Assembly (NCBI GenBank): GCA_049589215.1 | Contig: JBAWAI010000584.1 | Coordinates: forward strand, 1 to 60,865 | Source of the DNA: Terriglobales bacterium | GTDB taxonomy: Bacteria; Acidobacteriota; Terriglobia; Terriglobales; Acidobacteriaceae | DNA length: 60,865 bases | Direction of reading: 5' to 3' | Shown: piece after piece, positions 1 to 60,865 of the stretch | How the letters are laid out: the number at the start of each line of letters is the position of its first letter | How positions within the stretch are numbered: the first letter of the stretch is position 1 | Program-made: the position numbers and the translations under genes | Notes under the pieces: generated by a model | Databases searched by the model: none | Told to the model about the DNA's origin: nothing | The model's input: only the letters and a program-made list of their open reading frames with translations

Positions 1-46
1 CGCCGCGCCGATTCTTGTCTGGCGCTAGCTTCTGTGTGCCACTTTT

Positions 47-2170
47 TTATGTGCCACTCTTTCTGCGCGGATGCTTTGCGTGGGTCGTGTGGGTATGCGC
101 GGCGTGAGTGGCATGCGTTGTGTGGGCGTGCGTGGCGCGCGCGCTCTTGGCCTTGCGGCGAGCGGGCTCGCGAATGGATTGAACGCGGCCCTTGCCTTTT
201 GGGTGGGCCGCGGTCGCGTGGTTGGATTTGGTGGAGACCGCGTTCACGCGATGGCGAGGCCGTGCTGCGATCGTGTGAACCGTGTGGGCTGAAGTGCCAG
301 TCGTGGTGGAGCTGCTGGCCCCGCTGGAGGCACTTGTCATGCTGCGGCTGCTCGAGCTTCCTGACGCGGAGCTTCCGGCGGCTGCGGAGGCGGCTATGGT
401 GATGGGCTGGGCTTCCGCTTCGTCATTGCCGAACCAGAACTGGAGTTCGGCGAGGTTGTCTCCCGTCAGGTGGCCGGCTTGCCAGGTGTCATTATCTTCG
501 AGACCGTGCCAGAATTTCGGATCCTGACGATGGGCTTCGACGCTGCTGTTCCAGCGATAGGACTGGAAGGTTGCGATGATGTTGACGGCGTAGGCGGCGG
601 CCAATGGAGCGTTGCCTTCGATGATGACGAGATTGTCATCATTCTTGCTGGATGCCTTGAAGCCGAGATTATGCGATCCCGTCATGATCACCGGGTTGGC
701 TCCGAATGGATCGAGCACAATGACCTTGCTGTGGACGTGAACGCCCGCGCCGAGAAGCTCGGGCACCCATTTTGAATAGTTATTCTTGATGTTGGCCGGG
801 ACCATGACGTCATGGCCGAGACGCACGGGCGGCTCGATTCCGCTGTTGTAGAGCGCGACCGAGTGCGCAGGCGTGGTGGGATCCATACTGGCGGCCGGCG
901 GCTTTTTACCTTTGGCTGGAACGTTGTCTTCGGTGAGATACGGGATTTCCTGGTTGACGACACCCTTGATGTAGAGATTCGGGTTGTAGGTGGCGTTGTT
1001 GTCCTCGTGATGGCGATTGAGAATGTTCTGGAGGAGCGTCCACTTCTCAGGCTCATCGTCGGGTTGGAAGACGCCGGGATTGAAGAACAGGAAGAGGATG
1101 CCGTCTTTGGCGGCGTTGATAAGCTTGCGCGCGTAGTCGAGATCTTCGGCATGCTGGGTGGGAACGAACCAGGGCGTGATTTTGCAGCCATCGACCTGGT
1201 AAATGTTGCACTTGGAGTCGGCGGCGGCGAGGGTTGGAGGATAGGCGCTGCCGGCGGCCTGATAGCGATCCCAGGCGTCGAGGAAATCCTGAGCGACGGC
1301 GGCATCGTCGATGATTAATCCGTTGTTGGCCTGAGTGCAAAGGCCGGTGATGGTCCAGTTGGTGCTGCCGGTAAGGACCTGGAGCGGCTTACGATCGGCG
1401 TCGCAGACGACGACGAATTTATTGTGGGCGAAGTGGCCCTGAGGAACGAGCCGGTCGTAGACGCGGATTTTTGTTTTGAGAGTGGCGCGCACGGCCTTGT
1501 TCTCATCGTTGTCGGGCGGTTTGAAGGCGCCATTGGCGAGGATGAGATTGCAATCTTCGCCAAAGGCCTCGAGGGCGGCAATCAATTCGGGATCGTTGAG
1601 TTCATAAAGGGCGGCGAAGATTTTGCAGTTTTGTTTCTTGGCGTCTTCGAGCAGGGAGAGTATCTCGGGGCGCAACAAGCCGCTGAGTTCGTTGCGCAGA
1701 GGATTGCCGACGGTACCGATGATCTTTTTGATATTGGAACCTTTCGGAACCGTGCTCATGGCGCGCGAGACCCACTGCGCGGCGACGATTCCCTTATTGA
1801 AGTAGGAAGACAGGTGACCAGTGCATTGGCCAGTGATGCTTAGAATCGGCGTGATAGGGCTGGCCAGCTCTTCTTCCAGCGTGAGGTTGGTTTGGTCGGG
1901 CCCGACGACGGGCAGAATGCGATATTGGACGCTGTCGCCGGGCTGGACGCCGTAGTCCCACCACATGAATCGCTGGACCGGAAACTTCCACGGCAGATCG
2001 GCCGTATCTTTATCGGAGAATCCGACGAAGCCGTGGAGATAGTCAGTCTTGCCGGCGAGAGTGCGCTCAATGGCGAAGCCGCGACACCCCGGAATCGGCT
2101 TGCCGTCGGTGGGAATCCAGACCAGACAAGTGTGGTCGCCATTGTCGTAAACCTTCAGGTCGATACTCAT
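47..2170 (-). CDS. Phospholipase D superfamily protein (two HKD motifs) with a long Ser/Thr/His-rich low-complexity C-terminal tail
   Basis: 707-aa ORF. Two HxKxxxxD motifs (HNKFVVVCD followed by GSTNWT; HSKVIVLD followed by GSHNLG). No signal peptide. The last ~120 aa are low complexity. Confidence 0.8.
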   Translation of the reverse strand: MSIDLKVYDNGDHTCLVWIPTDGKPIPGCRGFAIERTLAGKTDYLHGFVGFSDKDTADLPWKFPVQRFMWWDYGVQPGDSVQYRILPVVGPDQTNLTLEEELASPITPILSITGQCTGHLSSYFNKGIVAAQWVSRAMSTVPKGSNIKKIIGTVGNPLRNELSGLLRPEILSLLEDAKKQNCKIFAALYELNDPELIAALEAFGEDCNLILANGAFKPPDNDENKAVRATLKTKIRVYDRLVPQGHFAHNKFVVVCDADRKPLQVLTGSTNWTITGLCTQANNGLIIDDAAVAQDFLDAWDRYQAAGSAYPPTLAAADSKCNIYQVDGCKITPWFVPTQHAEDLDYARKLINAAKDGILFLFFNPGVFQPDDEPEKWTLLQNILNRHHEDNNATYNPNLYIKGVVNQEIPYLTEDNVPAKGKKPPAASMDPTTPAHSVALYNSGIEPPVRLGHDVMVPANIKNNYSKWVPELLGAGVHVHSKVIVLDPFGANPVIMTGSHNLGFKASSKNDDNLVIIEGNAPLAAAYAVNIIATFQSYRWNSSVEAHRQDPKFWHGLEDNDTWQAGHLTGDNLAELQFWFGNDEAEAQPITIAASAAAGSSASGSSSSRSMTSASSGASSSTTTGTSAHTVHTIAARPRHRVNAVSTKSNHATAAHPKGKGRVQSIREPARRKAKSARATHAHTTHATHAAHTHTTHAKHPRRKSGT

Positions 2171-2246
2171 AGAATTTCTCCTGCGGGACCGGTCGGTCTC
2201 CGCCGCAAATGGTTAAGGTTGGACGAGCGCACCAGAAGACGATTGC

Positions 2247-2552
2247 TCACGCCGTCTTCTTGGCCGGCACGGTATGTGGAGCAGTCTTCGTGTGCTTGCT
2301 TCGCTTGAAAATACCCAGCATGTTTTTCAGGTTGACGACCAGATCGATGGCGTTGCTGGTGGCACTCTTGAGCTGAGGAGCGTCAGAATTGGGTGCGGCC
2401 GTGGCCGCGATGTTGACCGCGTCCTGCAGGGCGGTCATGGCAGCGGCTTTCTTTTCATGGGAAGGGCTGGTCTGCAGAGTGTTCTCAACATCATTGACGG
2501 CGCCTACCACCTGGGTAAGCAGAGAAGCGACTTGATCGGTCTTGTCTGGCAT
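2247..2552 (-). CDS. Small hypothetical helical protein (101 aa) upstream of the PLD gene
   Basis: Internal ATG at 2552 is preceded by AAGGAGGA about 6 nt upstream on the minus strand. The longer ORF-track start at 2693 has no such site. No recognisable family. Confidence 0.55.
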   Translation of the reverse strand: MPDKTDQVASLLTQVVGAVNDVENTLQTSPSHEKKAAAMTALQDAVNIAATAAPNSDAPQLKSATSNAIDLVVNLKNMLGIFKRSKHTKTAPHTVPAKKTA

Positions 2553-2735
2553 AAATCCTCCTTGTTTGTGCGCGGCAACCGGTATCGATCGAGGAAGACC
2601 GACGTCGTTATTGCCGCTTTCAAGATGTAAAGCGTGGGTTTGGGGAAAAGCCCGCCACGTGAGACGGGGAAAAGGTGTAGGCGCATTTCCCACCTAGAGA
2701 TTTCGCAGGAGCAATCCGGGATAGGTTGTGCTAAT

Positions 2736-3350
2736 ATGCTCACCCAAGATGAGGCAGTTATGGCCGGGCCAGATGCAGAGATCACACGGCTATTGCATCG
2801 CTGGAAAAACGGCGACCAAGAAGCCGAAGCAAAGTTATTTGAACTGGTATTGCCTCAGCTGCGCCTGCTGGCCGCACGCTACCTGCGCCGGGAGCGGAGC
2901 GGGCACACCCTTCAGCCCACCGCTCTAGTCAACGAGGCGTTTCTTCGACTGGCCGCCGCCAAGAGCGTAGATTGGCGGGATCGCGGGCATTTTCTGGCTC
3001 TGGCCGCGAGAGTAATGCGCCGTTACCTGATCGACCATGCGCGCGCTCGTCCCGATGTGCATTTTCTGGCCCTGGAAGGTATTCCCGAATATGTATTGAG
3101 TAACCGCACCAAGCTGGAGTTAGTGGTGGCGGTGGATGAGTTACTCAATGAAATGGCGAAGGAGTTTCCACAACGGCGCTCAGTGGTGGAGCTTAAGTTC
3201 TTTCTCGGCTTGACAGATGAAGAAGCAGCAGATGCGCTAAGCCTGAGCCTGCATACCTTTCAGCGGGAGTGGTACCGGGCGCGCCGGTGGCTTTTTGAGC
3301 GATTGAGTACAAAGAAATGGAACGGAGTGTCGAAGGCGATCGGGGCTTGA
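2736..3350 (+). CDS. ECF-type RNA polymerase sigma factor of the kinase-associated class (TIGR02999-like, ECF43-like from memory)
   Basis: N-terminal signature ITRLLHRWKNGDQEAEAKLFELV...HTLQPTALVNEAFLRL and a region-4 HTH (LGLTDEEAADALSLSLHTFQREW). Start taken at ATG 2736 (MLTQDE); the upstream ORF extension looks non-coding. Confidence 0.85.
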   Translation: MLTQDEAVMAGPDAEITRLLHRWKNGDQEAEAKLFELVLPQLRLLAARYLRRERSGHTLQPTALVNEAFLRLAAAKSVDWRDRGHFLALAARVMRRYLIDHARARPDVHFLALEGIPEYVLSNRTKLELVVAVDELLNEMAKEFPQRRSVVELKFFLGLTDEEAADALSLSLHTFQREWYRARRWLFERLSTKKWNGVSKAIGA

Positions 3351-5998
3351 TGGAGCTGGTTGCGGCTGCGCTGCAACAACCGGCTGAGTTGCGCGAATCC
3401 TACCTATGCGACGCCTGCGGGGACAATACACAACTACTCCAGGACGCCACTGACCTGCTCAGGGGCGAAGAAGAGATGGGGTCTTTCCTGCTGCATCCCG
3501 CGATTGCATTTCAGGAATATCCACGCCCATTTCAATCGGGACAGACGGTGCTGGAACGCTTTGAGGTCACGCGCGAGATCGGGGAAGGCGGAATGGGGAT
3601 CGTGTATGAGGCCTTCGACCGGAAGGTGCACAAGCGGATTGCGATCAAGGCAGCAAAGCCGGGGTTTCAAACGCGACTGTCGCCGGAGATCGAAAGCGCG
3701 CTGGAGGTGACGCATCCGAATATTTGCCGGGTCAACGAAATCTACACCGCGCAGACGGAGCACGGCGAAGTTGATTTTCTGACGATGGAGTTTCTGGACG
3801 GGAATACGCTGACCTCTTATCTGGGAAGCGACGCGAAAATTCCGGAGGCGGAAGCGTTTGAAATTGCGCGCCAGCTTTGCGAGGGACTTGCGGAGGCGCA
3901 TCGCCGGGGCATTGTGCATCGCGATCTGAAGACCGGAAATGTAATCGTCTGCCGGAACCGCAAGAATGGACTGCGCGCGGTGATCACCGATTTTGGGCTG
4001 GCGGGAGCGGACACTCAGCCGTGCGAACTAGGCGGCACGCCAAGATACATCGCGCCGGAATTGTGGACCGGCGGGCAGGCGTCGAAGGCATCGGATATCT
4101 ATGCGCTTGGGATTATTCTTTGCGACATACTTACGCGCACGTCGCACGATTCGCAGCCGCTCAATGATTTTGCCAGCAAGCTTTCTTCGGGCTTCGCGCC
4201 CGAGGCGGACGATTCCGGTCCGAAGACATTATTAAAGGGAGTGCACGGGCGGTGGGCGCGGACGATTCTGCGTTGTGTCGATCCGCTACCGGAGCGGCGA
4301 CCGGCGGACGTGAGTGAAGTGATGGCGGGGCTGAAACCGCCGTCGCGATTGAGGCTGGTGCCTCTTTCGGTTGTGGTTGTGGCGCTGGCGGCGATGGCGT
4401 TCCCTGGTGTTCGCGGGCGAGTGCATGATGAGTTCTGGCCACCGCCAAGTGTGCGGCTGGTGGTGCTGCCCGCATCGGTTTCGGCGGGAATGAGGGTTGA
4501 CTCGGGCGGTGCTTTGCAGGACGCCTCAGACCGGATCTCGCATTTGACGGCGGAACGGCGCACGGTGGCGGTAATTCCGCCGTCGAAGGCGCGGGAGATG
4601 CAGATCCGAACTCCGGAACAAGCGCAGCAGCGCGTACACGCCACACACGCGCTAGAAACGACGATGCGCCAGGACGGCGACGATTGGGTAGTGACCGGCG
4701 CGGTCATCGATTTGCAGACGCAGAACCACCTGCGGGATTTTTCCGCGCGCTACTCGAAGACGACACTGGGAGCTTTGCCGGAAGCGCTGGCCGGCGAAGT
4801 ATCGAACGCACTCGACCTGCGCGGCAAACCGAGCGAAGTTATTTCGCCGGCGGCGACGGAATCTTACGATCGCGGACTTTATTATCTTCGCCCTGAATCG
4901 CGGAACGTGGATGAGGCGATCCGCGGATTTGAAGAAGCGAGCCGCCTTGATCCGCGGTCGGCGTTGCCGTTGGCCGGACTGGTGGAGGCCGAACTCGACA
5001 AGTTCGATGAGACGGGTGCGCCGGAGCATATGAAGCAGGCGGAAGCAAACCTGCAACTGGCGGAGAACCTTGATCCGGATGCGGTGAGCGTGCATCTGGC
5101 GTCGGGCTTATTTAACGAAGCCCGAGGACAAAACGCCCAAGCTATCGACCAGTACGAGCGGGTGGCTAACCTTGAGCCGCGGAATGTGTATGCTTTGATC
5201 CGGATTGCGGGCGTGTACGACAAAGAGAATATGCCGGAGCGGGCGATTACTACTTACCGGCAGGCGGTGAAACTGGATCCATCGTTTTACGATCCGCACG
5301 AATATTTCGGTGTGTTTTATTTTCATCGCGGCCGATATGAGGAGGCGGCGGAAGAGTTTCAGCGGGTGATCGACCTGGCGCCCGGAGTGTATAACGCATA
5401 CACGAATCTGGGAGCGTCGCTGGAAAAGTTGGGGAGGGTCGACGATGCGGTTAAAACGTTGCAGAGTTCGCTGGCGCTACGAGAGACGCCGCGAGCGCTG
5501 AACAATATGGGCGATCTCTTGTTTTCCAACACCCGGTTTGCGGAGGCGCTGACTTATTTGCAGCGGGCATCGGCGCTTACGCCGAACGATTACGTGATTT
5601 TGCTCAACCTCGGAGATACGAACCGTCATCTGGGAAACATGAAAGAGGCAAAAGCGGATTATCGAAAGGCGAAGACTTTCGCGTTGGCGGAATTGAATCA
5701 GAATCCGAGGAGTGGGTATCCACGGGCGGTGGTAGCTTACTCGTCGGCGCGCTTAGGAGATAAAAAGCGAGCCGAAGATGAGATTGGGCAGGCACTGCGA
5801 ACGGCTCCCGAGGACAATACGGTGATTCATCGCGCGGTGCTGACCTATGAAGTGCTGGGCTTGCGGGCGGAAGGGCTGACGGTGCTGAATGGGGCGACGC
5901 CCGACCTGCTGCGCAGCCTGGAAAAAGACCCCGACCTGGCGGACTTTCGCCAGGATTTACGCTTTAGACAGTTAGTGGGAAGAAATTCAACGCAGTAA
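3350..5998 (+). CDS. Hanks-type Ser/Thr protein kinase with one TM helix and a C-terminal TPR domain
   Basis: GEGGMGIVYEA, AIK, HRDLKTGN, DFG and GTPRYIAPE motifs. TM segment LVPLSVVVVALAAMAFPGV. TPR-like repeats in the C-terminal half. ATG 3350 shares its A with the sigma-factor TGA (TGATG); the alternative in-frame start is 3317. Confidence 0.9.
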   Translation: MELVAAALQQPAELRESYLCDACGDNTQLLQDATDLLRGEEEMGSFLLHPAIAFQEYPRPFQSGQTVLERFEVTREIGEGGMGIVYEAFDRKVHKRIAIKAAKPGFQTRLSPEIESALEVTHPNICRVNEIYTAQTEHGEVDFLTMEFLDGNTLTSYLGSDAKIPEAEAFEIARQLCEGLAEAHRRGIVHRDLKTGNVIVCRNRKNGLRAVITDFGLAGADTQPCELGGTPRYIAPELWTGGQASKASDIYALGIILCDILTRTSHDSQPLNDFASKLSSGFAPEADDSGPKTLLKGVHGRWARTILRCVDPLPERRPADVSEVMAGLKPPSRLRLVPLSVVVVALAAMAFPGVRGRVHDEFWPPPSVRLVVLPASVSAGMRVDSGGALQDASDRISHLTAERRTVAVIPPSKAREMQIRTPEQAQQRVHATHALETTMRQDGDDWVVTGAVIDLQTQNHLRDFSARYSKTTLGALPEALAGEVSNALDLRGKPSEVISPAATESYDRGLYYLRPESRNVDEAIRGFEEASRLDPRSALPLAGLVEAELDKFDETGAPEHMKQAEANLQLAENLDPDAVSVHLASGLFNEARGQNAQAIDQYERVANLEPRNVYALIRIAGVYDKENMPERAITTYRQAVKLDPSFYDPHEYFGVFYFHRGRYEEAAEEFQRVIDLAPGVYNAYTNLGASLEKLGRVDDAVKTLQSSLALRETPRALNNMGDLLFSNTRFAEALTYLQRASALTPNDYVILLNLGDTNRHLGNMKEAKADYRKAKTFALAELNQNPRSGYPRAVVAYSSARLGDKKRAEDEIGQALRTAPEDNTVIHRAVLTYEVLGLRAEGLTVLNGATPDLLRSLEKDPDLADFRQDLRFRQLVGRNSTQ

Positions 5999-6031
5999 AG
6001 CGTCACCACATTGAACCTAGGAGAGAAGACA

Positions 6032-6187
6032 ATGGCAGACAAGACAAAAGCGCACGGTCAGACGGATCCGATCGTGAAGCCAAATAACACGCAGCAGGCA
6101 AAACCTCTGACCGACCCGATCGTCAAGCCGAACAACCCTTCGGGAGCAACGGCGCAGACGCAGACAGATCCCATTGTTAAGCCGTAG
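6032..6187 (+). CDS. Unannotated 51-aa ORF encoding three TDPIVKP(NN) repeats
   Basis: GGAGAG lies 6 nt upstream of ATG 6032. Product is MADKTKAHGQTDPIVKPNNTQQAKPLTDPIVKPNNPSGATAQTQTDPIVKP. The three repeat copies differ only at synonymous codon positions. It falls below the 60-aa ORF-track cutoff. Confidence 0.6.
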   Translation: MADKTKAHGQTDPIVKPNNTQQAKPLTDPIVKPNNPSGATAQTQTDPIVKP

Positions 6188-6228
6188 GTAGATCGCGCGC
6201 GAGAACCCAGGGACAATTTACTTCGGCT

Positions 6229-6253
6229 TGCGCCTGGCAGGTTGCCGGGCGCA
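6229..6253. terminator. GC-rich hairpin between the convergent sORF and hypB (possible bidirectional terminator, no U-tract)
   Basis: TGCGCCTGGC-aggtt-GCCGGGCGCA forms a 10-bp stem including one G-U pair. Confidence 0.3.
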
Positions 6254-6374
6254 GGGTCGAAGTGTGTCCGGCGGCAGCCCCCAGCGGCCGGGCCGTCACG
6301 ATTTTCGCGGTGCTTATCGAGACCGGTGGAACTCGTGCCTTTCCCGGTTACTCAACCTCAGTTGTTTCATGGCC

Positions 6375-7073
6375 TTAGATCGCGGCTGGCTCGTGTAGCT
6401 CTTGCAGTCGAGCGGCTAAGAACTTTAAATACTCTTCCATTCCTTCGCCGGTTTTTGCGGATAGTTTGAATACCGGCATGCCCGGACGAACGGCCTGGAT
6501 ATTTTTGTATGCGGTGTCCCAGTCGAATTCGACCGCGCCGGCTAAGTCGATTTTGGTGACGATGGCGATGTCGGCGCTGTTGAAGATGGTTGGGTACTTC
6601 AGCGGTTTGTCTTCGCCTTCGGTTACTGAAATGAGAACGAACCGGAGGTCTTCGCCTAAGTCGTACGACGATGGACAGACCAGGTTCCCGACGTTTTCGA
6701 TAAAGAGGAAATCGAGTTGGTTGAGATCCCACCGATCTCCTTGTTCTGCGGCGAGCGCGCTGTCGATCATGGCGGCTTCGAGGTGGCAGAGGGTGCCGGT
6801 GGTGATCTGCTTTACTGGGGCCTGGCTGCGCGCTAAACGTTGAGCGTCATTTTCTGTGGCTAGATCGCCAACCAGAGCGGCTACTCGAAAGTTCGGCCGC
6901 AGCAGGGTGAGAGTTTTTTCGAGGAATGCAGTCTTGCCAGAGCCGGGGCTGGAGACGAGGCTGACCACAAAAACTCCAGCGGCGTGAAAGCGATCGCGCA
7001 GGCCTCGGGCTATCACGTCATTTTGCTTGAGAACATTTTTGCGGACTTCGATCAAACGGGGTTCGGGGCGCAT
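6375..7073 (-). CDS. hypB: Hydrogenase nickel-incorporation GTPase HypB
   Basis: P-loop SSPGSGKT and HypB-like overall sequence. ATG 7073 is preceded by GGAGATAGAGGA. It overlaps the hypA 3' end by 22 nt. There is no His-rich or CxxCGC N-terminus. Confidence 0.9.
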   Translation of the reverse strand: MRPEPRLIEVRKNVLKQNDVIARGLRDRFHAAGVFVVSLVSSPGSGKTAFLEKTLTLLRPNFRVAALVGDLATENDAQRLARSQAPVKQITTGTLCHLEAAMIDSALAAEQGDRWDLNQLDFLFIENVGNLVCPSSYDLGEDLRFVLISVTEGEDKPLKYPTIFNSADIAIVTKIDLAGAVEFDWDTAYKNIQAVRPGMPVFKLSAKTGEGMEEYLKFLAARLQELHEPAAI

Positions 7074-7414
7074 TCCTCTATCTCCAAAGCGAACACTTCG
7101 AGTTCTTTGCCCTGCACGATTTGAGAGCAGGGAGTATTGCATTCCGAGCAACAAAATAACTGCAACGAGCTAAGCGGGCGCTGGGCCTGACATTTGGGGC
7201 AAAAGATCACTACCGGGATTACTTCGATGATTAGGCGCGAACCTTGCAGCGGAGTGTTTTCGCACGCCATTTCGTAACAGGAGAGTAAGGCTTCTTTGAC
7301 GACCCCGGAGAGGGCTCCTAGTTTGAGATGAACGGCGGTAATTTGCCCGCCGCGGCGATCGAGTTCTTCCTCGGCGAGTTCCACGATGCTCATCGCGATG
7401 GATAATTCGTGCAA
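7052..7414 (-). CDS. hypA: Hydrogenase nickel insertion protein HypA (TTG start)
   Basis: N-terminal MHELSI (the MHE nickel motif) fixes the TTG start at 7414. GGAGAG lies 5 nt upstream. Zinc site CPKC...CSEC. Confidence 0.9.
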   Translation of the reverse strand: MHELSIAMSIVELAEEELDRRGGQITAVHLKLGALSGVVKEALLSCYEMACENTPLQGSRLIIEVIPVVIFCPKCQAQRPLSSLQLFCCSECNTPCSQIVQGKELEVFALEIEECAPNPV

Positions 7415-7455
7415 TTGGACTCTCCGGGATTAAGGACCCTTGGTTACTCGACGCG

Positions 7456-7689
7456 TTAGTCGTTTACTATGCAGCCGTGACCTTGCCAACCTACCTGGAT
7501 TACTTTGCCATCTTCCACGAGGATGGGCACGGTGCGCTGGCCGCCCGAAATCTCTCGCATGCGAAGGCGGGCCCCCGGATCGGCTTCGACGTCATATTCC
7601 ACGAACTCGCTGCGCTTCCACTCGAGCCAGTCGCGCATTTCGCCGGTGTGAGGGCAACGGGCGGTCCCGAAGAGTTCGAGCTTAGGCAC
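7456..7689 (-). CDS. Glutaredoxin-like small thiol protein (single-Cys CPHT motif)
   Basis: 77 aa with a thioredoxin-fold pattern (LFGTARCPHT...TVPILVEDGKV). GTG start has GAGGA 8 nt upstream. It overlaps the SIS gene stop by 8 nt. Confidence 0.7.
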   Translation of the reverse strand: MPKLELFGTARCPHTGEMRDWLEWKRSEFVEYDVEADPGARLRMREISGGQRTVPILVEDGKVIQVGWQGHGCIVND

Positions 7690-8917
7690 GGGTGGAATCC
7701 TCGTGGTTCAACACCTCCAGCGATTCGCGGATGACGTGGTAGATCGAGGCCTGGACTTCCTGAATGCGGGGGATGTAGTCGCAGTTGACGACGATCGGAA
7801 AGTCGGCGAGGGCTTTACGCTTGATCTCGCCACCGTCGTAGCCGAGTAAGGCGATGGTCAACTGGCCGCGCTTGCGGGCCTCTTCGAGGGCCATGATGAT
7901 GTTGCGCGAGCCGCCGCTGGTGGAGATGCCGATGGCGATATCTTCGGGGCGAGCCTGCGCGATCAACTGACGCAGAAAAATTGCGTCGGTGCCGATGTCG
8001 TTGGCAACGGCCGTGATGTTGGCGGGCTCGAGGGAAAGCGAAACGGCGGGGATGGATCGATAGCCTGAGGGTGGGAGCACGCAATCGATGGCGAAATCGT
8101 TGGCGTCGGTGGCGGAGCCTCCATTGCCGAAGACGATGATTTTGCCGCCGAGGCGCAGCCGCTCGTGAATAGCGAGCGTGGCGGCGCTAATCTGTTCGGC
8201 TTCTTCACGAGCCACCTGCTCGCGAAGGCGAGTGTCATCGCGGACCTTCATCAGGATGGATGAGGCGACTTCGGCCGCCAGGTGCGTGGTTCCCTGCTTT
8301 GTCGTGCCGAGGAACGGATAGAGAAAGCCGGATTCGCCGACGTCGTGGCCGAGTTCGCGGTGTTCGAAAAATACGTGCACGGTTTCCCAGAGCGTGTGAT
8401 AGAGGATCTCGGTGAGTTCCTGGTGCATGAACGGGTCTTGCGTGGCCGCATCGGCCGCGTAGTCGCCTTCGAATCCGGGAAGAGCGAAGGTCATCGCGCC
8501 CCGGCTGCGGGCCTCCTGAAGCGTTGCCCAGACTTCGGGATCACCTTCGGGCGGCCCGAATCCCATGACGATGTCTTCGGGGCGGAGGATGGCTTCGATC
8601 CACGGGCGAAAGAGAACGGAGAGATCGAGCGCGGGGAGAGCTCGCTTGCCAACGATTACGGGATGAACGAACTCGACGGAAACATGTTGCGCGTCAGTGG
8701 TATAAGGACCGCGGCCAAAGGCGAGCAGACGGCCGCCGCGGAGAAAACGCTCGGACATTTCGCGGCAGGCCTCGGCGAGACGCGGCGCCTCACGCCCGAA
8801 GAAATGCTCGTAGAGCTGGTTGCGCTCGAGGAGACGCCCTTCGACGTGGCTGGCGAGTTTATAGACCGTTGCCATAGTGTTCGTCACGTGTTCGTCCGGC
8901 GATCTTGCGGCTAGCAA
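7682..8917 (-). CDS. Fused double SIS-domain (GmhA/phosphoheptose-isomerase-like) protein
   Basis: The C-terminal half has the canonical GNGGSATDANDFAIDC. The N-terminal half has a degenerate FGRGPYTTDAQHVSVEF at the equivalent position. Start is uncertain (TTG 8917 overlapping hypE, or ATG 8875). Confidence 0.75.
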   Translation of the reverse strand: MLAARSPDEHVTNTMATVYKLASHVEGRLLERNQLYEHFFGREAPRLAEACREMSERFLRGGRLLAFGRGPYTTDAQHVSVEFVHPVIVGKRALPALDLSVLFRPWIEAILRPEDIVMGFGPPEGDPEVWATLQEARSRGAMTFALPGFEGDYAADAATQDPFMHQELTEILYHTLWETVHVFFEHRELGHDVGESGFLYPFLGTTKQGTTHLAAEVASSILMKVRDDTRLREQVAREEAEQISAATLAIHERLRLGGKIIVFGNGGSATDANDFAIDCVLPPSGYRSIPAVSLSLEPANITAVANDIGTDAIFLRQLIAQARPEDIAIGISTSGGSRNIIMALEEARKRGQLTIALLGYDGGEIKRKALADFPIVVNCDYIPRIQEVQASIYHVIRESLEVLNHEDSTRA

Positions 8918-10041
8918 ATTCGCGGCAGGGGGTCGCCGACGAGCATATCTACGATTCGACTGCCACCGTAAAGGGTTGTCACGAGAACCGTGCCGGCGGG
9001 CTGTTCACGAACTTCGCCGATGACTTGCGCTTCACTTCCGCCGGGCGCGAGACACAAGGCGTTGATGGCGGCGTCGGCATAATCGGGCGAGACGACGGCG
9101 AGGAACTGGCCTTCATTGGCGATGTGCAAGGGATCGAGGCCGAGCAACTCGCAGGCGCCACGGACAGTATCGCGCACCGGGATCTGATCTTCAAAAAGGA
9201 CCATGCCGAGACCGCAGTCGCGCGCCAATTCGTTGAGCGAGGTCGCGGCGCCGCCACGAGTTGGATCGCGCATCCAGCGGATGCCAGGACCAGCGGCGCG
9301 AATGAGAGCTTCGACGAGCGGAAGCACGGAGCGAGTGTCAGAGCGAAGATCGGCTTCGAGATCGAGTTCGCCGCGCGCGAGCAGGATGGTAATGCCGTGA
9401 TCGCCGATCGGGCCAGAGAGAAGAATCCGATCGCCGACGCGGACAGAACGCGGATCAATCGTGACGCCGGGAAGGAGGCGGCCGATGCCGGTGGTGGCTA
9501 TGTACATGCGGTCGGCTTTGCCATGCTCGACGACTTTGGTGTCACCGGCAGCGATGCGAACACCGGCATCCTGCGCGGCTTTGGCCATGGCTCGAACTTC
9601 GGCTTCGAGAATCGGGGTGGGCAGTCCGGCTTCGAGAACGTAAGAGACGACGAGGGCTTCAGCGCGAGCGCCGGAGACGGCGAGGTCGTTGACGGTGCCG
9701 TTGACGGCGAGTTCGCCGATCGAACCGCCGGGGAAGGTGATGGGCTTTACGACAAAACTGTCGGTAGTGATGGCAATTTTCGCGCCGTCGATTTCGACAT
9801 GAGCAGCATCGCCGAGCGGGCCGGGAGAGTTCCCGAAAAAGAGAGGAGCGAAAAGACCTTCGACCAGTTTGCGGCTGGCTTTGCCGCCGGCTCCGTGAGC
9901 CATCTCGATCTGCGGGTCACGGAAGCGTATGCGAGGAGAATCGGCCAGCAGCGCGGCGGGAGCGGCCGGGTCGCTCAAGCTACCGAACTCAGACTCACCA
10001 TCACTGCCTTGCGATGTTCGTAGTTGTGATAGGCGGCGCAT
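8911..10041 (-). CDS. hypE: Hydrogenase maturation protein HypE
   Basis: IEMAHGAGGKA near the N-terminus and the C-terminal PRIC motif. Start is uncertain: it must lie upstream of 9903 because conserved sequence precedes that Met. Confidence 0.9.
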   Translation of the reverse strand: MRRLSQLRTSQGSDGESEFGSLSDPAAPAALLADSPRIRFRDPQIEMAHGAGGKASRKLVEGLFAPLFFGNSPGPLGDAAHVEIDGAKIAITTDSFVVKPITFPGGSIGELAVNGTVNDLAVSGARAEALVVSYVLEAGLPTPILEAEVRAMAKAAQDAGVRIAAGDTKVVEHGKADRMYIATTGIGRLLPGVTIDPRSVRVGDRILLSGPIGDHGITILLARGELDLEADLRSDTRSVLPLVEALIRAAGPGIRWMRDPTRGGAATSLNELARDCGLGMVLFEDQIPVRDTVRGACELLGLDPLHIANEGQFLAVVSPDYADAAINALCLAPGGSEAQVIGEVREQPAGTVLVTTLYGGSRIVDMLVGDPLPRIC

Positions 10042-11102
10042 GATCCTTCCGATGACACCATGAGTGCGCCGATAGGATGCTCAGGGGTGCACTCGCGCCC
10101 AAACAGTTTACACTGATGCGGTTTGAGCACACCTTTGAGGACTTCTCCACACTGCGCGGCTTGCGGGTCGGTCACCCGAATGCCGGGTACCTGGAAGCGT
10201 TGTTCGGCGTCGAACTCGGCATGCTTGTCGTTGATGCGAAGCGCCGACTGCGAGATGAACCCGAGGCCTCTCCACTCGAAGTACGGACGTAACTCGAACA
10301 CTTCGGCCATGGCTTTGAGGGCGGCGCGGTTGCCCTCCCAGGGAACTACGCGCTTGTATTGATTTTCGACTTTGGCCTCGCCGGCTTTCAGCTGACGCAG
10401 CAGCATGACGATGGATTGCAGCATGTCGAGCGGCTCGAAGCCGGAGACGACGATGGGCTTGCGCTCGTTGCGAGCGATCCACTCATAGGGACGACAACCG
10501 ATGACGGTGGAGACGTGGCCGGGACCGATGAAGGCGTCGAGGCGCATGTCGGGAGAATCGAGAATAGCCCGGATCGCGGGAATGATCGTGACGTGATTGC
10601 AGAAGACGGAGAAATTGTGAACGCCTTCGGAGCGGGCGCGCATCATGGTGAGAGCGGTGGAGGGCGCGGTGGTTTCAAAGCCGATAGCAAAAAACATAAC
10701 GTGCTTTTCGGGATTGAGGCGGGCGAGCTTAAGTGCGTCAGAGGGTGAATAGACGATGCGAACGTCCATGCCGCGGGCCTTGTGTTCAAGCGGGCTGCCG
10801 TGAGTACCGGGGACGCGCATCATGTCGCCGAAGGCGGCGAAGATAACGTTGGGGTCGCCCGCGACGGCGAGGCCGTCATCGATGCGGCCCATGGGAAGGA
10901 CGCAGACGGGGCAGCCGGGGCCGTGAATCAGTTCGATATTTTCCGGGAGGATATCTTTGAGGCCGAAGCGGTAGATGGCGTGAGTGTGACCGCCGCAGAC
11001 TTCCATCATGCGGTAATGGCGGTCGGTACCGGCGAGGCGACGGATTTCATCGGCGGTCTTTGAGATCAATTCGGGCTGGCGGAATTCGTCGACGAATTTC
11101 AT
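9975..11102 (-). CDS. hypD: Hydrogenase maturation protein HypD
   Basis: MKFVDEFR start, plus CGGHTHAI, GPGCPVCV, FAIGFETT and PGHVS motifs. ATG 11102 is chosen over the longer ORF-track start. Confidence 0.9.
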   Translation of the reverse strand: MKFVDEFRQPELISKTADEIRRLAGTDRHYRMMEVCGGHTHAIYRFGLKDILPENIELIHGPGCPVCVLPMGRIDDGLAVAGDPNVIFAAFGDMMRVPGTHGSPLEHKARGMDVRIVYSPSDALKLARLNPEKHVMFFAIGFETTAPSTALTMMRARSEGVHNFSVFCNHVTIIPAIRAILDSPDMRLDAFIGPGHVSTVIGCRPYEWIARNERKPIVVSGFEPLDMLQSIVMLLRQLKAGEAKVENQYKRVVPWEGNRAALKAMAEVFELRPYFEWRGLGFISQSALRINDKHAEFDAEQRFQVPGIRVTDPQAAQCGEVLKGVLKPHQCKLFGRECTPEHPIGALMVSSEGSCAAYHNYEHRKAVMVSLSSVA

Positions 11103-11154
11103 GCAGCTTGGCTCCGGGGTTCCGTACTGCACATCCGAGACTGCCGGGTAGGAT

Positions 11155-11433
11155 TCAATTGATATCCTCCAGCCCGTAGCCTCGAACTTCCTGCATTGCT
11201 CCGTCAATCTCTCCCAGCATTCTGAGAGTATCCATCTGGTCGGCGGCGTCCTGTTCGCTGATCTTGCTCATGGCGAAGCCGACGTGAACGAGCACCCAGT
11301 CGCCGCGCACGGGCTTATCGTCGGCCAAGAGACCAAGGTCGATTCTGCGGCGCACGCCGACTACCTCGACGACGGCAGAGTCCTGGTTGTCGGGAGAAAT
11401 CTCGACAATCTTTCCGGGTATGGCTAGACACAT
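11155..11433 (-). CDS. hypC: Hydrogenase assembly chaperone HypC/HupF
   Basis: MCLAIPGKIVEI N-terminus; 92 aa. Confidence 0.9.
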   Translation of the reverse strand: MCLAIPGKIVEISPDNQDSAVVEVVGVRRRIDLGLLADDKPVRGDWVLVHVGFAMSKISEQDAADQMDTLRMLGEIDGAMQEVRGYGLEDIN

Positions 11434-11475
11434 TCGGCATCCTCCGTCGTGGTTGAACTCATTTTGCGCTGCCGG

Positions 11476-12069
11476 TCAAGGTTGCTTCCTCGCTAAAATT
11501 GCGAAAGAGAGTTTTATTTCGTCTTTGAGTTTGACGGTGCCGCCAGCGGCGGTTACCGGCTGAATTTCATAATCGCTCAGGCGGACGGAAAAATCTCCGG
11601 ACGCGCGGAGCGTATCGCCGTTTATGGAGACCCGCGTGGAGACTGGTTGACCGCGCTTGACTCCGTGCATTGTGAGATCGCCGGCGAGCGCGACCCAGTA
11701 TTGGCCTTCTCCGGTTTTGCTGGCGATGACGCTGGAACACTCGTAGACGATATCGGGAAAAGAGTCGACTTCCAAAACCTCGTCGTGCATGCGACGGTTG
11801 ATTTCGTCGTGATCTTTAGCGCTGATATCGTCGGTATCGTTGAGAGATGCCGCGTGAATTATCATGCGCAGCGAACTTTGCTCGAGTGCGTCGGGATTGA
11901 GAAGGATTTCACCCTCGAAATCAGGGAGTTCGATGGTTGGACTGTGAGCGAACGCGGAAAGCATTCCGGCGGCAAACGCGCGCGCGGTAAAGGCACTCCC
12001 GTTGGTTTTAATCGAGTAGTGAAGCGTGGTTCCCTCCGGCGTTATCGCGGGTTCGGCAGCGTAATGCAC
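11476..12069 (-). CDS. YceI-like (polyisoprenoid/lipid-binding beta-barrel) protein, no signal peptide, paralog 1
   Basis: YceI-type C-terminal pattern (LTMHGVKR...ASGDFSVRLSDYEI...VKLKDEIKLSF). GTG start has GGGAGG 8 nt upstream. The N-terminus is not hydrophobic. Confidence 0.7.
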   Translation of the reverse strand: MHYAAEPAITPEGTTLHYSIKTNGSAFTARAFAAGMLSAFAHSPTIELPDFEGEILLNPDALEQSSLRMIIHAASLNDTDDISAKDHDEINRRMHDEVLEVDSFPDIVYECSSVIASKTGEGQYWVALAGDLTMHGVKRGQPVSTRVSINGDTLRASGDFSVRLSDYEIQPVTAAGGTVKLKDEIKLSFAILARKQP

Positions 12070-12113
12070 TGGAAAAACCTCCCGACAAAATGCTCCCGAA
12101 GAGAACTGCGGCT

Positions 12114-12683
12114 CTACTCCGGCTTGCGAGCGACTATGTAAAACGTAAATTTCAGCTCGTCCTGAAGCTTTAAAGAACCGCCGGCAATCGAGGCGATCCG
12201 AATGTCGTAATCGCTTTGCAACAGCGTGAACGTCCCAAAAACGCGAGCCGTATCAATCCCCATAGCCGCTTGAGCTTCGAAGCCTAAGTCGCTGGAAACT
12301 CCGTGCAGCATCAATCTACCACTCACCTTGATACGGTAAAGATCGTCTTTCAGTTTCTCAGCCGCTATGCCGGTGCTCTCGTACGCGACCTCCGGGAAAC
12401 GCTGCGTTTCCAGCACCTCCTTATTCATCACACGATGGATTTCGCGTCGATCGTCATCGCGTAACTCATCTAGAACTTCGAGGGATGCGGCTTTCACCCG
12501 GACCCGGAGAGAGGCATCCTGCAGCTTATTTGATGACATCTGAACCTCGCCCGTCCAATCGCGAATCGCAATCTTCGGGCTATGTGCGACAGCCGCGATC
12601 AGCCCGCTCGCGAAAGCCTGCACAACAAACTGGCTCGCCCTTGTATCAGCCGAGTAACAAATTCTGTCAGCACCGGTCGCCAT
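12114..12683 (-). CDS. YceI-like protein, no signal peptide, paralog 2
   Basis: Aligns by eye with paralog 1 (AFASGLIAAVAHSP / AFAAGMLSAFAHSP; LMLHGVS...TFTLLQSDYDI...LKLQDELKFTF). ATG 12683 has GGAGG 8 nt upstream; the ORF-track start 12737 lacks an SD. Confidence 0.7.
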   Translation of the reverse strand: MATGADRICYSADTRASQFVVQAFASGLIAAVAHSPKIAIRDWTGEVQMSSNKLQDASLRVRVKAASLEVLDELRDDDRREIHRVMNKEVLETQRFPEVAYESTGIAAEKLKDDLYRIKVSGRLMLHGVSSDLGFEAQAAMGIDTARVFGTFTLLQSDYDIRIASIAGGSLKLQDELKFTFYIVARKPE

Positions 12684-12768
12684 CGAAGTAACCTCCGGGC
12701 CCTGAGAATAACATGCAAAAGCAGTCCCGTAACTCATCCGATTAATGCGATCCGTCCTGACCAGCTTG

Positions 12769-12972
12769 TTACATCGAGCGTAACTTCAAGTAACGATCGA
12801 GATCAGGCAACGCGCCTTGAGCCAGATCTCCCAGGCCGAACTGGCCGAGATAGCGTTTCGCGATGGGATTGGAAAGAATCAGGCCCGCCCCGAAAACGAT
12901 AAGTGCCACACCGCTAAGCATGAAGAGCGTGTCTCTGTCACTGAAGTGACCGTCACCATTGTCCATTGCCAC
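12769..12972 (-). CDS. Small single-pass membrane protein (67 aa)
   Basis: AAGGAGA lies 5 nt upstream of the GTG start. One hydrophobic helix (LFMLSGVALIVFGAGLILS). The gene sits between operon neighbours with 27-31 nt gaps. Confidence 0.6.
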   Translation of the reverse strand: MAMDNGDGHFSDRDTLFMLSGVALIVFGAGLILSNPIAKRYLGQFGLGDLAQGALPDLDRYLKLRSM

Positions 12973-12999
12973 GGCAGTCTCCTTTTACCACTTGAGAAG

Positions 13000-13869
13000 T
13001 TACTGGGTTGAACAGTTACCGACTGAAGAGTTACCGACTGAACCAGACTTATGTTTGTACAGAACCTTGTCGATCAACGATTTTACGAGTTTCACTGCCA
13101 CATCCACTGCGGCCTCAACGGCCGCGCTGAGCCCCATCTGACCTTCTTCGCCGCCGAGAGTTTCAGGTTCGCAACCGACGAGCAGAATATTCTTGACTTC
13201 GATGTTCATTGCCCGGGCCATGCGAAGCACGCTCATCGGATTCATGGAGTGCGCTTCGACGGTGGCCGGCGCGGCTGCGGAATCGTCAAGCGATTTCAAG
13301 TCGGGCTCAATAACGGAAAGCGTGCCAGCGGGCTGGCCGTGGGGGCAGGCGTCGACCAGAATGGTGGTTTCGTAGCCATCCTGCAGAGCGTAAGCGAGAT
13401 CGAAGCCGCGAATGCCGAAGTCGGTGACGCAGACTTCCGCGGGAAGTTCGAGGGCGGCGAGACGGCGTGCAACTTCGACACCGAAGGCGTCGTCACCGAG
13501 GAAGATGTTGCCGATTCCGGCGACCAGGATCGTGGGCTTTTGGACGGTTGAGACCGGCGGAAACTGGTCGGGTGGGAGCGGCTCGACTTCTTCCGCATCG
13601 AAAAAGAAGCGATGACCGGGCTGGCGAAGCATGCCCATGTCGCGGCCGGGATCCTGATCGAGGACCACACAGACGTGCTGCTTGCCTTCGTAGTCCTGCT
13701 CGATGCATTCGATGGTGGCAATCTGACCGGCGAGGGCGATGTCCATTACATCGCCGCCTTTGCGGGGATGAAGACGCACGCGGGATCCCTGGCGGACTGC
13801 GACGCCGGAAATTTCGAGATGATCGAGAGGAGTTTTTTCTTCGAGGAGTTGCCATTCCCATTCATTCAT
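13000..13869 (-). CDS. [NiFe]-hydrogenase maturation endopeptidase (HupD/HyaD family) with a ~100-aa N-terminal extension
   Basis: Protease core ILVAGIGNIFLGDDAFGVEVA...DFGIRGFDLAYAL...ILVDA starts near residue 115. The N-terminal part is a separate domain. Confidence 0.8.
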   Translation of the reverse strand: MNEWEWQLLEEKTPLDHLEISGVAVRQGSRVRLHPRKGGDVMDIALAGQIATIECIEQDYEGKQHVCVVLDQDPGRDMGMLRQPGHRFFFDAEEVEPLPPDQFPPVSTVQKPTILVAGIGNIFLGDDAFGVEVARRLAALELPAEVCVTDFGIRGFDLAYALQDGYETTILVDACPHGQPAGTLSVIEPDLKSLDDSAAAPATVEAHSMNPMSVLRMARAMNIEVKNILLVGCEPETLGGEEGQMGLSAAVEAAVDVAVKLVKSLIDKVLYKHKSGSVGNSSVGNCSTQ

Positions 13870-14960
13870 TGGGCCTCCTCCTGGGTGGAAGCGGAATCGA
13901 CCGGGCGCAAACCGCGCAGCACGCCGTGGAGTTTCATGAACTGTTCGACGGGCATAGATTCGGTGCGTTCGAGCATCTGGCGGGCGCGCTCGTCGGACTG
14001 GCTCATCTCGCGTTTTTCTTCGTCGGTGAGGGTCATGATGCGGAGAGAGAGAATTTCGTCGATCTCGGTGCCGTCGAAGAGATCGCCTGCGCTTTCGGGT
14101 GCGATCTTGGGATAGTCGTAAAGGATGATGGGCGAGGAGAGCAACGTGTCGTATTGGCCCTCTTCACCAACGAGCACGGGCCATGCGCCGACGTTTTTGC
14201 AGTCGGCAACGAGGGCGGCGAGGTGGTCGGGTGGGGCGAACAGCGAAATGAACTTCCCGTGATGAACGCCGAGGACGGTATGAGTTGAAACGAGCGAGCT
14301 TAGCAGGGCGTTTTCGCGGCTCGTCCGATCGGCGTCGGCGAATGGAGTGCGGTTGCGTATGCAAACTGTGACCTTGAAAAGGCCGTCCGCAACGCGCTCG
14401 CAACGGGTCTCGATTACGCCGCGAAGTTCACTCTGGTCGCGGATTATCACGCCCGCGGCGAGGCCTTGCGCATCCTTGAGATATTCGAATTCGCGGCTTG
14501 CGGGAAAGAGGAATGACTGCGACAGCGGCTTTGGCACGAGCGCATCGAGATTCGAGAGCGGCAAGATCACTTCGCGCTCTACCGCTTCCTGCCAGGGCTG
14601 ATAGACACGCCCCTCCATTGTTAGTTTGTCGACAGGGTGGTAGTCAGGCTTTTCATTCGGCGGTAAGTCGCTGATGCGCGCTGTCAGTTGGCCGACTGAA
14701 CGGGCGACCAACTGGAGAAAGCGAACGCGAACCTCTAGCGCGGGCGTTGAACCGACCTCGGAGTCAGCTTCGACCAGGCATTCGGTCTGCATGGTCCAAG
14801 CCTCGGTGCCGTTTTGCGCTTCGCTGTAGGACTGTGGACAGATGACGCCGAAGTTCCAGCGCTGCTGATTTTTCACCGACGATGGTCGGTAGGGATAAAG
14901 CATGTATCCCTCGTAGAGCACGGCTTTCGCGATCTGATTGACGGTCGCGAGATTCATCAC
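13866..14960 (-). CDS. Conserved hypothetical protein of group 1h hydrogenase clusters
   Basis: 364-aa ORF with 4-nt overlaps to both neighbours. N-terminus LYEGYMLYPYRPSSVKNQQRWNFGV recalled from Hhy-type clusters. No known function. Confidence 0.7.
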   Translation of the reverse strand: MMNLATVNQIAKAVLYEGYMLYPYRPSSVKNQQRWNFGVICPQSYSEAQNGTEAWTMQTECLVEADSEVGSTPALEVRVRFLQLVARSVGQLTARISDLPPNEKPDYHPVDKLTMEGRVYQPWQEAVEREVILPLSNLDALVPKPLSQSFLFPASREFEYLKDAQGLAAGVIIRDQSELRGVIETRCERVADGLFKVTVCIRNRTPFADADRTSRENALLSSLVSTHTVLGVHHGKFISLFAPPDHLAALVADCKNVGAWPVLVGEEGQYDTLLSSPIILYDYPKIAPESAGDLFDGTEIDEILSLRIMTLTDEEKREMSQSDERARQMLERTESMPVEQFMKLHGVLRGLRPVDSASTQEEAQ

Positions 14961-15610
14961 ATCACCTTCTCAAGTTTTTCTTCCGTGGGGATGATGCTTT
15001 CCAGCACCTCTTCCCAGGTGGGGATACCGTGCTGAACTTTGTACTGATAGAGGCGATCGAAAGCATCTTTCTGGAGGCAGAGCCACGCTGTGTTGGGATA
15101 GTAGGCCTGCATCATGTCGTGCCAGATTTTCACGGGGAGTTTAAAGCGGGCCTCTTTATCCCAGGAGATGGGCGCAACCTGCAATCCATTTTCGGCGCTG
15201 GCATAGAAGACCGTGCCGCTGAACTGAATGCAGACGGGGACTTCTCCGTCGGCAAGGCCGTCGAAATATTTGGTGGCGGCAACGTTGAAATCGAAGGTGC
15301 ATGGCACGGGGAGATCGACGACCGTTGTGCCTTTGAATGACGGCACGACGAGATTGGCGTGCGTCCAGAGGAGGCTGCGCAGGGTCTGGCCCCAGCGGCT
15401 GGGGTCGCCGAAGAGGTCGAGCAAGCGATCCTGATCTTCGGCGGTGTATTTGCGGCGCGTGACTTCGAGCTGAATCTGACAGCGGAGAGCAACGGTGTGG
15501 ATGGTTTGCTCGGGGTTGGCGTCTGTGAGGCGAAGTTTGAAAGCGAGCAGAGGCGTAGCCGAGTTGGCGACGACTTCGGCACCTTCGATCTGGAAAGTCA
15601 GGTCAGGCAC
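14957..15610 (-). CDS. DUF6084-like hydrogenase-cluster protein
   Basis: LTFQIEGAEV...VALRCQIQLEVTRRKY...LLDLFGDPSRWGQTL...DLPVPCTFDFNVAATKY. The family name is from memory. Confidence 0.7.
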   Translation of the reverse strand: MPDLTFQIEGAEVVANSATPLLAFKLRLTDANPEQTIHTVALRCQIQLEVTRRKYTAEDQDRLLDLFGDPSRWGQTLRSLLWTHANLVVPSFKGTTVVDLPVPCTFDFNVAATKYFDGLADGEVPVCIQFSGTVFYASAENGLQVAPISWDKEARFKLPVKIWHDMMQAYYPNTAWLCLQKDAFDRLYQYKVQHGIPTWEEVLESIIPTEEKLEKVM

Positions 15611-16280
15611 TGAATTCCTCCACGGGCCGGGAGGACTCGGCGGGGACTTCGACGGAGCGCGCTTTTATGTTGCTGAAAAAATCGCCTAATTCTTTCCATA
15701 CTTCGGTGCCGCCGGAGAGACCTTTCCAGTGCATGCGAATGATGCCGACGAGTTTGTAGCATTCGTCAATCGGAAGCAGGTAGTACTCGGCGGCGGAATA
15801 GCCCCTGGAGTAGCCGAGACGGTTGACTAGCAATCCTTCCACGTCGGACTCCATATCGTTGAGGATCGGGTTGCGAGTGACGATGTCGTTCCAGGATTCG
15901 AGAGAGAGTAGCGATTCGGTGGCACCGGCGGGGCTGGGATAGAGGGCGACTATGCGGTTCTCGAGGCTGCTGCGGAAGAAGAACGCCATATTGATGGGGA
16001 CCATGAGGGTGTTCCACTCGGAATCGGTGAGATGAAAGCCGGGCAGCGAGCGGACGCGACGCGGAACGCGTTTGAACTTTACTCCCTGACCGCTAAAGAG
16101 AAGCGCGCAGGCGTCGCAGGTGCAAAGCAGCTTGCGCTCGGCAACTTCGATCAAGTGAGGATGATCGGGCCGCAGACCTAGGCTGCACAACTCGCAACGT
16201 TCGAGCGGACGCTCGCGGCGGGCGAACTGACGCAGCGCTCCAAAGCCGTCCGCGGGTTCCGAGAATTGTCCGGCGCTCAT
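15603..16280 (-). CDS. DUF5947-like hydrogenase-cluster protein with a Cys-rich N-terminal motif
   Basis: CELCSLGLRPDHPHLIEVAERKLLCTCDACALLF. It overlaps the downstream gene by 8 nt. The family name is from memory. Confidence 0.7.
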   Translation of the reverse strand: MSAGQFSEPADGFGALRQFARRERPLERCELCSLGLRPDHPHLIEVAERKLLCTCDACALLFSGQGVKFKRVPRRVRSLPGFHLTDSEWNTLMVPINMAFFFRSSLENRIVALYPSPAGATESLLSLESWNDIVTRNPILNDMESDVEGLLVNRLGYSRGYSAAEYYLLPIDECYKLVGIIRMHWKGLSGGTEVWKELGDFFSNIKARSVEVPAESSRPVEEFSA

Positions 16281-16305
16281 GAGTTCACTTTTTCAATTTC
16301 AATAC

Positions 16306-16878
16306 TTAATCCGTGCCGCGCGGTTCCAGGGCGATCGGCGAACTGCCCATTAACTTGTCCAAGGCTACGAAACCGGAAGCGGGCTTCTCTTCCAAACCTT
16401 CGACTGACAGTGAGGTGAGATCGGGAGCGGCGTCATACATGGCGCCCTCGAGTGTAGCCTGCACGGTTTTGGCGGTTGAGCCGCAAGTATGCGAGCCGGT
16501 TTCGACCCGCAGACGGATGTGGCCATCGCCGATGCTCACGAGTTCGAGTTCACAACCTTGTTTGCGCAGCGTCGGACGAATGCGGTCTACGGCCTTGATG
16601 ACGCGGGATTCGAGATCTTCGGGATGCAGGCCGTAAAGGATAAGGAGGCTGCTAACGAGCGAATCGCGGCCGAGGCGGTCGATGATCGTCGTTCCCTGCT
16701 CGCCGGAGTCGGCGACGATTTCGAGAGTTTTTTCGAAGGCTGCGCCGTGGAGATCCATTAATGATTGGACGAGATTTTTGGCGGTGGCGCGCAGAGCGGG
16801 ATCGGCGATGGATTCGATCTGCTGCACCAGTTCGCCGATGCGCTGGATATCTCCCCGAATATTCTTGTCTTCGGCCAC
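16306..16878 (-). CDS. NifU-like protein of Hhy clusters (resembles the N-terminal module of HhyE-type proteins)
   Basis: GTG 16878 is preceded by GGGAG. An Nfu/NifU C-terminal-like segment (RPTLRKQGCELELVSIGDGHIRLRV...CGSTAKT) is present. The ORF-track extension to 17010 covers a hairpin-rich spacer. Confidence 0.65.
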   Translation of the reverse strand: MAEDKNIRGDIQRIGELVQQIESIADPALRATAKNLVQSLMDLHGAAFEKTLEIVADSGEQGTTIIDRLGRDSLVSSLLILYGLHPEDLESRVIKAVDRIRPTLRKQGCELELVSIGDGHIRLRVETGSHTCGSTAKTVQATLEGAMYDAAPDLTSLSVEGLEEKPASGFVALDKLMGSSPIALEPRGTD

Positions 16879-16890
16879 GATGCTCCCTGT

Positions 16891-17000
16891 GGGACTAAAG
16901 CCCCCATCTTTGTTCGCTCTTTGGGGCACGACTAAAGTCGCGCCCCACCCAAAAGCTAGCCTGCAACACGGCTGAAGCCCGTGCGGCACCCAAAAGCTCC
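16891..17000 (-). repeat. Structured intercistronic spacer: two hairpins plus short direct repeats
   Basis: GGGGCACGAC-taaa-GTCGCGCCCC (16923-16946, one mismatch). CACGG-ctgaagc-CCGTG (16967-16983). GACTAAAG occurs twice and CACCCAAAAGCT occurs twice. Confidence 0.5.
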
Positions 17001-17113
17001 CAATCAACAAAATGGAGTGAGCGCGCAGTTTTCGATACGCCGGACGTAGTTACCTGAGCACCGGCGATTCCTAACTACTACTCCCCTCACTCCCGATCAC
17101 GCACGAAACCGAT

Positions 17114-18910
17114 TCAAGGCTGGAGACCGAACATTGGTGAATGATGTGTCTCCAGAACCTTGCCATTGCCTAAATACATGTGCACGCCGCACGGCAGGCA
17201 GGGATCGAAGCTGCGCACCGCACGCATGATATCAATTCCCTTGAACTTGTCGGGACCGTTTTCCTCGAAGATGGGCGTATTCTGCACCGCGTCTTCGTAT
17301 GGGCCCGGCGTGCCGTAGATGTCGCGCGGGTTGGCGTTCCAAGGAGTTGGCGGATAGGGGTGGTAGTTCGCGATCTTGCCTTCTTTGATGACGACATGGT
17401 GCGAGAGCACGCCGCGAACTGCTTCGTGGAAGCCGCAACCGATGGCTTCCTCGGGGACCTTGAAGTCAGTCCAGGTTTTGGTGTGTCCGGCATGCAACTC
17501 GGCGAGCGCCTTCTCCATGAAGTGCAGCGCCGCGCAGGCGGCGTAGACCTGGAAGTAGGTGCGGGCCCGGTCGCGCTCGATGGCGTTGCTCCACTTGGGA
17601 ATCTTCCATTCGAATTCGACTTCAGGTAGCGAGGTCGTTTTTGGCAGGTACATCTTCACGCTGTGACCGGTGGATTTGATATAGCCGATGTCGACGAGGC
17701 CGGCGAGCGCGGTTGCCCAGAGGCGGGCAATTGGACCGCCGCCGGTATCCATAGCGAGGTGATCGCCGGTGCGCTTGTCGAGCCACCGCGGCGACATGAC
17801 CCAGGTGTATTTGCCGCCGAAGTCGCGCTTCTGCGGACGGGGAATGGTGGTCTGGTTCCAGGGATGATTCTTATCGACCGGATTGCCGAGGGGATCGGTC
17901 TTGACGAAGGTCTGCTGATTTTTCCACTCGTCGTAATACGAACTACCGAGGAGAATGCGGATGTTCAGGTTGATATCTACCAGATCGGTGGTGACGAGCT
18001 TGCCGTCGACGACGATGCCGGGAGTGACGAACATCTTGCGGCCCCACTCCGTCATGTTCTTGTATTGATAGTCGCAATAGTCGGGATCGTTGAACGATCC
18101 CCAGCAGGCGAGCAACACACGGCGGCGTCCAACCTCTTCATAACCGGGAAGCGCTTCGTAGAAGAAGTCGAAGAGGTCGTCGTGGAGGGGAACGACCTTC
18201 TTCATGAATTCGACATACTTCATGAGGCGGACGAGATAGTCGGTGAAGAGCTGGATGGTGGGCACGGTGCCGACGCCGCCGGGATACAGCGTAGACGGGT
18301 GGACGTGGCGGCCTTCCATCAGGCAGAACATCTCGCGCGTCATGCGGCTCATGACCAAGGCTTCACGATAGAACGATCCGGTAAAGGGATTGAGCGCGGT
18401 CATGATATCGGCGATGGTGCGGAAGCCGTGCAAACTGGAATGCGGCGCGGCGGTGGATTGCGCTTTCGCCCAGACCTTCGGGTTGGTCTCCTTGACCATC
18501 TGCTCGCAGAAGTCGACACCGACCAGATTGTCCTGGAAGATATTGTGATCGAACATGTACTCGGCGGCCTCGCCGAGATTGACGATCCATTCGGCAATCG
18601 GAGGAGGCTTGATGCCGAAGGCCATATTCTGCGCGTAAGTGGCGCAGGTGGCGTGATTGTCTCCGCAGATGCCGCAGATGCGGCTGGTGATGAAGTGGGC
18701 ATCGCGCGGGTCTTTGCCCTTCATGAAGATGCTGTACCCACGGAAGATGGAAGAAGTACTGTGACACTCGACGACGTGCCGGTTTTCAAAATCGATCTTG
18801 GTAAAGATGCCCAGGCTACCCACGATACGGGTGATCGGGTCCCAGTTCATTTCCACCAGATTTCCCTTTTTGCCGGGAAGATCTTTTGTCGGTGCGGTAA
18901 TCGTGCTCAT
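17114..18910 (-). CDS. hhyL: [NiFe]-hydrogenase large subunit, group 1h (high-affinity, Hhy/actinobacterial type)
   Basis: L1 motif TSRICGICGDNH and L2 motif SFDPCLPCGVH, followed by a 21-aa C-terminal extension of the kind removed by the endopeptidase. Confidence 0.92.
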   Translation of the reverse strand: MSTITAPTKDLPGKKGNLVEMNWDPITRIVGSLGIFTKIDFENRHVVECHSTSSIFRGYSIFMKGKDPRDAHFITSRICGICGDNHATCATYAQNMAFGIKPPPIAEWIVNLGEAAEYMFDHNIFQDNLVGVDFCEQMVKETNPKVWAKAQSTAAPHSSLHGFRTIADIMTALNPFTGSFYREALVMSRMTREMFCLMEGRHVHPSTLYPGGVGTVPTIQLFTDYLVRLMKYVEFMKKVVPLHDDLFDFFYEALPGYEEVGRRRVLLACWGSFNDPDYCDYQYKNMTEWGRKMFVTPGIVVDGKLVTTDLVDINLNIRILLGSSYYDEWKNQQTFVKTDPLGNPVDKNHPWNQTTIPRPQKRDFGGKYTWVMSPRWLDKRTGDHLAMDTGGGPIARLWATALAGLVDIGYIKSTGHSVKMYLPKTTSLPEVEFEWKIPKWSNAIERDRARTYFQVYAACAALHFMEKALAELHAGHTKTWTDFKVPEEAIGCGFHEAVRGVLSHHVVIKEGKIANYHPYPPTPWNANPRDIYGTPGPYEDAVQNTPIFEENGPDKFKGIDIMRAVRSFDPCLPCGVHMYLGNGKVLETHHSPMFGLQP

Positions 18911-18948
18911 GGAGGTCGCTCCTGTTCTTTTAGTGGAAATCGTTCAAC

Positions 18949-20013
18949 TTAATAGGATCGTGGATGGTATCCCGTGGTGAGTTCCGCGCGGGGATGCCGC
19001 CACTTGGGTTCCTTGTTGACGGTGGCCTGGGTCAGGGAGCGCAAAGCACGAATGGCACGGCCATAAGCGCCAACCGCTGCGCTCGACACTTTGCCGCCAG
19101 GGGGTTCGTCCATGAAAGGCATGAATTTGTCCGGAAAGCCGGGCATGGTGCAGCCGATGCAGATGCCGCCGACGTTGGGGCAGCCGCCGATTCCGGCCAT
19201 CCATCCGCGTTTGGGGACGTTGCAGTTCACTACCGGGCCCCAGCAGCCGAGTTTCACGATGCATTTGGGGGAGCCGTAGACTTCGGCGAAGTCACCCTGC
19301 TCGTAATATCCGGCGCGATCGCAACCTTCGTGCACCGTCTTGCCGAAGAGCCACGTGGGACGAAGCTGATCGTCGAGTGGAATCATGGGGGCGAGGCCGG
19401 CTACCTGATAAAGAAGATAGAGGACGGTCTCCATGAAGTTGTCGGGCTGCACCGGGCATCCGGGGACGTTGACGATGGGCAGGCCGGCTTTTGATTTCCA
19501 GTCCCAGCCGAGATAGTCGGCGAGACCCATGGCGCCGGTAGGATTGCCTTCCATGGCGTGAATGCCGCCGTAGGTGGCACAGGTGCCGCAGGCCACGATT
19601 GCCAGAGCTTTGGGAGCGAGGCGATCGATCCACTCATTGGTGGTGATGGGCTGGCCGGTTTTTGGATCGGTGCCGAGCCCGGCCCAATAACCTTCTTTCT
19701 TGATTTTCTCGTTGGGAATCGAACCTTCGACGACGAGGACGAAGGGCTCGAGTTGACCTTTTTCGGCCATGTACCAGAATTTCATGAAGTCATCTCCGTT
19801 TTCGTAGGCGAGCACGGGATTGTGGAGATGCACCTTGGGAAGTCCGGGGATTGCTCCCAGGAGAACGTCTTCAATGCTGGGCTGAGTAGCTGCGGTGACT
19901 GAAACCGAGTCTCCATCACAGCCGAGACCGGCGGTGATCCAGAGAATGTGCACCTCGGCGACAGGCGAAGGTTTTTGCGTAACCCGACCGTACGGAACCG
20001 TTTCCGCTGGCAT
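18949..20013 (-). CDS. hhyS: [NiFe]-hydrogenase small subunit, group 1h, no Tat signal
   Basis: [42 protein letters not shown] and [13 protein letters not shown] FeS-ligand blocks. No twin-arginine leader. GAGAGGAG RBS. Stop lies 38 nt upstream of the hhyL start. Confidence 0.92.
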   Translation of the reverse strand: MPAETVPYGRVTQKPSPVAEVHILWITAGLGCDGDSVSVTAATQPSIEDVLLGAIPGLPKVHLHNPVLAYENGDDFMKFWYMAEKGQLEPFVLVVEGSIPNEKIKKEGYWAGLGTDPKTGQPITTNEWIDRLAPKALAIVACGTCATYGGIHAMEGNPTGAMGLADYLGWDWKSKAGLPIVNVPGCPVQPDNFMETVLYLLYQVAGLAPMIPLDDQLRPTWLFGKTVHEGCDRAGYYEQGDFAEVYGSPKCIVKLGCWGPVVNCNVPKRGWMAGIGGCPNVGGICIGCTMPGFPDKFMPFMDEPPGGKVSSAAVGAYGRAIRALRSLTQATVNKEPKWRHPRAELTTGYHPRSY

Positions 20014-20257
20014 AACTGCGTTCTCCTCTCAAACTTGACTTGCCAAGAACGAAGGCCAAAACTCCCAGGACAAAGTGCGCACACGTAAAGGAGAGTAAAG
20101 AGCGGTTCTCTCCGTGATCGCAATCGTCTCCCGAAGAGGCGTTTGTGTGCGGCGTTAGAATCAATCACTCGGAGGGTCGCCCACAAGCGGGAGCTTCACT
20201 TATTCAGATCAGTGGTATCGCTATTTCTGCTATGGGGGATTCCCTGATGGCGGCGGA

Positions 20258-20269
20258 GTAATAGATTAC
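20258..20269. promoter_or_regulatory. Perfect 12-bp palindrome GTAATAGATTAC flanked by GGCGGCGG direct repeats, in the hhyS upstream region
   Basis: Read directly from the sequence. It lies 245 nt upstream of the hhyS ATG and 48 nt downstream of the response-regulator stop. Confidence 0.35.
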
Positions 20270-20316
20270 GGGGTTGGCGGCGGGGAAATGGCTGGATTGG
20301 GGATGAGAGGAGACTA

Positions 20317-21027
20317 CTACGCGGTTTTTTCGTTCATGTTCCATTGAATGGCGCGCTGCATAAGTTCGCGCGAGCTGCGGAGCGATAGTTTTTCCTTGAT
20401 GTGGGCCTGGTAGGACTCGACGGTTTTGATACTGAGGTGAAGCTCTTCGGCGATCTGGCGGGTGCCGTGGCCCTCGCCGATGAGGCGAAAGACTTCGAGT
20501 TCGCGGTCGCTGAGGTCGGCGATGGAGGAGTTGCGCAGGGTTCCCGAGCCGGTAATGTAGTGCTTAAGCATTTTGTTTGCGATGCGGTCGCTGACGTAAA
20601 TTTCGCCGCTTAGAATGCGGCGGACAGCGACCAGAACTTTTTCGGTGGCCTCCTGCTTCATGATGTAGCCGTTGGCGCCGGCACGGAGGGCGCGCTCGGC
20701 ATAGATGGATTCATCATGCATAGAAAGGATGAGAACAGGCAGGGCAGGATGCGTGGTGCGGATGGTCTTCAGCAGATCGAGGCCGTCGGGGCCGTTCAGC
20801 GAGATGTCGAGGATGAGGACGTCGGGATGCGAGGAGGCGAGCACGTGAATGGCGCCGGTGGCCTCTTCGGCTTCACCACACACCACCAGATCGGCCTCAC
20901 GATTGATGAGCAGCGCCAGACCCTGGCGGACGATAGGATGGTCGTCAACGACCAGGATTCTTTGCTTCGCGACCGCGTGAGTTTGCGTCACGCGGGGTTG
21001 CGGCTTGTGGGTCAAATTCATAGTCAC
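20317..21027 (-). CDS. NarL/FixJ-family response regulator (REC + LuxR-type HTH)
   Basis: ILVVDDHPIVRQGL...LILDISL receiver domain. LSDRELEVFRLIGEGHGTRQIAEELHLSIKTVESY HTH. Confidence 0.9.
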   Translation of the reverse strand: MTMNLTHKPQPRVTQTHAVAKQRILVVDDHPIVRQGLALLINREADLVVCGEAEEATGAIHVLASSHPDVLILDISLNGPDGLDLLKTIRTTHPALPVLILSMHDESIYAERALRAGANGYIMKQEATEKVLVAVRRILSGEIYVSDRIANKMLKHYITGSGTLRNSSIADLSDRELEVFRLIGEGHGTRQIAEELHLSIKTVESYQAHIKEKLSLRSSRELMQRAIQWNMNEKTA

Positions 21028-21052
21028 TTCATTAGCGCGTCACGACGTTGCT

Positions 21053-22783
21053 TCATGGGCTCGAAGCCGCGCGCGGCAACACCGGAAACAGGCAAGTCAC
21101 GAGAGTTCCGCCGGTGGGGACGCGGCGGACCTCGAGCGAACCTCCGACCATGCGAGCCCGGTAGTTCATGAGTTGAAGCCCCATTCCTTTGTTGCCGGCA
21201 ACGTTGTTGCCGATGCCAGAGCCGTCATCCTGAATTGTAAGCGCTCCCTGCTGTTCGTCGGCAGCCAGACGAATAACGATCTGGCGGGCATGGCCGTGCT
21301 TGATGGCGTTATTGACGGCCTCGCGGGCAACATAATATAGATGCGTGGCGACCGTGTCGTCGTGGATGAGGACGGGACTAAAACACTGGAACCGGCAACT
21401 GACGCCGAATAGATCTTCCACCTCGCCTGCCCACTGTTGCAAGGCCGACATCAAGCCCTGGGCGTCGGAGACGACGGGCAGCAGGCCTCGGGCGAGTTCG
21501 CGCGTTTTGTAAATCGCCTCGTTGACGAGGCTTACGATTTTGGCAGCATCGCCCGCTTCGGCCAGGCCTTTTTCCATCAATTTCTGCTCCTGGACTTTGC
21601 TCATGAAGGCGATGCCCGTGAGATGCTGGCCGAGGCCGTCGTGCAGGTCCTGGCCGATGCGGCGCTGCTCTCGCGCGCTGATTTCGAGGATGGTTTTCTC
21701 CAGTTGCTTGCGCTCGGTAATGTCGCGAATCGCGCTGGAGACGAGCATGCCCTCTTCGGTTTCGAGCGGGCTGAGACTGATTTCAACCGGGAACTCGTGG
21801 CCGTCTTTGTGGAGGCCGGAGAGTTCTTCGCCGGCGGCGCCCATCGGACGCACGCGTGGCTCTTGAAAGAAATGCTGGCGGTGTTCGGGATGCTTCTGGC
21901 GGAGACGCAGCGGCACCAGCATTTCGAGGGGCTGCCCGAGAAGCTCTTCGCGGTGGTAGCCGAACAATTTTTCGACCTGCGCGTTGACGAGAACGATCCG
22001 GCCTTCACGATTCACGACTACGACAGCATCGGGCGCGGCTTCGAGCAGTCCGCGAAACTTGGCTTCGGCGCGTTTGCTGACGTTACGCTCCTCCTGCAAG
22101 GCCTCTTCGGTGCGCTTGAGATCGGTGATATCGAAGCCGACACCGTGAATGAACCAGGGCTCGCCGTCTGACTTGCGAATCATCTTGGCTTCGCAATGGA
22201 ACCAGAGGACCTCGCCGCTGCGAGAGACGACGCGATAGGCGGAACGGAGTGGATTGCCGGTGAGAAACATTTCTGCGGCTTCGGTGCTCCAGCGCTGCTT
22301 GTCGTCGGGATGAATGTGGCTGTACCAGCGGATGGGATCTTCGAGCCATTCTTCCTGGGAGAATCCGAGGGCGGCTTCGATCTGCGGGCTGACGTAAGCT
22401 TCGCCGATGCCGCGATCGAGGTACGCCATAAAGACTACAGCGGGAATCTGTTCTACGAGGGCGCGGTAGCGGGCTTCGAGGTTAGGGAGCTGAGGAGTAT
22501 CGGAGCTGAGTGGGTCGATTGCGGCACCCGGCGGCGATCCCGGTCGTGGATTTTTTTCGGGGTCCGGCGACCATGGCTTTTCGGACGCGGCGGGCGGATA
22601 TACGACGCGCCGCGCGGTTGCGGGATTCAGGTGATGAGTGAAGACGGCGGCGAGGCCGTGGAGAATTTCTTCAGCCTCGGAGGGGCTGAGATCGGGCTCG
22701 GCAACTGTCAGAGCACCATCTTTGCTCGAGGGTAAGGCGTCCGATTTGGGCTCGGCTTCTCTCATAGCAAAATTTCGAGTCAA
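21053..22783 (-). CDS. Soluble sensor histidine kinase: disordered N-terminus, two PAS domains, HisKA_3, HATPase_c
   Basis: No TM helix. PAS blocks run ~aa 105-225 and 243-357. H-box [16 protein letters not shown]. ATPase blocks NNAIKHG and DDGSGI. TTG start at 22783, or ATG at 22765. Confidence 0.88.
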
Positions 22784-22850
22784 TTCCAGTTCACCGAGAT
22801 CTCCACCACAAAAACAACTTCGAAGCTGCCGACCCGCTGGCGGGCGCAGA

Positions 22851-23870
22851 CTATTTGCCGGGCTTGCGCCAACTCGGTTCCTTGTTGAGCGACGCCTGCG
22901 TAAAGCGGCGCAAAGCGTGAATCGCGCGTCCGTAGGTTTGCACGGCGGCCGACGACAACAGAGAACCGGGCGGCTGATTCATGAAAGGCATGAACTTGTC
23001 GGGAAATCCTGGCATGGTGCAGCCGATGCAAATGCCGCCGACGTTGGGACAGCCGCCGATGCCACCCATCCAGCCACGCTTGCCCACGTTGCATTGCACG
23101 ACCGGGCCCCAGCAGCCGAGCTTGACGATGCAGAGCGGAGAGCCGTACTCGTCGGCGAACTGGGCCTGCTCGTAGAAACCGCCGCGGTCGCAACCTTCAT
23201 GCACAGTGTTGCCGAAGAGCCACCTGGGCCGCAAGGCCTCATCGAGCGGAATCATGGGCGCGCGGCCCGACGCCATGTGGAGGAGATAGAGAAGCGTCTC
23301 CATGAAATTGTCGGGCTGCACAGGACAGCCGGGCACGCAGACGATGGGAATGCCGGCGCGCGAGGTCCACTTCCAGCCGAGATAATCGGGCAGGCCCATG
23401 CAGCCGGTGGGATTGCCCTCCATGGCATGAATGCCGCCATAGGTGGCGCAGGTTCCAGCAGCAACTACGGCCCAGGCTTTGGGTGCGAGCCGATCGATCC
23501 ATTCACAGGTGGTGATGGGCTGGCCGGACTTGGGATCGGTGCCGAGGGATGCCCAATAGCCTTCGTCCTTATTATGTTCATTCGGAATGGAGCCTTCGAC
23601 CACCAGAATGAAGTTTTCCATTTTGCCGTCCGCGGCCTGGTGGAAGGGGCGCATGAAGTCATCGCCATTGGCGAGAGCGAGGAAGGGGTTGTGGAGCGTG
23701 ACTTTTGGGATCCAGGGAATCTGGCCGAGGAGAACATCTTCAATGCTGGGCTGAGTGGCGCCGGTCATGGCGATAGTGTCGCCATCGCAACCAAGGCCGG
23801 CGGTGATCCATAGGACGTCGATCTCGGCGATCGAGATCTCTGTTGCGCGGCGAATTTCGGCATTCACCAT
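22851..23870 (-). CDS. Orphan paralog of the group 1h hydrogenase small subunit (no adjacent large subunit)
   Basis: 339 aa, co-linear with HhyS. Shared blocks include [68 protein letters not shown] and [28 protein letters not shown]. Confidence 0.88.
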
Positions 23871-23934
23871 TGCGAGTTACTTTAGCGGAGGGCAGGAGAA
23901 GCGGCAAGTTCGAGGTTCGGGGTGGCAAACTGAG

Positions 23935-24396
23935 CTAGCGTCCGTGGGCGGCGCCGCCTCTTAGAGTTAAGCAGGTACTGGTGGCATGAGCTACCAGGCT
24001 GCCTTTTTCGTCGGTAACGCGGCACTCAACTAAGCCAGTGGTGCGTCCTTGTTTTATTACTTTGCCCTCTGCGGTAAGAGTTGCTTTCCAGATGGGCTTC
24101 AGGAAATTGATTTTCAGTTCGAGGGTAGTGAAGGATTCGCCCTCTGCCAAATTGGTGGCGTACGCGATGCCCATGGCGGCGTCGGCGATATCGCAGAGGA
24201 CACCGCCGTGGAGCGTGCCCATGGGATTGGCGTGCCGCGGGCCGGCATCGAGTTGGATGGTGGCTGATCCGGGCGAGACAGCGAGCAGCCGAAAACCAAT
24301 GAGTTCGGCGATGGGAGGCGGCGAAACCTTGCCGGCCAGTTGCGCTTGAATGCGGGCCAGCATGGTGGCGTTGCTGGTGGGCGTGGCTTCAGACAT
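23935..24396 (-). CDS. PaaI/YdiI-type hotdog-fold thioesterase
   Basis: 153 aa with NPMGTLHGGVLCDIADAAMG and a hotdog-like C-terminal half. Confidence 0.75.
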   Translation of the reverse strand: MSEATPTSNATMLARIQAQLAGKVSPPPIAELIGFRLLAVSPGSATIQLDAGPRHANPMGTLHGGVLCDIADAAMGIAYATNLAEGESFTTLELKINFLKPIWKATLTAEGKVIKQGRTTGLVECRVTDEKGSLVAHATSTCLTLRGGAAHGR

Positions 24397-24437
24397 ATCG
24401 GCGTCGGATCATGCGATGTAGATCAGTCGATCAAAGG

Positions 24438-24695
24438 TTATTCAATGTAGGTGTCGTCGATGTAGCACCAGCGCCAGTTTTCTCCGGGCTGAAAGGACTG
24501 GATGATGGGATGTTTGAGCTTGTTGAAGTGGGCGCGCGCATGTTTGTTTTTTGAAGAGTCACAACAGCCGACGTGGCCGCACTCAAGGCAGAGGCGGAGG
24601 TGCAGCCAGGTGTCTCCCATTTCTAGACATTCTTTGCAACCCTGGCCGCTGGGAGTGACTTTTTGGATGGTGTTCAGGTGCTTGCAGGTCGGCAT
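24438..24695 (-). CDS. UBP-type zinc-finger protein
   Basis: CKHL...CKEC...WLHLRLCLECGHVGCCDSSKNKHARAHF; 85 aa. Confidence 0.75.
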   Translation of the reverse strand: MPTCKHLNTIQKVTPSGQGCKECLEMGDTWLHLRLCLECGHVGCCDSSKNKHARAHFNKLKHPIIQSFQPGENWRWCYIDDTYIE

Positions 24696-24813
24696 TCTTG
24701 CTCCCGTCTAAATTTGGTCAGATTTTTTTTGCAGCGGCACCGACCTCGGTAACTCCTCCGCTGTACTTCTTCACCGCAGCGGTCACCTGGGACACGGAGG
24801 AAAACAATCCTGA

Positions 24814-25869
24814 TCATGCGGCCAGGATCTTATTGCGCAAGCCGCCATAGGCGAACGTCTTTACCATTTCCTTGTCGAAAAAGTCTTGCGGGAACCCCAT
24901 CTCGATCGCGCTGGCTTCATTCAACGCTTTGACCTGATCAGGGGTCAGCGACAATTCAAGACTGGCCAGGTTGTCCTGCAGTTGCGCGATGCGGCGAGCG
25001 CCGATGATCGGAATGATTGGGATGGCGCGGTAGCGCAGCCATGCCAGAGCGACTTGCGCGGGAGAGCGTCCGACCTGCTCGCTGACTTTTTGCAGCGCGG
25101 CGACGATGCGATCAGTGCGCTCGCCCGTACGCATGAAGGACTTGCTCATGTCGGTTGTGTAGCGGGCGTCTTTGTCCTTAGCGTCTTTCGCACTATTGCT
25201 CCCGGGATGATATTTGCCGCTGAGCAAGCCGCCGGCGAGTGGCGACCACGCGACCAGCCCGAGGTTGAAGGCCTTCGCCATGGGGATGAGTTCACGCTCG
25301 ACGGTGCGCTCGATGAGTGAGTACTCAAGTTGCAGGCCGATGAATTGAGTCCAGCCGCGGAGTTCGGCGAGCATATTGGCTTGCGCGATCCACCAGGCGG
25401 GAGCGTCGGAGACACCAATGTAGAGAACCTTGCCTTTAGTGACGAGGTCGTCGAAGGCGCGCATGACCTCTTCGACCGGAGTCATCTGGTCCCAGACATG
25501 CATCCAGTAAAGATCGATGTAATCGGTTTTGAGGCGTCGGAGTGAGGCTTCGACAGCTTGCACCATGCTCTTGCGGTGATTGCCGGAGGCGTTGGCATCG
25601 TCGCCGGGAGCGGCGTTGGTGTATTTGGTGGCGAGGACGACGGAGTTACGGTGATCGCGCATGAACTCGCCAAGGAAGGCTTCGCTGGTTCCGTTGGTGT
25701 AAAGGTTGGCGGTGTCGATGAAATTTCCACCCGCGGCGCGGTAGGCTTCGTAGATCTTGCGGGCTTCATCCTTGGATGACCCCCAGCCCCAGTCTTCTCC
25801 GAAGGTCATGGTGCCGAGGGAGATCTCGGAGACGCGGAGACCACTTTTGCCGAATAGACGGTAGTTCAT
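24814..25869 (-). CDS. Aldo/keto reductase
   Basis: MNYRLFGKSGLRVSEISLGTMTFG, IDTANLY, and a typical AKR length of 351 aa. GAGGTG precedes ATG 25869. The ORF-track extension to 26181 overlaps trxB. Confidence 0.88.
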   Translation of the reverse strand: MNYRLFGKSGLRVSEISLGTMTFGEDWGWGSSKDEARKIYEAYRAAGGNFIDTANLYTNGTSEAFLGEFMRDHRNSVVLATKYTNAAPGDDANASGNHRKSMVQAVEASLRRLKTDYIDLYWMHVWDQMTPVEEVMRAFDDLVTKGKVLYIGVSDAPAWWIAQANMLAELRGWTQFIGLQLEYSLIERTVERELIPMAKAFNLGLVAWSPLAGGLLSGKYHPGSNSAKDAKDKDARYTTDMSKSFMRTGERTDRIVAALQKVSEQVGRSPAQVALAWLRYRAIPIIPIIGARRIAQLQDNLASLELSLTPDQVKALNEASAIEMGFPQDFFDKEMVKTFAYGGLRNKILAA

Positions 25870-25928
25870 GTTCACCTCAATCAGCGATTTGGATTCTCGC
25901 GGCGCGCGCAACGATGCAAGCTTATTTC

Positions 25929-26858
25929 TTAGTGGCCTTCCTCTTCGAGATGCTTCTCTACTTCTAATGCCGCCATGCAGCCGGAGCCGGCAGCAGTGAT
26001 TGCCTGGCGGTAGCGGCGGTCCTGCACGTCGCCGCAGGCGAAAACCCCTGGAACTTTTGTGAAGACATTTTTGTGGGTGACGAGGTAGCCATCGTGGTCG
26101 GTTTCTAACTGCCCTTCGAATATTTTGGCATTCGGAATATGACCGATTCCGAGGAACATGGCGCTCGTCGGGAAGTCCCAACTGGCACCGGTTTTCAGAT
26201 TGCGCAGGCGCAGGGCCGTGACTTCCTTTTTGCCCACGTCGAGAACTTCGTCGACGACCGTGTCGTTGAGAAAAGCGATCTTTGGATTAGCTTGCGCGCG
26301 ATCGAGCATGATCTTTGAGGCACGGAATTGGTCGCGGCGATGGATGAGCGTGACTTTGCTGGCGAAGCGGGTCAGGAACGTGGCTTCTTCCATGGCGGAG
26401 TCGCCGCCGCCGATGACCGCGATTTCCTTGCCGGAGAAAAAGAAGCCGTCGCAGGTGGCGCAGGAGGACACGCCGTGTCCGATGAGTGCGTGCTCGCTCG
26501 GCAAGCCTAGCCAGCGTGCGGAGGCACCGCTGGCGACGATGAGAGTACGAGTCTGAACGACTTCTTTGCCGAAGGTCAACTCGATCGGTTGCTTGCTGAG
26601 GTCGGCTTTGCTGACGTGGCCGATGCGATATTCGGCGCCGAAACGGGTGGCTTGCTTGCGCATGTTCTCGACGAGTTCGGGTCCCTGAATGCCGTCGGGA
26701 AATCCGGGAAAGTTTTCGACCGAGGTGGTCATGGAAAGCTGGCCGCCGGGTTCGTGGCCTTCGATGACGAGTGGTTTGAGATTGGCGCGGGCGGAGTAGA
26801 GCGCGGCGGTGTGGCCGGCGCAGCCCGAGCCGATAATGACTACGTTGCGGATGTCCAT
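25929..26858 (-). CDS. trxB: Thioredoxin-disulfide reductase
   Basis: VIIGSGCAGHTAA FAD motif, CATCDG redox centre, GGGDSAMEEA NADPH motif; 309 aa. Confidence 0.92.
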   Translation of the reverse strand: MDIRNVVIIGSGCAGHTAALYSARANLKPLVIEGHEPGGQLSMTTSVENFPGFPDGIQGPELVENMRKQATRFGAEYRIGHVSKADLSKQPIELTFGKEVVQTRTLIVASGASARWLGLPSEHALIGHGVSSCATCDGFFFSGKEIAVIGGGDSAMEEATFLTRFASKVTLIHRRDQFRASKIMLDRAQANPKIAFLNDTVVDEVLDVGKKEVTALRLRNLKTGASWDFPTSAMFLGIGHIPNAKIFEGQLETDHDGYLVTHKNVFTKVPGVFACGDVQDRRYRQAITAAGSGCMAALEVEKHLEEEGH

Positions 26859-27006
26859 AGAGTCAGTTGAGTAGATTCCAGTGGAGCGATTTGGATGCAG
26901 ACGTCGAATGCCGGTTCGGCCGCCGCGAAAATCCTAAACGACAGAGTACACGGAGGTGCACAGGGGAAGTCAAAATCTTGAGGCGTTGAGAAAGACTTGA
27001 GGGGGC

Positions 27007-27067
27007 GGAGAAATTCATTTCTGGAGAAATCATTTCTAGAGTAATCATTCCTGGGTAAATCATTTCT
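27007..27067. repeat. Four tandem ~15-bp direct repeats (GGAGAAATCATTTCT-like) between the 27060-27761 ORF and trxB
   Basis: ggagaaattcatttct / ggagaaatcatttct / agagtaatcattcct / gggtaaatcatttct. The last unit overlaps the TGA of the upstream gene. The array is ~150-210 nt upstream of the trxB ATG. Confidence 0.8.
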
Positions 27068-27761
27068 GCTTTGCTTTTGGCTGCGTGCCAATGCCCATTC
27101 TGGTTAGTTCCTGCGGAACCGTTTTGCGGACGCCTAGCGCGTCGCGGTAGCGCATGAGAATGGTGGTGGCGGCGCGGAAGATGGGCTCGTAGGCGGTCTG
27201 ATCGGTTGCGGGACGGCCTTCTTCGGCGGGGCAACGAGCTAGGGCAACGGAGGACTTGCCGAAACGCTCGAGGCGGATGCGGTTGACCGGTGTGTCGGAG
27301 TTGAGCATGGCGCTGGCGGTGGTGACGGCGGAGGCGCTGTCTTCGATGGAGACCTGCATCAGATCTTTGGGCTCGCGAAGGCGCAGGACAAGCGTTTCGA
27401 TCATGGTGTGGGCATCGGTGCTGAAGGAATATTGCACGTTGCTGAAGGCGCCGGAGTTTGGGAACTCGCGGCGGACGCGGATCCAGTCCGCGGAGACGGC
27501 GTCGTTTTGGGGAACCTGTTGCATGCCGGGCATCGGAATGCTGGGATCGATGGTGGAGTGTCCGCGGGCAACTTCGAAATCTTTAGCGAAGACGGGCTTG
27601 GCCGGGATTTTGGCGAGAGCGGCGGAGAGTTCTTTTTGCTCTTCGGCGGAAGGTGTGCACACGTTGAGAACGTTGACCTTGACAGGCGGCGTTGACGGAG
27701 CTGGCGGCTGAGCCGCTTGAGCTATGGCTATGGCTAGGGCTAGCAGGATTTCTGGGAGCAC
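27060..27761 (-). CDS. Hypothetical exported protein
   Basis: 233-aa ORF with a hydrophobic N-terminus (LLALAIAIAQA) then a Pro-rich linker. No recognised family. Confidence 0.55.
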   Translation of the reverse strand: MLPEILLALAIAIAQAAQPPAPSTPPVKVNVLNVCTPSAEEQKELSAALAKIPAKPVFAKDFEVARGHSTIDPSIPMPGMQQVPQNDAVSADWIRVRREFPNSGAFSNVQYSFSTDAHTMIETLVLRLREPKDLMQVSIEDSASAVTTASAMLNSDTPVNRIRLERFGKSSVALARCPAEEGRPATDQTAYEPIFRAATTILMRYRDALGVRKTVPQELTRMGIGTQPKAKQK

Positions 27762-28011
27762 GGCGAAATTGTAACAGGGGGCGGGGCTGGGGCTGCGCTC
27801 GCTGACCTTTTTGAGCCGGGGTTGTTGGCTCTGGGATCACGCTCGAACGAACCGGCTTTTGCTGATGCAAACTGCCCAGTGCCGTTGAGCTGCCATGGAA
27901 AATACCAAGGGCTAAAACGGACGGGCGGGGGCTCGCGGCGAGGGTTGGATTCGGATGAGAATTGGCGAGAAACCTTCCCTGGTCCTTTCTGGAGAATCAG
28001 ATGGTATGTAG

Positions 28012-28036
28012 TTGTCTTAATCCTCAGATAAGACAA
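28012..28036 (+). terminator. Terminator-like hairpin with T-rich tail in an AT-rich spacer, with no upstream plus-strand gene
   Basis: TTGTCTTA-atcctcaga-TAAGACAA followed by gaaTTTTGTTTGT. It lies 78 nt upstream of the 28114 start. Confidence 0.35.
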
Positions 28037-28113
28037 GAATTTTGTTTGTATAGGAGCTATTTCCCCACTTATCGCGCCATCCTGATACAATTCGTGACCG
28101 AGGGGGATTACAT

Positions 28114-28434
28114 ATGGTTAACTTATCTCAGATTGTAGAGCAGTTGAAGGAAGAAGCAGCGCGATTGACAGAAGAGCTTGGGACAGTACGTACTGCTCTG
28201 GCCGCATTTGGCACGACGTCGGAGAAAAAAGCTACCGTACGGAGATTGTCGGCAGCCGGGCGAAGAAACATAGCCGCAGCGCAGAAGGCGCGATGGGCGA
28301 AGCTGAAGGGCGGAAAGCAAAACATCGTCGCGATGCCAAAGAAGCGGACGATGTCGGCAGCCGCGCGGAAGAAGATCGCAGCTGCGCAACGCGCCCGCTG
28401 GGCCAGAGTTAAGGCCCAAAGCAAGGCAGCTTAA
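28114..28434 (+). CDS. Small basic protein with an internal duplicated SAAxRxxIAAAQ[KR]ARWA[KR] motif
   Basis: GAGGGGG RBS. 106 aa with a coiled-coil-like N-terminus. Two copies of the Arg/Lys-rich motif. Followed by a canonical terminator. Confidence 0.7.
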   Translation: MVNLSQIVEQLKEEAARLTEELGTVRTALAAFGTTSEKKATVRRLSAAGRRNIAAAQKARWAKLKGGKQNIVAMPKKRTMSAAARKKIAAAQRARWARVKAQSKAA

Positions 28435-28456
28435 AAAAAGTCGTCGAGGGTAGAAT

Positions 28457-28487
28457 GCCGCTTGGATCTCCTCCAGCGGCTTTTTTG
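28457..28487 (+). terminator. Rho-independent terminator
   Basis: GCCGCT-tggatctcctcc-AGCGGC followed by TTTTTTG, 22 nt after the stop codon. Confidence 0.7.
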
Positions 28488-28842
28488 TTTGCTCGTAGGT
28501 TTGTATCACTCCTCATTTCCAGACCTTCGGTCATATCTTGCTCTTAGTGCGACTTAGAGTGCATAGGAGAGGATCGACCACTGGTCGTACTCGCCGGCCT
28601 TGATTTGAAATCTGAGGCGATTCCGGAACCTTCAGGACGCTCGATCTTCGCCCGGATGGCCATCTGCTTCTGTACGATCTCTTGGATGAAGTAGCCGATT
28701 TTTGACCACGGACGTCTGCGTTTCGCGCCCCCTTGTGCGGGAAAGTGACTTGCTGCCCGTAAAGGCCGTGGTTGATCCAGCCGAAAAAGTTCATGTGGCC
28801 TTTACGCCATCGAGCCGTTCTTCGGAGGCTGGAGAAGTCCCA

Positions 28843-30828
28843 ATGCATTCGCTTAAACGGCACTTAGGTCTGATGATCGTCGTATTGGCGACGATTGCCG
28901 CCGCCGATGATCAAACGAAGGATTTGAGTGGCGCCAGCCTGGAAGAGCTGAGCAATATTCAGGTTTATAGCGCCTCGAAGCATTTGCAGAGCGCCAGCGA
29001 AGCGCCGGCTTCGGTGACTGTTGTCACTTTCGACGAGATCCAAAAATTCGGCTACCGCAATCTGGCAGACATCCTGCGCAGTGTTCCTGGTTTTTATGTC
29101 ACTTATGACCGCGATTACACGTTCGTCGGCGTACGCGGATTTGGGCGCCTGGGAGACTGGAACAGCCGCGTTCTGGTGTTGATCGACGGCCATCGCATCA
29201 ACAACAACGTTCTAGGCCAGGCCATGTTGGGGAATGAGTTTCTGGTCGATGTGGACATGATCGAGCGGGTCGAGATCGTCTGCGGCGCGGGCTCTTCTCT
29301 TTATGGCGCTAACGCATTTTTCGCGGTGATCAACGTCATTACCCGTACAAGCAAAGAGGTGAAGGATTGGGAACTTTCGTTCCAGGCAGGCAGCTTTGGC
29401 ACCTATGAAGGGAGAGCGACCTACGGCCATCAATTTCATGGGCTGGGCGTCCTTCTTTCCGGCACTTTCTATAACAGCGCGGGCCAGACTCTATTTTTTC
29501 CGGTATTCGACAATCCAGCTAACAACAACGGTATTACGAGCAATACCGATTACGAATCCTACAAGCACATTCTGGCGACGCTTACGTTTCACGGGTTCAC
29601 TTTCCAGGGATTATTCAGCACACGCGACAAGGGAGTTCCGACTGCATACTTCGGGGCGGCATTCAATGATCCCGCCGATTTCAATATTGATAGCCATCAG
29701 TACTTCAATCTCGGCTACCAACACTCGCTTGGAAAATGGCTGATAGACACCCACACGAGCTATGACCAGGCTCGTTTGCAGGGACCGGTCCCAGTGGCGC
29801 CCGCCATGGCAGGCGGCCCAGTGGTGCTCGATAGTTACTCGTTCCGCGGAAACTGGTGGACGGGAGAAGTAAAGGTAAGCCGTGACCTGTTTGAACGAAA
29901 CCACATTACGTTGGGGACGGAGATTCGGGACAACCTCAGGCAAGACCAAGGCAGCCTTGTGAATCCTCCCAATACCTTTACTCCAGATCCTAATTCTTCC
30001 GTCATAGCGGCGTTCTATGCTCAGGACGAATTCAACATTACAAGCCGCCTTACGCTTAACTTGGGCGTTCGCTACGATCACTATTCAACTTTTGGCGGGA
30101 CTACCAACCCGCGGGGCGCGCTGATCTACCGTCCAGCCCGGAAAACCAGCCTGAAGCTACTTTATGGCGATGCTTTCAGCGCCCCCGATGTTTATGAGAT
30201 CACGCCGGACTTCGGCTCTTTTTACGATGACAACCTGAAGCTAAAACCCGAGCACATTCAGACACTGGAGGCCAGGGCAGACCAGGGACTGGGGCGATAC
30301 TTTCAGGTCTCTGGCGGCGTGTATCGCAATCGCATCAGCGACCTGATCTCGCTCGAATTCCGGCCCAGCGACGCCAACTACCAGTACCAGAACGCCGGCA
30401 GTGCCATAGCCACAGGCATGGATGTTGAGTTCAGTGGACACGCGGCCAACGGATTGCAGGGAAAGGCAAGCTTCGATTACGTGAACGCTTATGACGATAC
30501 AACCGGGCACCCACCATTGGATAACTCCGCATACGAGGCGGCGAAGTTAAATCTGAGTATCCCGTTGGCAGGGCCGTCATTGACTGCGGGCCTCGAGGGG
30601 CAATTTCTTGGAAGGCGATTGACGCTCTTGCAGAATTCGATCGGCAGTTATCAGGTCTTCAACTTCACGCTGCTCGGGCATACGCTCGGAAAACACCTGG
30701 ACGTGGCCGCCAGCGTTTTCAACCTCCTGAACAAGACCTATTTCGATCCCGGCCGCCCGGAAGATCCCGAAAATGTGATTCAGCAGGACGGAAGAAGCAT
30801 TCGGATCAAGCTGACGGCCCGATTTTAA
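28843..30828 (+). CDS. TonB-dependent outer-membrane receptor
   Basis: Signal peptide. Plug domain (VTVVTFDEIQKFGYRNLADILRSVPGF...RVEIVCGAGSSLYG). Beta-barrel ending in ...IKLTARF. ATG 28843 chosen. Confidence 0.88.
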   Translation: MHSLKRHLGLMIVVLATIAAADDQTKDLSGASLEELSNIQVYSASKHLQSASEAPASVTVVTFDEIQKFGYRNLADILRSVPGFYVTYDRDYTFVGVRGFGRLGDWNSRVLVLIDGHRINNNVLGQAMLGNEFLVDVDMIERVEIVCGAGSSLYGANAFFAVINVITRTSKEVKDWELSFQAGSFGTYEGRATYGHQFHGLGVLLSGTFYNSAGQTLFFPVFDNPANNNGITSNTDYESYKHILATLTFHGFTFQGLFSTRDKGVPTAYFGAAFNDPADFNIDSHQYFNLGYQHSLGKWLIDTHTSYDQARLQGPVPVAPAMAGGPVVLDSYSFRGNWWTGEVKVSRDLFERNHITLGTEIRDNLRQDQGSLVNPPNTFTPDPNSSVIAAFYAQDEFNITSRLTLNLGVRYDHYSTFGGTTNPRGALIYRPARKTSLKLLYGDAFSAPDVYEITPDFGSFYDDNLKLKPEHIQTLEARADQGLGRYFQVSGGVYRNRISDLISLEFRPSDANYQYQNAGSAIATGMDVEFSGHAANGLQGKASFDYVNAYDDTTGHPPLDNSAYEAAKLNLSIPLAGPSLTAGLEGQFLGRRLTLLQNSIGSYQVFNFTLLGHTLGKHLDVAASVFNLLNKTYFDPGRPEDPENVIQQDGRSIRIKLTARF

Positions 30829-30911
30829 AAGTCGAGCGCCGGTCGCGAATGAACCGGCGTTTGGATTCACGACTCCACTTGTAAACGCAGCCTAAGGACG
30901 CTTGAAACGAG

Positions 30912-31493
30912 ATGAGGATTGCGAATTTGACTCCGGCGAAGTCGACAAAAGGGCGGAGTCCGAGGCGAGTTCTAAGGACGCTGGGAGTGGTGGTCCTTAT
31001 TTTCAGCCGCATGGGCGCGCAATCCGCCCCAACAGGCGAGTACCAGGTGAAGGCGGCATTTTTGTACAACTTTGCGAAGTTCGTGGAATGGCCGGCGGGT
31101 CGTTTCGCGGACGGAAGCGCGCCGCTCCGGATCTGTGTTTTAGGGCAGGATCCATTTGGAGAAGATCTGCGGAACGTCGCCAGCGACAAGGTCGTAAACG
31201 GACACAAGCTGCTCGTCGATCAGGTGGCCGATGTGGCGGCGGCGCGGAGTTGTCACATCCTCTTTGTTGCGTCTTCAAAAAAGGCGGATATGAAGCAGAT
31301 TTTAGAAAGTCTGCGCGGGGCCGATGTACTTACGGTGGGGGACACCAAGGGATTTGCGAAGCTGGGCGGGATGATCAATTTTGTTCTGGAAGACAATCGC
31401 GTGCGCTTCGAAGTGAATAAGACGGCCGCCGAGCAGACCGGGATGAAGATCAGTTCCAAGCTATTGAGCCTAGCCGTATTGGTTATCGGGTAA
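30912..31493 (+). CDS. YfiR/DUF4154-family periplasmic protein
   Basis: Signal peptide then YQVKAAFLYNFAKFVEWP...ICVLG...L(T)VGD pattern. Confidence 0.8.
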   Translation: MRIANLTPAKSTKGRSPRRVLRTLGVVVLIFSRMGAQSAPTGEYQVKAAFLYNFAKFVEWPAGRFADGSAPLRICVLGQDPFGEDLRNVASDKVVNGHKLLVDQVADVAAARSCHILFVASSKKADMKQILESLRGADVLTVGDTKGFAKLGGMINFVLEDNRVRFEVNKTAAEQTGMKISSKLLSLAVLVIG

Positions 31494-31514
31494 AGGCGAC
31501 GGGAAGCAACTCTG

Positions 31515-34322
31515 ATGCGTTTCTTTCGTGATATGTCGATTCGCCGCAAGCTGACCGCGCTCTTCATGGCGATTAGCGGGGTCACGGCATTGGCGGTCTC
31601 CGGCCCGATGGCGATTTATGAGGTCGCGAAATTCAAAGAGGCGTCGGCGCAGAGCCTGGCGGTGGTGGGCGACGTTCTGGCCGGAAACAGTACGGCCGCC
31701 ATCACCTTTCATGACGCGGACGGGGCGCGTGAGGTTTTGCGGGCGTTGCGGGCAGAGCCGAATGTGACAAGGGCCTGTATCTATACCTCCGACGGCAAGC
31801 CATTTGCCACCTATGCGCGAGACGCAAAAGACGGGGGTTTTCTACCGCCTCCGCCGCAAATGAAGAGCACGGAGTTCGGGAACGACCGTATGGTGCAATT
31901 TCGAAAGATCGTGCTGGCGGGTGAGACGGTGGGAACGCTTTACATTGAATCGGACCAGGAAAGACTGCACGCGCGAGTGCGCGCCTATGCCTTCAGCTTC
32001 ACACTGACCTTGCTGATCACGTTCACGCTCGCGTTCGGGCTGGCCTCACGATTCCAAAGGCCGATATCGGAGCCTGTGCTGAAACTGGTGGCGACAACGA
32101 AGGCTGTTTCCGGGCGCGGCGACTACTCGATCCGCGCGGAGATTCCGAATCGCGATGAACTCGGAACGTTGGCGGCGGAACTGAACGGCATGCTGGAGCA
32201 GATCGAACGGCGCGACCTGGAGCTGCAACAGCACCGGGACAACCTGGAGCAGGAGGTCGCACACCGCACCAAGGAATTGGTGGTCATAAATGCAGACATG
32301 CTGGTGGCGAAAGAGGCGGCGGAAGCGGCCAGCCGGGCAAAGAGCGAATTTCTGGCCAACATGAGCCATGAAATCCGCACGCCGATCAACGGCATTATGG
32401 GTATGACGGAATTGACTCTGGATACGGAATTGAGCACGGAACAGCGCGAGTTCCTGATGCTGGTGAAGTCATCGAGCGAGTCGCTGCTTTCGGTGATCGG
32501 CGACATTCTGGATTTCTCAAAGGTGGAGTCGGGCAAGCTGGATCTGGAGACGATCGAGTTCGACCTCTACAACTGCGTGGGCGAGACGATGAAAACCATG
32601 GCGCTGCGGGCGCACCAGAAGGGACTCGAACTGGCCTACGATGTCGACCCGGAGGTGCCCTCGCAACTGGTCGGCGATCCGGGACGGCTGCGGCAGATTC
32701 TTGTCAACCTGGTCGGGAACGCGATCAAGTTCACGAAAGATGGAGAAGTGCTGGTGGCGATCGAGCGGTGCTCGCAGGACGCCAGAGAAATAGAGCTGCA
32801 TTTTCGAGTGAAGGATACCGGCATCGGAATACCTCCCGAGAAACACGGTTTGCTATTCAAAGCTTTCTCGCAGGCGGACAGCAGCACGACCCGCCAGTAT
32901 GGCGGCACTGGCCTGGGCCTGGCGATCTCGGCGCGACTGGTGGAGCTGATGAACGGCAAAATGTGGGTTGAGAGTGGCCAGGGGAAAGGCAGCACGTTTC
33001 ATTTCACTGCGCGCTTCGCAACGGCTGAGGCAAAAAGTACGTCGGCGGCGGCTCCAAAAGACGAATTGCAGGGACTGGCTGTGCTGGTGGTAGACGACAA
33101 CGAGACTAACCGGCGAATTCTGTGCGGAATGACGCGGAGCTGGGGTATGAGGCCGTGCGCGGTGGAAAGCGGCGCGAAGGCTCTGGCCGCGATGGAGGCG
33201 GCGCAGAAAAAAGGTGATCCTTTTCGGCTGGCGCTGATCGACGGGCATATGCCCGAGATGGTCGGGTTCGAGTTGGCGGTGCAGATACAGACGCGGGGTG
33301 CGTCGCAGGGCGAGAAAGAAGCGACCATCCTGATGCTGACTTCAGGCGGACAGCCAGGAGAAGCGACTCGCTGCAAGCAGGTAGGCATTGCAGCGTATCT
33401 CGTGAAGCCGGTGCTCAAAGCCGACCTGATGGCCGCCATCCTGACGGCGCTTAGCGAGGGGAAAAGCGCCGCCCCGAAGCTCGTCACTCGCCATAGCCTG
33501 CGCGAGTCGAGCCGCAAGTTCAGGATCCTGGTTGCGGAAGACAATGCGGTGAACCAGGCGGTGATTTTGCGCGTGCTCCGAAAGATGGGGCACACACCGG
33601 TGCTCGCGCAAAACGGAAAGGAAGCGCTGGACTTCGCGACCACGGAACAGTTCGATGTTGCTTTCATGGACGTGCAAATGCCCGAGATGGACGGACTGGC
33701 CGCGACGGCCGCAATCCGCGAAAACGAAAGAAAGAGCGGAACACACCTTCCGATCATCGCGATGACGGCGCATGCCATGACGGGTGACCGCGAACGTTGC
33801 CTTGCCGCGGGCATGGATAGCTACATCACAAAGCCGCTGCGCTTCGGCGACATCGAGCAGACGCTGGCAAGTTTGGCGGGGCCGGAGACACCGACGCAAC
33901 CTGACGTGGTCGACCAGGTGAGCGCTCGGGCAAGCGCCAAGGTGAAAGAACCAGCCGGGGCGGCATTCTGGAATCGAACGGAAGCTCTTGAGCGGGTGAT
34001 GGGGGATGAGAATCTGCTTGAAGAAGTCTGCCAGATTTTTCTGCAAGAGTCTCCAAAATTGCTGCGGAGATTGCAAGCGGCGGTGTCGGCCGGAGATGCG
34101 GGCGAGGTGATGCGCGCGGCGCACAGCCTCAAAGGCGAATCCAGTTACCTGAGCGCGAGCGGAGTATTTCAAGCTGCGCGCGTGCTTGAGGAGATGGGCC
34201 GCAGGCAGGAACTTTCCGGCGCAGCCGAGACGCTGGCCGTACTGGAGCGGGACATGGCGGGCCTGCTGCTCGAACTAGAAGGGCCGACCGAAGGGCGTTC
34301 TCAGGCGGCGCACCATGGCTGA
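31515..34322 (+). CDS. Hybrid sensor histidine kinase (CHASE8-like sensor, HAMP, HisKA, HATPase_c, two REC, HPt)
   Basis: H-box [22 protein letters not shown]1 [15 protein letters not shown]2 [12 protein letters not shown]...[10 protein letters not shown]. HPt AHSLKGES. The CHASE8 call is from memory of N-terminal architecture. Confidence 0.88.
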
Positions 34323-35334
34323 AATTCCGGGAGAGCCTGTTGATGCCGGCGATCCAAGAGCAGATGTTGCGGGCGTCGCGAGCGCGCGCAACGCCGTGTT
34401 GATTGCGGAAGACGACGCGCTTTTTCGGCGCATTCTGGAACGCTGTCTCGAGCAGTGGGACTATCAGGTGACGACCGTGGAAAATGGGTTGGATGCCTGG
34501 GAGGCACTGCAGAAAGAAGGCGCTCCGCCGCTGGCCATTCTCGACTGGATGATGCCCGGGATGGACGGAATCGAGCTCTGCCGCAAGATCCGGAGCTGGC
34601 AACGAGGCCCGTATCGATACGTTTTATTACTGACCTCGAAGGACGACAAGCAGGATGTGGTGGCGGGACTCGAAGCAGGGGCCGATGACTATCTTACGAA
34701 GCCCTTTCACGTGGATGAACTACGCGCTCGGGTTCGGGCGGGCGAGCGGATTCTCGATCTGCAAGCAGCTCTGATTCGCGCCCAACATGAGTTGCGATCG
34801 GCGGCGGACCACGACTCGCTGACCGGGTTGTGGAATCGCGGCGCCATCCTCGAGTTGCTGAAGGGCGAAGTTTCGCGACGACGACGAACCCAGGGGTCGC
34901 TCGGCATCGTCATGGCAGACATTGATCACTTTAAGAAGATCAACGATACGTGTGGCCACTTGATCGGCGATGACGTGCTGAGAGAGGTCACGCGGCGGCT
35001 GGCTGCGAATCTTAGACCCTACGATGCGGTTGGACGCTATGGTGGAGAGGAATTCCTGATTGTCTTTCCGGGATGCAATATGAGCAATTTGGTCATCGGC
35101 GCAGATCGCCTACGCCACTCGATCGCCGATCGAGCGATCGAAACTGGCGCGGGCCAAATCCCGGTTACGATCAGCCTTGGGCTCACCTCGCTGGAGCCGC
35201 AAGACGCGGAGCCCCCGGATTGTGAGACGCTGCTGCGCACCGCCGACGAGGCTCTCTACGCGGCCAAGGCTCGGGGCCGGAACCGTCTGGAGACGGCTCC
35301 CATGGCGCGGGCAGCGGGATTGCCCGGTGATTGA
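34315..35334 (+). CDS. Response-regulator diguanylate cyclase (REC-GGDEF) with intact I-site
   Basis: [12 protein letters not shown]...[10 protein letters not shown] receiver. GGEEF active site. RPYD (RxxD) five residues upstream of GGEEF. 8-nt overlap with the kinase gene. Confidence 0.9.
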
Positions 35335-35430
35335 CTACCGGTTAAGCGAGCTTGGCGAGATGAGTGTCTTTCTGCCCGAAATTGACTTCGTTCCTACCGA
35401 CACGTAATGAACTGTTCCTGAAACGAGCTT

Positions 35431-35448
35431 CATCCAGTATGCTGGATG
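35431..35448 (+). terminator. Perfect 7-bp hairpin downstream of the GGDEF gene (no U-tract)
   Basis: CATCCAG-tatg-CTGGATG. Confidence 0.25.
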
Positions 35449-35692
35449 TATCGAGGGCGGATCACGGGTTCACAGTTCCCTGCTCAACCTAAACACTGCT
35501 CGATTGAAAACTCGGCTCGTTTGAGGGCCGGGCCACTTCAGATCACCATTTCTTAGTTTCATTCATATCTTTCGTCATTCGTTCAGCCGGTAGTCGTTAC
35601 AAGCGAACTTTGGGGTTGAAGACCGTTCAGATCTGAAGAATTCGGCGGAGCTGCAATGTGTAGGATCGAACGACGTATGAGGTCACGATAAC

Positions 35693-35896
35693 GTGCGGAA
35701 ACGACTTTGCCTGGGATGTGGCGGTGAACTGGCGATGGCATTTAATCCCAGTGAAAATGCGCGCGCGACACCCGGTGCCGCCAATCCGGGGAGAGCGATG
35801 TCGAAATGGCGTTGCAGCACCTGCGGGCAGGTGTTCACCGCTGACCAGCTTCGGCAAGGCTCTTCTCGCCCTGCCAATGCGGTCGAGCGCCCTTGA
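35693..35896 (+). CDS. Possible small zinc-ribbon protein
   Basis: CLGC...(37 aa)...CSTC arrangement. GTG start with GAGG 10 nt upstream. Weak support. Confidence 0.3.
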   Translation: MRKRLCLGCGGELAMAFNPSENARATPGAANPGRAMSKWRCSTCGQVFTADQLRQGSSRPANAVERP

Positions 35897-35975
35897 TCGG
35901 GACCGGAACGAACTTGAGGAAATCGGACAGAGCCGCAGTTGCCAGCAGCTTTCTTGAGACAAAGGAGAAATGTAA

Positions 35976-36137
35976 ATGGACAGTCCTACGGAAGAAAAAA
36001 TCGTAACGGAAGCGAAACCGGAGGCCGCGATTGTGGCGCCTCCACTGAATAAGTTTGCGGCCAAGAGAATGGCAAACAAACAGCGCAAAAAACGCGCGCA
36101 TCGCCGCAACCTGAGGCGGTCCCACACCAAGGGCTAG
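35976..36137 (+). CDS. Possible 53-aa protein with a very basic C-terminus
   Basis: AAGGAG lies 7 nt upstream of ATG 35976. Product is MDSPTEEKIVTEAKPEAAIVAPPLNKFAAKRMANKQRKKRAHRRNLRRSHTKG. It is not in the ORF track (under 60 aa). Confidence 0.4.
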   Translation: MDSPTEEKIVTEAKPEAAIVAPPLNKFAAKRMANKQRKKRAHRRNLRRSHTKG

Positions 36138-36163
36138 ATTTTCGCGGCGAGATTTCGCGGCCG

Positions 36164-39100
36164 TTAATCGACGTGCTCGCCCTCTTCGAAATCTCCCTCC
36201 GCAGCGGGGAGCACATCGCGTTCTCCGGCCACCCACACATATAACGTCGGCAGCAGGAAGACGCTCATCAGAAGCGCGGCGATGAGGCCGCCGACGATCA
36301 CGATGGCGAACGGGCGCTGCGAGTCAGAGCCGATCGCGTGTGAAAGCGCGGCCGGCAGCAGGCCGAGAGTCGCTACCAGCATGGTCATCATGATGGGCCG
36401 AAGACGCAGGACCGCGCCTTCGACGGCTGCGTCTTCAATGGAATAGCGCCGGGCCCGCAACTGGTTGATGTATTCAAGCATGATGACTCCTGTTTGCACG
36501 GATACACCAAAAAGCGCCAGGAAGCCGACCCCTGAAGAGACGCTGAAGTTAGTGCCGGTGAGCAGGAGCGCGAGCAATCCGCCGATGGGAGCGATAGCGA
36601 TGTTAGCCATGATCAGGGCCGCCCATTTGAAAGATTTGAACATCGTGTAAAGAATGACGAAGATGAGCAGGATGGTAATGGGGAGCACGATCAGCAGGCG
36701 CTGATTGGCTCTTTTCTGACTCTCGTATTCGCCCTCCCAGTCTAGGCTATAGCCGGTCGGTAATTTAACCTGCTCGTCGACCTTCTTGATCGCCTCTTCG
36801 ACGGTGCTGCCGAGGTCGCGTCCGCGGACACTGTATTTGATGGCCACATAGCGCCGATTGCCCTCGCGATAAATTTCCGAAGCGCCATCGGTCACACTGA
36901 TGTTGCAGAGTTGCTGGAGCGAGACGCGTTCTCCGGAGGCCGACGAGAGACGCACGTTTTCAATGGCCTCCTGGGTGCCACGGTATTCGGGCAAATAGCG
37001 CAGGGTGAGATCGTAGCGTGCTTCGCCCTGTAGAACCTGGCTGAGCGCGTTGCCGCCAACCGCGGTTTGAATGGCATCCTGCACATCGGCGACATTCACC
37101 TGGTAGCGGGCGGCGGCAGCGCGGTTGACCGTGATATTTAGATTGGGCTGGCCGAGAACGCGGAAGACGCCGAGGTCTTCGATGCCATTGATGTGGCGCA
37201 TGACATTGGCGATCTCGTCACTTTTTTCTTCAAGAACTTTCAGATCATCGCCATAGATTTTGGTGGCGAGCGCGCCTTTGACTCCGCTGACGGCTTCCTC
37301 CATGTTGTCTTCAATAGGTTGGGAAAATCCCCAGACTACGCCGGGAATTTTGTCGAGTTCGCGCTGCATGGCGGCGATCAGTTCATCTTTATTTTCGCGA
37401 AAGACAGGACGCCAGTCTTCTTTCGGCTTGAGGTCGACGAAAAATTCGGTATTGAAAAAACCGGTCGTGTCGGTACCGTCATCAGGGCGCCCTACCTGGC
37501 TGGTGCACTGGGGAACCTCGGGAAAAGAACAAAGGACAATGCGGGCCTGATTGGCGACACGAATACCTTCGTCAGGTCCGGTGCTGGGGGCGAGTGTGCC
37601 ACGCACCCAGAGCGCGCCCTCATCTAGGTGGGGGAGAAATTCCGATCCGATAGCGCCGCTGAAGGTGAGATAGCTGCCGACGGCCACCATGAACACGCAC
37701 ACCCCAACCGTAACGGCGCGGTGCTCAATGGCCCAGCGGACGGCGACACGATAGCGCTCGACAACGAAGTGCATGACCGGGTTGTGCCACTCGTCGGCGC
37801 CCCTCTGGAAGGCGAAGCTGGCGAGCACAGGCGCGATCAGGATCGAGAAGATGAGAGCGCCAAGCAGCGCGAAAGCGACCGTCCAGGCCATGGGATGAAA
37901 GAGGCGGCCTTCGACGCGCTGAAGCGTAAAGATGGGCAGGTAGGCGGTGATGATGATGGCAATGGCATAAAAAACCGGGCGCTGGACTTCGTGGGAAGCC
38001 TCGCCGATGCGCTCGCGCGCGGTCCTTACGCCGTTTTTGTGGCTTAGATGGCGGACGATGTTTTCGATCATCACGACCGCTCCGTCGACGACCATGCCGA
38101 AATCGAGCGCGCCCAGAGAGAGGAGGTTGGCGGGAATGTGGCGAAGGTCCAGACAGATCGACGCAAACAAGAGCGAGAACGGAATGGTGGCGGCAACGAT
38201 GAGAGCGCCGCGCACGTTGCCGAGGAAGAGAAAGAGGATGATCGAGACCAGGATCATTCCTTCCGTCAGGTTGTGGAGCACGGTGTGGCTGGTGAAGTGA
38301 ACGAGGTCGCTGCGATCGATGAAGGGAACGATCTTCACGCCCGGCGGGAGAATATGATCGTTCAACTCCTGCACTTTTTTGTGAATGCCCTGCAAGGCTC
38401 CGTCGGCGGCCGCTCCCTTCCGCAGGAGAACGATGCCGGAGACTACGTCATCGTTGTCGATGATCTTTCCGTCTTCGCGGTGAATGGCTTTGGCGAACTG
38501 GCCAAGCCGGATCTTTGGACCTTGAGAGACGACGGCAATATCCTGTACGCGGAGCGGCGTGCCATTTTTCGTGACAATGACGGTCTGTTCGATGTCCTGA
38601 GCGCGGTCGACCAGGCCGACGGAGCGGACGTTGATCTGCTGAAGACCGGCCTCGATGAAGCTGCCTCCGGCGTTCGCGTTGTTGTTGGTCAGTTGCTGCT
38701 CGACCTGGGCGAGGCTAAGGCCGTAAGCGACCAGTTTGTTGGGATCAACACGAACCTGATACTCACGCGTGGGACCGCCGAAGCTGGCCACGTCGACCAC
38801 GTTTGGCACAGCTTTAAAACTTTTTTCGATGACCCAGTCTTCGATGGACTTGAGTTCCATGGGATCGTAGGCGGGATTGCTGCTGTGCAGGGTGAAGAAA
38901 TAAATTTGACCAACCGGGCTCCAATCGGTGCCCATTTGCGGGACAACATTGGGAGGCAGGGTGACTTCGCTCAGCCGCTCGAGGACGCGCTCGCGGTTCC
39001 AGTCGTTGTCGGATTCGTCGTCGAAGATTAGTTTTATGTCGGAAAGTCCGAAGAGCGAAAACGAGCGCAGGTGAACGACATGCGGGATGCCGTTCATGAC

Positions 39101-39313
39101 GATTTCGAGGGGAATGGTGACCTGCTGCTCGATCTGTTCGGCGGAAATTCCCGGCCATTGAGAGATGACCTCGACATAGTTGTCGGCCACGTCCGGGTAG
39201 GCCTCGATGGGGAGGTCGTGGAAGGCGACGATACCGCCCGCAAAAAGGAGGACGGCAAAGCCCAGGATGAGCAGACGGTTGTTAAGGGCGAAATCAACGA
39301 CTCGGCGAATCAT
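36164..39313 (-). CDS. CusA/CzcA-type heavy-metal efflux RND permease
   Basis: 1049 aa with 12-TM RND architecture. TM4 motif DFGMVVDGAVVMIEN matches the HME-RND proton-relay signature. GGAGGA RBS. Confidence 0.88.
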   Translation of the reverse strand: MIRRVVDFALNNRLLILGFAVLLFAGGIVAFHDLPIEAYPDVADNYVEVISQWPGISAEQIEQQVTIPLEIVMNGIPHVVHLRSFSLFGLSDIKLIFDDESDNDWNRERVLERLSEVTLPPNVVPQMGTDWSPVGQIYFFTLHSSNPAYDPMELKSIEDWVIEKSFKAVPNVVDVASFGGPTREYQVRVDPNKLVAYGLSLAQVEQQLTNNNANAGGSFIEAGLQQINVRSVGLVDRAQDIEQTVIVTKNGTPLRVQDIAVVSQGPKIRLGQFAKAIHREDGKIIDNDDVVSGIVLLRKGAAADGALQGIHKKVQELNDHILPPGVKIVPFIDRSDLVHFTSHTVLHNLTEGMILVSIILFLFLGNVRGALIVAATIPFSLLFASICLDLRHIPANLLSLGALDFGMVVDGAVVMIENIVRHLSHKNGVRTARERIGEASHEVQRPVFYAIAIIITAYLPIFTLQRVEGRLFHPMAWTVAFALLGALIFSILIAPVLASFAFQRGADEWHNPVMHFVVERYRVAVRWAIEHRAVTVGVCVFMVAVGSYLTFSGAIGSEFLPHLDEGALWVRGTLAPSTGPDEGIRVANQARIVLCSFPEVPQCTSQVGRPDDGTDTTGFFNTEFFVDLKPKEDWRPVFRENKDELIAAMQRELDKIPGVVWGFSQPIEDNMEEAVSGVKGALATKIYGDDLKVLEEKSDEIANVMRHINGIEDLGVFRVLGQPNLNITVNRAAAARYQVNVADVQDAIQTAVGGNALSQVLQGEARYDLTLRYLPEYRGTQEAIENVRLSSASGERVSLQQLCNISVTDGASEIYREGNRRYVAIKYSVRGRDLGSTVEEAIKKVDEQVKLPTGYSLDWEGEYESQKRANQRLLIVLPITILLIFVILYTMFKSFKWAALIMANIAIAPIGGLLALLLTGTNFSVSSGVGFLALFGVSVQTGVIMLEYINQLRARRYSIEDAAVEGAVLRLRPIMMTMLVATLGLLPAALSHAIGSDSQRPFAIVIVGGLIAALLMSVFLLPTLYVWVAGERDVLPAAEGDFEEGEHVD

Positions 39314-39651
39314 CTATCCTCCGAGTCATTACGCTCCGAATCAGTTATGTTTCTGAGGGTGTTGCCGTAGTGCATTTCGGATGTGCCGCTGTCGGGGTCT
39401 ATATCCTATGTATCCTTTACTTCGGATTGATGGGAGACACTCAAATGGTGGGGCTGCGATCTTTCGATTTCCGTTGGTCACGCAATCTGCCAATCGTCTG
39501 ATTAGGACGCGGGAACGTGCGTTAGTGCATGCCGGTGGTGGTACGAGGAGAAGCTGAGCCAAAGCGGAACCTTCAATCTATCTGGCAATCATTTGATTGG
39601 CTTAGAAATCGACAACATGTGGTGGGATAATCAGCGCTCGGCGCAAAACTA

Positions 39652-40566
39652 ATGTTGAATCTGGAATGGATCTGGGAACCAGAACACCGAACTGCCATTC
39701 TGCTGGCGAGTTTGGGGACCGTGTTGGCCATTGCAGTGGTGGATTGGTGGACGAAGCCCTATGTCTCGCTGGGCTTTCTTTATCTGTTTCCGATCATGCT
39801 CGCCGCCGGATTCATTCCCCGGTGGGCGATTGTCTTTCTGGGCGTGACCTGCGCGCTGCTTAGCGAACGCTTCAGCAATCTGGACCCTGCGGACGCTCCG
39901 CTGCGGACGAGCTTTGAAGCGCTGGCGCTGGTGGGTTCGGGATTGTTCATCTCGGAGGTGCTGCGCAACCGGCGGCTGCGGCTGGCATCACAGGAGCGGT
40001 TGCGCGTGCTGGTGGAGACGAGCCCGGCGGCAATCGTCACGGTGGACGATCACGGGTTCATCGAACTGGCCAATCATGCAGCGGCCGAACTTCTGACGCC
40101 GCGGGATGGGCAACTGATCGGACAGCCGATCGCGGCATTTTTGCCCGAACTTCATCATGCGCTGCGGTGGGAGGAAGGGCCGCAGTTCAGGACTTCAATG
40201 CAATGCCGCGGGCATCGCGGAAATGGCGAGTCATTTCTGGCCGACGTGTGGTTCTCAAGCTACAAAGAAGGGCGGACGCCGAAACTCGCGGCCATTATTG
40301 CCGATGTGACCGAGGAACGGAGTGCGGCGGACGAATCGACGTCGGCCAAGTCCGATCAGCAAGAGAGTACTCCTTTGAACCCCCGTGAGACCGAGGTGCT
40401 CAAACTGCTGGTGCAAGGTATGACGAATAAAGAAATCGCGGCACACTTGAATGTCTCAGAGAGCGTGGTCAAAAATACGCTGCAACAATTGTTCGCGAAG
40501 ACCGAAGTACGCACACGCAGCCAACTGGTTCGAGTCGCGCTGGAACGCTATCGAGACATTCTGTAG
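39652..40566 (+). CDS. Membrane-anchored PAS + LuxR-type HTH one-component regulator
   Basis: Three to four N-terminal hydrophobic helices. PAS (LVETSPAAIVTVDDHGFIELANHAAAELL). HTH LNPRETEVLKLLVQGMTNKEIAAHLNVSESVVKN. Confidence 0.8.
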   Translation: MLNLEWIWEPEHRTAILLASLGTVLAIAVVDWWTKPYVSLGFLYLFPIMLAAGFIPRWAIVFLGVTCALLSERFSNLDPADAPLRTSFEALALVGSGLFISEVLRNRRLRLASQERLRVLVETSPAAIVTVDDHGFIELANHAAAELLTPRDGQLIGQPIAAFLPELHHALRWEEGPQFRTSMQCRGHRGNGESFLADVWFSSYKEGRTPKLAAIIADVTEERSAADESTSAKSDQQESTPLNPRETEVLKLLVQGMTNKEIAAHLNVSESVVKNTLQQLFAKTEVRTRSQLVRVALERYRDIL

Positions 40567-40605
40567 GCGGCTAGACTTGTACGGACTTACACTTCGCTCT
40601 GAGAC

Positions 40606-41256
40606 CTACAGTTTGTTTTGATGGCCACGCGCGTCCTCGACCAGGACTTTCATGGCACGGCTTTCGGGAGTATCGAGTCGTGCCAGACCTTCTATCACAC
40701 CTTCGCGGTCGTGTTCGTCGCGGTTCTGGCTGACCTTCCACTTGCCTTCGAGACGTTTGATGGGCACCTCGATGCCGACAATCCCGTTTAATTGAGATTT
40801 GATGAAATCTTCGGGCGCATCGCTAACGCGCCACGGGACAGGCGATCTCCGCTCATGAATGTCGGTCAGGTTCTCGACGTTGGTGAGCAGCCATTGGTGG
40901 TCATGGGTCACCTGCAACGAACCATAGGCATGAACGACTACGTAATTCCACGTGGGTACTTCTTTGCCGTGTTGTTTTGTTCCGGGGTACCAGGTCGGGG
41001 TGATGTAGTGCTGATGACCTGCAAAAATTGCGAGCGCCTCCACGGCTGGATTGAAATCGCGCCACTGCGGGTTGGCGCGCGAGATGTGTCCCCTGAGAAT
41101 GCCAAACTCTGAACCGTCGTCTTCGAGGACCATTGGAATATGCGAGGCAAAGAGCCCGGTGGTTGCCAGAGTTACGAAAGTTGCGAGCGGATGCGAAACC
41201 ATCAACGCGTGCATTATAGACACGCGCTTCTCTTCGTTATGCCTTGGAATATACAT
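40606..41256 (-). CDS. PaiB-family FMN-binding putative transcriptional regulator
   Basis: MYIPRHNEE start, pyridoxamine-oxidase-like fold pattern, 216 aa. Confidence 0.75.
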   Translation of the reverse strand: MYIPRHNEEKRVSIMHALMVSHPLATFVTLATTGLFASHIPMVLEDDGSEFGILRGHISRANPQWRDFNPAVEALAIFAGHQHYITPTWYPGTKQHGKEVPTWNYVVVHAYGSLQVTHDHQWLLTNVENLTDIHERRSPVPWRVSDAPEDFIKSQLNGIVGIEVPIKRLEGKWKVSQNRDEHDREGVIEGLARLDTPESRAMKVLVEDARGHQNKL

Positions 41257-41374
41257 TTGGATTCCCGGCTACATCGTAAACCAGTCCGGGGGTTGGCGGA
41301 TTGCCGGGGTTGGGCTCGCAGGGCGCGTACTCGTCCTTGACGGGCTTACGGGTTGCGGAGAATCTCAGATCCAC

Positions 41375-41944
41375 CTAAGCGTACTTAACGAATCTCATGG
41401 CCGCGGAGTTCATGCAGTAACGCAGATAGGTCGGCTTGGGTCCGTCATCAAAAACGTGGCCGAGGTGCGCGTCACATTCAGTACAAGAGATCGCATCGCG
41501 AGTCATGCCGAAGGTCGAATCGGCCGACTTGCGAATATTTTCTTTGGCGATTGGAGCCCAGAAACTCGGCCAGCCTGTTCCCGAATCAAACTTCGTGTCG
41601 GAGCTGTACAAGGCATTGTCGCAGCAGATACAGCGAAACAGACCTTTGTCGTGCAGGTTGTAGGTGTCGCCGGTGAAGGCCCTTTCGGTTCCCTGCTTGC
41701 GCGTGACTTCAAATTGCAGGGACGTCAATTTCTGCTTCCACTCGGCATCCGTCTTGTGAACTTTCTGCACGCGCGCCTGACCGAGATTCTGGCCTGTATC
41801 GCTAAACTGAATGATCGTCACCGCGTCTTTGTCGTCCGAGGAGCCAGCCTTCGCCAGGCTCAGGATCGGGCTTCTGAGCCAAGCGACCACACCGGCCGTC
41901 CCTATTGCCAAGGCGGAATTAGTTAAAAATTTTCTGCGGTCCAT
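41375..41944 (-). CDS. msrB: Exported peptide-methionine (R)-S-oxide reductase MsrB with Tat-like signal
   Basis: MDRRKFLTNSALAIGTAG twin-arginine leader. Zn site CICC...CTEC. Catalytic RYCMNS. GGAGAG precedes ATG 41944. Confidence 0.85.
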   Translation of the reverse strand: MDRRKFLTNSALAIGTAGVVAWLRSPILSLAKAGSSDDKDAVTIIQFSDTGQNLGQARVQKVHKTDAEWKQKLTSLQFEVTRKQGTERAFTGDTYNLHDKGLFRCICCDNALYSSDTKFDSGTGWPSFWAPIAKENIRKSADSTFGMTRDAISCTECDAHLGHVFDDGPKPTYLRYCMNSAAMRFVKYA

Positions 41945-42008
41945 GGTCTCTCCAGCATGATGAAAAATTTTCCCACATTTAGACGACTCCATTCCCTACT
42001 CTTACTTC

Positions 42009-42707
42009 CTACTTCTTATAGAGATCGGGAAACTCCTCGCGGAGATGGTCCACCTTGGGCGCATCATTAGTCGCGATGTAGGGATTGTCGGGATGAAGGC
42101 GGGCATAGTCCTGATGATAGGCTTCGGCCTCATAGAATGCTTTCAGCGGAACCACTTGGGTGACAATCGGCCGCGGAAACGATTTGGCATGGTCTAGCTG
42201 GGCGATGTAGGCCTCTGCGATGTGCCTCTGCTCGTCGGTGGTGTAGAAAATCACCGAGCGATATTGGGTCCCGGTATCGGGGCCCTGGCGATTGAGTTCA
42301 GTGGGATCGTGAGCCACGGAGAAAAATACTTTCAGCAGCCGGCCATAGGAGATTCGTGATGGGTCAAAGGTGACCTTCACGGATTCCGCATGGCCCGTTT
42401 TGCCGGTGCTTACCTCTTCATACCCGGGCGCGGACACTGCGCCCCCGGAATATCCCGAAGTGGCATCTTTGACGCCCTTTACGTGCTGAAAAACAGCCTG
42501 GATTCCCCAAAAGCAGCCGCCGGCGAAAACCGCAGTTTGCTTTTCTGACTTCGCCGTCAAAGGGGCATCGACGGCAGGATTCGGGAGAGCCACAGCAGGC
42601 TCGGCAGCGGCATGAACCCGATAGCTCACGACGGTTGCAAGAACAACAATTGCGAGGAGGACCGCGACCGCTCCGCTCAACGGCGAATTCTTAGATTGAA
42701 CACTCAT
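42009..42707 (-). CDS. msrA: Exported peptide-methionine (S)-S-oxide reductase MsrA
   Basis: Signal-anchor N-terminus, then GGCFWGIQAVF catalytic motif. Confidence 0.88.
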   Translation of the reverse strand: MSVQSKNSPLSGAVAVLLAIVVLATVVSYRVHAAAEPAVALPNPAVDAPLTAKSEKQTAVFAGGCFWGIQAVFQHVKGVKDATSGYSGGAVSAPGYEEVSTGKTGHAESVKVTFDPSRISYGRLLKVFFSVAHDPTELNRQGPDTGTQYRSVIFYTTDEQRHIAEAYIAQLDHAKSFPRPIVTQVVPLKAFYEAEAYHQDYARLHPDNPYIATNDAPKVDHLREEFPDLYKK

Positions 42708-42874
42708 GGTTGCACCCTATTATTTTTTTGGTCTCATATTTAGATTCCCGAGCACCGGGAAAGTTACACATTCGAGGCAGGCTCCGCCGTGTCCGCTCTT
42801 GACGTGGAGCAAATTTACATTATCGCCCCCCGACACCATGCGGTAAACTGGCGCGAATTTTATGGAGGCTTCAC

Positions 42875-43294
42875 GTGAAAGCGCCAATTCTGTACCGGGT
42901 TTCTTCAGTTCTCCTCCTGATTTTTGCTACCGGCCATACGCTTGGCTTTCGCAACACTGACCCTAAATGGGGAGTCGATTCGCTGATTGGCTCGATGCGG
43001 TCGATTCACTTCGATGTGCAAGGATTCAGCCGTTCTTATTGGGACTTCTACGTCGGGTTTGGACTGTTTGTTACCGTGTTTCTGGTATTCGCAGCCGTAC
43101 TCTCGTGGCAACTGGGCAACCTTGCGCCAGTGACTTTGGCCGCCATGCGCGGCCCGCGGTGGACGCTTGTCGTTTGTTTTGCTTCCGTCACAATTTTGAA
43201 CTGGAGATACTTCTTTATAGTTCCGGTCGTATTTGCAATTGTCATTACGGTGTGTTTGACGGCGGCGGCGTCAACTTCATCGAAGACAGGTTGA
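42875..43294 (+). CDS. Hypothetical integral membrane protein (about four TM helices)
   Basis: 139-aa ORF (GTG start) with four hydrophobic segments. No family recognised. Confidence 0.55.
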   Translation: MKAPILYRVSSVLLLIFATGHTLGFRNTDPKWGVDSLIGSMRSIHFDVQGFSRSYWDFYVGFGLFVTVFLVFAAVLSWQLGNLAPVTLAAMRGPRWTLVVCFASVTILNWRYFFIVPVVFAIVITVCLTAAASTSSKTG

Positions 43295-43373
43295 ACCTCG
43301 ACAATCTCGCTTGCGACAATTTTGCTAACGAACCCCCACCCTTGTTCGTCCCAGACTCAGGAGAGTGCCGGTA

Positions 43374-43958
43374 ATGAAATCTAAAGTCGCGTTCGTGTTG
43401 CTGGTCGTAATCGCCACGCTACTTCCGCTTTTGTGCTTTTCCCAAACCACTAGCGGAACCGCTTCCAATCCCGCAAATCTTCCTCAGCGCGATGGTTCGC
43501 ACGACTTTGACTTTCTCATAGCCGACTGGAAGGCCCATGTCCGACGTCTTCCCGAACGGCTTAATAACTCCAACGTCTGGGTCGAATACGACGGCATCTC
43601 GAACCACAAGAAACTTCTCGACAGCAATGCGAACTTTGAAGAGTTCGATGTCACCAGCACGGACAAAAAACTCCACATCAAGGCGCAAACCCTTCGCCTC
43701 TACAATCCCGCGTCGCGGCAGTGGAGCATCTACCTCGTCGATCTGGACAACGGAACCCTCAGCCTGCCCCCGGTTGTCGGAAGCTTCACCGGAAACCGCG
43801 GCGAGTTTTTCGACCAAGAAGAATATAAAGGTCGAGCCATTCTGGTGCGCTACATGTGGCTGAACATCTCTCCTCAGTCGGCGCGCATGGAGCAGTCATT
43901 CTCGCCGGACGGCGGCAAGACATGGGAAGTGAACTGGATTTGCGAGCTTTCACGATAG
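43374..43958 (+). CDS. Hypothetical secreted protein
   Basis: AGGAGA lies 9 nt upstream of ATG 43374. Signal peptide MKSKVAFVLLVVIATLLPLLCFSQ. No family assigned with confidence. Confidence 0.6.
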   Translation: MKSKVAFVLLVVIATLLPLLCFSQTTSGTASNPANLPQRDGSHDFDFLIADWKAHVRRLPERLNNSNVWVEYDGISNHKKLLDSNANFEEFDVTSTDKKLHIKAQTLRLYNPASRQWSIYLVDLDNGTLSLPPVVGSFTGNRGEFFDQEEYKGRAILVRYMWLNISPQSARMEQSFSPDGGKTWEVNWICELSR

Positions 43959-43997
43959 AGGGCACAGGCGGGGTGAGTCCCACATGATTCTTTGGTT

Positions 43998-45227
43998 TTA
44001 CTTCTCCGGGTCTAGGTTAGGATCGCGGCCGTCAGCGTCCTGGACACGCAACACTGTCCTTCGACGCTGGGCGTCGTCGTGCTCCAGACGGGTTGCGATC
44101 CGAAGTTGATCGTCGGCCTCTTGCTTACGCCCCACGCGAACAAAAGTCAGGCCGAGATAGTAATGAGCTTCGCGCAACGAATCGTCAGTGGCTAGCGCGC
44201 GCTGCAGCAGATCGATCGCGTCTGAGTAACGCTTCTGTTCGAAAGCTACTCTGCCCAAGCCAGACAGCGCGGCAGCGTGCTTCGGGTCATGGGTCAGTGC
44301 CTGTTGGAAATTTCTCTCCGCCTCGTTGAGGTCTTTCTCGTTGAGTTCGATGAGGCCCAGACGGAAGTAGGATTCCGTTTGCTCGGGTGCCAGCGCGATC
44401 GACCGCTCAAATTGTTCTCTCGCCTCCTGTGTATTCTCAAGAGCAGCAAGAGTCATTCCAAGCGCACAATGACCGGACGCATCGTCGGGACGCGCTTCGA
44501 CGTAACGAGCAAACTGCTGGCGGGCATTCTCGAACTTCCACTCCCCGAGAAACGCGCGCCCCAGACTGTAGAGAGCTACCGCGTCATTTGGCCGCAGCTT
44601 TAATGTTTGCTGGAAGGCTCCAATCGCGTCCTGCCACAGCGATAGCTGCAGCGCCGCCGTTCCGAACTCAAATTGAACATCGGGATTGTCGGGCGCATAG
44701 TTGCGGGCCTCTCGCAGCAACCCCAGGCACTTTGTGGAATCACCGGCGGCTGCGGCAGTCTTGCTCTGGTCACGCAAAATTTCGACCAGCGCATCCACGG
44801 CGTCCGAGCGACCCGGATCTATCCGCAACGCTTCGCGCAATTGAGGGAGCGCGTCATCCCCCCGGCCTTTCTGGAAATAGAGCAACCCGAGGTGTGAATG
44901 GGCAGCGGCAAAGTCCGGCTTTTCCTGAATTGCGCGACGAAAAAGCGGTTCTGCCTCTGCGTCGCGATGTTGAAGGACTCGGACGACCCCTAATAAATCT
45001 AGTGCCCGGTAATCGTTGGGGGCGGTTCGCAGAATCGTCTGCAGGTCCGTTTCTGCCCGAGTGAGTTTCCCCCCGGTCATGGCTTGGGCCGCGTCCTGCA
45101 GCAGGGACATCGAACTCGGCGTCGAAACCTGAGCCAGTGGCATCAGGCTCGAAAGCAGCAGCACGCCGCCGCAGAGGAGTTTGTTTCGCGCGGTATTTCG
45201 AATGCCAATTCGCACTCTATTCAGCAC
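43998..45227 (-). CDS. Secreted TPR-repeat protein
   Basis: Signal peptide plus repeated TPR-like 34-aa units (AxxxLGxxYxxxGxxxEA patterns). Confidence 0.8.
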   Translation of the reverse strand: MLNRVRIGIRNTARNKLLCGGVLLLSSLMPLAQVSTPSSMSLLQDAAQAMTGGKLTRAETDLQTILRTAPNDYRALDLLGVVRVLQHRDAEAEPLFRRAIQEKPDFAAAHSHLGLLYFQKGRGDDALPQLREALRIDPGRSDAVDALVEILRDQSKTAAAAGDSTKCLGLLREARNYAPDNPDVQFEFGTAALQLSLWQDAIGAFQQTLKLRPNDAVALYSLGRAFLGEWKFENARQQFARYVEARPDDASGHCALGMTLAALENTQEAREQFERSIALAPEQTESYFRLGLIELNEKDLNEAERNFQQALTHDPKHAAALSGLGRVAFEQKRYSDAIDLLQRALATDDSLREAHYYLGLTFVRVGRKQEADDQLRIATRLEHDDAQRRRTVLRVQDADGRDPNLDPEK

Positions 45228-45245
45228 TCTGAATGCAGCCCTAGT

Positions 45246-47012
45246 TTATTTTAACGGCTCGGTAATTGTGACGATGCGATCCGCTTTCTGATCCCGCAAA
45301 AGCTGGTGAATGCCGCTCGGCCAAAGGATTTCGATCTCTCGAATGGCGTCTGCCGCACCTAGTCCGAAATGTAGCCGCTTGTCGCTGGAGGACTGGTAAC
45401 TGCTGCTGGTGGTCACTGTAGCGAATTGATCGCCGCCAGAGGTGTTTACTCTCACGTGCGCTCCGATCGCATCGCGGTTGCTCTTCACGCCCACCAGGTT
45501 GAGGGTGATCCAGTGGTTCGGCGTGTCTGTTTGATTGAACAACACCCATGCGGGGCCGTCGTTTGAGGTGACGACGGCATCCAGCTTTCCGTCATTATTA
45601 ATATCCCCGACCGCCAGCCCCCGCGCCGCCCAATTCTGATGGAACACATCGCCGGAGGCTGCGGAGACGTCCACGAACTTCTTGCCCTGCTCATTGTGCA
45701 ACAAGAGGGGTGGTTCGCGGTAACGCACATTCGGATCGTACATCTCAATGCTGTCCATCACGTGCGACTGGACGATCAGCAGATCTTTCCAGCCGTCATT
45801 GTCATAGTCGAGAAAGCGTACGCCCCAGCCGGAGTGCAGAAGAGAAATCGCGCTCAGGCCCGTGACCGCGGTTGAATAATCAAACGTGCCGTCTTTCAGG
45901 TTCGTGTAGAGCGCGTATCGCTGGTTCGCAAGATCGGTAATGACGATGTCGGGCCATCCATCATTGTTGTAGTCCTCAAAATCGACGCCCATGCCGGCGA
46001 AGGTGTTGCCGTTGCTATCGAGTCCGGCTCCCGAGGGCAGCCCTACCTCCTCGAATGTCCCGTTGCCGCGGTTGTGAAATAGGAATTCCGGCATCGAGTC
46101 GTTTGCGAGCAGGATGTCCATGAACCCGTCATGATCGTAGTCGGCGATCGCGAGGCCCAAACCTTTTCCCGGCTTGTCAATTCCAGCCTGGTGCGACACT
46201 TCGGTGAACTTCCCATCGCCGTCGTTGTGAAACAAGAGTATCGATTCGGGCTTGAACAGATCGGGATGGCAATAAGAACGGAAACCGTCCTTTCCCGGCC
46301 GCCCGCAGAGGACATCGTCGAAGTCCCACTGCATGTAGCGTGCAACCACCAGGTCAAGGCGCCCGTCGTTGTCGTAGTCGACCCACGCGGCGCTCGTCAT
46401 CCACCCCGACCCAGCAACACCCGCGGCCGCAGTCACGTCCGTGAATGTGCCATCTCCATTGTTGTGGTAGAGCGTGCTGCGCCCGTACCCAGCTACGTAG
46501 AGGTCTTCGAACCCGTCATTGTCGTAGTCACCGACGGCAACGCCTGTGGAGTAGCCGAATCCAGTTAGGCCTGCGCGCTCCGTGACATCTTCGAAGGTCC
46601 CATCCAGCTTCTGGTGATAGAGGCGGTTCCAGTACTTAGGGTCGTCCTTCTTCGGAATCGAGCCTTTCGGCGTTGGATCATCGAGCCGCGCACCGTTGGC
46701 CAAGAAGATGTCGAGGCGGCCGTCATTGTCGTAATCGAACAAAGCTACGCCCGAGCCCATCGTCTCAAGAAGATATTTCTTACGGGTCTGCGAAGCCTGC
46801 TGCCGGAAGTGAATTCCAAGCTTTTCTGTGACGTCGACGAAATGCCCCGGCGTCGGCGAGGCCGGAGAAGCGGCGAAAATCAGCCCGGGTGCGAAGATTG
46901 ACGTCCCGAAGATCGATGTCCCACAGATCGATATCCCAGAGATCGATGTCCCGAAGACCAGCACGATCCCCGACAGCACGGTGCAGATGGCAAACTTCAA
47001 AGGTATTTTCAT
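45246..47012 (-). CDS. CRTAC1-family protein (FG-GAP/VCBS repeats + ASPIC/UnbV C-terminal domain)
   Basis: Repeated DYDNDGxxD motifs (at least seven). C-terminal SYQSSSDKRLHFGLG. Signal peptide. The TPR gene lies 18 nt downstream. Confidence 0.85.
   Translation of the reverse strand: MKIPLKFAICTVLSGIVLVFGTSISGISICGTSIFGTSIFAPGLIFAASPASPTPGHFVDVTEKLGIHFRQQASQTRKKYLLETMGSGVALFDYDNDGRLDIFLANGARLDDPTPKGSIPKKDDPKYWNRLYHQKLDGTFEDVTERAGLTGFGYSTGVAVGDYDNDGFEDLYVAGYGRSTLYHNNGDGTFTDVTAAAGVAGSGWMTSAAWVDYDNDGRLDLVVARYMQWDFDDVLCGRPGKDGFRSYCHPDLFKPESILLFHNDGDGKFTEVSHQAGIDKPGKGLGLAIADYDHDGFMDILLANDSMPEFLFHNRGNGTFEEVGLPSGAGLDSNGNTFAGMGVDFEDYNNDGWPDIVITDLANQRYALYTNLKDGTFDYSTAVTGLSAISLLHSGWGVRFLDYDNDGWKDLLIVQSHVMDSIEMYDPNVRYREPPLLLHNEQGKKFVDVSAASGDVFHQNWAARGLAVGDINNDGKLDAVVTSNDGPAWVLFNQTDTPNHWITLNLVGVKSNRDAIGAHVRVNTSGGDQFATVTTSSSYQSSSDKRLHFGLGAADAIREIEILWPSGIHQLLRDQKADRIVTITEPLK
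46894..46960. repeat. Four-plus tandem 15-bp repeats inside the CRTAC1 N-terminal coding region
   Basis: gaagattgacgtccc / gaagatcgatgtccc / acagatcgatatccc / agagatcgatgtccc plus a partial unit. On the minus strand they encode GTSISGISICGTSIFGTSIF. Confidence 0.8.
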
Positions 47013-47274
47013 GAGAAGGAATCAATGGCTGGTAGCCGCCAGTTTAGCGCCTCTCGGGCGCTCTTGCGCAGGCATTGCCGAATCCCTGATCCGGAAACAG
47101 TGATCGAAGTGCCAAGCCTCTAATCCTCATAAAAGAACAAATTTTAGATCGTTTTTGGTGCAAAAGAAACAAAATCATTGACTCTTGCGTCCGAACCGCA
47201 TTACGATTCCGAGGGCTAAGTTCGCACACTATCAATTCAGTATTGAACTTAAACGACGCTGGAGGGGGATTGCC

Positions 47275-50200
47275 ATGAGGCAAATTGCGCAGTTATCGGG
47301 AACGGTATGGGCCAAGAGAGCCTTTCATGCGATTGCATTGCTCGCGGTCATTGTTTTCGGCGCGCTGCCGATGCTTGCCCAGTTCGACACTGGCACGATC
47401 ACCGGCACGGTGACGGATGCCTCCGGAGCGATCGTTGCGAGTGCGTCGATCACGGTGACAAACGTCGGCACCGGATTTCAAAAGACCTTGGTCACAAATC
47501 AGACTGGCAATTTCGTGGCTTCCTCATTGCCGTACGGAACCTATGTGGTCGCGACCCACGCCACCGGATTCGCAGAAAGCAAGAGCCAGCCAGTTTTGCT
47601 CAGCGTCGGCGCGACCGTGCAAGTGAATTTGACACTTGCAGTGGCGGCGTCCCAGGAGAGCGTTCAAGTTAACGGCACGGCTACGACGGTTGATACATCA
47701 TCGAGCATGACCGGCACAACGCTGGACTCGGCTCAGATTGCCAACCTGCCAATCAATGGACGGGATGTAAGCGAATTCCTCGAAATCGCCCCCGGATCGG
47801 TGGACTCGACGGGATACTTCCAGGGCAGCGTCAACGGGATGGAGAATATTTTTACCGGCCTGAACATTACGCTCGACGGCCAGAGCGCGATGCGAGGCGA
47901 CATCAATGGATTCCTGGATACGGAAGGCCAGGAAGCCGCGCGCATCACGCGAGCCAGCGTGGATAGCATCCAGGAAATTGATTACTCAAATAGCGGCTAC
48001 ACGGCGGAAACTGGTCATTCGCTTGGCCCACAGATGAACATCATCACAAAATCCGGCACGAACGCTTTTCATGGCACAGTGTTTGAGTACCTCCGCAACG
48101 ACGCGGTAGACGCGAAAGACTACTTTGCGACCGCGAGCGAGCCTTTGAGGCTTAACCAGTTTGGCGGAAACTTGGGCGGCCCGCTCATCAAGAATAAGGT
48201 GTTCTTTTTCGCGAACTACGAGGGTGACCGGACGCATGTCACTCTTTTCAACGCTCTGAACCATACATTGAGCGCGGCCGCACGAGAGCAGTTCGTGCCG
48301 GCCATGCAGCCAGTGTTGGCGCAGTTTGCGCCGATTCCGGCGGGCTGTAACGCTATTCCGGCTCCTGCTCAATGTGTGGGTACCGGGACTACAATGTTGA
48401 ACTTTCCAGACCCGAATCCAGCCCTGGGTTCGGACATGATCTACGATCCGGCGGTGCTGCCCAATATTCTTCGGGAAGATACAGGCTCTGTGAGGCTCGA
48501 TTACAACGTTTCACAGAAGGACCGGGTTTTCTTCCGTTACAACATCAACGATTCGAACACTCTCTATACCTACGGCATGAACGAAGGCCAGGTGTCACCG
48601 CAGGCACTGAGAACACAATTGGCCAAGATCGATGAGACTCACACCTTCACTCCGACCTTGCTGAATGAATTCAGCGTTGCCATCAACCGTTTCTACTCGA
48701 ATACGAATTCAGACACTCCGACGCCACTCGCCGGCTTCGCAGGTTTTTTCACGGACATGGGTTCGCTGCCCGGACCGAACACATTCAATCAGATCACTCC
48801 GTTCACTGACCTTGAGATTTTTGACAATGTATCCAAGACCATCGGGAGACACACGCTACATTTTGGCACGCAGATTCGATTTAACCGGAACAATGAGTGG
48901 CTGCGCCCGCAACAAACCTACGATTTCGCCGCCGAGAGTCCTCAGATAATTAGCGATCTCCTGAACGACAATGTGTTTGTGCTGCAAAAAATCGGATTCC
49001 CAGGGTTTGTTGGCAACCGCAATTCCAACTGGGATTTCTATGTCCAGGACGATTGGAAAGTGAATAACAGACTCACTTTGAATCTTGGACTCCGGTACGA
49101 CTACAACACGGTGTGGACGACCGGGGCGAATCAGGGACAAAACTTCGATGTGGCTACCCAGGCCCTACTTCCGCTCAACCAAAAAGCATACAGCGCTCCG
49201 AAAGGCGACTGGGCGCCCCGCGTGGGTTTCGCATGGGACCCGAACGGCAAAGGAAAGACCGTTGTTCATGCGTACGCTGGGCTTTTCTACAATCCAATGC
49301 ACTTCAACTTTGCCACAACGACGAACGTGCCCGCGCTCGCGAGCTACAGTGACAATTTCTTTCAGGCATCGATCGACTATCCTTCGCCCAATCCTCCGCT
49401 CATTGCCGGAACGCAAAACGTAAACGCATTCCCGACGCATCCCAAAGACCCCGTGTCGACAAATTGGTTGTTCGGCATCCAGCAGGAAGTGGCGCGCAAC
49501 ACCATCCTGACGATCAACTACGTCGGCAATAACGCGCACCATATGCAGTCCGGCGTTGACTTCGCCTCCCTGAACGCCAACCCGGCAAACGTCTTCACCG
49601 ATGCTCGTCCATATTTGGGCTTTGCGAATGAGGATGTTCTCGCTGACGCACTCGGCTCCCACTACAATGCCCTGCAAGTCACGTTGAAGCGCAAGGTCGG
49701 AAGACTGGATCTTGAGGCGAACTACGCCTGGTCCCACGAAATCGACGATATGCTCAACGTCTTCAGCCCAGGCTTCGAGGATCCGTATACTCCGGCCTTC
49801 GATCGCGGCAGTGGGGATTGGGACGTACGGCACAATCTGACTGGCAGCGCGCTCTACAGCCTGCCCGAACTGAAGGGTTCGAACGCTTTCGTTCAGAAAG
49901 CGCTGGGCGGGTGGCAAACGCAAGGGATTATCCAGACGCGATCGGGACTTCCAACGAACATTACGCTGGTGAGCGGATTCTTTGGCAATCCTGTGCGTCC
50001 AGACTACGTATCCGGCCAGCCCTTATGGGTTCCGAACCATAGTTGGCCAGGTTCGAGCTACAACATTAATGCCTTTGCCATCGAACCGACGTACGACGGG
50101 ACTCCGGGTGACACAATCGGAACTGTCGGACGCAACGCTCTGCGCGGTCCGGCGTTCTTCCAACTCGACATGTCCGAAGCCAAGAACTTCGCCATCACCG

Positions 50201-50421
50201 AAAGGGTGACGATGCAGTTCCGGGCGGAGATTTTCAACCTCTTCAACCATCCGAATTTCAGCGGTCCTGATGGTGGAATCTGCACGGCGGTTGGGGCCGG
50301 AACTTGCACTCCAAACGGCAATTTCGGTCGCGTCGGCCAAACCATCGCAGATGCAGACGGAACGCAAATCGGAGGCGGCACCGCGCGGCAAGTCCAGTTC
50401 GCGCTCAGATTCACTTTCTAA
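47275..50421 (+). CDS. TonB-dependent receptor with N-terminal carboxypeptidase-regulatory-like domain
   Basis: GGAGGGGG RBS. Signal peptide. ITGTVTDASGAIVASASITVTNVGTG. Plug and large barrel ending in FALRFTF. Confidence 0.88.
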   Translation: MRQIAQLSGTVWAKRAFHAIALLAVIVFGALPMLAQFDTGTITGTVTDASGAIVASASITVTNVGTGFQKTLVTNQTGNFVASSLPYGTYVVATHATGFAESKSQPVLLSVGATVQVNLTLAVAASQESVQVNGTATTVDTSSSMTGTTLDSAQIANLPINGRDVSEFLEIAPGSVDSTGYFQGSVNGMENIFTGLNITLDGQSAMRGDINGFLDTEGQEAARITRASVDSIQEIDYSNSGYTAETGHSLGPQMNIITKSGTNAFHGTVFEYLRNDAVDAKDYFATASEPLRLNQFGGNLGGPLIKNKVFFFANYEGDRTHVTLFNALNHTLSAAAREQFVPAMQPVLAQFAPIPAGCNAIPAPAQCVGTGTTMLNFPDPNPALGSDMIYDPAVLPNILREDTGSVRLDYNVSQKDRVFFRYNINDSNTLYTYGMNEGQVSPQALRTQLAKIDETHTFTPTLLNEFSVAINRFYSNTNSDTPTPLAGFAGFFTDMGSLPGPNTFNQITPFTDLEIFDNVSKTIGRHTLHFGTQIRFNRNNEWLRPQQTYDFAAESPQIISDLLNDNVFVLQKIGFPGFVGNRNSNWDFYVQDDWKVNNRLTLNLGLRYDYNTVWTTGANQGQNFDVATQALLPLNQKAYSAPKGDWAPRVGFAWDPNGKGKTVVHAYAGLFYNPMHFNFATTTNVPALASYSDNFFQASIDYPSPNPPLIAGTQNVNAFPTHPKDPVSTNWLFGIQQEVARNTILTINYVGNNAHHMQSGVDFASLNANPANVFTDARPYLGFANEDVLADALGSHYNALQVTLKRKVGRLDLEANYAWSHEIDDMLNVFSPGFEDPYTPAFDRGSGDWDVRHNLTGSALYSLPELKGSNAFVQKALGGWQTQGIIQTRSGLPTNITLVSGFFGNPVRPDYVSGQPLWVPNHSWPGSSYNINAFAIEPTYDGTPGDTIGTVGRNALRGPAFFQLDMSEAKNFAITERVTMQFRAEIFNLFNHPNFSGPDGGICTAVGAGTCTPNGNFGRVGQTIADADGTQIGGGTARQVQFALRFTF

Positions 50422-50443
50422 TCACTCAGCCCCCGCTTACCAC

Positions 50444-50468
50444 GGCAGCGACCTCGACCGTCGCTGCC
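50444..50468 (+). terminator. 9-bp perfect hairpin after the TonB receptor gene (weak U-tract)
   Basis: GGCAGCGAC-ctcgacc-GTCGCTGCC followed by GTATCTTC. Confidence 0.45.
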
Positions 50469-50507
50469 GTATCTTCAAGATCAAACACCAGCCCCGCCCG
50501 AGGATAG

Positions 50508-52268
50508 ATGCCGAAGCCGTATATCTCGAATTACGATAAGCATCCCGTGGTTCGCGTGTCGGACTCGCGGGATGGCTGCGAGATGGGCTGGGACGGGATT
50601 GGCGGGCTTCTGAAGGCGAGCGTACGGCCCGGACGTTTCGTGATTTGCGTCGAGTGCTACCCCGGCTGCTTTGAAAAGGATATTGAAAAACAGCTGGTCA
50701 GCGCGCTCCAGCCTCAGATCGTGCTGCGCGCTGACGAGTGTTACTTGCCCGAGAACGCCATTCAATCTCTCTGTGCGCGCGATCTCGGCGACGATCCCGT
50801 GTTCGCCTTCATGGGCAAGTATGAACTGTCGGAATTTCTCGACGAAGCCAAGCTTGAGAAACAACGAAGCCGCCTGCGGCAGGCATCGGGCCCCGCGATC
50901 GTCATTGGCACCGGCGCAACACTTCTTGCCCAGCAGTGGGACCTGCTCGTCTATTGCGACATGGCGAGGTGGGAGATCCAGCAGCGTCAGCGAGTCGGCG
51001 AAGTTACGAACCTTGGGTTGCAGAATGCCACAGAACGTCCGCAGGCAAAGTATAAGCGAGCCTATTTCGTCGACTGGCGCGTCGCCGACCGGCTAAAGAG
51101 AGATCTGATTCCGAGAATCGATTTCCTGCTGGACACGAATCAACGCGACCAGCCGAAGATGATCACCGGGGCGCAGCATCTGGAGGGATTAAAGAGCGCA
51201 GCGCACAGGCCGTTTCGCGTAGTGCCTTTTTTCGATCCCGGGCCATGGGGCGGACAGTGGATGAAAGAAGTGTGCGACTTGCCGCGGGAGGCCGAGAATT
51301 ACGCGTGGTGCTTTGATTGCGTACCGGAAGAGAACAGTCTCCTGCTTGGCTTCGGCGATGTTAGCGTAGAGATTCCATCCATTAATGTGGTATTTCAACG
51401 TCCGCATGAGTTACTCGGCGAGGCGGTACATGCGCGCTTTGGAACCGAGTTTCCGATCCGCTTCGATTTTCTCGATACGATGGATGGCGGCAATCTTTCT
51501 TTTCAGGTGCACCCGCTTACCGAGTACATCCAACAGCAGTTTGGAATTCACTATACGCAGGATGAGAGTTACTACATGCTGGATGCGGGCGAGGGAGGGT
51601 GTGTATACCTGGGCCTGAAAGAGAACATCGACAGCAAACAAATGACGGCTGACTTGCTGCAAGCGCAGGAAGGCACGATGCAATTTGATGCCGATAAGTA
51701 CGTCAACCGGTTTCCCGCCAAGAAGCACGACCACTTTCTGATTCCTGCCGGAACTCCGCACTGCTCGGGCAAGAACAGCATGGTGCTTGAAATCAGTGCC
51801 ACTCCGTATATCTTCACCTTCAAAATGTGGGACTGGGGGCGGCTCGGCATGGATGGCACTCCTCGGCCAATCCATCTCCAGCATGGTTTTCGAAACATCC
51901 AGTGGGACCGGATAACACCGTGGGTCGAGAAGAATCTCGTCAACGCGGTTGTGCCCGTCGCCAGAGGCTCCGGCTGGCGAGAAGAACGCACCGGGCTTCA
52001 CGAACGTGAGTTCATCGAAACGCGGCGGCACTGGTTCACCGCGCCGGTCCATCACTCCACTGACGGCGGAGTGAATGTCCTGAATCTTTGCGAGGGGCGT
52101 GAAGCCATAGTCGAAAGCCCGAGCGGACAGTTCCCGCCGTACGTCGTCCACTACGCGGAGACCTTTGTTGTTCCAGCCGCCGTGGGCAACTACGTGATTC
52201 GTCCACACGGTCCTTCTGAAGGGCAACAATGCGCCACGATCAAAGCCTATGTGCGCACCAGCGCGTAA
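50508..52268 (+). CDS. Class I mannose-6-phosphate isomerase-like cupin protein with a ~200-aa N-terminal extra domain
   Basis: PWGGQW, LSFQVHP and LEISATPYIFTFKMWDWGR motifs typical of type I PMI. Confidence 0.7.
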   Translation: MPKPYISNYDKHPVVRVSDSRDGCEMGWDGIGGLLKASVRPGRFVICVECYPGCFEKDIEKQLVSALQPQIVLRADECYLPENAIQSLCARDLGDDPVFAFMGKYELSEFLDEAKLEKQRSRLRQASGPAIVIGTGATLLAQQWDLLVYCDMARWEIQQRQRVGEVTNLGLQNATERPQAKYKRAYFVDWRVADRLKRDLIPRIDFLLDTNQRDQPKMITGAQHLEGLKSAAHRPFRVVPFFDPGPWGGQWMKEVCDLPREAENYAWCFDCVPEENSLLLGFGDVSVEIPSINVVFQRPHELLGEAVHARFGTEFPIRFDFLDTMDGGNLSFQVHPLTEYIQQQFGIHYTQDESYYMLDAGEGGCVYLGLKENIDSKQMTADLLQAQEGTMQFDADKYVNRFPAKKHDHFLIPAGTPHCSGKNSMVLEISATPYIFTFKMWDWGRLGMDGTPRPIHLQHGFRNIQWDRITPWVEKNLVNAVVPVARGSGWREERTGLHEREFIETRRHWFTAPVHHSTDGGVNVLNLCEGREAIVESPSGQFPPYVVHYAETFVVPAAVGNYVIRPHGPSEGQQCATIKAYVRTSA

Positions 52269-52302
52269 CAGGAAATTTCATTCTCACCCGGTGAAACGCC
52301 TT

Positions 52303-53217
52303 ATGAAATCAGCACTTTCTTTCTGCCTCATTCTGCTTTGTGTGTTGTGTTCTTTCCCTGCCTTCTCTCAAGAGAAGACTGCACCACTTTCCGACACCGC
52401 GCGCTGGGCCTCCACGTTCAATGGGCAATACTGGATTCAACCTGACATTACCTATGGCGTCGCAAACAACTACACGCTGAAGCTCGACGTGTGGCAGCGG
52501 ACAAATCAAAAAACCGCCGCGCCGACTTTGATCTATTACCACGGCGGTGGATGGGTCTTCGGCGACCGCACTGGCTCAACACTTCTTTTTCTACCGTTCC
52601 TGGAGATGGGCTGGAATGTCATCAACGTTGAATACCGAATGGCGAACGTTTCGCTCGCACCCGCAGCCGTCGAGGACTGCCGTTGCGCTCTGCGCTGGGC
52701 GGTGAGGAATGCCAAGCAGTACAACATCGACGTCAATCGCATAGTTTTGACCGGCCACTCCGCGGGCGGACATCTGTCGTTGATCACGGGGATGCTCCCC
52801 GAAGGCACCGGGCTCGATAATGAGTGCGACGGAGACGAAAAACTAAAAGTTGCCGCCATTATCAACTGGTATGGCATCAGCGACGTTGCCGATCTGTTGC
52901 AGGGTCCGAATCGGAGGAACTACGCGGCGATGTGGTTGGGCAGCCAACCCGATCAACTCACCATTGCAAAGCGAGTTTCGCCACTTACCTACGTTCGCGC
53001 CGGGCTCCCGCCGATCTTGAGCATTCACGGAGACGCGGATCCCGTCGTGCCTTATGAGCAATCCGTGCGACTGCACAAGGCACTCAGTGCGGCGGGTGTG
53101 CCAAACGAACTGGTGACGATCAAAGGGGGCGCCCATGGGCAGTTTACGGATGCGGAACTGGAAGATGCCTATCAAAAGATCCACGCATTTTTGCACGCCC
53201 ATGGCCTGCTGCCCTAG
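52303..53217 (+). CDS. Secreted alpha/beta-hydrolase (esterase/lipase, HGGG class)
   Basis: Signal peptide, YYHGGGW oxyanion motif, GHSAGG nucleophile elbow, HGDADPVVP. Confidence 0.85.
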   Translation: MKSALSFCLILLCVLCSFPAFSQEKTAPLSDTARWASTFNGQYWIQPDITYGVANNYTLKLDVWQRTNQKTAAPTLIYYHGGGWVFGDRTGSTLLFLPFLEMGWNVINVEYRMANVSLAPAAVEDCRCALRWAVRNAKQYNIDVNRIVLTGHSAGGHLSLITGMLPEGTGLDNECDGDEKLKVAAIINWYGISDVADLLQGPNRRNYAAMWLGSQPDQLTIAKRVSPLTYVRAGLPPILSIHGDADPVVPYEQSVRLHKALSAAGVPNELVTIKGGAHGQFTDAELEDAYQKIHAFLHAHGLLP

Positions 53218-53219
53218 GC

Positions 53220-54395
53220 CTAAGAGTCCCGCTTCCCGCGTTGAAGCTTGATCTCGTCGTCGCCATCCCCGCGACCGTTATTCCCTTGCACGACGAGAGT
53301 GTTCCCGACCTGCCGGATATCTACAATCTGAGACCATCGAGAAGGCGCTGGATGAAGGAATAGATCGTACTGCGCCTGAAGGCACGCATTTGGCGAGATG
53401 GAACAAAGCACAGGTGTATCGAACAAGCGTCGCATTTCGCGAGCGTGCGCAAGCCCAAGCGGCATGGGACTTGTGCCGAACTCAACACCGCGAACTCTCG
53501 TTCTTTTGTTCCACGGAGAATCCGTGCGCGCGCGGTTTTCCTCCCATAGAACAACCCATGGAAAAAGATCGGGATTAAAGCAATATCCTGCGACGAGCCG
53601 GTGACGCCGGTTGTGGACGGCGATGAATGCATCCCCACGATCCGAGTCGGTGAGCAAGGCCGCGACAAAGCCAGTTCCATCGCGCACGAACGGTTGCGCG
53701 AGATCGAACGGCTCACCATCGATGGATTCCGCATACGGCCACTGGAATTCGGCGTCGCTCTTAAGAACTTCGTGACCCTCGTATCCCGCAGGCCATGTGA
53801 CTCCGCGCCTGCCCGATAGAAACAGCGCAGCCTCGTCCTTCGCGAAGAATGGTTCACCAAAAGCTGCGTGCTGCACCCATTGAAACTCGACCGCGGAGTC
53901 GCTTAAATTGGTGACAACTTCCGTAACGGAAGCGGCGAACGCATTTCGCGACAGGTAAATTTCACGCCGAAGGCGCAGATGGTAAACGGGAAGGGTAACC
54001 TGCATCACCAACGTAGTGGAATCAGCGTCGGCAACTGCCGAGTCAACGGTCCACGCCAAGTTGGCCGCTTCGCCGTGCAGTGCCATTCCTCGTTCGGCTT
54101 CTTCCGCGGACGGCATCCCAAAATACCCGAGCGCCAGAGCATGTCCGGAGTAGCCGCACAGAAAGCGCCCGACCGGGCCGTCACCGTAGAGTGCCGCGTG
54201 CTCGCGAGAAGAAAATGTCTGCGGTTCAATCGTCGGCCACGGTGGCTCCCAAAGAACATTGATCGCGGAACCGAGGAGACGAAAATCCGCAATGTGCCCG
54301 CCGCCAACAAGCACTGTGAGTTCGACCTTGGCATTGGACAAACGATATGCCCGGCGACCATTCCACAGCACGGGACCAACAGCGCATCGCGACAT
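53220..54395 (-). CDS. Galactose-mutarotase-like fold protein (putative aldose epimerase; family uncertain)
   Basis: 391-aa ORF with a beta-rich pattern reminiscent of aldose-1-epimerase/DUF4432 proteins. Assigned by context and weak similarity only. Confidence 0.5.
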   Translation of the reverse strand: MSRCAVGPVLWNGRRAYRLSNAKVELTVLVGGGHIADFRLLGSAINVLWEPPWPTIEPQTFSSREHAALYGDGPVGRFLCGYSGHALALGYFGMPSAEEAERGMALHGEAANLAWTVDSAVADADSTTLVMQVTLPVYHLRLRREIYLSRNAFAASVTEVVTNLSDSAVEFQWVQHAAFGEPFFAKDEAALFLSGRRGVTWPAGYEGHEVLKSDAEFQWPYAESIDGEPFDLAQPFVRDGTGFVAALLTDSDRGDAFIAVHNRRHRLVAGYCFNPDLFPWVVLWEENRARTDSPWNKRTRVRGVEFGTSPMPLGLAHAREMRRLFDTPVLCSISPNACLQAQYDLFLHPAPSRWSQIVDIRQVGNTLVVQGNNGRGDGDDEIKLQRGKRDS

Positions 54396-54511
54396 TCAGA
54401 TACCGAGCCCTCCATCAACAGCCTCGCGCTCGAATCGGTGCAGGGTGGAACCGCGCGCGTTCTTGCAAGGTGCGGCGGCTCCGGCAATTACTGCGCTCTT
54501 GCTGTGGAGAT

Positions 54512-55327
54512 TCATTTGCGGGTTGCAGCTCCGGTGCCGCCCTCCTGAAAGCCCATGCCACCGGCAGGCACCAGCATGCCGCCATCCACGAGCAACGCAG
54601 CACCGGTAATGAACGACGCCATTGGAGACGCGAGATAAGCGATGGCATCCGCTACCTCTTCCGGTTTTCCAATGCGCCCCAGCGGATGCATGTGATCACA
54701 GGTCTGGATCACCTTGTCGGGATCGTCAGATAGTCCAGCCGCCCAACGGAGCATCGGGGTGTCGATCGCGCCGGGGCACACGCAATTCACACGAATGCCT
54801 TTCTGCGCATAATCGAGCGACATAGCGCGAGTTAGTCCCAATAAGCCATGCTTTGAGGCGACATAGGCGATGGAGTTACTAATTGCCGTCATACTTTGCA
54901 CCGAACCAACAATCACGATAGCGCCGCCGCGCCCGACCATATGTGGAACCACATACTTCGCAACCAGGAAGCATCCCTTGAGGTTGATCCCCATCAGCCT
55001 GTCCCAGTCTTCTTCGCTGGTTGTGACTGCGTCGCCATAGAGCTGAATTCCCGCGTTGCTGATTAATATGTCGAGCGCTCCGTACTTACTAACTACAGCA
55101 TTGACCGCCTGCGACACTTCTTTGCCGGCACTTACATCGCACGGAAAGAACTCGCAGACATATCCGCTCTTCGCGATTGCAGCGGCACTGTCTTGCCCTG
55201 CACTGCGGTCACGGTCGAAGATAGCAACCGACGCTCCAAGTCCGGCGAGTTTTCGCGCAGTGGCCTCTCCAATACCCATCGCGCCGCCAGTCACAATAGC
55301 GACTTTGCCTGTGAAATCAAGATTCAT
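54512..55327 (-). CDS. Classical short-chain dehydrogenase/reductase
   Basis: TGGAMGIG, NAG and YVASKHG motifs. ATGA overlap with the GH38 stop. Confidence 0.9.
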   Translation of the reverse strand: MNLDFTGKVAIVTGGAMGIGEATARKLAGLGASVAIFDRDRSAGQDSAAAIAKSGYVCEFFPCDVSAGKEVSQAVNAVVSKYGALDILISNAGIQLYGDAVTTSEEDWDRLMGINLKGCFLVAKYVVPHMVGRGGAIVIVGSVQSMTAISNSIAYVASKHGLLGLTRAMSLDYAQKGIRVNCVCPGAIDTPMLRWAAGLSDDPDKVIQTCDHMHPLGRIGKPEEVADAIAYLASPMASFITGAALLVDGGMLVPAGGMGFQEGGTGAATRK

Positions 55328-58300
55328 CGGATGTCACCTTGTTTGAGGTGTGGGGTGGTGTGAAGTCTGACAGTAAGCACCTGAAATGGTTTGATCGGGA
55401 TACGGAGATCTTCGCCTCGAATTGCGATTTCAGCCCCATTGTCTTCAAGCAAATTGCACAGCCATGCACGCTCGAACCTGAGGAAAGGGCTGTGGATCTT
55501 GACGTCTGAGGCTATTCCCGTTGTGTCTTGTAACCGGAGAATCGTTCCATCGCCATCTTCCGCGCGCTTCCATGTGAGCAGGGTTACTCCGGGATTGTCG
55601 ATCTCTAATAGGCTGGCCCCCCGATTTGGAAACGAGGAGGAATCCTGTGTACCTGATACATCGTCGCGCTCGAGGGGAGTTAGCGCCTCCAAACCAAAGC
55701 GTGTAAGCGCGGGCGGATCGAGCTGCGCGTCGCTCGTGATGGCGTAGCGAAAAGTGAAATCGCCGCCCTGCCATGCAGGGAAGTTAGTGCCCCAATAGTT
55801 ATTCATGAGCCAGGAAAGAATTGCGCCACGCTTTGTCGCGAGCCCCGCCGGCTTGAACTCCGCGGGCCATTCGCCGCGAACAATATCACCAAAGGCAACC
55901 AGCGGAGCGTCGAGCGGAACAACCGTCGCGGCCACTTGCGAATTGTATACAGACGCCCAGGTTGTCGGCAGATACCATTCGCGGCTGCCTCCAATCAACT
56001 CATCTTTCGCGGGATTCACCCATGCCGCCTGTGAACCATATGTGAATGACGGCGTGGTCACGGCGAAAGGGAACGCGATGTAGGCCGACTCTCTCGTGAG
56101 CACGCGCTCCTTATGTAAATGATGAGTAATCAAAATTGTTTTTGTAGAATCTGGGAGCAAAATCTCAGTCCGAATCAAAGGGGTATTTGGCGCGGACGAA
56201 TTGAGAACTGCACTGATTCCAACCGGCGTCTTGGTCGCAGATATCAGCTTTCCCGAATTCGCAGCATGAACGGTCAGCGCCGGAGGCTTCAGTCCACTTC
56301 CAAACCGGTAGAGCGAGTTCTCCAGATAACTGTCGCCGCCGGTGACGTAGAGATACTGGCCAAATTTGTAAGGGCTTGCCGTGTCGATGAGTTCGCGACC
56401 CAGTTGTTTGTCAAACACACTCGCGATCGCCCCCGATGACGGATCCAGCGTAACCCGATAGAACTCGTTCTCTAGAACATTGCCTCGAATCTCCTGCGGC
56501 GCTGCACGTTCTTTCGCAATTGACTTGACGGTGTAAAGTTTGTATCCCACCGCAGGCACAGCCTCAGCCAGAAAGCGCACGCGAACACTGCCCGGCCCGA
56601 ATCCTGGTAGAGAAATTCCTCTACCTTTAAAGAGTGTTTCGACGGGAATCTCGGCGCCGCTCGCGGAGTCCACCAGCGTCGTGCCATCTGGCAAGTCGGT
56701 CTCGACGATGCCCGAGCGCGCCCAGTTCAACGAGTTGAACACGGCAATCGAATTGTCTTTCGTCTTTACAAGCGCTTCAAGCTGGCCCCATCCGCGCTGA
56801 ATCGACTCGTTGATATCATCGCGCGCTCGCTCTACGCGAGATTCTTTGAGCGCGATTTGGTCCTCGCTCTGATGATTCTCCGGCTGAGTGGTCGCGCTGA
56901 CATAAGTCCACGTGTGCTCGTCATACAAAAGCTCGTTATGCCACGCATCATCGAGCAGGCCTTTGTCGGGACGGACTCGCGTATCGATCGACGAAACAGC
57001 TGCCCCCATGATCTCAGCGGTTGCAATGCGATGCTGGTTTTCCCGATGGATGGCAGTGTGCGCGGCGTCGGAGCCATATCCGTCCTCCCAGTAAGGACCG
57101 AAGTCGCCTCGGACCACCGGAATTTCGCCCTTCCACTCATGCTCAATCCGTTGCATCGCGGAGTGCACGGTAGAAAATTCAAACTTGGGCCACGCATATT
57201 CGTGACGGACACTGGCGACGATTTCACTCTGCTCTTTCGCGAGCGGTGTGTTCTCAAGCTGTGTGCCGAAGATGATCGCGGTGTTCGCCGTATAGTCCGG
57301 ACGCGTATATGCCTGTAGAAAAACCGGCAACGAGTCACGGATCGACTCGATTCGCCACGGGCCGCCAAACAACGTGTGAGCTTGCAGGTATGCGCGCGAG
57401 TACCACATGAGCACGCGCCCGCCATCGGGACCTTCCCAATAGAACGGTGACTTCTCGTTCCATCGTCCCAACAACATCACCGGAGCTCGCCAGCTGTTGC
57501 TGGCCGCGACAAAATACTTGATGCCCGCGTCATGCAGAAGCGAAGCATAGCCCCACGTGTAAGCCGGGACATCCACAATCTGCGCCGCATCGGAGGCGGG
57601 CAATTTGTATTCGCGCGCGAGATTGTGCCGGCCGTAGAGAGAGCGCGCCAGGGCTTCGCACGATGCGTTCCCGGTATGTTGATTCGCAAACTCCGGAGGA
57701 ATGACGATGCTACCATCGCGAACATGCGCCAAAAACTGCTCCCGCGCCTCCGAGCTGCGTCCGTTTAAATATTGATCGGCGACCCAGCTTCCATCGAGCG
57801 TCCAGCGGAAATCGGGCGTTTTGTTGATCAGCCCCATTGCCTCGTCGATCGATTGTGAGTGAAGCTCGGCGACTTTCGCGGGGTAATCCGTGAAACCAAC
57901 ATCGAGATGTTCGTGCGGTATGAGTGCGATCGTCCACTTTTTCGCGGGCTCGATCGTCGTAGAGGCGGCGAATTTTCCAGTGCGTACCGTGGCGTCGGCG
58001 GCGCCTGCCCACTCCGGCACATCAAACTCGAGCCGCGCCTCGCCGAAGTCGTTGGTCGTCGTCAACAGATCGCTGAGGGAATGTCCCGCAATGCGAAGTT
58101 GCACGGAGTCGTTCCTCCGAAGCATGGAGGCGCTTATGAAAACATCCACCACTTCCACCATATTCGATTTCGATTCGCGATAAAAAATCGTCGGCTCAAT
58201 CCGAGCGGCGAATGCACTCTCGTCGTATTGCGCGGCATCGTCTTGAACCAACTCAAGCGCGTCATAGATCAAACCAGTGTGCCCCGGCGCAATCGCGCCG

Positions 58301-58860
58301 AGCGAATTTTGCGGCGTGGCCGGATCGTCCATGGCGGTGAGAACGAACGCGTTCTCTCCCTTCCGAAGCCAGGCAGCGGGAATCGAAATTGTTTTTTCGT
58401 CGATGGAGGTCTGGGGAACGAATGTTCCTTCCCAATCGCCGGCGCGAAAATCAAGTTTGGGATGGAAGTAGAAAAACCCGGAGTGTCCGTTAACTTCCAA
58501 CTTTAAGAATGACAGACGCGGGGTCTCATACAAGATTGCGAGCCTTAGCCGATAAACGCCGGCCGGGGCATTGTTCAGCCCAAATTTGATCGTGAACGGA
58601 TGAAGTCGCCCACCAGCGATTCCATTGGCGGGTCCGGGCTGAAAGCGATACCAATCTTTATCGCTGCTTTGGCCCACCACAAATATGGGATCGTTCTTGG
58701 GATCCGCATAGTTGATGTCTTGACTCTTGAATTCGCCTGAGGATCCGTCGAAGGTCCCGATGTTCCAGAGAGTTTTCTCGGTTGCGTGCGCGGCCGCAGT
58801 CAGTATGACCGCCATGAAGAGAGCGGCCGTTACTTTGCGAATTGTCTTCGCGCTTACCAT
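55324..58860 (-). CDS. Secreted glycoside hydrolase family 38 (alpha-mannosidase-like) with a ~290-aa N-terminal extra module
   Basis: Signal peptide. GH38 metal-site motif IPHEHLDVGF near aa 305. 1178 aa. Confidence 0.8.
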   Translation of the reverse strand: MVSAKTIRKVTAALFMAVILTAAAHATEKTLWNIGTFDGSSGEFKSQDINYADPKNDPIFVVGQSSDKDWYRFQPGPANGIAGGRLHPFTIKFGLNNAPAGVYRLRLAILYETPRLSFLKLEVNGHSGFFYFHPKLDFRAGDWEGTFVPQTSIDEKTISIPAAWLRKGENAFVLTAMDDPATPQNSLGAIAPGHTGLIYDALELVQDDAAQYDESAFAARIEPTIFYRESKSNMVEVVDVFISASMLRRNDSVQLRIAGHSLSDLLTTTNDFGEARLEFDVPEWAGAADATVRTGKFAASTTIEPAKKWTIALIPHEHLDVGFTDYPAKVAELHSQSIDEAMGLINKTPDFRWTLDGSWVADQYLNGRSSEAREQFLAHVRDGSIVIPPEFANQHTGNASCEALARSLYGRHNLAREYKLPASDAAQIVDVPAYTWGYASLLHDAGIKYFVAASNSWRAPVMLLGRWNEKSPFYWEGPDGGRVLMWYSRAYLQAHTLFGGPWRIESIRDSLPVFLQAYTRPDYTANTAIIFGTQLENTPLAKEQSEIVASVRHEYAWPKFEFSTVHSAMQRIEHEWKGEIPVVRGDFGPYWEDGYGSDAAHTAIHRENQHRIATAEIMGAAVSSIDTRVRPDKGLLDDAWHNELLYDEHTWTYVSATTQPENHQSEDQIALKESRVERARDDINESIQRGWGQLEALVKTKDNSIAVFNSLNWARSGIVETDLPDGTTLVDSASGAEIPVETLFKGRGISLPGFGPGSVRVRFLAEAVPAVGYKLYTVKSIAKERAAPQEIRGNVLENEFYRVTLDPSSGAIASVFDKQLGRELIDTASPYKFGQYLYVTGGDSYLENSLYRFGSGLKPPALTVHAANSGKLISATKTPVGISAVLNSSAPNTPLIRTEILLPDSTKTILITHHLHKERVLTRESAYIAFPFAVTTPSFTYGSQAAWVNPAKDELIGGSREWYLPTTWASVYNSQVAATVVPLDAPLVAFGDIVRGEWPAEFKPAGLATKRGAILSWLMNNYWGTNFPAWQGGDFTFRYAITSDAQLDPPALTRFGLEALTPLERDDVSGTQDSSSFPNRGASLLEIDNPGVTLLTWKRAEDGDGTILRLQDTTGIASDVKIHSPFLRFERAWLCNLLEDNGAEIAIRGEDLRIPIKPFQVLTVRLHTTPHLKQGDIR

Positions 58861-60047
58861 TTCGGCTGTGTGATCACATTCCCCCGCCGGCGCGAATCGT
58901 CCGTCCAGGCTCCCATCTCATGTTGCTTGGAGAGTTCGTGATAACGCGCCAGTTTGTCGCGATCGAGTTCCACACCGAGTCCCGCACCAGTCGGCACCGC
59001 CATCGCGCCATTCTTATATTGCATCTTGCCACCCACAATGACGTCGTCGGTGAGGTGGTGATAATGCGAGTCGGGCGCGAGCACAAGATTCGGAAGACAG
59101 GCGGCGAGGTGGAGCATGGCGGCTTGCGAGATTCCGAATTCCGCGCCGCTGTGCATACCTGCGTCCACGCCCATCGCTTCGCAAATCTGGGCCGCGAGTT
59201 TAGCGCGATGAATGCCTCCATACCAGTGCGGGTCAAGCAGCACCACATCGAGCACATCTCCCATGATTGCAGGCGCCAGGTCCTCAAATGCGAACACCGA
59301 CATATTTGAAGCCAAAGTGACCCACGGCGCTTTCGCGTTGACCCGCTTCATGGCACGCATCCCCCAGACTGGATCTTCAAGGTATTCAATATTGAAGTCG
59401 TGCAAACGGCGCGCAACGTCGATGGCCGTGGTCACCGTCCACACGGCGTTGGGGTCGAGCCGTATGCGATGCTTCGGAAACGCCTCCCGCAGGGCGATGA
59501 AGGTGTCAATTTCTTCGTCGGGAGGCAGAACACCATTCTTGTACTTCAATGTCTTGAAGCCATGCTTGCCGACGACTTCTTTCGCAAAACCGACCATTTG
59601 TTCGATGGTCGAAATTTCGCCAATGCCTTCTTCATTCGCATAACGGTAAAAAAGATAAGCGGCGAACGGAATCTCATTCCGAATGCGACCTCCCAGCAGG
59701 TCGCATACCGAACGCTTCAACGCCTTTCCTTGAATATCGAGAATTGCAAATTCAAGTCCGGCAAATCCAAGCACAAAGCCAAAAAGCTTTTCCGAACTCG
59801 GCGCCGCAACTTTCCAGCGAAGTCGTTCCAGATTCATGGGATCTTCACCGATCAGCAGCGGCTTCAATTCCGCCAATTGACCCGCGCGGCTGGCACCGCT
59901 GTAGCATTCGCCGAGGCCTGTGATGCCTTCGTCGGTTTCAACCTCAATGACGATGCGTGAAAAGCCAGGATGAGACCCGATCGAGTAACGCAGGGGCGCT
60001 TCGATGGGAATGAAGGCGGGAGTCCAGCGAATGTCCGTAATCTTCAT
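58854..60047 (-). CDS. Enolase-superfamily acid-sugar dehydratase, glucarate dehydratase (GudD)-like
   Basis: Aligns by eye with E. coli GudD blocks (LKYKNGVL..., RIRLDPNAVW, EYLEDP, LLDPHWYGG, GMHSGAEFGIS, GLGVELD). GGAGAC precedes ATG 60047. Confidence 0.8.
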   Translation of the reverse strand: MKITDIRWTPAFIPIEAPLRYSIGSHPGFSRIVIEVETDEGITGLGECYSGASRAGQLAELKPLLIGEDPMNLERLRWKVAAPSSEKLFGFVLGFAGLEFAILDIQGKALKRSVCDLLGGRIRNEIPFAAYLFYRYANEEGIGEISTIEQMVGFAKEVVGKHGFKTLKYKNGVLPPDEEIDTFIALREAFPKHRIRLDPNAVWTVTTAIDVARRLHDFNIEYLEDPVWGMRAMKRVNAKAPWVTLASNMSVFAFEDLAPAIMGDVLDVVLLDPHWYGGIHRAKLAAQICEAMGVDAGMHSGAEFGISQAAMLHLAACLPNLVLAPDSHYHHLTDDVIVGGKMQYKNGAMAVPTGAGLGVELDRDKLARYHELSKQHEMGAWTDDSRRRGNVITQPKW

Positions 60048-60076
60048 GGTGTCTCCGGTATTGTGTCTCCGGTCCG

Positions 60077-60865
60077 TTAGCGTTGGTTCGCGAGCAACTG
60101 CCCGCGAATACCGACCCGCGCCCGGCAAATATGCCAGCGGCTGAGGTTGGCAAAATACAGCTCGTCAAAATTTGCGCCGCCAAATGCTGCGTTCGTCGGG
60201 CTCGCCAGCATCGTCCCTTCCGGGTCTGACGCGAACAGCGAAACCTTCCCGGCGGGCGTGACCCGGTATACATTGTGCGAGGCATAACAAGTCACGTATA
60301 GGTTGCCCTCGGCGTCGAGCGCCGCGCCGTCCGGCACATTCTCTAACCCGGCAGCGTATACGCGAGGAATTCCAATCCCCCCCGTATTCAAAAGTGGTAC
60401 CGCGAGCACATCGTTTTTTGTGCTCTGCACGACGTAAAGCGTATGCTCATCAGCGCTCAGTGACAGCCCGTTCGGAAACGAGAGGCGGTCCAGCAGTTGT
60501 TCGATCTTGCCATTCGGTCTTAGCACAAAGAGAAAGCCATCATCTTTCTTGAACTCGCCGGAATCGCTGAAATAAAGGTTGCCCTCGCGATCGAACACGG
60601 AAAAATTCGGATTACGAAGCCGATAACGTCCGGCTCGTTCCCAGGAACGAATCGTCTTGCCGGAGCGGTCAAGCTGAATCAGTGCGCCCAGTTTAAAGTT
60701 GCAAACGAACAACTCCTGGCGTCCGGAGAACGTAAGTCCGAGATTGAAGCCTCCGAGTGTGGCTACCGTTCGGACTTTACCTTTTGGACTGATCTTGTAG
60801 ATCTGGCCGAGTTCGCCGCCCGCCCAAAGGTTGCCGTCTGCGTCAAAAGCCAGTCCTTCGGGATG
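60077..60865 (-). CDS. SMP-30/gluconolactonase/LRE-family protein, 5' end beyond the window
   Basis: The reading frame stays open to the window edge (HPEGLAFDADGNLW...). Repeated NG(L/I) beta-propeller motifs (PNGLSLS, PDGAALDAEGNLYV). Confidence 0.8.
   Translation of the reverse strand, partial: HPEGLAFDADGNLWAGGELGQIYKISPKGKVRTVATLGGFNLGLTFSGRQELFVCNFKLGALIQLDRSGKTIRSWERAGRYRLRNPNFSVFDREGNLYFSDSGEFKKDDGFLFVLRPNGKIEQLLDRLSFPNGLSLSADEHTLYVVQSTKNDVLAVPLLNTGGIGIPRVYAAGLENVPDGAALDAEGNLYVTCYASHNVYRVTPAGKVSLFASDPEGTMLASPTNAAFGGANFDELYFANLSRWHICRARVGIRGQLLANQR

Follow-up and report, generated by a model that had tools for sequence, protein, structure and literature searches.

A PIVKP-repeat small protein encoded as the third gene of an ECF43-like sigma factor and Hanks kinase module in Terriglobales

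Two pairings of a sigma factor with a Ser/Thr kinase, EcfP-PknT of Vibrio parahaemolyticus and EcfK-PknS of Xanthomonas citri, are closely comparable to the locus analysed here. In both, as at this locus, a sigma factor matching PF07638 and TIGR02999, with no DAED motif and with a Thr in Q-x-T-A, is encoded beside a kinase that possesses a cytoplasmic Hanks domain, one TM helix and extracytoplasmic TPRs. The missing acidic DAED and the Thr in region 2.2 constitute the ECF43-type criterion, and the corresponding Thr is phosphorylated in EcfP and EcfK (PMC13147305, PMC8999054). The descriptions of these systems that were consulted (PMC13147305 and PMC8999054 among them) mention no third-gene peptide, and for the ECF43-associated kinases PknT and PknS they leave the ligand of the sensor domain unnamed. 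Unlike the described systems, the modules presented here carry a constant third gene, encoding either a repeat peptide or a cupredoxin-like protein, apparently transcribed from its own promoter inside the kinase gene. The repeat peptides, termed the PIVKP family after their conserved motif, provide a concrete candidate for such a ligand.

All coordinates (Table 1) refer to the window, the whole 60,865-nt stretch of Terriglobales DNA, from a soil Acidobacterium, that was analysed. The sigma factor was identified by PF07638 (E = 6e-39) and by TIGR02999 (165 bits against a cut-off of 126). Its region 2.2 reads TLQPTALVNEAF, in which the acidic DAED motif is absent and the phospho-acceptor Thr is kept (consensus QTTA); this motif is conserved across 30 loci, whichever third gene is present. 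The kinase gene overlaps the sigma factor gene by 34 nt, and its product (Pkinase, E = 1e-36) comprises an N-terminal extension, a kinase domain at residues 82–340, one TM segment at ~345–365, a TolB-like segment and TPRs at ~513–890, an architecture identical to that described for PknS (PMC13147305). The small open reading frame (sORF) located downstream is the third gene of this ECF43-like sigma factor/transmembrane Hanks kinase module, and the neighbours assigned to it in a first-pass annotation of the DNA, a sigma factor and a Hanks kinase with TPRs, were thus correctly recognized.

Table 1. Positions of the features of the module and its surroundings in the window
Feature	Position	Strand	Basis or remark
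PLD-like gene	47-2170	-	PLDc_2 match; operon with 101-aa gene, 47..2552
Divergent 101-aa gene	2250-2552	-	Syntenic with module in PIVKP clade
Second promoter-like motif copy	2630..2657	-	~78 nt 5' of divergent 101-aa gene/PLD-like operon
ECF43-like sigma factor, 204-aa reading	2736..3350	+	PF07638, TIGR02999
Hanks-type Ser/Thr kinase	3317..5998	+	Pfam, NCBIfam matches
ECF-promoter-like TGGCGGACTTT-N12-ACGCTTTA, candidate sORF promoter	5937..5966	+	Last kinase codons; pattern match
Shine-Dalgarno-like GGAGAG	6020..6025	+	6 nt 5' of sORF ATG
sORF, PIVKP-repeat small protein, 51 aa + stop	6032..6187	+	Translation, ortholog position, dN/dS
Repeat 1 TDPIVKP, ACG GAT CCG ATC GTG AAG CCA	6062..6082	+	
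Repeat 2 TDPIVKP, ACC GAC CCG ATC GTC AAG CCG	6110..6130	+	
Repeat 3 TDPIVKP, ACA GAT CCC ATT GTT AAG CCG	6164..6184	+	Stop codon directly 3'
Long stem-loop, probable transcript 3' end	6211..6269	+	24 nt 3' of sORF stop

The sORF (6032–6187) translates as MADKTKAHGQTDPIVKPNNTQQAKPLTDPIVKPNNPSGATAQTQTDPIVKP*. The first-pass annotation had reported this 51-aa frame, the GGAGAG preceding it and the 33-nt distance from the kinase stop codon (5996–5998) to its ATG, and each of these was recovered as described; GGAGAG is kept in the close clade and more distant loci have purine-rich equivalents. Gene calls in JGI, ENA and Logan data include the sORF, and its frame is the sole one open across all 12 related loci. 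An antisense ORF at 6058–6216 was considered and dropped, as it is interrupted in 4 of the 12. A read-through fusion of the kinase and the sORF was also rejected: in the window the two share a frame with one TAA between them, an arrangement that is not kept in L007, L008 and L043. The three 21-nt repeat copies exhibit 14 pairwise differences, every one at a third-codon position, and at least 8 substitutions are required between them; all 8 are synonymous (P about 1.7e-5, taking ~25% of random single changes in the repeat codons as synonymous). The TDPIVKP motif was found nowhere else in the window in any of the six frames. Across orthologs the dN/dS of the sORF is 0.09–0.18, and both dN/dS and dS are similar to those of the neighbouring kinase gene, with dS saturated at this divergence. 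Because the copies differ only synonymously, dN/dS is low and a single frame is open, purifying selection acts at the level of the peptide, and the sORF is a genuine small-protein gene. The annotation had reached the same view, selection on the peptide rather than on a DNA or RNA repeat, from the exclusively synonymous differences among the three copies, and had proposed the dN/dS calculation given above. A known RNA family or an RNA-level repeat was rejected, as there is no Rfam match and the copies differ at third positions only.

The sORF product is an intrinsically disordered, hydrophilic peptide of 5.4 kDa. It has a GRAVY of −0.99, contains neither Cys nor Trp, and its best 11-residue hydropathy stretch scores only −0.17, in agreement with the earlier statement that it has no signal sequence or hydrophobic segment; no signal peptide, TM segment or double-glycine leader was detected in it. 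The AlphaFold model contains no secondary structure (pTM 0.14), and assignment to a known protein family or structure was abandoned, there being no Pfam, NCBIfam or PDB sequence match. Downstream, the region 6185–6275 folds into a stem-loop with an MFE of −46.2 kcal/mol (z = −3.7), whose sequence the close clade retains despite having different genes downstream. It has no T-tract and no Rfam match, and is the probable 3' end of the sORF transcript.

Orthologs were located in the same position in L001–L008, L043 and L123–L131, the nearest genomes being Acidobacteriaceae/Terriglobales MAGs, so that both the position and the frame, whose conservation the first-pass annotation had put forward for checking, are kept in relatives. 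The family gene always comes directly after a Hanks kinase (TM, TolB-like, TPR) that is paired with an ECF43-like sigma factor, with 11–82 nt between the kinase stop and the family gene start at all loci; the genes beyond vary. Seventeen peptides were compared, 14 of them of the PIVKP/DIVKP type, several of which are near-identical close relatives, with kinases 53–100% identical to that of the window. The sole conserved part across relatives is [D/E/Q]-P-I-V-[K/R]-P, present in 2–5 copies, at least two in each PIVKP-type peptide, and within the PIVKP clade PIV[KR]P is invariant. The spacers measure 1–20 aa, and spacer, peptide length and copy number are free to vary. In 11 of the 14 PIVKP/DIVKP-type peptides (near-identical close relatives included) the end of the protein is the end of the motif. 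None of the 17 peptides contains a hydrophobic stretch (11-residue hydropathy maximum ≤ 0.9), and no conserved cleavage sites flank the motif cores among the peptides compared. A library-wide profile search returned family members only, plus eukaryote-like low-complexity repeats, and a literature search for PIVKP produced no match. By sequence comparison, the sORF belongs to an undescribed Terriglobales family of 43–62 aa peptides predicted to be disordered.

The same comparison bears on the suggestion of the first-pass annotation that each repeat is a TxxI motif for FHA-domain docking, in which the kinase would use the peptide as a multivalent substrate and an FHA-domain protein would be recruited to the pTxxI. 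Having a hydrophobic residue at +3 is compatible with the preference of many Hanks kinases. T-D-P-I occurs three times in the window and is also present in L001, L008, L043, L123/124 and L007. The position before the motif is T, G, K, D or A across the family, and Thr is confined to the closest clade: L125 (4 copies) and L127 (5 copies) have K/D/A/G-DPIVKP, L128–L131 have G-[EQ]-PIVKP, and in L126 the motif is QDIVKP, with the Pro lost and Thr absent. The phospho-Thr idea fails because the Thr, which gives way to G, K, D or A in L125–L131, is not conserved; it is contradicted at the family level, and a Pfam scan of 38 window ORFs returned no FHA domain, leaving this role for the peptide highly improbable. 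That the repeat mimics the sigma phosphosite (QPTALV against QTDPIV) was considered separately and rejected, as the sigma motif shows no co-variation and is the same with every type of third gene.

The last codons of the kinase gene contain a promoter-like element, TGGCGG-N17-CGCTT, which 50 of 74 unique loci carry at the 3' end of the kinase gene and which is visible as a strong constraint on synonymous codon choice. Within it Leu is encoded by TTA in 37/46 cases against a background of 4%, Ala by GCG in 52/54 against 36% and Arg by CGC in 53/57 against 38%, and one codon stays NGC although its residue switches among R, S, C and H. Other copies, with the same spacing and read in the same direction, are located 35–97 nt upstream of called genes; the motif also precedes effector-looking genes (PLD-like, Tle1-like and large secreted-looking proteins). 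Its orientation was set by parsimony and by a resemblance to ECF promoters. The opposite-strand reading, AAGCG-N17-CCGCCA, as an autoregulatory plus antisense promoter was dropped in favour of TGGCGG-N17-CGCTT because each copy then lies upstream of a gene. The embedded element probably drives the sORF separately as an ECF-type promoter, and from the sequence pattern we infer a transcription start near 5972 and a dependence of this promoter on the sigma factor. The PLD-like gene was found upstream of the module at 66–91% identity in L001-4, L007, L008, L104, L126 and L128–L130 (tblastn), and in no locus of the paralogous type described below. The PLD-like gene and the 101-aa gene are candidates for co-regulation with the module.

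With a repeated six-residue motif as its only conserved part, the sORF product is probably a partner peptide of the sigma factor and kinase pair. These observations can be assembled into a model, held tentatively and at somewhat less than even confidence, in which the sigma factor induces the sORF product, a peptide with several motif copies, and this peptide in turn exerts feedback on its own kinase, perhaps as a TPR ligand. The sORF would be transcribed from its own ECF-type promoter within the last kinase codons; phosphorylation and activation of the sigma factor by the kinase would lead to the peptide being made as an output of the pathway, a role suggested by the presence of the same promoter motif ahead of the syntenic PLD-like operon. 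The PIVKP motif would then serve as a binding epitope for the neighbouring kinase and produce signalling feedback. Binding of peptide to kinase is putative, as is the membrane side where the peptide would act; the docking site narrowly favoured is the concave groove of the kinase TPR sensor domain, where the peptide, or PIVKP-ended fragments of it, would be a self-made ligand whose multiple copies raise dose or avidity.

Several of the same features would also suit a multi-core precursor, an output of the sigma regulon whose released product acts elsewhere than on this kinase: it might signal to another receptor, be antimicrobial, or be a RiPP-like compound with enzymes encoded elsewhere. Copy number changes fast, with 2, 4 and 5 copies among kinases 72–77% identical to one another; some units are tandem, the core alone is conserved, and the promoter motif is common to effector-looking genes. 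A papain-like C70/C39_2 peptidase is encoded after the third gene, itself repeat-bearing, only in the distant Bryobacterales operons. Against this, no exporter or transporter, peptidase or modifying enzyme was identified in the window or among the called genes of the 12 related loci, the peptides of the PIVKP clade have no leader or signal peptide, the cores are without a conserved flanking cleavage site, and nothing would account for the strict linkage with the kinase gene. A precursor of this kind is accordingly regarded as improbable. The TPR-ligand and repeated-core readings of the first-pass annotation draw on shared observations: both are favoured by the clade-specific groove conservation, the C-terminal last copy and the 2–5 copies, and both are countered by the missing export signal and by the lack of a nearby peptidase, transporter or modifying enzyme in the clade.

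As regards the kinase-feedback model, the predicted TPR groove is unusually conserved in exactly the PIVKP clade, nearly to the level of the core. Its entropy there is 0.57, versus 0.41 for the core and 1.00 for other positions, while in the kinases of the paralogous operons (fam110-type) the groove is as variable as the remaining surface (1.56 vs 1.54; permutation p = 0.003), a comparison of orthologs in the PIVKP clade with fam110-type paralogs, so that the conservation may reflect only this difference between the sets. K704 in the PIVKP clade stands where fam110-type kinases have an acidic residue, and L126, the sole lineage with Pro lost from the motif, alone has changed T696, K704 and S737; this groove-motif co-variation is drawn from single lineages. 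The TPR domain should be periplasmic because the TPRs come after a single TM helix, as in PknS (PMC13147305); the predicted periplasmic part spans residues ~366–893. The peptide carries no export signal, which argues against a periplasmic target. A more specific form of the proposal, which we consider unlikely, is that the PIVKP-repeat peptide, although leaderless, serves as a self-made ligand for the periplasmic TPR sensor of a Hanks kinase, which in turn activates its ECF43 sigma factor by phosphorylation, forming an autoinduction circuit or a "kin-lysis danger" circuit. In the latter variant, cell lysis or an unconventional route would free the peptide. A carboxylate-clamp-like groove (K704, R726, N697, N729/730) would recognize PIVKP-COOH, and the circuit would switch on the PLD-like and other effector genes.

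The same slot after the kinase stop is occupied in paralogous operons by a protein of ~110 aa (100–120 aa), fam110, which has no Pfam or NCBIfam match of its own. It is modelled as a folded, all-beta, cupredoxin-like domain (pLDDT 85), with pseudoazurins as the best PDB matches (TM about 0.5), is leaderless and presumably cytoplasmic, and the embedded promoter-like motif again lies ahead of its genes. Both fam110 and the sORF product are thus encoded right after the kinase stop, fam110 being folded and the sORF product disordered, with no detectable homology between them. A leaderless, folded protein in this slot speaks for a third gene that acts in the cytoplasm. PIVKP might accordingly bind a cytoplasmic partner, be it the N-terminal extension or kinase domain of the kinase, the sigma factor or RNA polymerase; the peptide might, for instance, bridge two or more kinase molecules or be a decoy, in a role shared with the cupredoxin-like third-gene protein. 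The absent export signal, the minimum of two motif copies per PIVKP-type peptide and clade-specific substitutions in the cytoplasmic part of the kinase (residues 1–340; e.g., W50G, L138R, S197R and D314A) are all in line with such a partner. This account is nonetheless doubtful, as copies one residue apart (L125, L127) would be hard for several bulky domains to fill together, the consistent C-terminal last copy is left unexplained, no known peptide-binding domain was recognized in the cytoplasmic part of the kinase by Pfam or NCBIfam, and hhalign shows no similarity of the sORF to fam110 (probability 0.1%; hmmsearch found no fam110 match in the sORF loci).

The comparison with fam110 also bears on the possibility that the sORF has no protein function, being what is left of a decaying ancestral third gene, or having a translation-only role as a cis element or in mRNA stabilisation. 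The PIVKP sORF clade is nested among fam110-bearing kinases, and the fam110 C-terminal strand, GG[DN]xIV[KR](P) or ...GGDHDVKP, resembles PIVKP by eye. This resemblance is not significant, and descent of the sORF from the fam110 tail was rejected, as hhalign returned nothing and the tail PSSM gave p ~0.34 for the window and ~0.01, uncorrected, at best. In addition, the motif is under amino-acid purifying selection where dS is saturated, has been duplicated up to 5 times, and has no downstream gene consistently there to regulate, rendering a non-functional sORF extremely unlikely. In the fam110 model the tail is a structural beta-strand.

In the feedback model, the candidate ligand would be a six-residue peptide encoded beside its sensor and conserved together with the predicted groove, and if the self-made-ligand reading is true, it would constitute an autoinduction circuit of peptide, Ser/Thr kinase and sigma phosphorylation in Acidobacteriota. 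If the peptide is instead cytoplasmic, the family would add to sigma-phosphorylation modules a third component that current descriptions lack, and provide a clear case of a bacterial small protein whose function resides entirely in a repeated short linear motif. The embedded promoter-like element, seen via codon bias, would define the regulon of a paralog family that is very large in soil Acidobacteriota and has hardly been studied.

Small proteins are known as feedback regulators of sensor kinases, for example MgrB acting on PhoQ; proteins of this type are membrane-inserted and have no repeats. The sORF product resembles MgrB in being a ~50-aa peptide that is encoded with its pathway; it may be induced by that pathway and is a candidate for feedback on the sensor kinase, but unlike MgrB it is soluble, disordered and built from repeated motifs. 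Multi-core RiPP precursors share with it the repeated conserved cores (2–5 [DEQ]PIV[KR]P) but not the absence of neighbouring enzymes and transporter. TPR receptors are known to bind short peptides encoded beside them, sometimes as tandem copies (PMC11343458). In the RRNPP(A) propeptides (Phr, NprX, PapR), as here, a small ORF is located directly 3' of the gene for a TPR-containing receptor, and the active short peptide is in the C-terminal part and can be multi-copy (PMC11343458); the NprX peptide, SKPDIVG, is similar in chemistry to the PIVKP motif. RRNPP(A) propeptides have a Sec signal peptide and are cut outside the cell, whereas the sORF peptide has no signal peptide. Their receptors are cytoplasmic Bacillota TPR regulators (HTH or phosphatase) that bind the re-imported peptide, while the receptor candidate here is a membrane Hanks kinase of Acidobacteriota with a putatively periplasmic TPR domain.

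The small open reading frame (sORF) downstream of the kinase gene encodes MADKTKAHGQTDPIVKPNNTQQAKPLTDPIVKPNNPSGATAQTQTDPIVKP, a strongly hydrophilic peptide containing neither Cys nor Trp. As described in the first-pass annotation, its ATG lies 33 nt past the kinase stop and is preceded by a Shine-Dalgarno-like GGAGAG, and no hydrophobic segment was detected in the product. The GGAGAG is placed 6 nt before the ATG. The three TDPIVKP copies had also been noted to differ only synonymously, and this was confirmed: mismatches fall at third-codon positions only, and at least 8 substitutions are needed among the copies, 8/8 of them synonymous (P ~1.7e-5, about 1/4 of random changes in these codons being synonymous). 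The peptide has no match in Pfam, NCBIfam, the PDB or the literature, no Rfam family was found in the sORF region, and its AlphaFold model contains no secondary structure (pTM 0.14). Relatives were collected by protein searches and also via the kinase (genome and metagenome scans, protein search and contig look-ups); all those from protein searches lie directly 3' of an orthologous kinase gene and are already called "hypothetical protein" by public pipelines. The sORF frame is the sole frame open across 12/12 loci, the antisense frame being broken in 4/12. Against close relatives the sORF shows a dN/dS of 0.09-0.18 (dS 0.28-0.53), compared with 0.09 (dS 0.50-0.59) for the kinase gene. Judged from these sequence comparisons the sORF is a real gene, the earlier claim of selection on the peptide stands, and it is highly improbable that the ORF is non-functional or cis-acting. 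The kinase and sORF share a reading frame, with one TAA and 11 sense codons between them, as they also do in L001; read-through is unlikely to matter, because the common frame is absent in L007, L008 and L043.

Coordinates of features in the window and in related loci (L numbers)
Locus	Position (strand)	Feature
Window	6032-6187 (+)	sORF
Window	6062, 6110, 6164	Starts of 21-nt repeat copies
Window	5996-6034	Kinase/sORF shared frame
Window	6211-6269	Hairpin 3' of sORF
Window	47-2170 (-)	PLD-like gene; product C-terminus low-complexity, His/Thr/Ala-rich
Window	6375-20013 (-)	Convergent with sORF: hypB, hypA, SIS-domain gene, hypE-/hypD-like ORFs
Window	22851-23870 (-)	Second small-subunit-like hydrogenase gene
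Window	2630-2657 (-)	Promoter-like motif, 5' of sigma gene
Window	5937-5966 (+)	Promoter-like motif, in last 60 nt of kinase ORF
L001	7422-7449	Promoter-like motif
L007	8356-8383	Promoter-like motif
L129	3645-3672, 4265-4292	Promoter-like motif
L131	2636-2663, 3266-3293	Promoter-like motif
L046	4085	Motif match inside sigma coding region
L043	3045-3110	~60-nt insertion between kinase stop and sORF Shine-Dalgarno, with tandem GTCGTCACTGCGGT(G/A)A-like units
L007	774-1826	Site of PLD-like gene with adjoining T6SS_Tle1-like lipase gene
L126	1331-2422	Site of PLD-like gene with adjoining T6SS_Tle1-like lipase gene
L009	8664-9008	fam110 gene directly after paralogous kinase
L015	8638-8979	fam110 gene directly after paralogous kinase
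L039	8653-8826, 8890-9408	Bryobacterales repeat-bearing module
L122	6831-6983	Bryobacterales repeat-bearing module
L082	4421-5314	Bryobacterales repeat-bearing module
L023	8654-9578	Bryobacterales repeat-bearing module
L045	4574-4723	49-aa sORF adjoining kinase, 2 x GEQRPGK

Because the locus-by-locus comparison shows that part of the peptide kept, the unit under selection in the family is read from the alignments as [D/E/Q]-P-I-V-[K/R]-P; the number of copies ranges from 2 to 5 and spacer length from 1 to 20 aa, and the N-terminus is variable too. The stop codon directly follows the last motif in 11/14 listed PIVKP/DIVKP-type peptides, near-identical close relatives being counted in. The Thr before DPIVKP is confined to one sub-clade, so the proposal that the TxxI Thr serves as a phosphothreonine docking motif for FHA domains was not sustained, and that model is now given very little credence.

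Repeat motifs of the sORF family, by locus
Loci	Kinase identity to window	Motif
L001, L008, L043 (window clade)	90-100%	3 x TDPIVKP
L123 / L124	77-81%	3 x TDPIVKP, spacers quite different
L007	64%	TEPIVKP + TDPIVKP
L125	62%	4 x DPIVKP
L126	61%	2 x QDIVKP
L127	60%	5 x DPIVKP, 3 back to back
L130	59%	2 x GEPIVKP
L129	58%	2 x GQPIVRP
L128, L131	57-58%	2 x GQPIVKP
L044, L058, L132 (sister group)	53-56%	Peptide ends ...DVKP, ...DVQP, ...GVHPN

Upstream of the sORF lie, as first annotated, an ECF sigma factor gene (PF07638/TIGR02999) and a Hanks-type kinase gene, the latter encoding 893 aa with one TM helix, a TolB-like segment and TPRs. The nearest genomes are Acidobacteriaceae/Terriglobales MAGs. 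A PLD-like gene (66-91% identical) is found upstream in most PIVKP-clade loci having enough upstream sequence and in none of the loci compared outside that clade; by this synteny, the PIVKP loci are orthologs. The T6SS_Tle1-like genes beside it in two relatives hint at an effector-like regulon, and in Xanthomonas a T6SS is controlled by the ECF43 sigma factor EcfK. The genes 3' of the sORF vary, comprising a hyp/hydrogenase cluster in the window and L008 and large secreted-looking or housekeeping genes elsewhere. In the window, the hyp genes are followed by ORFs resembling [NiFe]-hydrogenase large and small subunits by eye; Pfam checks in this region covered hypA, hypB, the SIS gene and the second small-subunit-like gene only. 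A hairpin 24 nt past the sORF stop (dG -46 kcal/mol, z -3.7, no T-tract) is kept in the close clade, including relatives with other downstream genes.

A promoter-like motif with fixed 17-nt spacing occurs three times in the window (0.64 expected) and in 50/74 unique kinase 3' ends, 35-60 nt before the stop. Over the embedded element, which encodes PDLADF-x-x-D-x-RF-x-x-LV, codon choice departs from that elsewhere in these genes: Leu is TTA in 37/46 cases (80% vs 4%), Arg AGA in 15/15 (vs 5%), Ala GCG in 52/54 (vs 36%) and Arg CGC in 53/57 (vs 38%), and one codon is fixed as NGC while its residue alternates among Arg, Ser, Cys and His. These kinase 3'-end codons are, by their usage, constrained at the nucleotide level. 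The element could alternatively be read as an RNA hairpin, CCUGGCG-GACUUU-CGCCAGG. Read as TGGCGG(R)CTTT-N12-ACGCTT (also TGGCGG-N17-CGCTT), it resembles ECF promoters, which have a GGAAC-like -35 and a CG-rich -10, and in the TGGCGG to CGCTT orientation each copy lies 5' of a gene: the third gene (that following the kinase), the 654-aa genes found in L129 and L131, the divergent small gene together with the PLD-like operon, or the large downstream genes of L001-6 and L007. Further copies are located 5' of other genes, 35-97 nt away for 654-aa and divergent small genes and at varying distances for PLD-like and large secreted-looking genes; L127, which has no divergent gene, also lacks the sigma-upstream copy. 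Some matches inside the sigma coding region (DWRDRGHFFAL) may be chance coding products. Together the copies outline a candidate regulon, in which the sORF would have a promoter of its own, probably recognized by the cognate sigma factor, and would be co-regulated with the PLD-like operon.

In ~45 loci with kinases 41-57% identical, the third gene starts 2-20 nt past the kinase stop and encodes fam110, a family of 100-120 aa with no match in Pfam or NCBIfam and no signal peptide. Its AlphaFold model is an all-beta sandwich (pLDDT 85) whose best, weak PDB matches are pseudoazurins and cupredoxins. The sORF clade is nested inside the fam110-bearing kinases in a neighbour-joining tree, and the fam110 C-terminal strand, GG[DN]xIV[KR] or GGDHDVKP, looks like PIVKP; this likeness is a lead only, because neither hhalign nor a tail PSSM supports homology. 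Distant Bryobacterales modules carry as third gene either an sORF with a K-rich N-terminus and 2-3 x S(S/A)AGPIGPGG or one for a protein of 116-140 aa bearing 2 x GGDAPVDGPG, so repeat-bearing third genes are a recurrent theme in these modules. Downstream of both types come a papain-like Peptidase_C70/C39_2 gene and an unknown gene of 206-225 aa, and the third-gene products may be processed in a peptide-processing variant of the module. The L045 kinase, adjoined by an sORF with another repeat, falls with the fam110-type kinases.

With TPR registers assigned by hand and the concave groove predicted at positions 2, 5, 6, 9, 12 and 13 of each repeat, mean entropy in the PIVKP clade (orthologs) versus fam110-type kinases (paralogs) was 0.57 vs 1.56 at groove, 0.41 vs 0.78 at core and 1.00 vs 1.54 at other positions, the gap being greater at groove than at other non-core positions (permutation p = 0.003). 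Conserved groove residues are D659, E662, Y663, V666, F669, H670, N693, T696, N697, A700, E703, K704, R726, N729, N730 and S737; fam110-type kinases carry Asp or Glu at the K704 position. L126, the sole lineage to have lost the motif Pro, is also the sole lineage altered at T696, K704 and S737, a co-variation that rests on single events. These patterns fit a conserved groove ligand, and among encoded candidates PIVKP is the obvious one, with the caveat that the entropy comparison sets orthologs against paralogs. A TPR ligand or repeated-core precursor, as the first reading had suggested, is favored by groove conservation, rapid copy-number change, tandem units and the free carboxylate of a C-terminal motif; against this, the TPRs should be periplasmic and the peptide has no export signal, neither an exporter nor a peptidase lies nearby, and fam110, which occupies the equivalent position, looks to be cytoplasmic. 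Because this evidence runs both ways, commitment is limited to a tentative reading, somewhat short of even confidence, of the sORF product as a sigma-controlled, disordered, multi-copy motif peptide acting on the neighboring kinase, with a slight leaning to the TPR groove as its site. That it is a cytoplasmic partner is rather unlikely, and an unrelated released product would be a distinctly poorer candidate.

The sigma/kinase pair itself is of a known kind. The accounts of this pair consulted here describe neither a repeat-peptide third gene nor a kinase-embedded promoter; in ECF43 sigma factors the region 2.2 Thr is phosphorylated by the cognate kinase (PMC13147305, PMC8999054), and in every locus compared here region 2.2 is TLQPTALVNEAF, with the acidic motif absent and the Thr kept. 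PknS (PMC13147305), whose TPRs are periplasmic, has the same architecture as the window kinase, and a precedent for a TPR-ligand role is offered by peptides encoded beside TPR receptors, sometimes in tandem copies (PMC11343458).

Follow-up and report, generated by a model that had tools for sequence, protein, structure and literature searches.

A leaderless YceI pair and a one-helix mini-protein linked to group 1h hydrogenase genes: a candidate quinone-shuttling accessory module in Acidobacteriota

Group 1h hydrogenases are a main biological sink of atmospheric H2 and help dominant soil phyla to survive. They are soluble and have no cytochrome b subunit, and the present analysis touches on how they gain access to the membrane and its quinones. 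For other soluble oxidoreductases dedicated proteins are described for this step: HucM extracts menaquinone from the membrane for the soluble group 2a hydrogenase Huc (PMC10017518), as a preliminary description of the locus analysed here had rightly pointed out, and quinone is extracted by CoxG for Mo-CO dehydrogenase (10.1101/2024.01.09.574806) and by Ncp for Ndh (PMC13524794). A different group of lipid carriers, the YceI lipocalins, hold octaprenyl compounds or ubiquinone-8, in line with the polyisoprenoid binding named in the same description, and are linked or fused to membrane cytochrome b561; BcnA-type YceI lipocalins together with a membrane redox partner protect membranes against lipid peroxidation, and in the LcoA-BcnA system the barrel-held quinone was proposed as redox-active cargo (PMC9113575). 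No paper in the searchable literature ties YceI, 'polyisoprenoid-binding' or DUF6893 to group 1h hydrogenases, and no mention of the DUF6893 family was found in the literature searched. A figure of Eichorst et al. (2018) shows extra, unnamed 'hypothetical' genes in acidobacterial clusters (PMC5900883).

The window, i.e. the whole stretch of 60,865 nucleotides analysed here from a Terriglobales bacterium (contig JBAWAI010000584.1), carries on its minus strand the hydrogenase genes hhyS (18949-20013) and hhyL (17114-18910), both recognised by NCBIfam hydrogenase subunit matches. The cluster belongs to group 1h, as it encodes HhyL and HhyS orthologs, a NifU-like protein, DUF5947 and DUF6084 proteins, the product of an unknown gene and a protease (Pfam, NCBIfam). 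HhyL shares 83% identity with its counterpart in the actinobacterial-type hydrogenase on pHG1 of Cupriavidus necator H16 and 72-83% with large subunits of plasmid-borne clusters with the same gene set in Cupriavidus, Methylocystis, Mycobacterium and Streptomycetaceae. HhyS has no twin-arginine (Tat) leader. Among the ten operon proteins scanned with Pfam neither a match to a cytochrome b family nor an adjacent or fused cytochrome b561 of the LcoA-BcnA type was found; the remaining genes of the operon are hydrogenase subunit genes and hyp genes.

The YceI pair and the mini-protein lie between the maturation protease gene and hypC, exactly as described previously, and on the same strand. The upstream neighbour (13000-13869) encodes a HupD-type maturation endopeptidase (Pfam HycI and TIGR00072) with an extra N-terminal domain of ~110 amino acids. 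It is followed by the gene of the mini-protein, termed tm67 (12769-12972, 67 amino acids, GTG start, Shine-Dalgarno sequence AAGGAG 6 nt upstream), the upstream paralog YceI-A (12114-12683, 189 amino acids, ATG start, GGAGG 8 nt upstream), the downstream paralog YceI-B (11476-12069, 197 amino acids, GTG start, GGGAGG 8 nt upstream) and hypC (11155-11433), which was assigned from its ORF translation and its conserved position across loci. The open frame of YceI-A extends to 12737; the conserved start is at 12683. All three ribosome binding sites noted earlier were thus recovered, and the gaps of 42-44 nt apply to A/B (44 nt) and B/hypC (42 nt) but not to hupD/mini-protein (27 nt) and mini-protein/A (85 nt). 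In a promoter and terminator scan of 10900-13300 no signal exceeded chance, a result compatible with, but no proof of, co-transcription. Contigs of metatranscriptomes matched the window exactly at 12761-12939 in tm67 (two runs) and at 11703-11853 in YceI-B; exact matches were also obtained for hupD and hypC.

Both paralogs matched the Pfam family YceI (PF04264), YceI-B with an E value of 1.4e-16 and YceI-A with 8.6e-16; the scores of the two were 61.6 and 59.1 bits at a cut-off of 23.7. Their identity to each other is 38% over the full length. A subfamily profile search recovered solved YceI structures with E values from 6e-10 to 5e-5, and the AlphaFold2 model of YceI-A (pLDDT 85, pTM 0.78) retrieved 5ixh (BcnA), 1wub (TT1927b), 7bwl (PA0423) and 1y0g (E. 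coli YceI) in Foldseek with a probability of 1.0 and target-normalised TM values of 0.75-0.82, BcnA being the best structural match. YceI-A is thus modelled as a YceI/bacterial-lipocalin barrel of eight antiparallel strands, and the structure prediction suggested in the preliminary description agrees with its assignment of tandem YceI-type paralogs. All Foldseek matches at E values up to 0.001 were YceI-type barrels, with no SRPBCC structure among them, and Pfam gave YceI alone for A and B, with no homology to the DUF1641 domain of HucM/Ncp or the SRPBCC domain of CoxG.

The N-termini of YceI-A and YceI-B (MATGADRICYSADTRASQ... and MHYAAEPAITPEGTTLHY..., respectively) have no hydrophobic leader, nor does the possible upstream extension of A by 18 amino acids. 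No signal peptide or lipobox was seen in A, B and their orthologs, which bears out the lack of a signal peptide reported before; the initial ~20 positions of the PF04264 profile are unaligned and a conserved A-H-S/N-P segment stands in their place. As A, B and HhyS all lack a leader, barrels and enzyme are both likely to be cytoplasmic. The barrels have net charges of -2 and -9, so that no affinity of their own for anionic membranes is obvious. Four leader-bearing, secreted close relatives occur elsewhere; the genomic context of these proteins and of fusions of 580-650 amino acids was uninformative.

With E. coli YceI (1Y0G), Thermus thermophilus TT1927b (1WUB), Burkholderia cenocepacia BcnA (5IXH), Pseudomonas PA0423 (7BWL) and Helicobacter HP1286 (3HPE) the paralogs share the domain, the predicted barrel of eight strands with one helix, and a similar size; tandem paralogs are likewise known in this family (bcnA-bcnB). 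However, the known members are exported, whereas A and B are leaderless and their cluster partner is a cytosolic [NiFe]-hydrogenase instead of cytochrome b561. As in LcoA-BcnA (PMC9113575), a YceI barrel has a membrane component and a redox enzyme as its partners and is probably tethered to them. LcoA-BcnA works in the periplasm with a haem protein and serves in defence against lipid peroxidation, while the module in the window would be cytoplasmic and combines a cofactor-free one-helix mini-protein with a hydrogenase.

The preliminary description of tm67 as a membrane protein with a single helix and an AAGGAGA ribosome binding site was borne out by the sequence and by an AlphaFold2 model, in which helices comprise residues 7-34 (confident), 36-44 and 48-66, the last two being short and C-terminal. 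The protein consists of an acidic N-terminus, one transmembrane helix, a linker of ~23 amino acids and the C-terminal motif PDLDRYLKLRSM. Pfam DUF6893 (PF21833) aligned with its final 13 residues (55-67) at 24.3 bits, just under the cut-off of 24.6, and when run on the genomes of relatives this profile missed the gene of the window and found other copies. The kinship of tm67 with short mini-proteins was drawn from jackhmmer, a family alignment and a home-made HMM seeded with short forms; these searches placed it with short forms of Blastocatellia, Acidobacteriaceae, Planctomycetota, Burkholderiales, Mycobacterium and Kitasatospora. We defined the family by a transmembrane helix and a C-terminal PD..RY[LIM][KR][IL]..M in a protein encoded beside the group 1h protease gene, features that tm67 possesses. 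DUF6893 small proteins and tm67 share the single helix, the terminal motif PD-x2-[RK]-Y-[LIM]-[KR]-[IL]-x2-M and this gene position; tm67 differs from them by an insert, 20-35 amino acids long, between helix and motif.

In nearly every group 1h cluster a short mini-protein gene comes after that of the protease; in Cupriavidus necator H16 it is a reading frame of 33 codons that is absent from the gene table used. Short forms are present both with and without YceI, whereas 108 of 109 distinct long forms are encoded directly upstream of a YceI gene. By its sequence tm67 is best classified as a long-form paralog in a DUF6893-like mini-protein family which is near-universal to group 1h clusters. 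Restriction of the mini-protein to YceI clusters had been considered as well and was rejected, because it holds for the long form alone. Natural fusions of mini-protein and YceI were sought and none were found.

The synteny survey proposed in the preliminary description was run in both directions and showed an association each time. When 80 loci were seeded with HhyL alone, at least one YceI gene was present in the cluster in 56 of them; when 80 loci were seeded with divergent leaderless YceI only, 79 were hhy clusters and the remaining gene was located directly after hypF. In the metagenome representatives P0165 and P0244 a HycI-type protease gene is next, followed by hypA in the contig of P0244. 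An even sample of Acidobacteriota showed YceI 4-6 kb downstream in six of eight assessable hhyL genomes (four families). Carriers of the cluster type of the window that can be cultivated include Tunturiibacter empetritectus and T. gelidiferens. Homologous genes are kept at the same position in more than 100 genomes, so the placement of the YceI pair and the mini-protein is more than chance. The gene order is hupD, mini-protein, YceI, hypC in Terriglobia, unk364, YceI, hupD in Planctomycetia, and long mini-protein, YceI, hupD, short mini-protein in Tepidisphaerales; in all lineages examined, mini-protein and YceI genes adjoin the gene of the HupD-type protease. These data support a specific association of the leaderless YceI subfamily with group 1h hhy and hyp genes, which persists despite the altered cluster position between Acidobacteriota and Planctomycetota.

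The module was not found in the hhy clusters examined of Mycobacterium, Kitasatospora, Cupriavidus necator H16, Methylocystis and Burkholderiales, the coverage of Actinomycetota consisting of two plasmid loci and literature; one acidobacterial cluster type (eight distinct HhyL sequences) also has no YceI module. Since the actinomycetotal and proteobacterial clusters examined lack it, it cannot be the route by which group 1h enzymes in general reach their acceptor. In a comparison of 120 clusters with and 20 without YceI, no residue of HhyS distinguished the two sets.

The phylogenetic tree contains an ortholog clade of first-position (A) copies (38 rows, support 94), while YceI-B clusters with single-copy genes of Terriglobia, B being the type kept in single-copy clusters. 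According to the tree, A and B stem from one old duplication, after which A was lost repeatedly; many independent duplications, a candidate history, were rejected on the same grounds. Both paralogs are under purifying selection, with a median dN/dS of 0.17 for YceI-A and 0.13 for YceI-B. YceI was lost in five scattered Terriglobia. The preliminary description had taken absence from hhy clusters of close relatives as speaking against its proposal, and such absence was encountered in part: in three of the five, with HhyL 87-92% identical, clean deletions removed the mini-protein gene as well from otherwise intact clusters, and in relatives whose HhyL is 97% identical copy A is in decay. Two truncated remnants of copy A were identified.

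The best-supported reading, which we put forward tentatively, is quinone or isoprenoid shuttling by an accessory module that serves the cytosolic group 1h hydrogenase in certain lineages; the YceI pair and the mini-protein are good candidates for a link between soluble Hhy and the membrane quinone pool. The mini-protein would reside in the cytoplasmic membrane with its N-terminus out and its C-terminal tail in. YceI-A and YceI-B, as cytoplasmic lipocalin-like barrels, would hold a hydrophobic isoprenoid, most likely menaquinone or menaquinol, and the long tail of the mini-protein would hold them at the membrane surface, while its conserved C-terminal motif, common to the short form, may address the same partner as the short form does, presumably the hydrogenase complex. 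The barrels could then either shuttle quinone between bilayer and soluble enzyme or keep a local quinone pool beside the latter, and trace-H2 oxidation would be better coupled to the respiratory chain. Such a function would be helpful, not essential. The earlier proposal is partly supported, by the YceI fold, the missing export signal, the linkage to group 1h, the dedicated mini-protein and the published precedents; the module does not belong to Hhy function in general.

The proposed principle agrees with that of HucM, CoxG and Ncp, each encoded together with a soluble oxidoreductase and drawing menaquinone from the bilayer, and CoxG, like the proposed module, combines a small lipid-binding domain with a membrane anchor. 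Neither the DUF1641-type tube (HucM/Ncp type) nor the SRPBCC domain of CoxG is related in fold to the YceI barrel, so that the likeness concerns the proposed mechanism and not the family. Unlike these proteins, the module has anchor and carrier as separate polypeptides. The functions of HucM, CoxG and Ncp rest on structures and lipidomics, whereas we infer the role of the YceI module from the comparisons given above.

Several observations were counted against the quinone reading, namely the position of the genes beside the protease and hyp genes rather than hhySL, which would also suit maturation, the cluster types without the module, the repeated loss or truncation of A, the missing correlate among HhyS residues, the acidic barrels and the YceI ligands that are not quinones. 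YceI proteins also bind antibiotics and a fatty amide, for example.

A more specific version, in which the short DUF6893 mini-protein is a general group 1h membrane anchor and, in Acidobacteriota and Planctomycetota, the long form additionally docks a YceI-A/B heterodimer that would take menaquinone from the bilayer and give it to the distal iron-sulfur cluster of HhyS, seems to us unlikely as it stands. Similarly doubtful is a role of barrels and mini-protein as accessories of maturation or assembly, in which they would join the HupD-type protease in the late steps of Hhy biogenesis and have no part in electron transfer; keeping a subunit or intermediate at the membrane, or chaperoning a hydrophobic segment, would be conceivable tasks. 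The constant neighbourhood of the protease gene in every lineage, the sole YceI gene outside an hhy cluster, which comes after hypF, and the short mini-protein gene that stands behind that of the protease in nearly every group 1h cluster speak for such a role. However, the YceI fold is that of a ligand-carrying lipocalin-like barrel, for which we know of no chaperone precedent, and organisms with YceI-less clusters have active Hhy, as is the case in C. necator and Streptomyces. Moreover, gene order inside a co-transcribed operon is weak evidence on the stage of action.

Control of oxidative lipid damage, as a cytoplasmic counterpart of BcnA-LcoA, is a less probable function. In this case the barrels would hold quinol or trap lipid peroxyl radicals or lipophilic toxic species at the inner leaflet, with the hydrogenase giving reducing power during starvation in air. 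It would suit the operation of Hhy in air and in starving cells, BcnA as the top structural match of the model and a protective, non-essential role that some lineages have lost, and BcnA-type lipocalins with their membrane redox partner provide the precedent of protection against lipid peroxidation (PMC9113575). But BcnA-LcoA is periplasmic and needs cytochrome b561, which the hhy operon does not encode, and a general protective protein is not expected solely in hydrogenase clusters. To our knowledge, nothing ties group 1h enzymes to the detoxification of peroxides or radicals.

In most YceI-bearing Terriglobia clusters a unit of hhyS2, kinase and regulator genes lies upstream, and the barrels could be ligand sensors that report the state of the lipid or quinone pool to the HhyS paralog, the PAS kinase or the NarL-type regulator, or modulate enzyme activity. 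We consider this improbable, as clusters of Planctomycetota and Blastocatellia have YceI without this unit in the stretch examined, the barrels are without a DNA-binding or signalling domain, and the YceI genes are 7 kb away from the regulator genes, within the maturation block. Hitch-hiking of a single YceI insertion into an ancestral cluster, persisting without a hydrogenase-related function, would agree with the repeated losses and with YceI proteins evolving far faster than HhyL (68-76% versus 97% identity in the same genome pairs), but is very hard to reconcile with more than 100 distinct clusters in two phyla under purifying selection, a linkage kept through relocation inside the cluster, a co-evolved dedicated form of the mini-protein and the failure to find any member of the leaderless clade away from hydrogenase genes.

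Two candidates, both clonable, are thus provided for the question of how soluble group 1h enzymes reach the membrane and quinones, namely a clade of leaderless YceI lipocalins found with hydrogenase genes at every locus examined in Acidobacteriota and Planctomycetota, and a family of one-helix mini-proteins present in almost all group 1h clusters. If the barrels do not carry menaquinone, their strict linkage would still flag an unexplained step of Hhy biology. If they do, quinone extraction as described for Huc, CO dehydrogenase and Ndh would gain a new fold and the YceI family its first cytoplasmic function. Should the docked heterodimer prove true, it would add a third, independently evolved way of reducing quinone off the membrane to the HucM tube and the CoxG shuttle.

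The operon of the group 1h hydrogenase is encoded on the minus strand of the window and opens, in the listed hhy/hyp order, with hhyS (18949–20013), whose product lacks a twin-arginine leader, and hhyL (17114–18910). A NifU-like gene, DUF5947 and DUF6084 genes and a 364-aa unknown gene lie between hhyL and the gene of a HupD-type protease (13000–13869), which is followed by a 67-aa ORF designated tm67 (12769–12972), two ORFs with Pfam YceI domains, YceI-A (12114–12683) and YceI-B (11476–12069), hypC (11155–11433) and then hypD, hypE, a double-SIS gene, a glutaredoxin-like gene, hypA and hypB. Spacers of 27, 85, 44 and 42 nt separate hupD from tm67, tm67 from YceI-A, YceI-A from YceI-B and YceI-B from hypC, and Shine-Dalgarno sites precede tm67 and both YceI genes. 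No signal peptide was found in YceI-A and YceI-B, nor in the longest possible upstream extension of YceI-A. The preliminary description was thereby borne out in all essentials. A scan for promoters and terminators gave no signal exceeding chance; a small hairpin in the 44-nt spacer (GTTCTC-TTC-GGGAGC followed by ATTTTGT, 12092–12106, minus strand) was not above the chance expectation of the scan. Short contigs in two rhizosphere metatranscriptomes match parts of tm67 and hupD (both runs) and of YceI-B and hypC (one run) exactly, at very low depth and with DNA carry-over possible.

Both YceI proteins scored far above the Pfam cut-off (E ~1e-16) and share 38% identity over their full length. Positions ~1–20 of the Pfam profile remained unaligned and give way to a segment in which His-x-Pro is almost invariant. 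For YceI-A, an AlphaFold2 model computed with 16 diverse homologs as input (mean pLDDT 85, pTM 0.78) predicts an antiparallel-stranded barrel plus a single long helix. With this predicted model as query, Foldseek matches at E ≤0.001 were exclusively YceI-type proteins, including BcnA, TT1927b, PA0423 and E. coli YceI (target-normalised TM 0.75–0.82), and a sequence profile of the subfamily retrieved the same structures. Both barrels are acidic, with net charges of −2 and −9. The leaderless, hydrogenase-linked clade has close exported kin: P0188, P0224, P0232, P0245 and P0264 (580–650 aa) and L217:6001–7842 are secreted and combine a large, unclassified N-terminal region with a YceI domain of the same subfamily at the C-terminus (E ~1e-45 to 1e-53), and P0126, P0130, P0179 and P0238 are exported or lipoprotein versions of ~230 aa.

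The synteny survey proposed in the preliminary description confirmed that YceI genes recur in hhy clusters, three surveys agreeing, and also found some close relatives without them. Among 80 loci seeded with HhyL alone, 56 carry one or two YceI genes within the cluster; those without include five scattered Terriglobia clusters, six Acidobacteriaceae clusters of a 'type-2' layout, with hypCDE upstream and hypAB downstream, and the clusters of Burkholderiales and Steroidobacteraceae. Group 1h hhyL occurred in 11 genomes of an even sample of 251 Acidobacteriota. Six of the eight assessable ones, which leave out the window's own genome, have a YceI gene 4–6 kb downstream of hhyL on the same contig (four families); the two without are both from the window's own family. 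When 80 loci were seeded with divergent leaderless YceI sequences only, 79 were inside hhy clusters and YceI immediately followed hypF in the last. Two further metagenome YceI representatives have a HycI-type protease gene next, followed in one by hypA. Within the sample surveyed, the leaderless YceI clade is confined to hydrogenase genes. Its sole member found outside an hhy cluster belongs to a Planctomycetaceae locus (L101:7679–9974), where two overlapping frames of 582 and 472 aa make up a split hypF, directly followed by the leaderless YceI and then by genes for a P-II protein and a histidine kinase with PAS domain.

Gene order varies among the clusters: hupD, mini-protein, one or two YceI copies and hypC in Terriglobia; a single YceI flanked by the 364-aa unknown gene and hupD, or shifted one gene upstream, in Planctomycetia; and long mini-protein, YceI, hupD, short mini-protein and hypA in Tepidisphaerales (Phycisphaerae). 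Persistence of the linkage through such rearrangements in two phyla argues most strongly for a functional tie to the hydrogenase. In an HhyL tree rooted, by assumption, on Actinomycetota, Proteobacteria, which lack YceI, branch first, and all YceI-bearing clusters fall into one large group (139 rows, support 92) that also encloses the type-2 clade and five single losses. YceI presence and absence require at least seven state changes on this tree, and one gain with later losses would be the simplest history under the assumed root. The ~110-aa N-terminal domain of the window's HupD-type protease is mobile exactly at the insertion site of the YceI module (long mini-protein plus YceI genes): in C. 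necator it is joined to the unknown protein encoded before the protease (476 aa + 183 aa, L097:15686–17664, versus 364 aa + 289 aa in the window), and in Tepidisphaerales (L182:8362–8661) it is placed before mini-protein and YceI. Complete Terriglobia-type clusters with long mini-protein, YceI, HhyL of 88–89% identity and a unit of HhyS paralog, PAS kinase and NarL-type regulator occur on contigs labelled Betaproteobacteria bacterium (L137) and Verrucomicrobiia (L157/L198), which are either wrongly binned or reflect recent transfer of the whole cluster.

YceI is missing from hhy clusters with the same core genes in Mycobacterium intracellulare, Kitasatospora sp., Cupriavidus necator H16 and Methylocystis parvus. 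In three Terriglobia (L023, L036, L060) with HhyL 87–92% identical to that of the window, the interval from hupD to hypC is 110–136 nt, the clusters being intact in other respects; L068 and L079 retain the mini-protein and lack YceI, and in L012 and L016 (HhyL 97% identical) copy A is reduced to its last ~60 codons. These absences and deletions in relatives indicate that the YceI module is dispensable and lineage-specific, which excludes it as the general route of electrons from group 1h enzymes. The type-2 clusters (L073, L070, L075, L076, L078, L082) are ordered hypCDE, hhySL, core genes, hupD, short mini-protein and hypAB without the YceI module, and the kinase-regulator unit was not seen in the stretch examined. 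L073 is from a Tunturiibacter lichenicola plasmid, and a 756-kb plasmid bears one type-2 copy. L070 and L148 share one MAG, so both cluster types can occur in one genome.

A tree of 180 distinct YceI sequences places all first-position copies in a single clade (38 rows, support 94), second-position copies with single-copy genes of other Terriglobia, and Planctomycetota in a separate clade. This topology points to a single ancient duplication, after which copy A was lost many times. Median pairwise dN/dS values of 0.17 (A) and 0.13 (B), with synonymous sites near saturation, indicate purifying selection on both copies. Both diverge far faster than HhyL (68–76% versus 97% identity in the same genome pairs).

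The Pfam match of tm67 to DUF6893 is borderline and covers the last 13 residues only. Iterative searching, together with an HMM that had short forms as seed, revealed a mini-protein family with one hydrophobic helix and the C-terminal end PD-x2-[RK]-Y-[LIM]-[KR]-[IL]-x2-M, present in 158 of 175 loci, mostly directly after the protease gene, and hence near-universal in group 1h clusters. Members occur in Blastocatellia, type-2 Acidobacteriaceae, Planctomycetota, Burkholderiales, Kitasatospora, a Mycobacterium intracellulare plasmid and C. necator H16 pHG1. The single-helix membrane protein of the preliminary description is thus a member of this core family rather than a novel gene. On pHG1, a DUF6893-like frame of ~33 codons, MKGFLKYLVLPALVVALLANIKDIRRYIRIRSM, lies between the protease gene and hypF (L097:17570–17797, record about 66750–66850) and is unlisted in the PLSDB gene table; equivalent frames occur in the M. 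intracellulare and Kitasatospora plasmid clusters (L095:17163–17381; L096, ending at 17634). Further DUF6893-type frames lie away from the protease gene, two of them elsewhere in the window's own genome (G000:C471:1–87, G000:C318:24362–24454) and others at L023:5862–5999, L036:4934–5041 and L069:6776–6883 (opposite strand); in several Terriglobia such frames are upstream of hhyS or its paralog.

With ~23 residues between helix and motif, tm67 is a long form. Of 109 distinct long-form sequences, 108 precede a YceI gene by ≤400 nt; the lone exception (L079) is a recent YceI loss. Short forms were found in YceI-less clusters (16), beside YceI (2) and elsewhere in clusters also holding a long form or YceI gene (29); several clusters hold both forms. 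The long mini-protein is therefore a YceI-coupled specialisation of the core family. AlphaFold2 predicts a confident helix at residues 7–34 of tm67 and two shorter ones (36–44, 48–66); the acidic N-terminus and net positive tail suggest that the N-terminus lies outside and the C-terminus inside.

The YceI barrels may act as carriers of a hydrophobic isoprenoid, most likely menaquinone, on the cytoplasmic side of the membrane, where the long mini-protein would tether them through its tail so that they serve the hydrogenase. This reading is the best supported one and still tentative, its support being indirect: the YceI fold has known ligands, a YceI lipocalin is paired or fused to a membrane redox protein elsewhere (PMC9113575), HucM, CoxG and Ncp are established quinone extractors (PMC10017518; 10.1101/2024.01.09.574806; PMC13524794), and the genomic linkage to the hydrogenase is strict. 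YceI absences and losses speak against it, as does the lack of any HhyS residue found to track YceI presence. The position among maturation genes also counts against a menaquinone carrier; a maturation or assembly role for the module is itself unlikely. An antioxidant role of the type of BcnA, the Burkholderia cenocepacia lipocalin among the structural matches, seems rather less probable still, a sensor role is improbable, and mere hitch-hiking of the YceI genes very improbable. The searchable literature nowhere connects YceI, 'polyisoprenoid-binding protein' or DUF6893 to group 1h hydrogenases; a comparative study of Acidobacteria draws extra 'hypothetical' genes, unnamed, in these clusters (PMC5900883). 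We classify the YceI pair as a branch of the YceI lipocalins that is cytoplasmic, dedicated to the hydrogenase and accompanied by a membrane partner of its own.

Follow-up and report, generated by a model that had tools for sequence, protein, structure and literature searches.

An orphan group 1h [NiFe]-hydrogenase small-subunit paralogue, encoded with a PAS histidine kinase and a NarL-type regulator, as a probable sensor for hhySL in Acidobacteriota

A 60,865-nucleotide stretch of DNA from a Terriglobales bacterium of the family Acidobacteriaceae (contig JBAWAI010000584.1; hereafter the window) encodes an orphan paralogue of the structural group 1h [NiFe]-hydrogenase small subunit, HhyS2, together with a soluble PAS histidine kinase and a NarL/LuxR-type response regulator, and these three genes recur across Acidobacteriota as one conserved module tied to hhySL. 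We consider it rather likely that the three products form a single signalling module with control over transcription of the adjoining hhySL genes, a three-component system in which HhyS2 is, judging by its sequence, probably the sensor that switches the hydrogenase on. The features of the locus are as follows.

22851..23870, minus strand: hhyS2, orphan group 1h [NiFe]-hydrogenase small-subunit paralogue, 339 aa (Pfam Oxidored_q6 and NiFe_hyd_SSU_C)
21053..22783, minus strand: kinase gene, soluble sensor histidine kinase, 576 aa (Pfam PAS_3, PAS_9, HisKA_3, and HATPase_c)
22088..22486, minus strand: PAS-A domain of the kinase, approximately aa 100-232 (mean pairwise identity 81%)
20317..21027, minus strand: NarL/LuxR-type response regulator (Pfam REC and GerE HTH)
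20014..20316, minus strand: putative regulatory spacer between the regulator gene and hhyS, 303 nt (185-500 nt in most loci)
20232..20248, unstranded: 17-bp palindrome ATCAGGGAATCCCCCAT (consensus ATCRGGGAWTCCCYGAT), candidate response-regulator operator (sequence scan)
20155..20192, minus strand: second conserved box, TCCCGCTTGTG ... TGATTCTAA, possible hhySL promoter elements (53-54 nt downstream of the palindrome)
18949..20013, minus strand: hhyS, structural group 1h small subunit, 354 aa, with a C-terminal LTTGY tail; presumed regulated target
17114..18910, minus strand: hhyL, [NiFe] large subunit (Pfam NiFeSe_Hases); presumed regulated target and possible shared partner of HhyS2

The paralogue and its kinase and regulator setting are real. 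The genes lie on one strand in the order hhyS2, kinase, regulator, spacer, and hhyS-hhyL; the kinase gene starts 67 nt past the end of hhyS2, and the start of hhyS2 lies 3.86 kb upstream of that of hhyS, with the kinase and regulator genes in between. A tblastn search of the whole window found no second large-subunit gene, the single match being hhyL itself. A preliminary description of this DNA had read the locus in the same way, as a full-length paralog of the structural small subunit with no large subunit beside it, followed by a kinase without transmembrane segments, a REC-LuxR regulator, and a spacer of about 300 nt, and our domain, hydropathy, and homology searches bear out each of these points. 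By contrast, its claim that no dedicated sensor had been described for group 1h enzymes does not hold, as Giguere et al. described the module and measured its transcription (PMC8027828).

Specifically, Giguere et al. (2021) noted an acidobacterial "hhyS homolog" with two-component genes in strain KBS 83 (G002DRAFT_03432-03434) and in Edaphobacter aggregans (Q363DRAFT_01014-01016; PMC8027828, SI-2), and credited an earlier sighting in Pyrinomonas methylaliphatogenes to Greening et al. (2015, PNAS). In the published arrangement, the homologue is approximately 70% identical to HhyS, lies approximately 3.6 kb upstream of hhySL, and precedes the kinase and regulator genes; the description ends at a presumed sensory system of the two-component kind and RT-qPCR (PMC8027828). 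The module in the window fits the published one, from which it shows no difference in kind, and represents a further member from a related Acidobacteriaceae: paralogue identity is likewise approximately 70-76%, the gene order is alike, and the locus of E. aggregans DSM 19364 (L036) has the same order, with identities of 85% for HhyS2, 58% for the kinase, 73% for the regulator, 90% for HhyS, and 86% for HhyL. What is new here is the extent of the synteny, the HhyS2 clade and its markers, the association with PAS-A, and the palindrome.

HhyS2 was found, as an intact open reading frame, in at least 80 acidobacterial species, and the order hhyS2, kinase, regulator, hhyS, hhyL on one strand is retained in approximately 66 of 80 species-level genomes, most exceptions being contig ends. 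This adjacency, whose conservation the preliminary description had put forward as a check on the sensor idea, spans Terriglobia, Bryobacterales-labelled MAGs, and one Blastocatellia MAG. The intergenic gaps are operon-like (median approximately 40 nt between hhyS2 and the kinase gene; typically -4 to +12 nt between the kinase and regulator genes), and as the genes upstream of hhyS2 are not conserved, hhyS2 marks the 5' edge of the island. Neither in the window nor in any of the 80 loci does hhyL adjoin hhyS2; a kinase orthologue comes next instead in nearly all of them, and hhyS2 never lies beside hhyE either. Six loci (L016, L032, L034, L035, L056, and L072) encode HhyS2 and a PAS-A kinase with no hhySL within 4.5-7 kb, and the regulated target thus need not adjoin the module. 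The module was not found in the outgroups, namely plasmid-borne group 1h loci from actinobacteria and proteobacteria.

By sequence, HhyS2 classifies as a group 1h small subunit. It has an Oxidored_q6 N-terminal domain and a NiFe_hyd_SSU_C domain (E-values of 3.7e-22 and 1.6e-21, respectively) and is closest to group 1h sequences; its best PDB match is HofK (5aa5_A; E-value 2.4e-174, against 7e-45 for the second best), with 72.8% identity by tblastn, and it shares 76% gap-free identity (247/324) with HhyS of the window, including the identical blocks quoted in the preliminary description. The predicted ligand set comprises C28, D31, C141, C182, H224, C227, C247, C253, C260, C274, C281, and C284. 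All 11 motif cysteines are invariant across 80 HhyS2 and 65 HhyS orthologues, and Asp31 and His224 are invariant in a 31-sequence alignment, in line with the earlier expectation that the cluster-ligating Cys and Asp positions are kept; HhyS2 is therefore predicted to retain the ligands for three [4Fe-4S] clusters, including a Cys3Asp proximal site (GCDGD ... GTC ... PGC).

HhyS2 copies also form a distinct clade (100/100 bootstrap) in a small-subunit tree confined to group 1h sequences, which answers the phylogenetic question raised in the preliminary description. No HhyS2 has the C-terminal xLTTGY tail, which that description had already found missing; instead, the sequences finish, past WR, with a short basic stretch that varies. 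In a comparison of structural subunits that took in Acidobacteriota, Actinomycetota, and Pseudomonadota, the tail was present in 65 acidobacterial HhyS and, as LTTG(Y/L) or RTTGY, in five of six outgroups, with LTSGY in Streptantibioticus. With regard to the cysteine changes previously listed, two gains define the clade, Cys122 (TTCEW; 99% of HhyS2 versus 3% of HhyS) and Cys178 (IVCVPGC; 97% versus 0%), but the loss in VACGTC and the gain in TGCMG do not; the former position is variable among structural subunits (Cys in 65%, Ala in crystallised HofK), and the latter Cys is shared by HofK and 54% of HhyS. The clade markers are thus W53, F63, N100, C122, W133, C178, and loss of the LTTGY tail, and the fixed derived residues are G53W, V63F, I100N, C122, L133W, N178C, A230G, and P263G. 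An AF2 model of the protein was poor (pLDDT 61) and gave no position for these clade-specific residues with respect to the clusters or the interface with HhyL.

Mean identity is 86.7% among HhyS2 orthologues and 89.4% among HhyS, compared with 73.5% between HhyS2 and the HhyS of its own genome, and HhyS2 retains 135 of 156 sites that are universal in structural group 1h small subunits; these figures point to strong purifying selection, and the tail loss and fixed changes such as G53W, C122, and C178 appear to be marks of neofunctionalisation. Giguere et al. detected no transcript of the homologue in E. aggregans even though hhySL was induced and H2 was consumed (PMC8027828), which counts against the sensor reading and might suggest a decaying or functionless duplicate that lies beside two-component genes by an accident of lineage. 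That reading is extremely improbable and is already contradicted by the conservation data, i.e., by intact reading frames at this level of identity in 80 species, by invariant ligands and fixed derived residues, and by synteny that reaches from Terriglobia to the Blastocatellia MAG.

The kinase consists of a variable N-terminus, PAS-A (PAS_3), PAS-B (PAS_9), HisKA_3, and HATPase_c; its maximum 19-residue hydropathy is 1.1, so that no transmembrane segment is predicted. PAS-A is the best conserved sensory portion, with the mean pairwise identity given above compared with 26% in the N-terminus and 58% in the CA domain, and only one of the four cysteines of the kinase is located in it (WFHC), the rest being in the catalytic half. 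Where the kinase varies, PAS-A is kept: the proteins beside HhyS2 are PAS_3-GAF-PAS-HisKA in L072 and PAS_3-HisKA_3 only in L056, and in the Blastocatellia locus (L081) HhyS2 is followed by a PAS-A protein that is ended by the contig edge. PAS-A thus appears, from these alignments, to be the constant partner of HhyS2 even where the kinase core or regulator differs.

This constancy bears on the idea that HhyS2 is an alternative catalytic small subunit, which would give an HhyL isoenzyme for another acceptor or growth phase, with the kinase and regulator sensing something else through their PAS domains. Full retention of the FeS ligands and high constraint are compatible with catalysis; the expression of hhyS2 departs from that of hhyS in KBS 83, where the hhyS2 transcript increased 13-fold in stationary phase (PMC8027828); and a weak sigma-70-like promoter lies upstream of hhyS2 in the window, with a -10-like TAGAAT upstream of it in 19 of 80 loci. 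However, HhyS2 stays with PAS-A whatever the kinase core or output, even without nearby hhySL; it lacks the tail of every examined catalytic group 1h small subunit; its gene is never placed beside hhyL or hhyE; and group 1h loci outside Acidobacteriota manage without it. We therefore regard an isoenzyme as improbable.

The regulator combines REC and GerE/LuxR domains without an AAA+ domain and shows below-cut-off NCBIfam similarity to NarL/UvrY/MctR-type regulators. A scan of the gene (minus) strand of 20014-20316 found no terminator-like site. The palindrome at 20232-20248, approximately 230 nt upstream of hhyS, is the sole site in the window at up to two mismatches; its 9-bp core is found, with at most one mismatch, in 55 of 63 spacers, and in 1.12 Mb of locus DNA all 52 sites that match ATCRGGGAWTCCCYGAT fall between the regulator gene and hhyS. 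Neither the outgroup group 1h loci without the module nor the sensor modules away from hhySL contain it. The palindrome is thus a candidate operator of the response regulator, although it could belong to another transcription factor. The second box occurs in 45 of 63 spacers (up to two mismatches), and in those that also have the palindrome the distance between the two is constant; a sigma-70 scan gives it no score, so that its role may, but need not, be that of a promoter.

Among known systems, the group 2b regulatory hydrogenases (HoxBC-HoxJ-HoxA in Cupriavidus necator; HupUV-HupT-HupR in Rhodobacter capsulatus) are similar in logic, in that a hydrogenase-derived sensor governs hydrogenase genes, and also in having a small subunit without export signal that is encoded, beside uptake-hydrogenase genes, with a soluble PAS histidine kinase and a response regulator. 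As the preliminary description had argued, the design nevertheless differs in family terms: the group 2b sensor is a heterodimer whose small and large subunits are encoded together, its kinase is of the HisKA type, and its regulator is an NtrC-type sigma-54 activator, whereas the HhyS2 module has the small-subunit gene alone, a HisKA_3 kinase, and a NarL/LuxR-type regulator. HoxB has an extended C-terminus; that of HhyS2 is shortened. HhyS2 is placed in the group 1h rather than the 2b lineage, as it resembles group 1h sequences very closely. It has the domains and cluster ligands of the structural group 1h subunits (HofK of C. necator, PDB 5AA5; HhyS of mycobacteria, streptomycetes, and Acidobacteriota), which, unlike HhyS2, carry the tail and are encoded directly upstream of hhyL. 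The output half resembles NreB-NreC of Staphylococcus and DosS/DosT-DosR of mycobacteria, in which soluble PAS/GAF HisKA_3 kinases act with REC-LuxR regulators that bind a palindrome, and we take the G-rich and C-rich arms of the candidate operator to recall the DosR box. In NreB and DosS/DosT, the cofactor belongs to a PAS or GAF domain of the kinase itself (in NreB, a four-Cys [4Fe-4S] site); by contrast, PAS-A of the HhyS2 module lacks a four-Cys motif, and the predicted FeS clusters are on a separate, hydrogenase-derived protein.

In the three-component module that we favour, HhyS2, without the tail of catalytic group 1h small subunits, would act as the cofactor-bearing input subunit with three FeS clusters bound, as its invariant ligands suggest, and would dock on PAS-A of the kinase. 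By analogy with HoxB-HoxJ, the redox state of its clusters would set kinase activity, and the phosphorylation state of the REC-LuxR regulator would then govern binding at the 17-bp palindrome and hence hhySL expression. The likeliest route of cluster reduction would be pairing of a fraction of the single HhyL with HhyS2 to give a high-affinity H2-sensing heterodimer; alternatively, HhyS2 alone may equilibrate with the electron acceptor pool of the enzyme. Genome surveys give a single hhyL in each cultured strain that bears the homologue (PMC5900883), and the sensor proposal thus stands against the objection, foreseen in the preliminary description, of a second large subunit encoded elsewhere.

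We hold only tentatively, as a possibility at somewhat below even chance, that one HhyL serves two small subunits, with most of it in the enzyme with HhyS and a small pool with tail-less HhyS2 as an O2-insensitive, high-affinity H2 sensor that sits on PAS-A and acts on hhySL through the NarL-type regulator and the palindrome. Atmospheric H2 is nearly constant, so that the benefit of an H2 signal is less obvious than that of a signal for redox state or starvation. HhyS2 might instead work without any large subunit, as a stand-alone FeS wire or thiol-redox protein that equilibrates with the acceptor pool (HhyE, quinone) or O2 and reports through PAS-A, such that the module senses redox or starvation rather than H2. 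The absence of an adjoining large-subunit gene in all 80 loci and the six loci without nearby hhySL are consistent with this, as are the gained C122 and C178 and the bulky aromatics G53W, V63F, and L133W, which could cap or remodel the surface, and the induction of group 1h enzymes by carbon starvation and not by H2 (PMC8027828). However, the 135 retained sites and near-catalytic constraint exceed what FeS binding alone should need. [NiFe] small subunits are, moreover, usually unstable without a large subunit. Exponential-phase KBS 83, in which hhyS2 and hhyL transcripts were detected and hhyS was undetectable (PMC8027828), also fits an HhyL-HhyS2 pair, and we consider a stand-alone HhyS2 rather doubtful.

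With the genomes compared here, the HhyS2 module is the rule in Terriglobia-type Acidobacteriota (80 species) rather than a curiosity of three isolates, and a published remark is resolved into parts: an input protein (marked by Trp53, Cys122, Cys178, and tail loss), a candidate docking domain (PAS-A), and a candidate operator (20232-20248). Biological removal of atmospheric H2 is mainly the work of group 1h hydrogenases, and of the soil bacteria that have them Acidobacteriota rank among the most abundant; we know of no organism in which the mechanism that switches group 1h enzymes on is known, and to our knowledge the HhyS2 module is the sole candidate regulator of hydrogenase origin linked to a group 1h operon. 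If HhyS2 acts alone, a hydrogenase subunit would have been converted to a stand-alone redox sensor. If it shares HhyL, this would be a new way of building an H2 sensor: an H2-sensing hydrogenase would then have evolved a second time, independently, out of group 1h and not 2b, and would be the first with a shared catalytic subunit.

The hhyS2 gene, which encodes an orphan paralogue of the small subunit of group 1h [NiFe]-hydrogenases, is the first of a gene series on the minus strand of the window that runs, 5' to 3', through a soluble histidine kinase (HK), a response regulator (RR) and a spacer into the structural subunit genes hhyS and hhyL. Coordinates, Pfam matches and tblastn searches bore out all factual elements of this layout as given in the preliminary description.

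Genes and spacer of the hhyS2-HK-RR module and the adjoining hhySL genes
22851-23870, minus strand: hhyS2, 339-aa small-subunit paralogue
21053-22783, minus strand: histidine kinase (HK), 576 aa, with PAS_3, PAS_9, HisKA_3 and HATPase_c (Pfam)
20317-21027, minus strand: response regulator (RR), 236 aa, with REC and GerE/LuxR (Pfam)
20014-20316, minus strand: RR-hhyS spacer, 303 nt
18949-20013, minus strand: hhyS, 354 aa
17114-18910, minus strand: hhyL, 598 aa

Both small subunits contain Oxidored_q6 and NiFe_hyd_SSU_C (Pfam), neither reached the cut-off of any NCBIfam model, and the two are 76% identical over 324 ungapped residues. HK has no membrane-spanning stretch (maximum 19-residue Kyte-Doolittle value, 1.1). 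As had been claimed, hhyS2 has no large-subunit gene beside it; tblastn with HhyL found no second such gene in the 60.9-kb window, the sole match being 17114-18910. The usual group 1h accessory set (NifU-like hhyE, DUF5947, DUF6084, a 364-aa hypothetical protein and a HycI protease) follows 3' of hhyL, and beyond it are two YceI-like genes, HypD, HypE, a SIS protein and HypB. The YceI-like genes form a tandem pair (11476-12069 and 12114-12737, minus strand) within the hydrogenase cluster, in the stretch from the HycI-type protease to HypD, and the 364-aa ORF (13866-14960, minus strand) matches no Pfam or NCBIfam family. Rfam matched nothing in the window. Among the other genes, one for an ECF sigma factor (2634-3350, plus strand) overlaps the 5' end of a gene (3317-5998, plus strand) whose 893-aa product is a Ser/Thr protein kinase that carries an extended TPR array. 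An 85-aa protein (24438-24695, minus strand) consists of a zf-UBP zinc finger, familiar mainly from ubiquitin hydrolases of eukaryotes; of the loci of best HhyS2 matches, L080 alone has a homologue of it upstream of hhyS2. The longest aldo/keto-reductase ORF (24814-26181, minus strand) and a thioredoxin-reductase-like ORF (25929-26858, minus strand) overlap by ~250 nt; the Pfam match begins at residue 119, so that the real start codon of the former probably lies further into the ORF.

Both sequence and ligands place HhyS2 in the group 1h small-subunit family; it differs from the catalytic members in having neither an adjacent hhyL nor their C-terminal tail. Its closest solved structure is HofK, the group 1h small subunit of C. 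necator (PDB 5AA5; E 2e-174), which was aligned with 65 HhyS and 80 HhyS2 sequences (the best 80 of at least 599 matches). All 11 cluster cysteines are invariant in both clades (80 HhyS2 and 65 HhyS), and Asp31 and His224 are invariant in a 31-sequence alignment. On average, any two of the 80 HhyS2 sequences share 86.7% identity and any two of the 65 HhyS sequences 89.4%, as compared with a mean of only 73.5% (70-77%) between HhyS2 and HhyS of the same genome; HofK is 78% identical to HhyS versus 72% to HhyS2. In a neighbour-joining small-subunit phylogeny with six outgroups, of the kind proposed in the preliminary description, HhyS2-like copies formed a distinct clade together with a Blastocatellia sequence in 100/100 replicates, as did acidobacterial HhyS (100/100); the root of the duplication was not settled by this tree, which joined HhyS to proteobacterial subunits in 60/100 replicates and united the two Acidobacteriota copies in 25/100.

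HhyS2 retains, at ≥95%, 135 of the 156 positions universal to structural 1h small subunits. A pseudogene was rejected because of the conservation; gene decay is an unlikely account of HhyS2, and so is a role as an isoenzyme subunit. The fixed derived states of HhyS2 include G53W, which replaces a universally conserved Gly, as well as V63F, I100N, L133W, Q199M, L203R, A230G, K246L, P263G, E299Q and R318H. The cysteine changes described previously hold in part: Cys122 (TTCEW; 99% versus 3% in HhyS) and Cys178 (IVCVPGC; 97% versus 0%), the latter four residues N-terminal to Cys182, a ligand of the proximal cluster, are clade-specific gains, while the VACGTC and TGCMG cysteines are not diagnostic. 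The two last were rejected as sensor signatures because both positions vary among catalytic subunits; the supposedly lost VACGTC cysteine is Cys in only 65% of HhyS and Ala in HofK, and the supposedly gained TGCMG cysteine is present in 54% of HhyS and in HofK. An AF2 model of HhyS2 with low confidence (mean pLDDT 61, FeS domain unmodelled), used for secondary structure only, assigns Cys178 to strand 177-179 and Cys122 to the opening turn of helix 121-131. Finally, acidobacterial HhyS ends in a C-terminal tail with an LTTGY core, variants of which (LTTG(Y/L), RTTGY, LTSGY) occur in 6/6 outgroup subunits, and every HhyS2 has a short, variable, basic tail in its place; literature searches found no Hhy structure that explains the tail.

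HhyS2 relatives with 81-91% identity number in the thousands in soil metagenomes, and a scan in which a single genome represented each GTDB species yielded at least 599 confirmed matches. The best 80 of these are almost all labelled as Acidobacteriota or sub-lineages (Acidobacteriaceae, Terriglobales, Sulfotelmatobacter, Korobacteraceae, Bryobacterales), and include E. aggregans (L036) and Tunturibacter empetritectus (L064). When the five window proteins were used in tblastn searches of these 80 loci, hhyS2-HK-RR-hhyS-hhyL was found in the same order and on the same strand in ~66, most of the others being truncated by contig ends; the hhyS2-kinase-regulator adjacency is hence conserved in related genomes. 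The gap between hhyS2 and HK has a median of ~40 nt, HK and RR overlap or are ≤12 nt apart, and RR and hhyS are separated by 185-500 nt, spacing that resembles an operon with a regulatory region after it. Genes upstream of hhyS2 are unshared even with L001, the nearest relative among the matches listed, and hhyS2 is therefore the 5' edge of a conserved island. In a Blastocatellia MAG (L081), a small-subunit gene lies 21 nt upstream of a gene for a protein with PAS-A, the first (PAS_3) PAS domain of HK, with unrelated genes further upstream.

The module is absent from the plasmid 1h loci of Cupriavidus, Methylocystis, Mycobacterium, Kitasatospora and Streptomyces, which read S-L-hhyE-DUF5947-DUF6084, with unannotated "hypothetical protein" genes like the 364-aa ORF of the window after DUF6084; the Streptantibioticus 1h record is unannotated. 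PGAP/RefSeq systematically misannotates group 1h small subunits as "hydrogenase expression protein HypE", including in the plasmid records L082-L085 and L087 (NZ_CP092970.1, NZ_CP012886.2, NZ_CP108290.1, NZ_CP023408.1, NZ_CP039289.1); these proteins fall below the cut-off of every NCBIfam model. Two further labels fall outside Acidobacteriota and could reflect mis-binning or real transfer, namely L025 (DASRWO010000132.1; Candidatus Deferrimicrobiaceae), which looks acidobacterial, and P0186, a PAS-A protein labelled Gemmatimonadales for which no contig position was found; both are 77-91% identical to acidobacterial genes. In eight MAGs (L041, L057, L075, L023, L037, L044, L066, L077), most of them of the MFD series, hhyS, hhyL or the kinase gene appears split into two or more tblastn pieces, probably owing to assembly frameshift errors rather than pseudogenes.

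Conservation within the kinase is uneven, and PAS-A, which has no four-Cys motif, is nearly as constant as the DHp region; PAS-B, the second (PAS_9) PAS domain, is variable or replaced among the same orthologues.

Mean pairwise identity by kinase region, 64 orthologues
HK N-terminal 95 residues: 26%
HK PAS-A (about aa 100-232): 81%
HK DHp: 82%
HK CA domain: 58%

HhyS2-PAS-A adjacency is kept in three architectures. In the common arrangement, a PAS-A-PAS-B-HisKA_3-HATPase kinase is paired with a REC-LuxR regulator. A minimal module (L056:6929-9307) pairs HhyS2 with a PAS_3-HisKA_3-HATPase kinase of 419 aa that lacks PAS-B; neither a response regulator gene adjoins it nor is hhySL nearby. In L072:6728-11699, the kinase after HhyS2 has 854 aa and the architecture PAS_3-GAF-PAS_9-HisKA-HATPase; a REC-HD (HD_5) regulator comes next, with a MHYT-PAS-SpoIIE phosphatase downstream and no hhySL within 7 kb. 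The association therefore survives exchange of both transmitter family and output domain, as would be expected were HhyS2 to supply PAS-A with its input. Four hhyS2-HK-RR modules (L016, L032, L034 and L035, downstream of about 10400) likewise lack both hhySL within 4.5 kb and a palindrome of the kind described below; the two examined for neighbours adjoin unrelated genes, MacB/FtsX (L016) and TldD (L035). Such modules without neighbouring hhySL speak for a serious alternative, in which HhyS2 would be a stand-alone redox sensor that operates without a large subunit; the derived aromatic and cysteine residues, which could re-surface HhyS2, and the starvation response of group 1h enzymes point the same way.

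Two elements recur in the RR-hhyS spacers, a 17-bp palindrome, ATCRGGGAWTCCCYGAT, and a second conserved box.

Conserved elements of the spacer in the window
20232-20248: palindrome ATCAGGGAATCCCCCAT, the sole site at ≤2 mismatches in 60.9 kb
20155-20192: second box TCCCGCTTGTG, 53-54 nt downstream of the palindrome, followed ~20 nt later by TGnTTCTAW

Across 1.12 Mb of locus DNA (both strands), 52 palindrome sites were found and 52/52 lie between the RR gene and hhyS; the palindrome is absent from outgroup 1h loci and from modules not adjacent to hhySL. LuxR-type HTH dimers bind palindromes of such size, and the 17-bp element fits such a dimer as a candidate operator. Autoregulation of hhyS2 through this element was rejected, as no second copy lies upstream of hhyS2 at ≤3 mismatches. 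The second box may represent promoter elements; the sigma-70 scan scored no promoter in the spacer, this box included, and none of its terminator-like hits in 19900-24500 falls on the gene strand. Upstream of hhyS2, 19 of the 80 loci (best 80 of at least 599) contain TGTAGAATACGC, with a -10-like TAGAAT, and the window has a weaker TTGCCG-17 nt-TAAAGT (23879-23907, minus strand) that ends 8 nt before the hhyS2 ATG and would thus leave almost no leader.

The preliminary statement that no dedicated sensor had been described for group 1h enzymes was too strong, since Giguere et al. (PMC8027828) had already described this arrangement as a putative sensor; the module of the window is a straightforward member of the acidobacterial hhyS-homologue module already recorded, and its novelty is therefore limited. 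For the occurrence in Pyrinomonas, Giguere et al. cite Greening et al. 2015 (PNAS). According to supplement SI-2 of PMC8027828, the homologue is ~70.7% similar to hhyS, its transcripts in the acidobacterial strain KBS 83 are given as ~128 copies per ng in exponential phase and ~13-fold higher in stationary phase, and its transcript is listed as not detected in E. aggregans. Our literature searches found no later paper testing module function.

What is observed is a conserved operon that encodes a tail-less paralogue with complete FeS ligands, a soluble kinase in which PAS-A goes along with that paralogue, and a regulator of the NarL type; downstream of RR come a spacer that contains the site-specific palindrome and the hhySL genes. 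We propose that HhyS2 binds PAS-A, that the redox state of its clusters would modulate kinase activity, and that the regulator would act at the palindrome and so control hhySL. As the source of electrons, a large subunit, HhyL, shared with HhyS2 is favoured over stand-alone sensing because of the near-catalytic constraint over the whole of HhyS2, because cultured strains carrying the homologue are reported to have one hhyL per genome (Eichorst et al., PMC5900883), and because PMC8027828 reports hhyL and hhyS2 but not hhyS transcripts in exponential-phase KBS 83. A module of this kind would resemble the group 2b regulatory hydrogenase system (HoxBC-HoxJ-HoxA) in function, but differs from it in the features that define that system, i.e., lineage, an adjacent large subunit, kinase family and regulator family. 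At stake are how the atmospheric-H2 enzyme is regulated and whether there is an H2 sensor derived from group 1h, questions that are now sharply testable.
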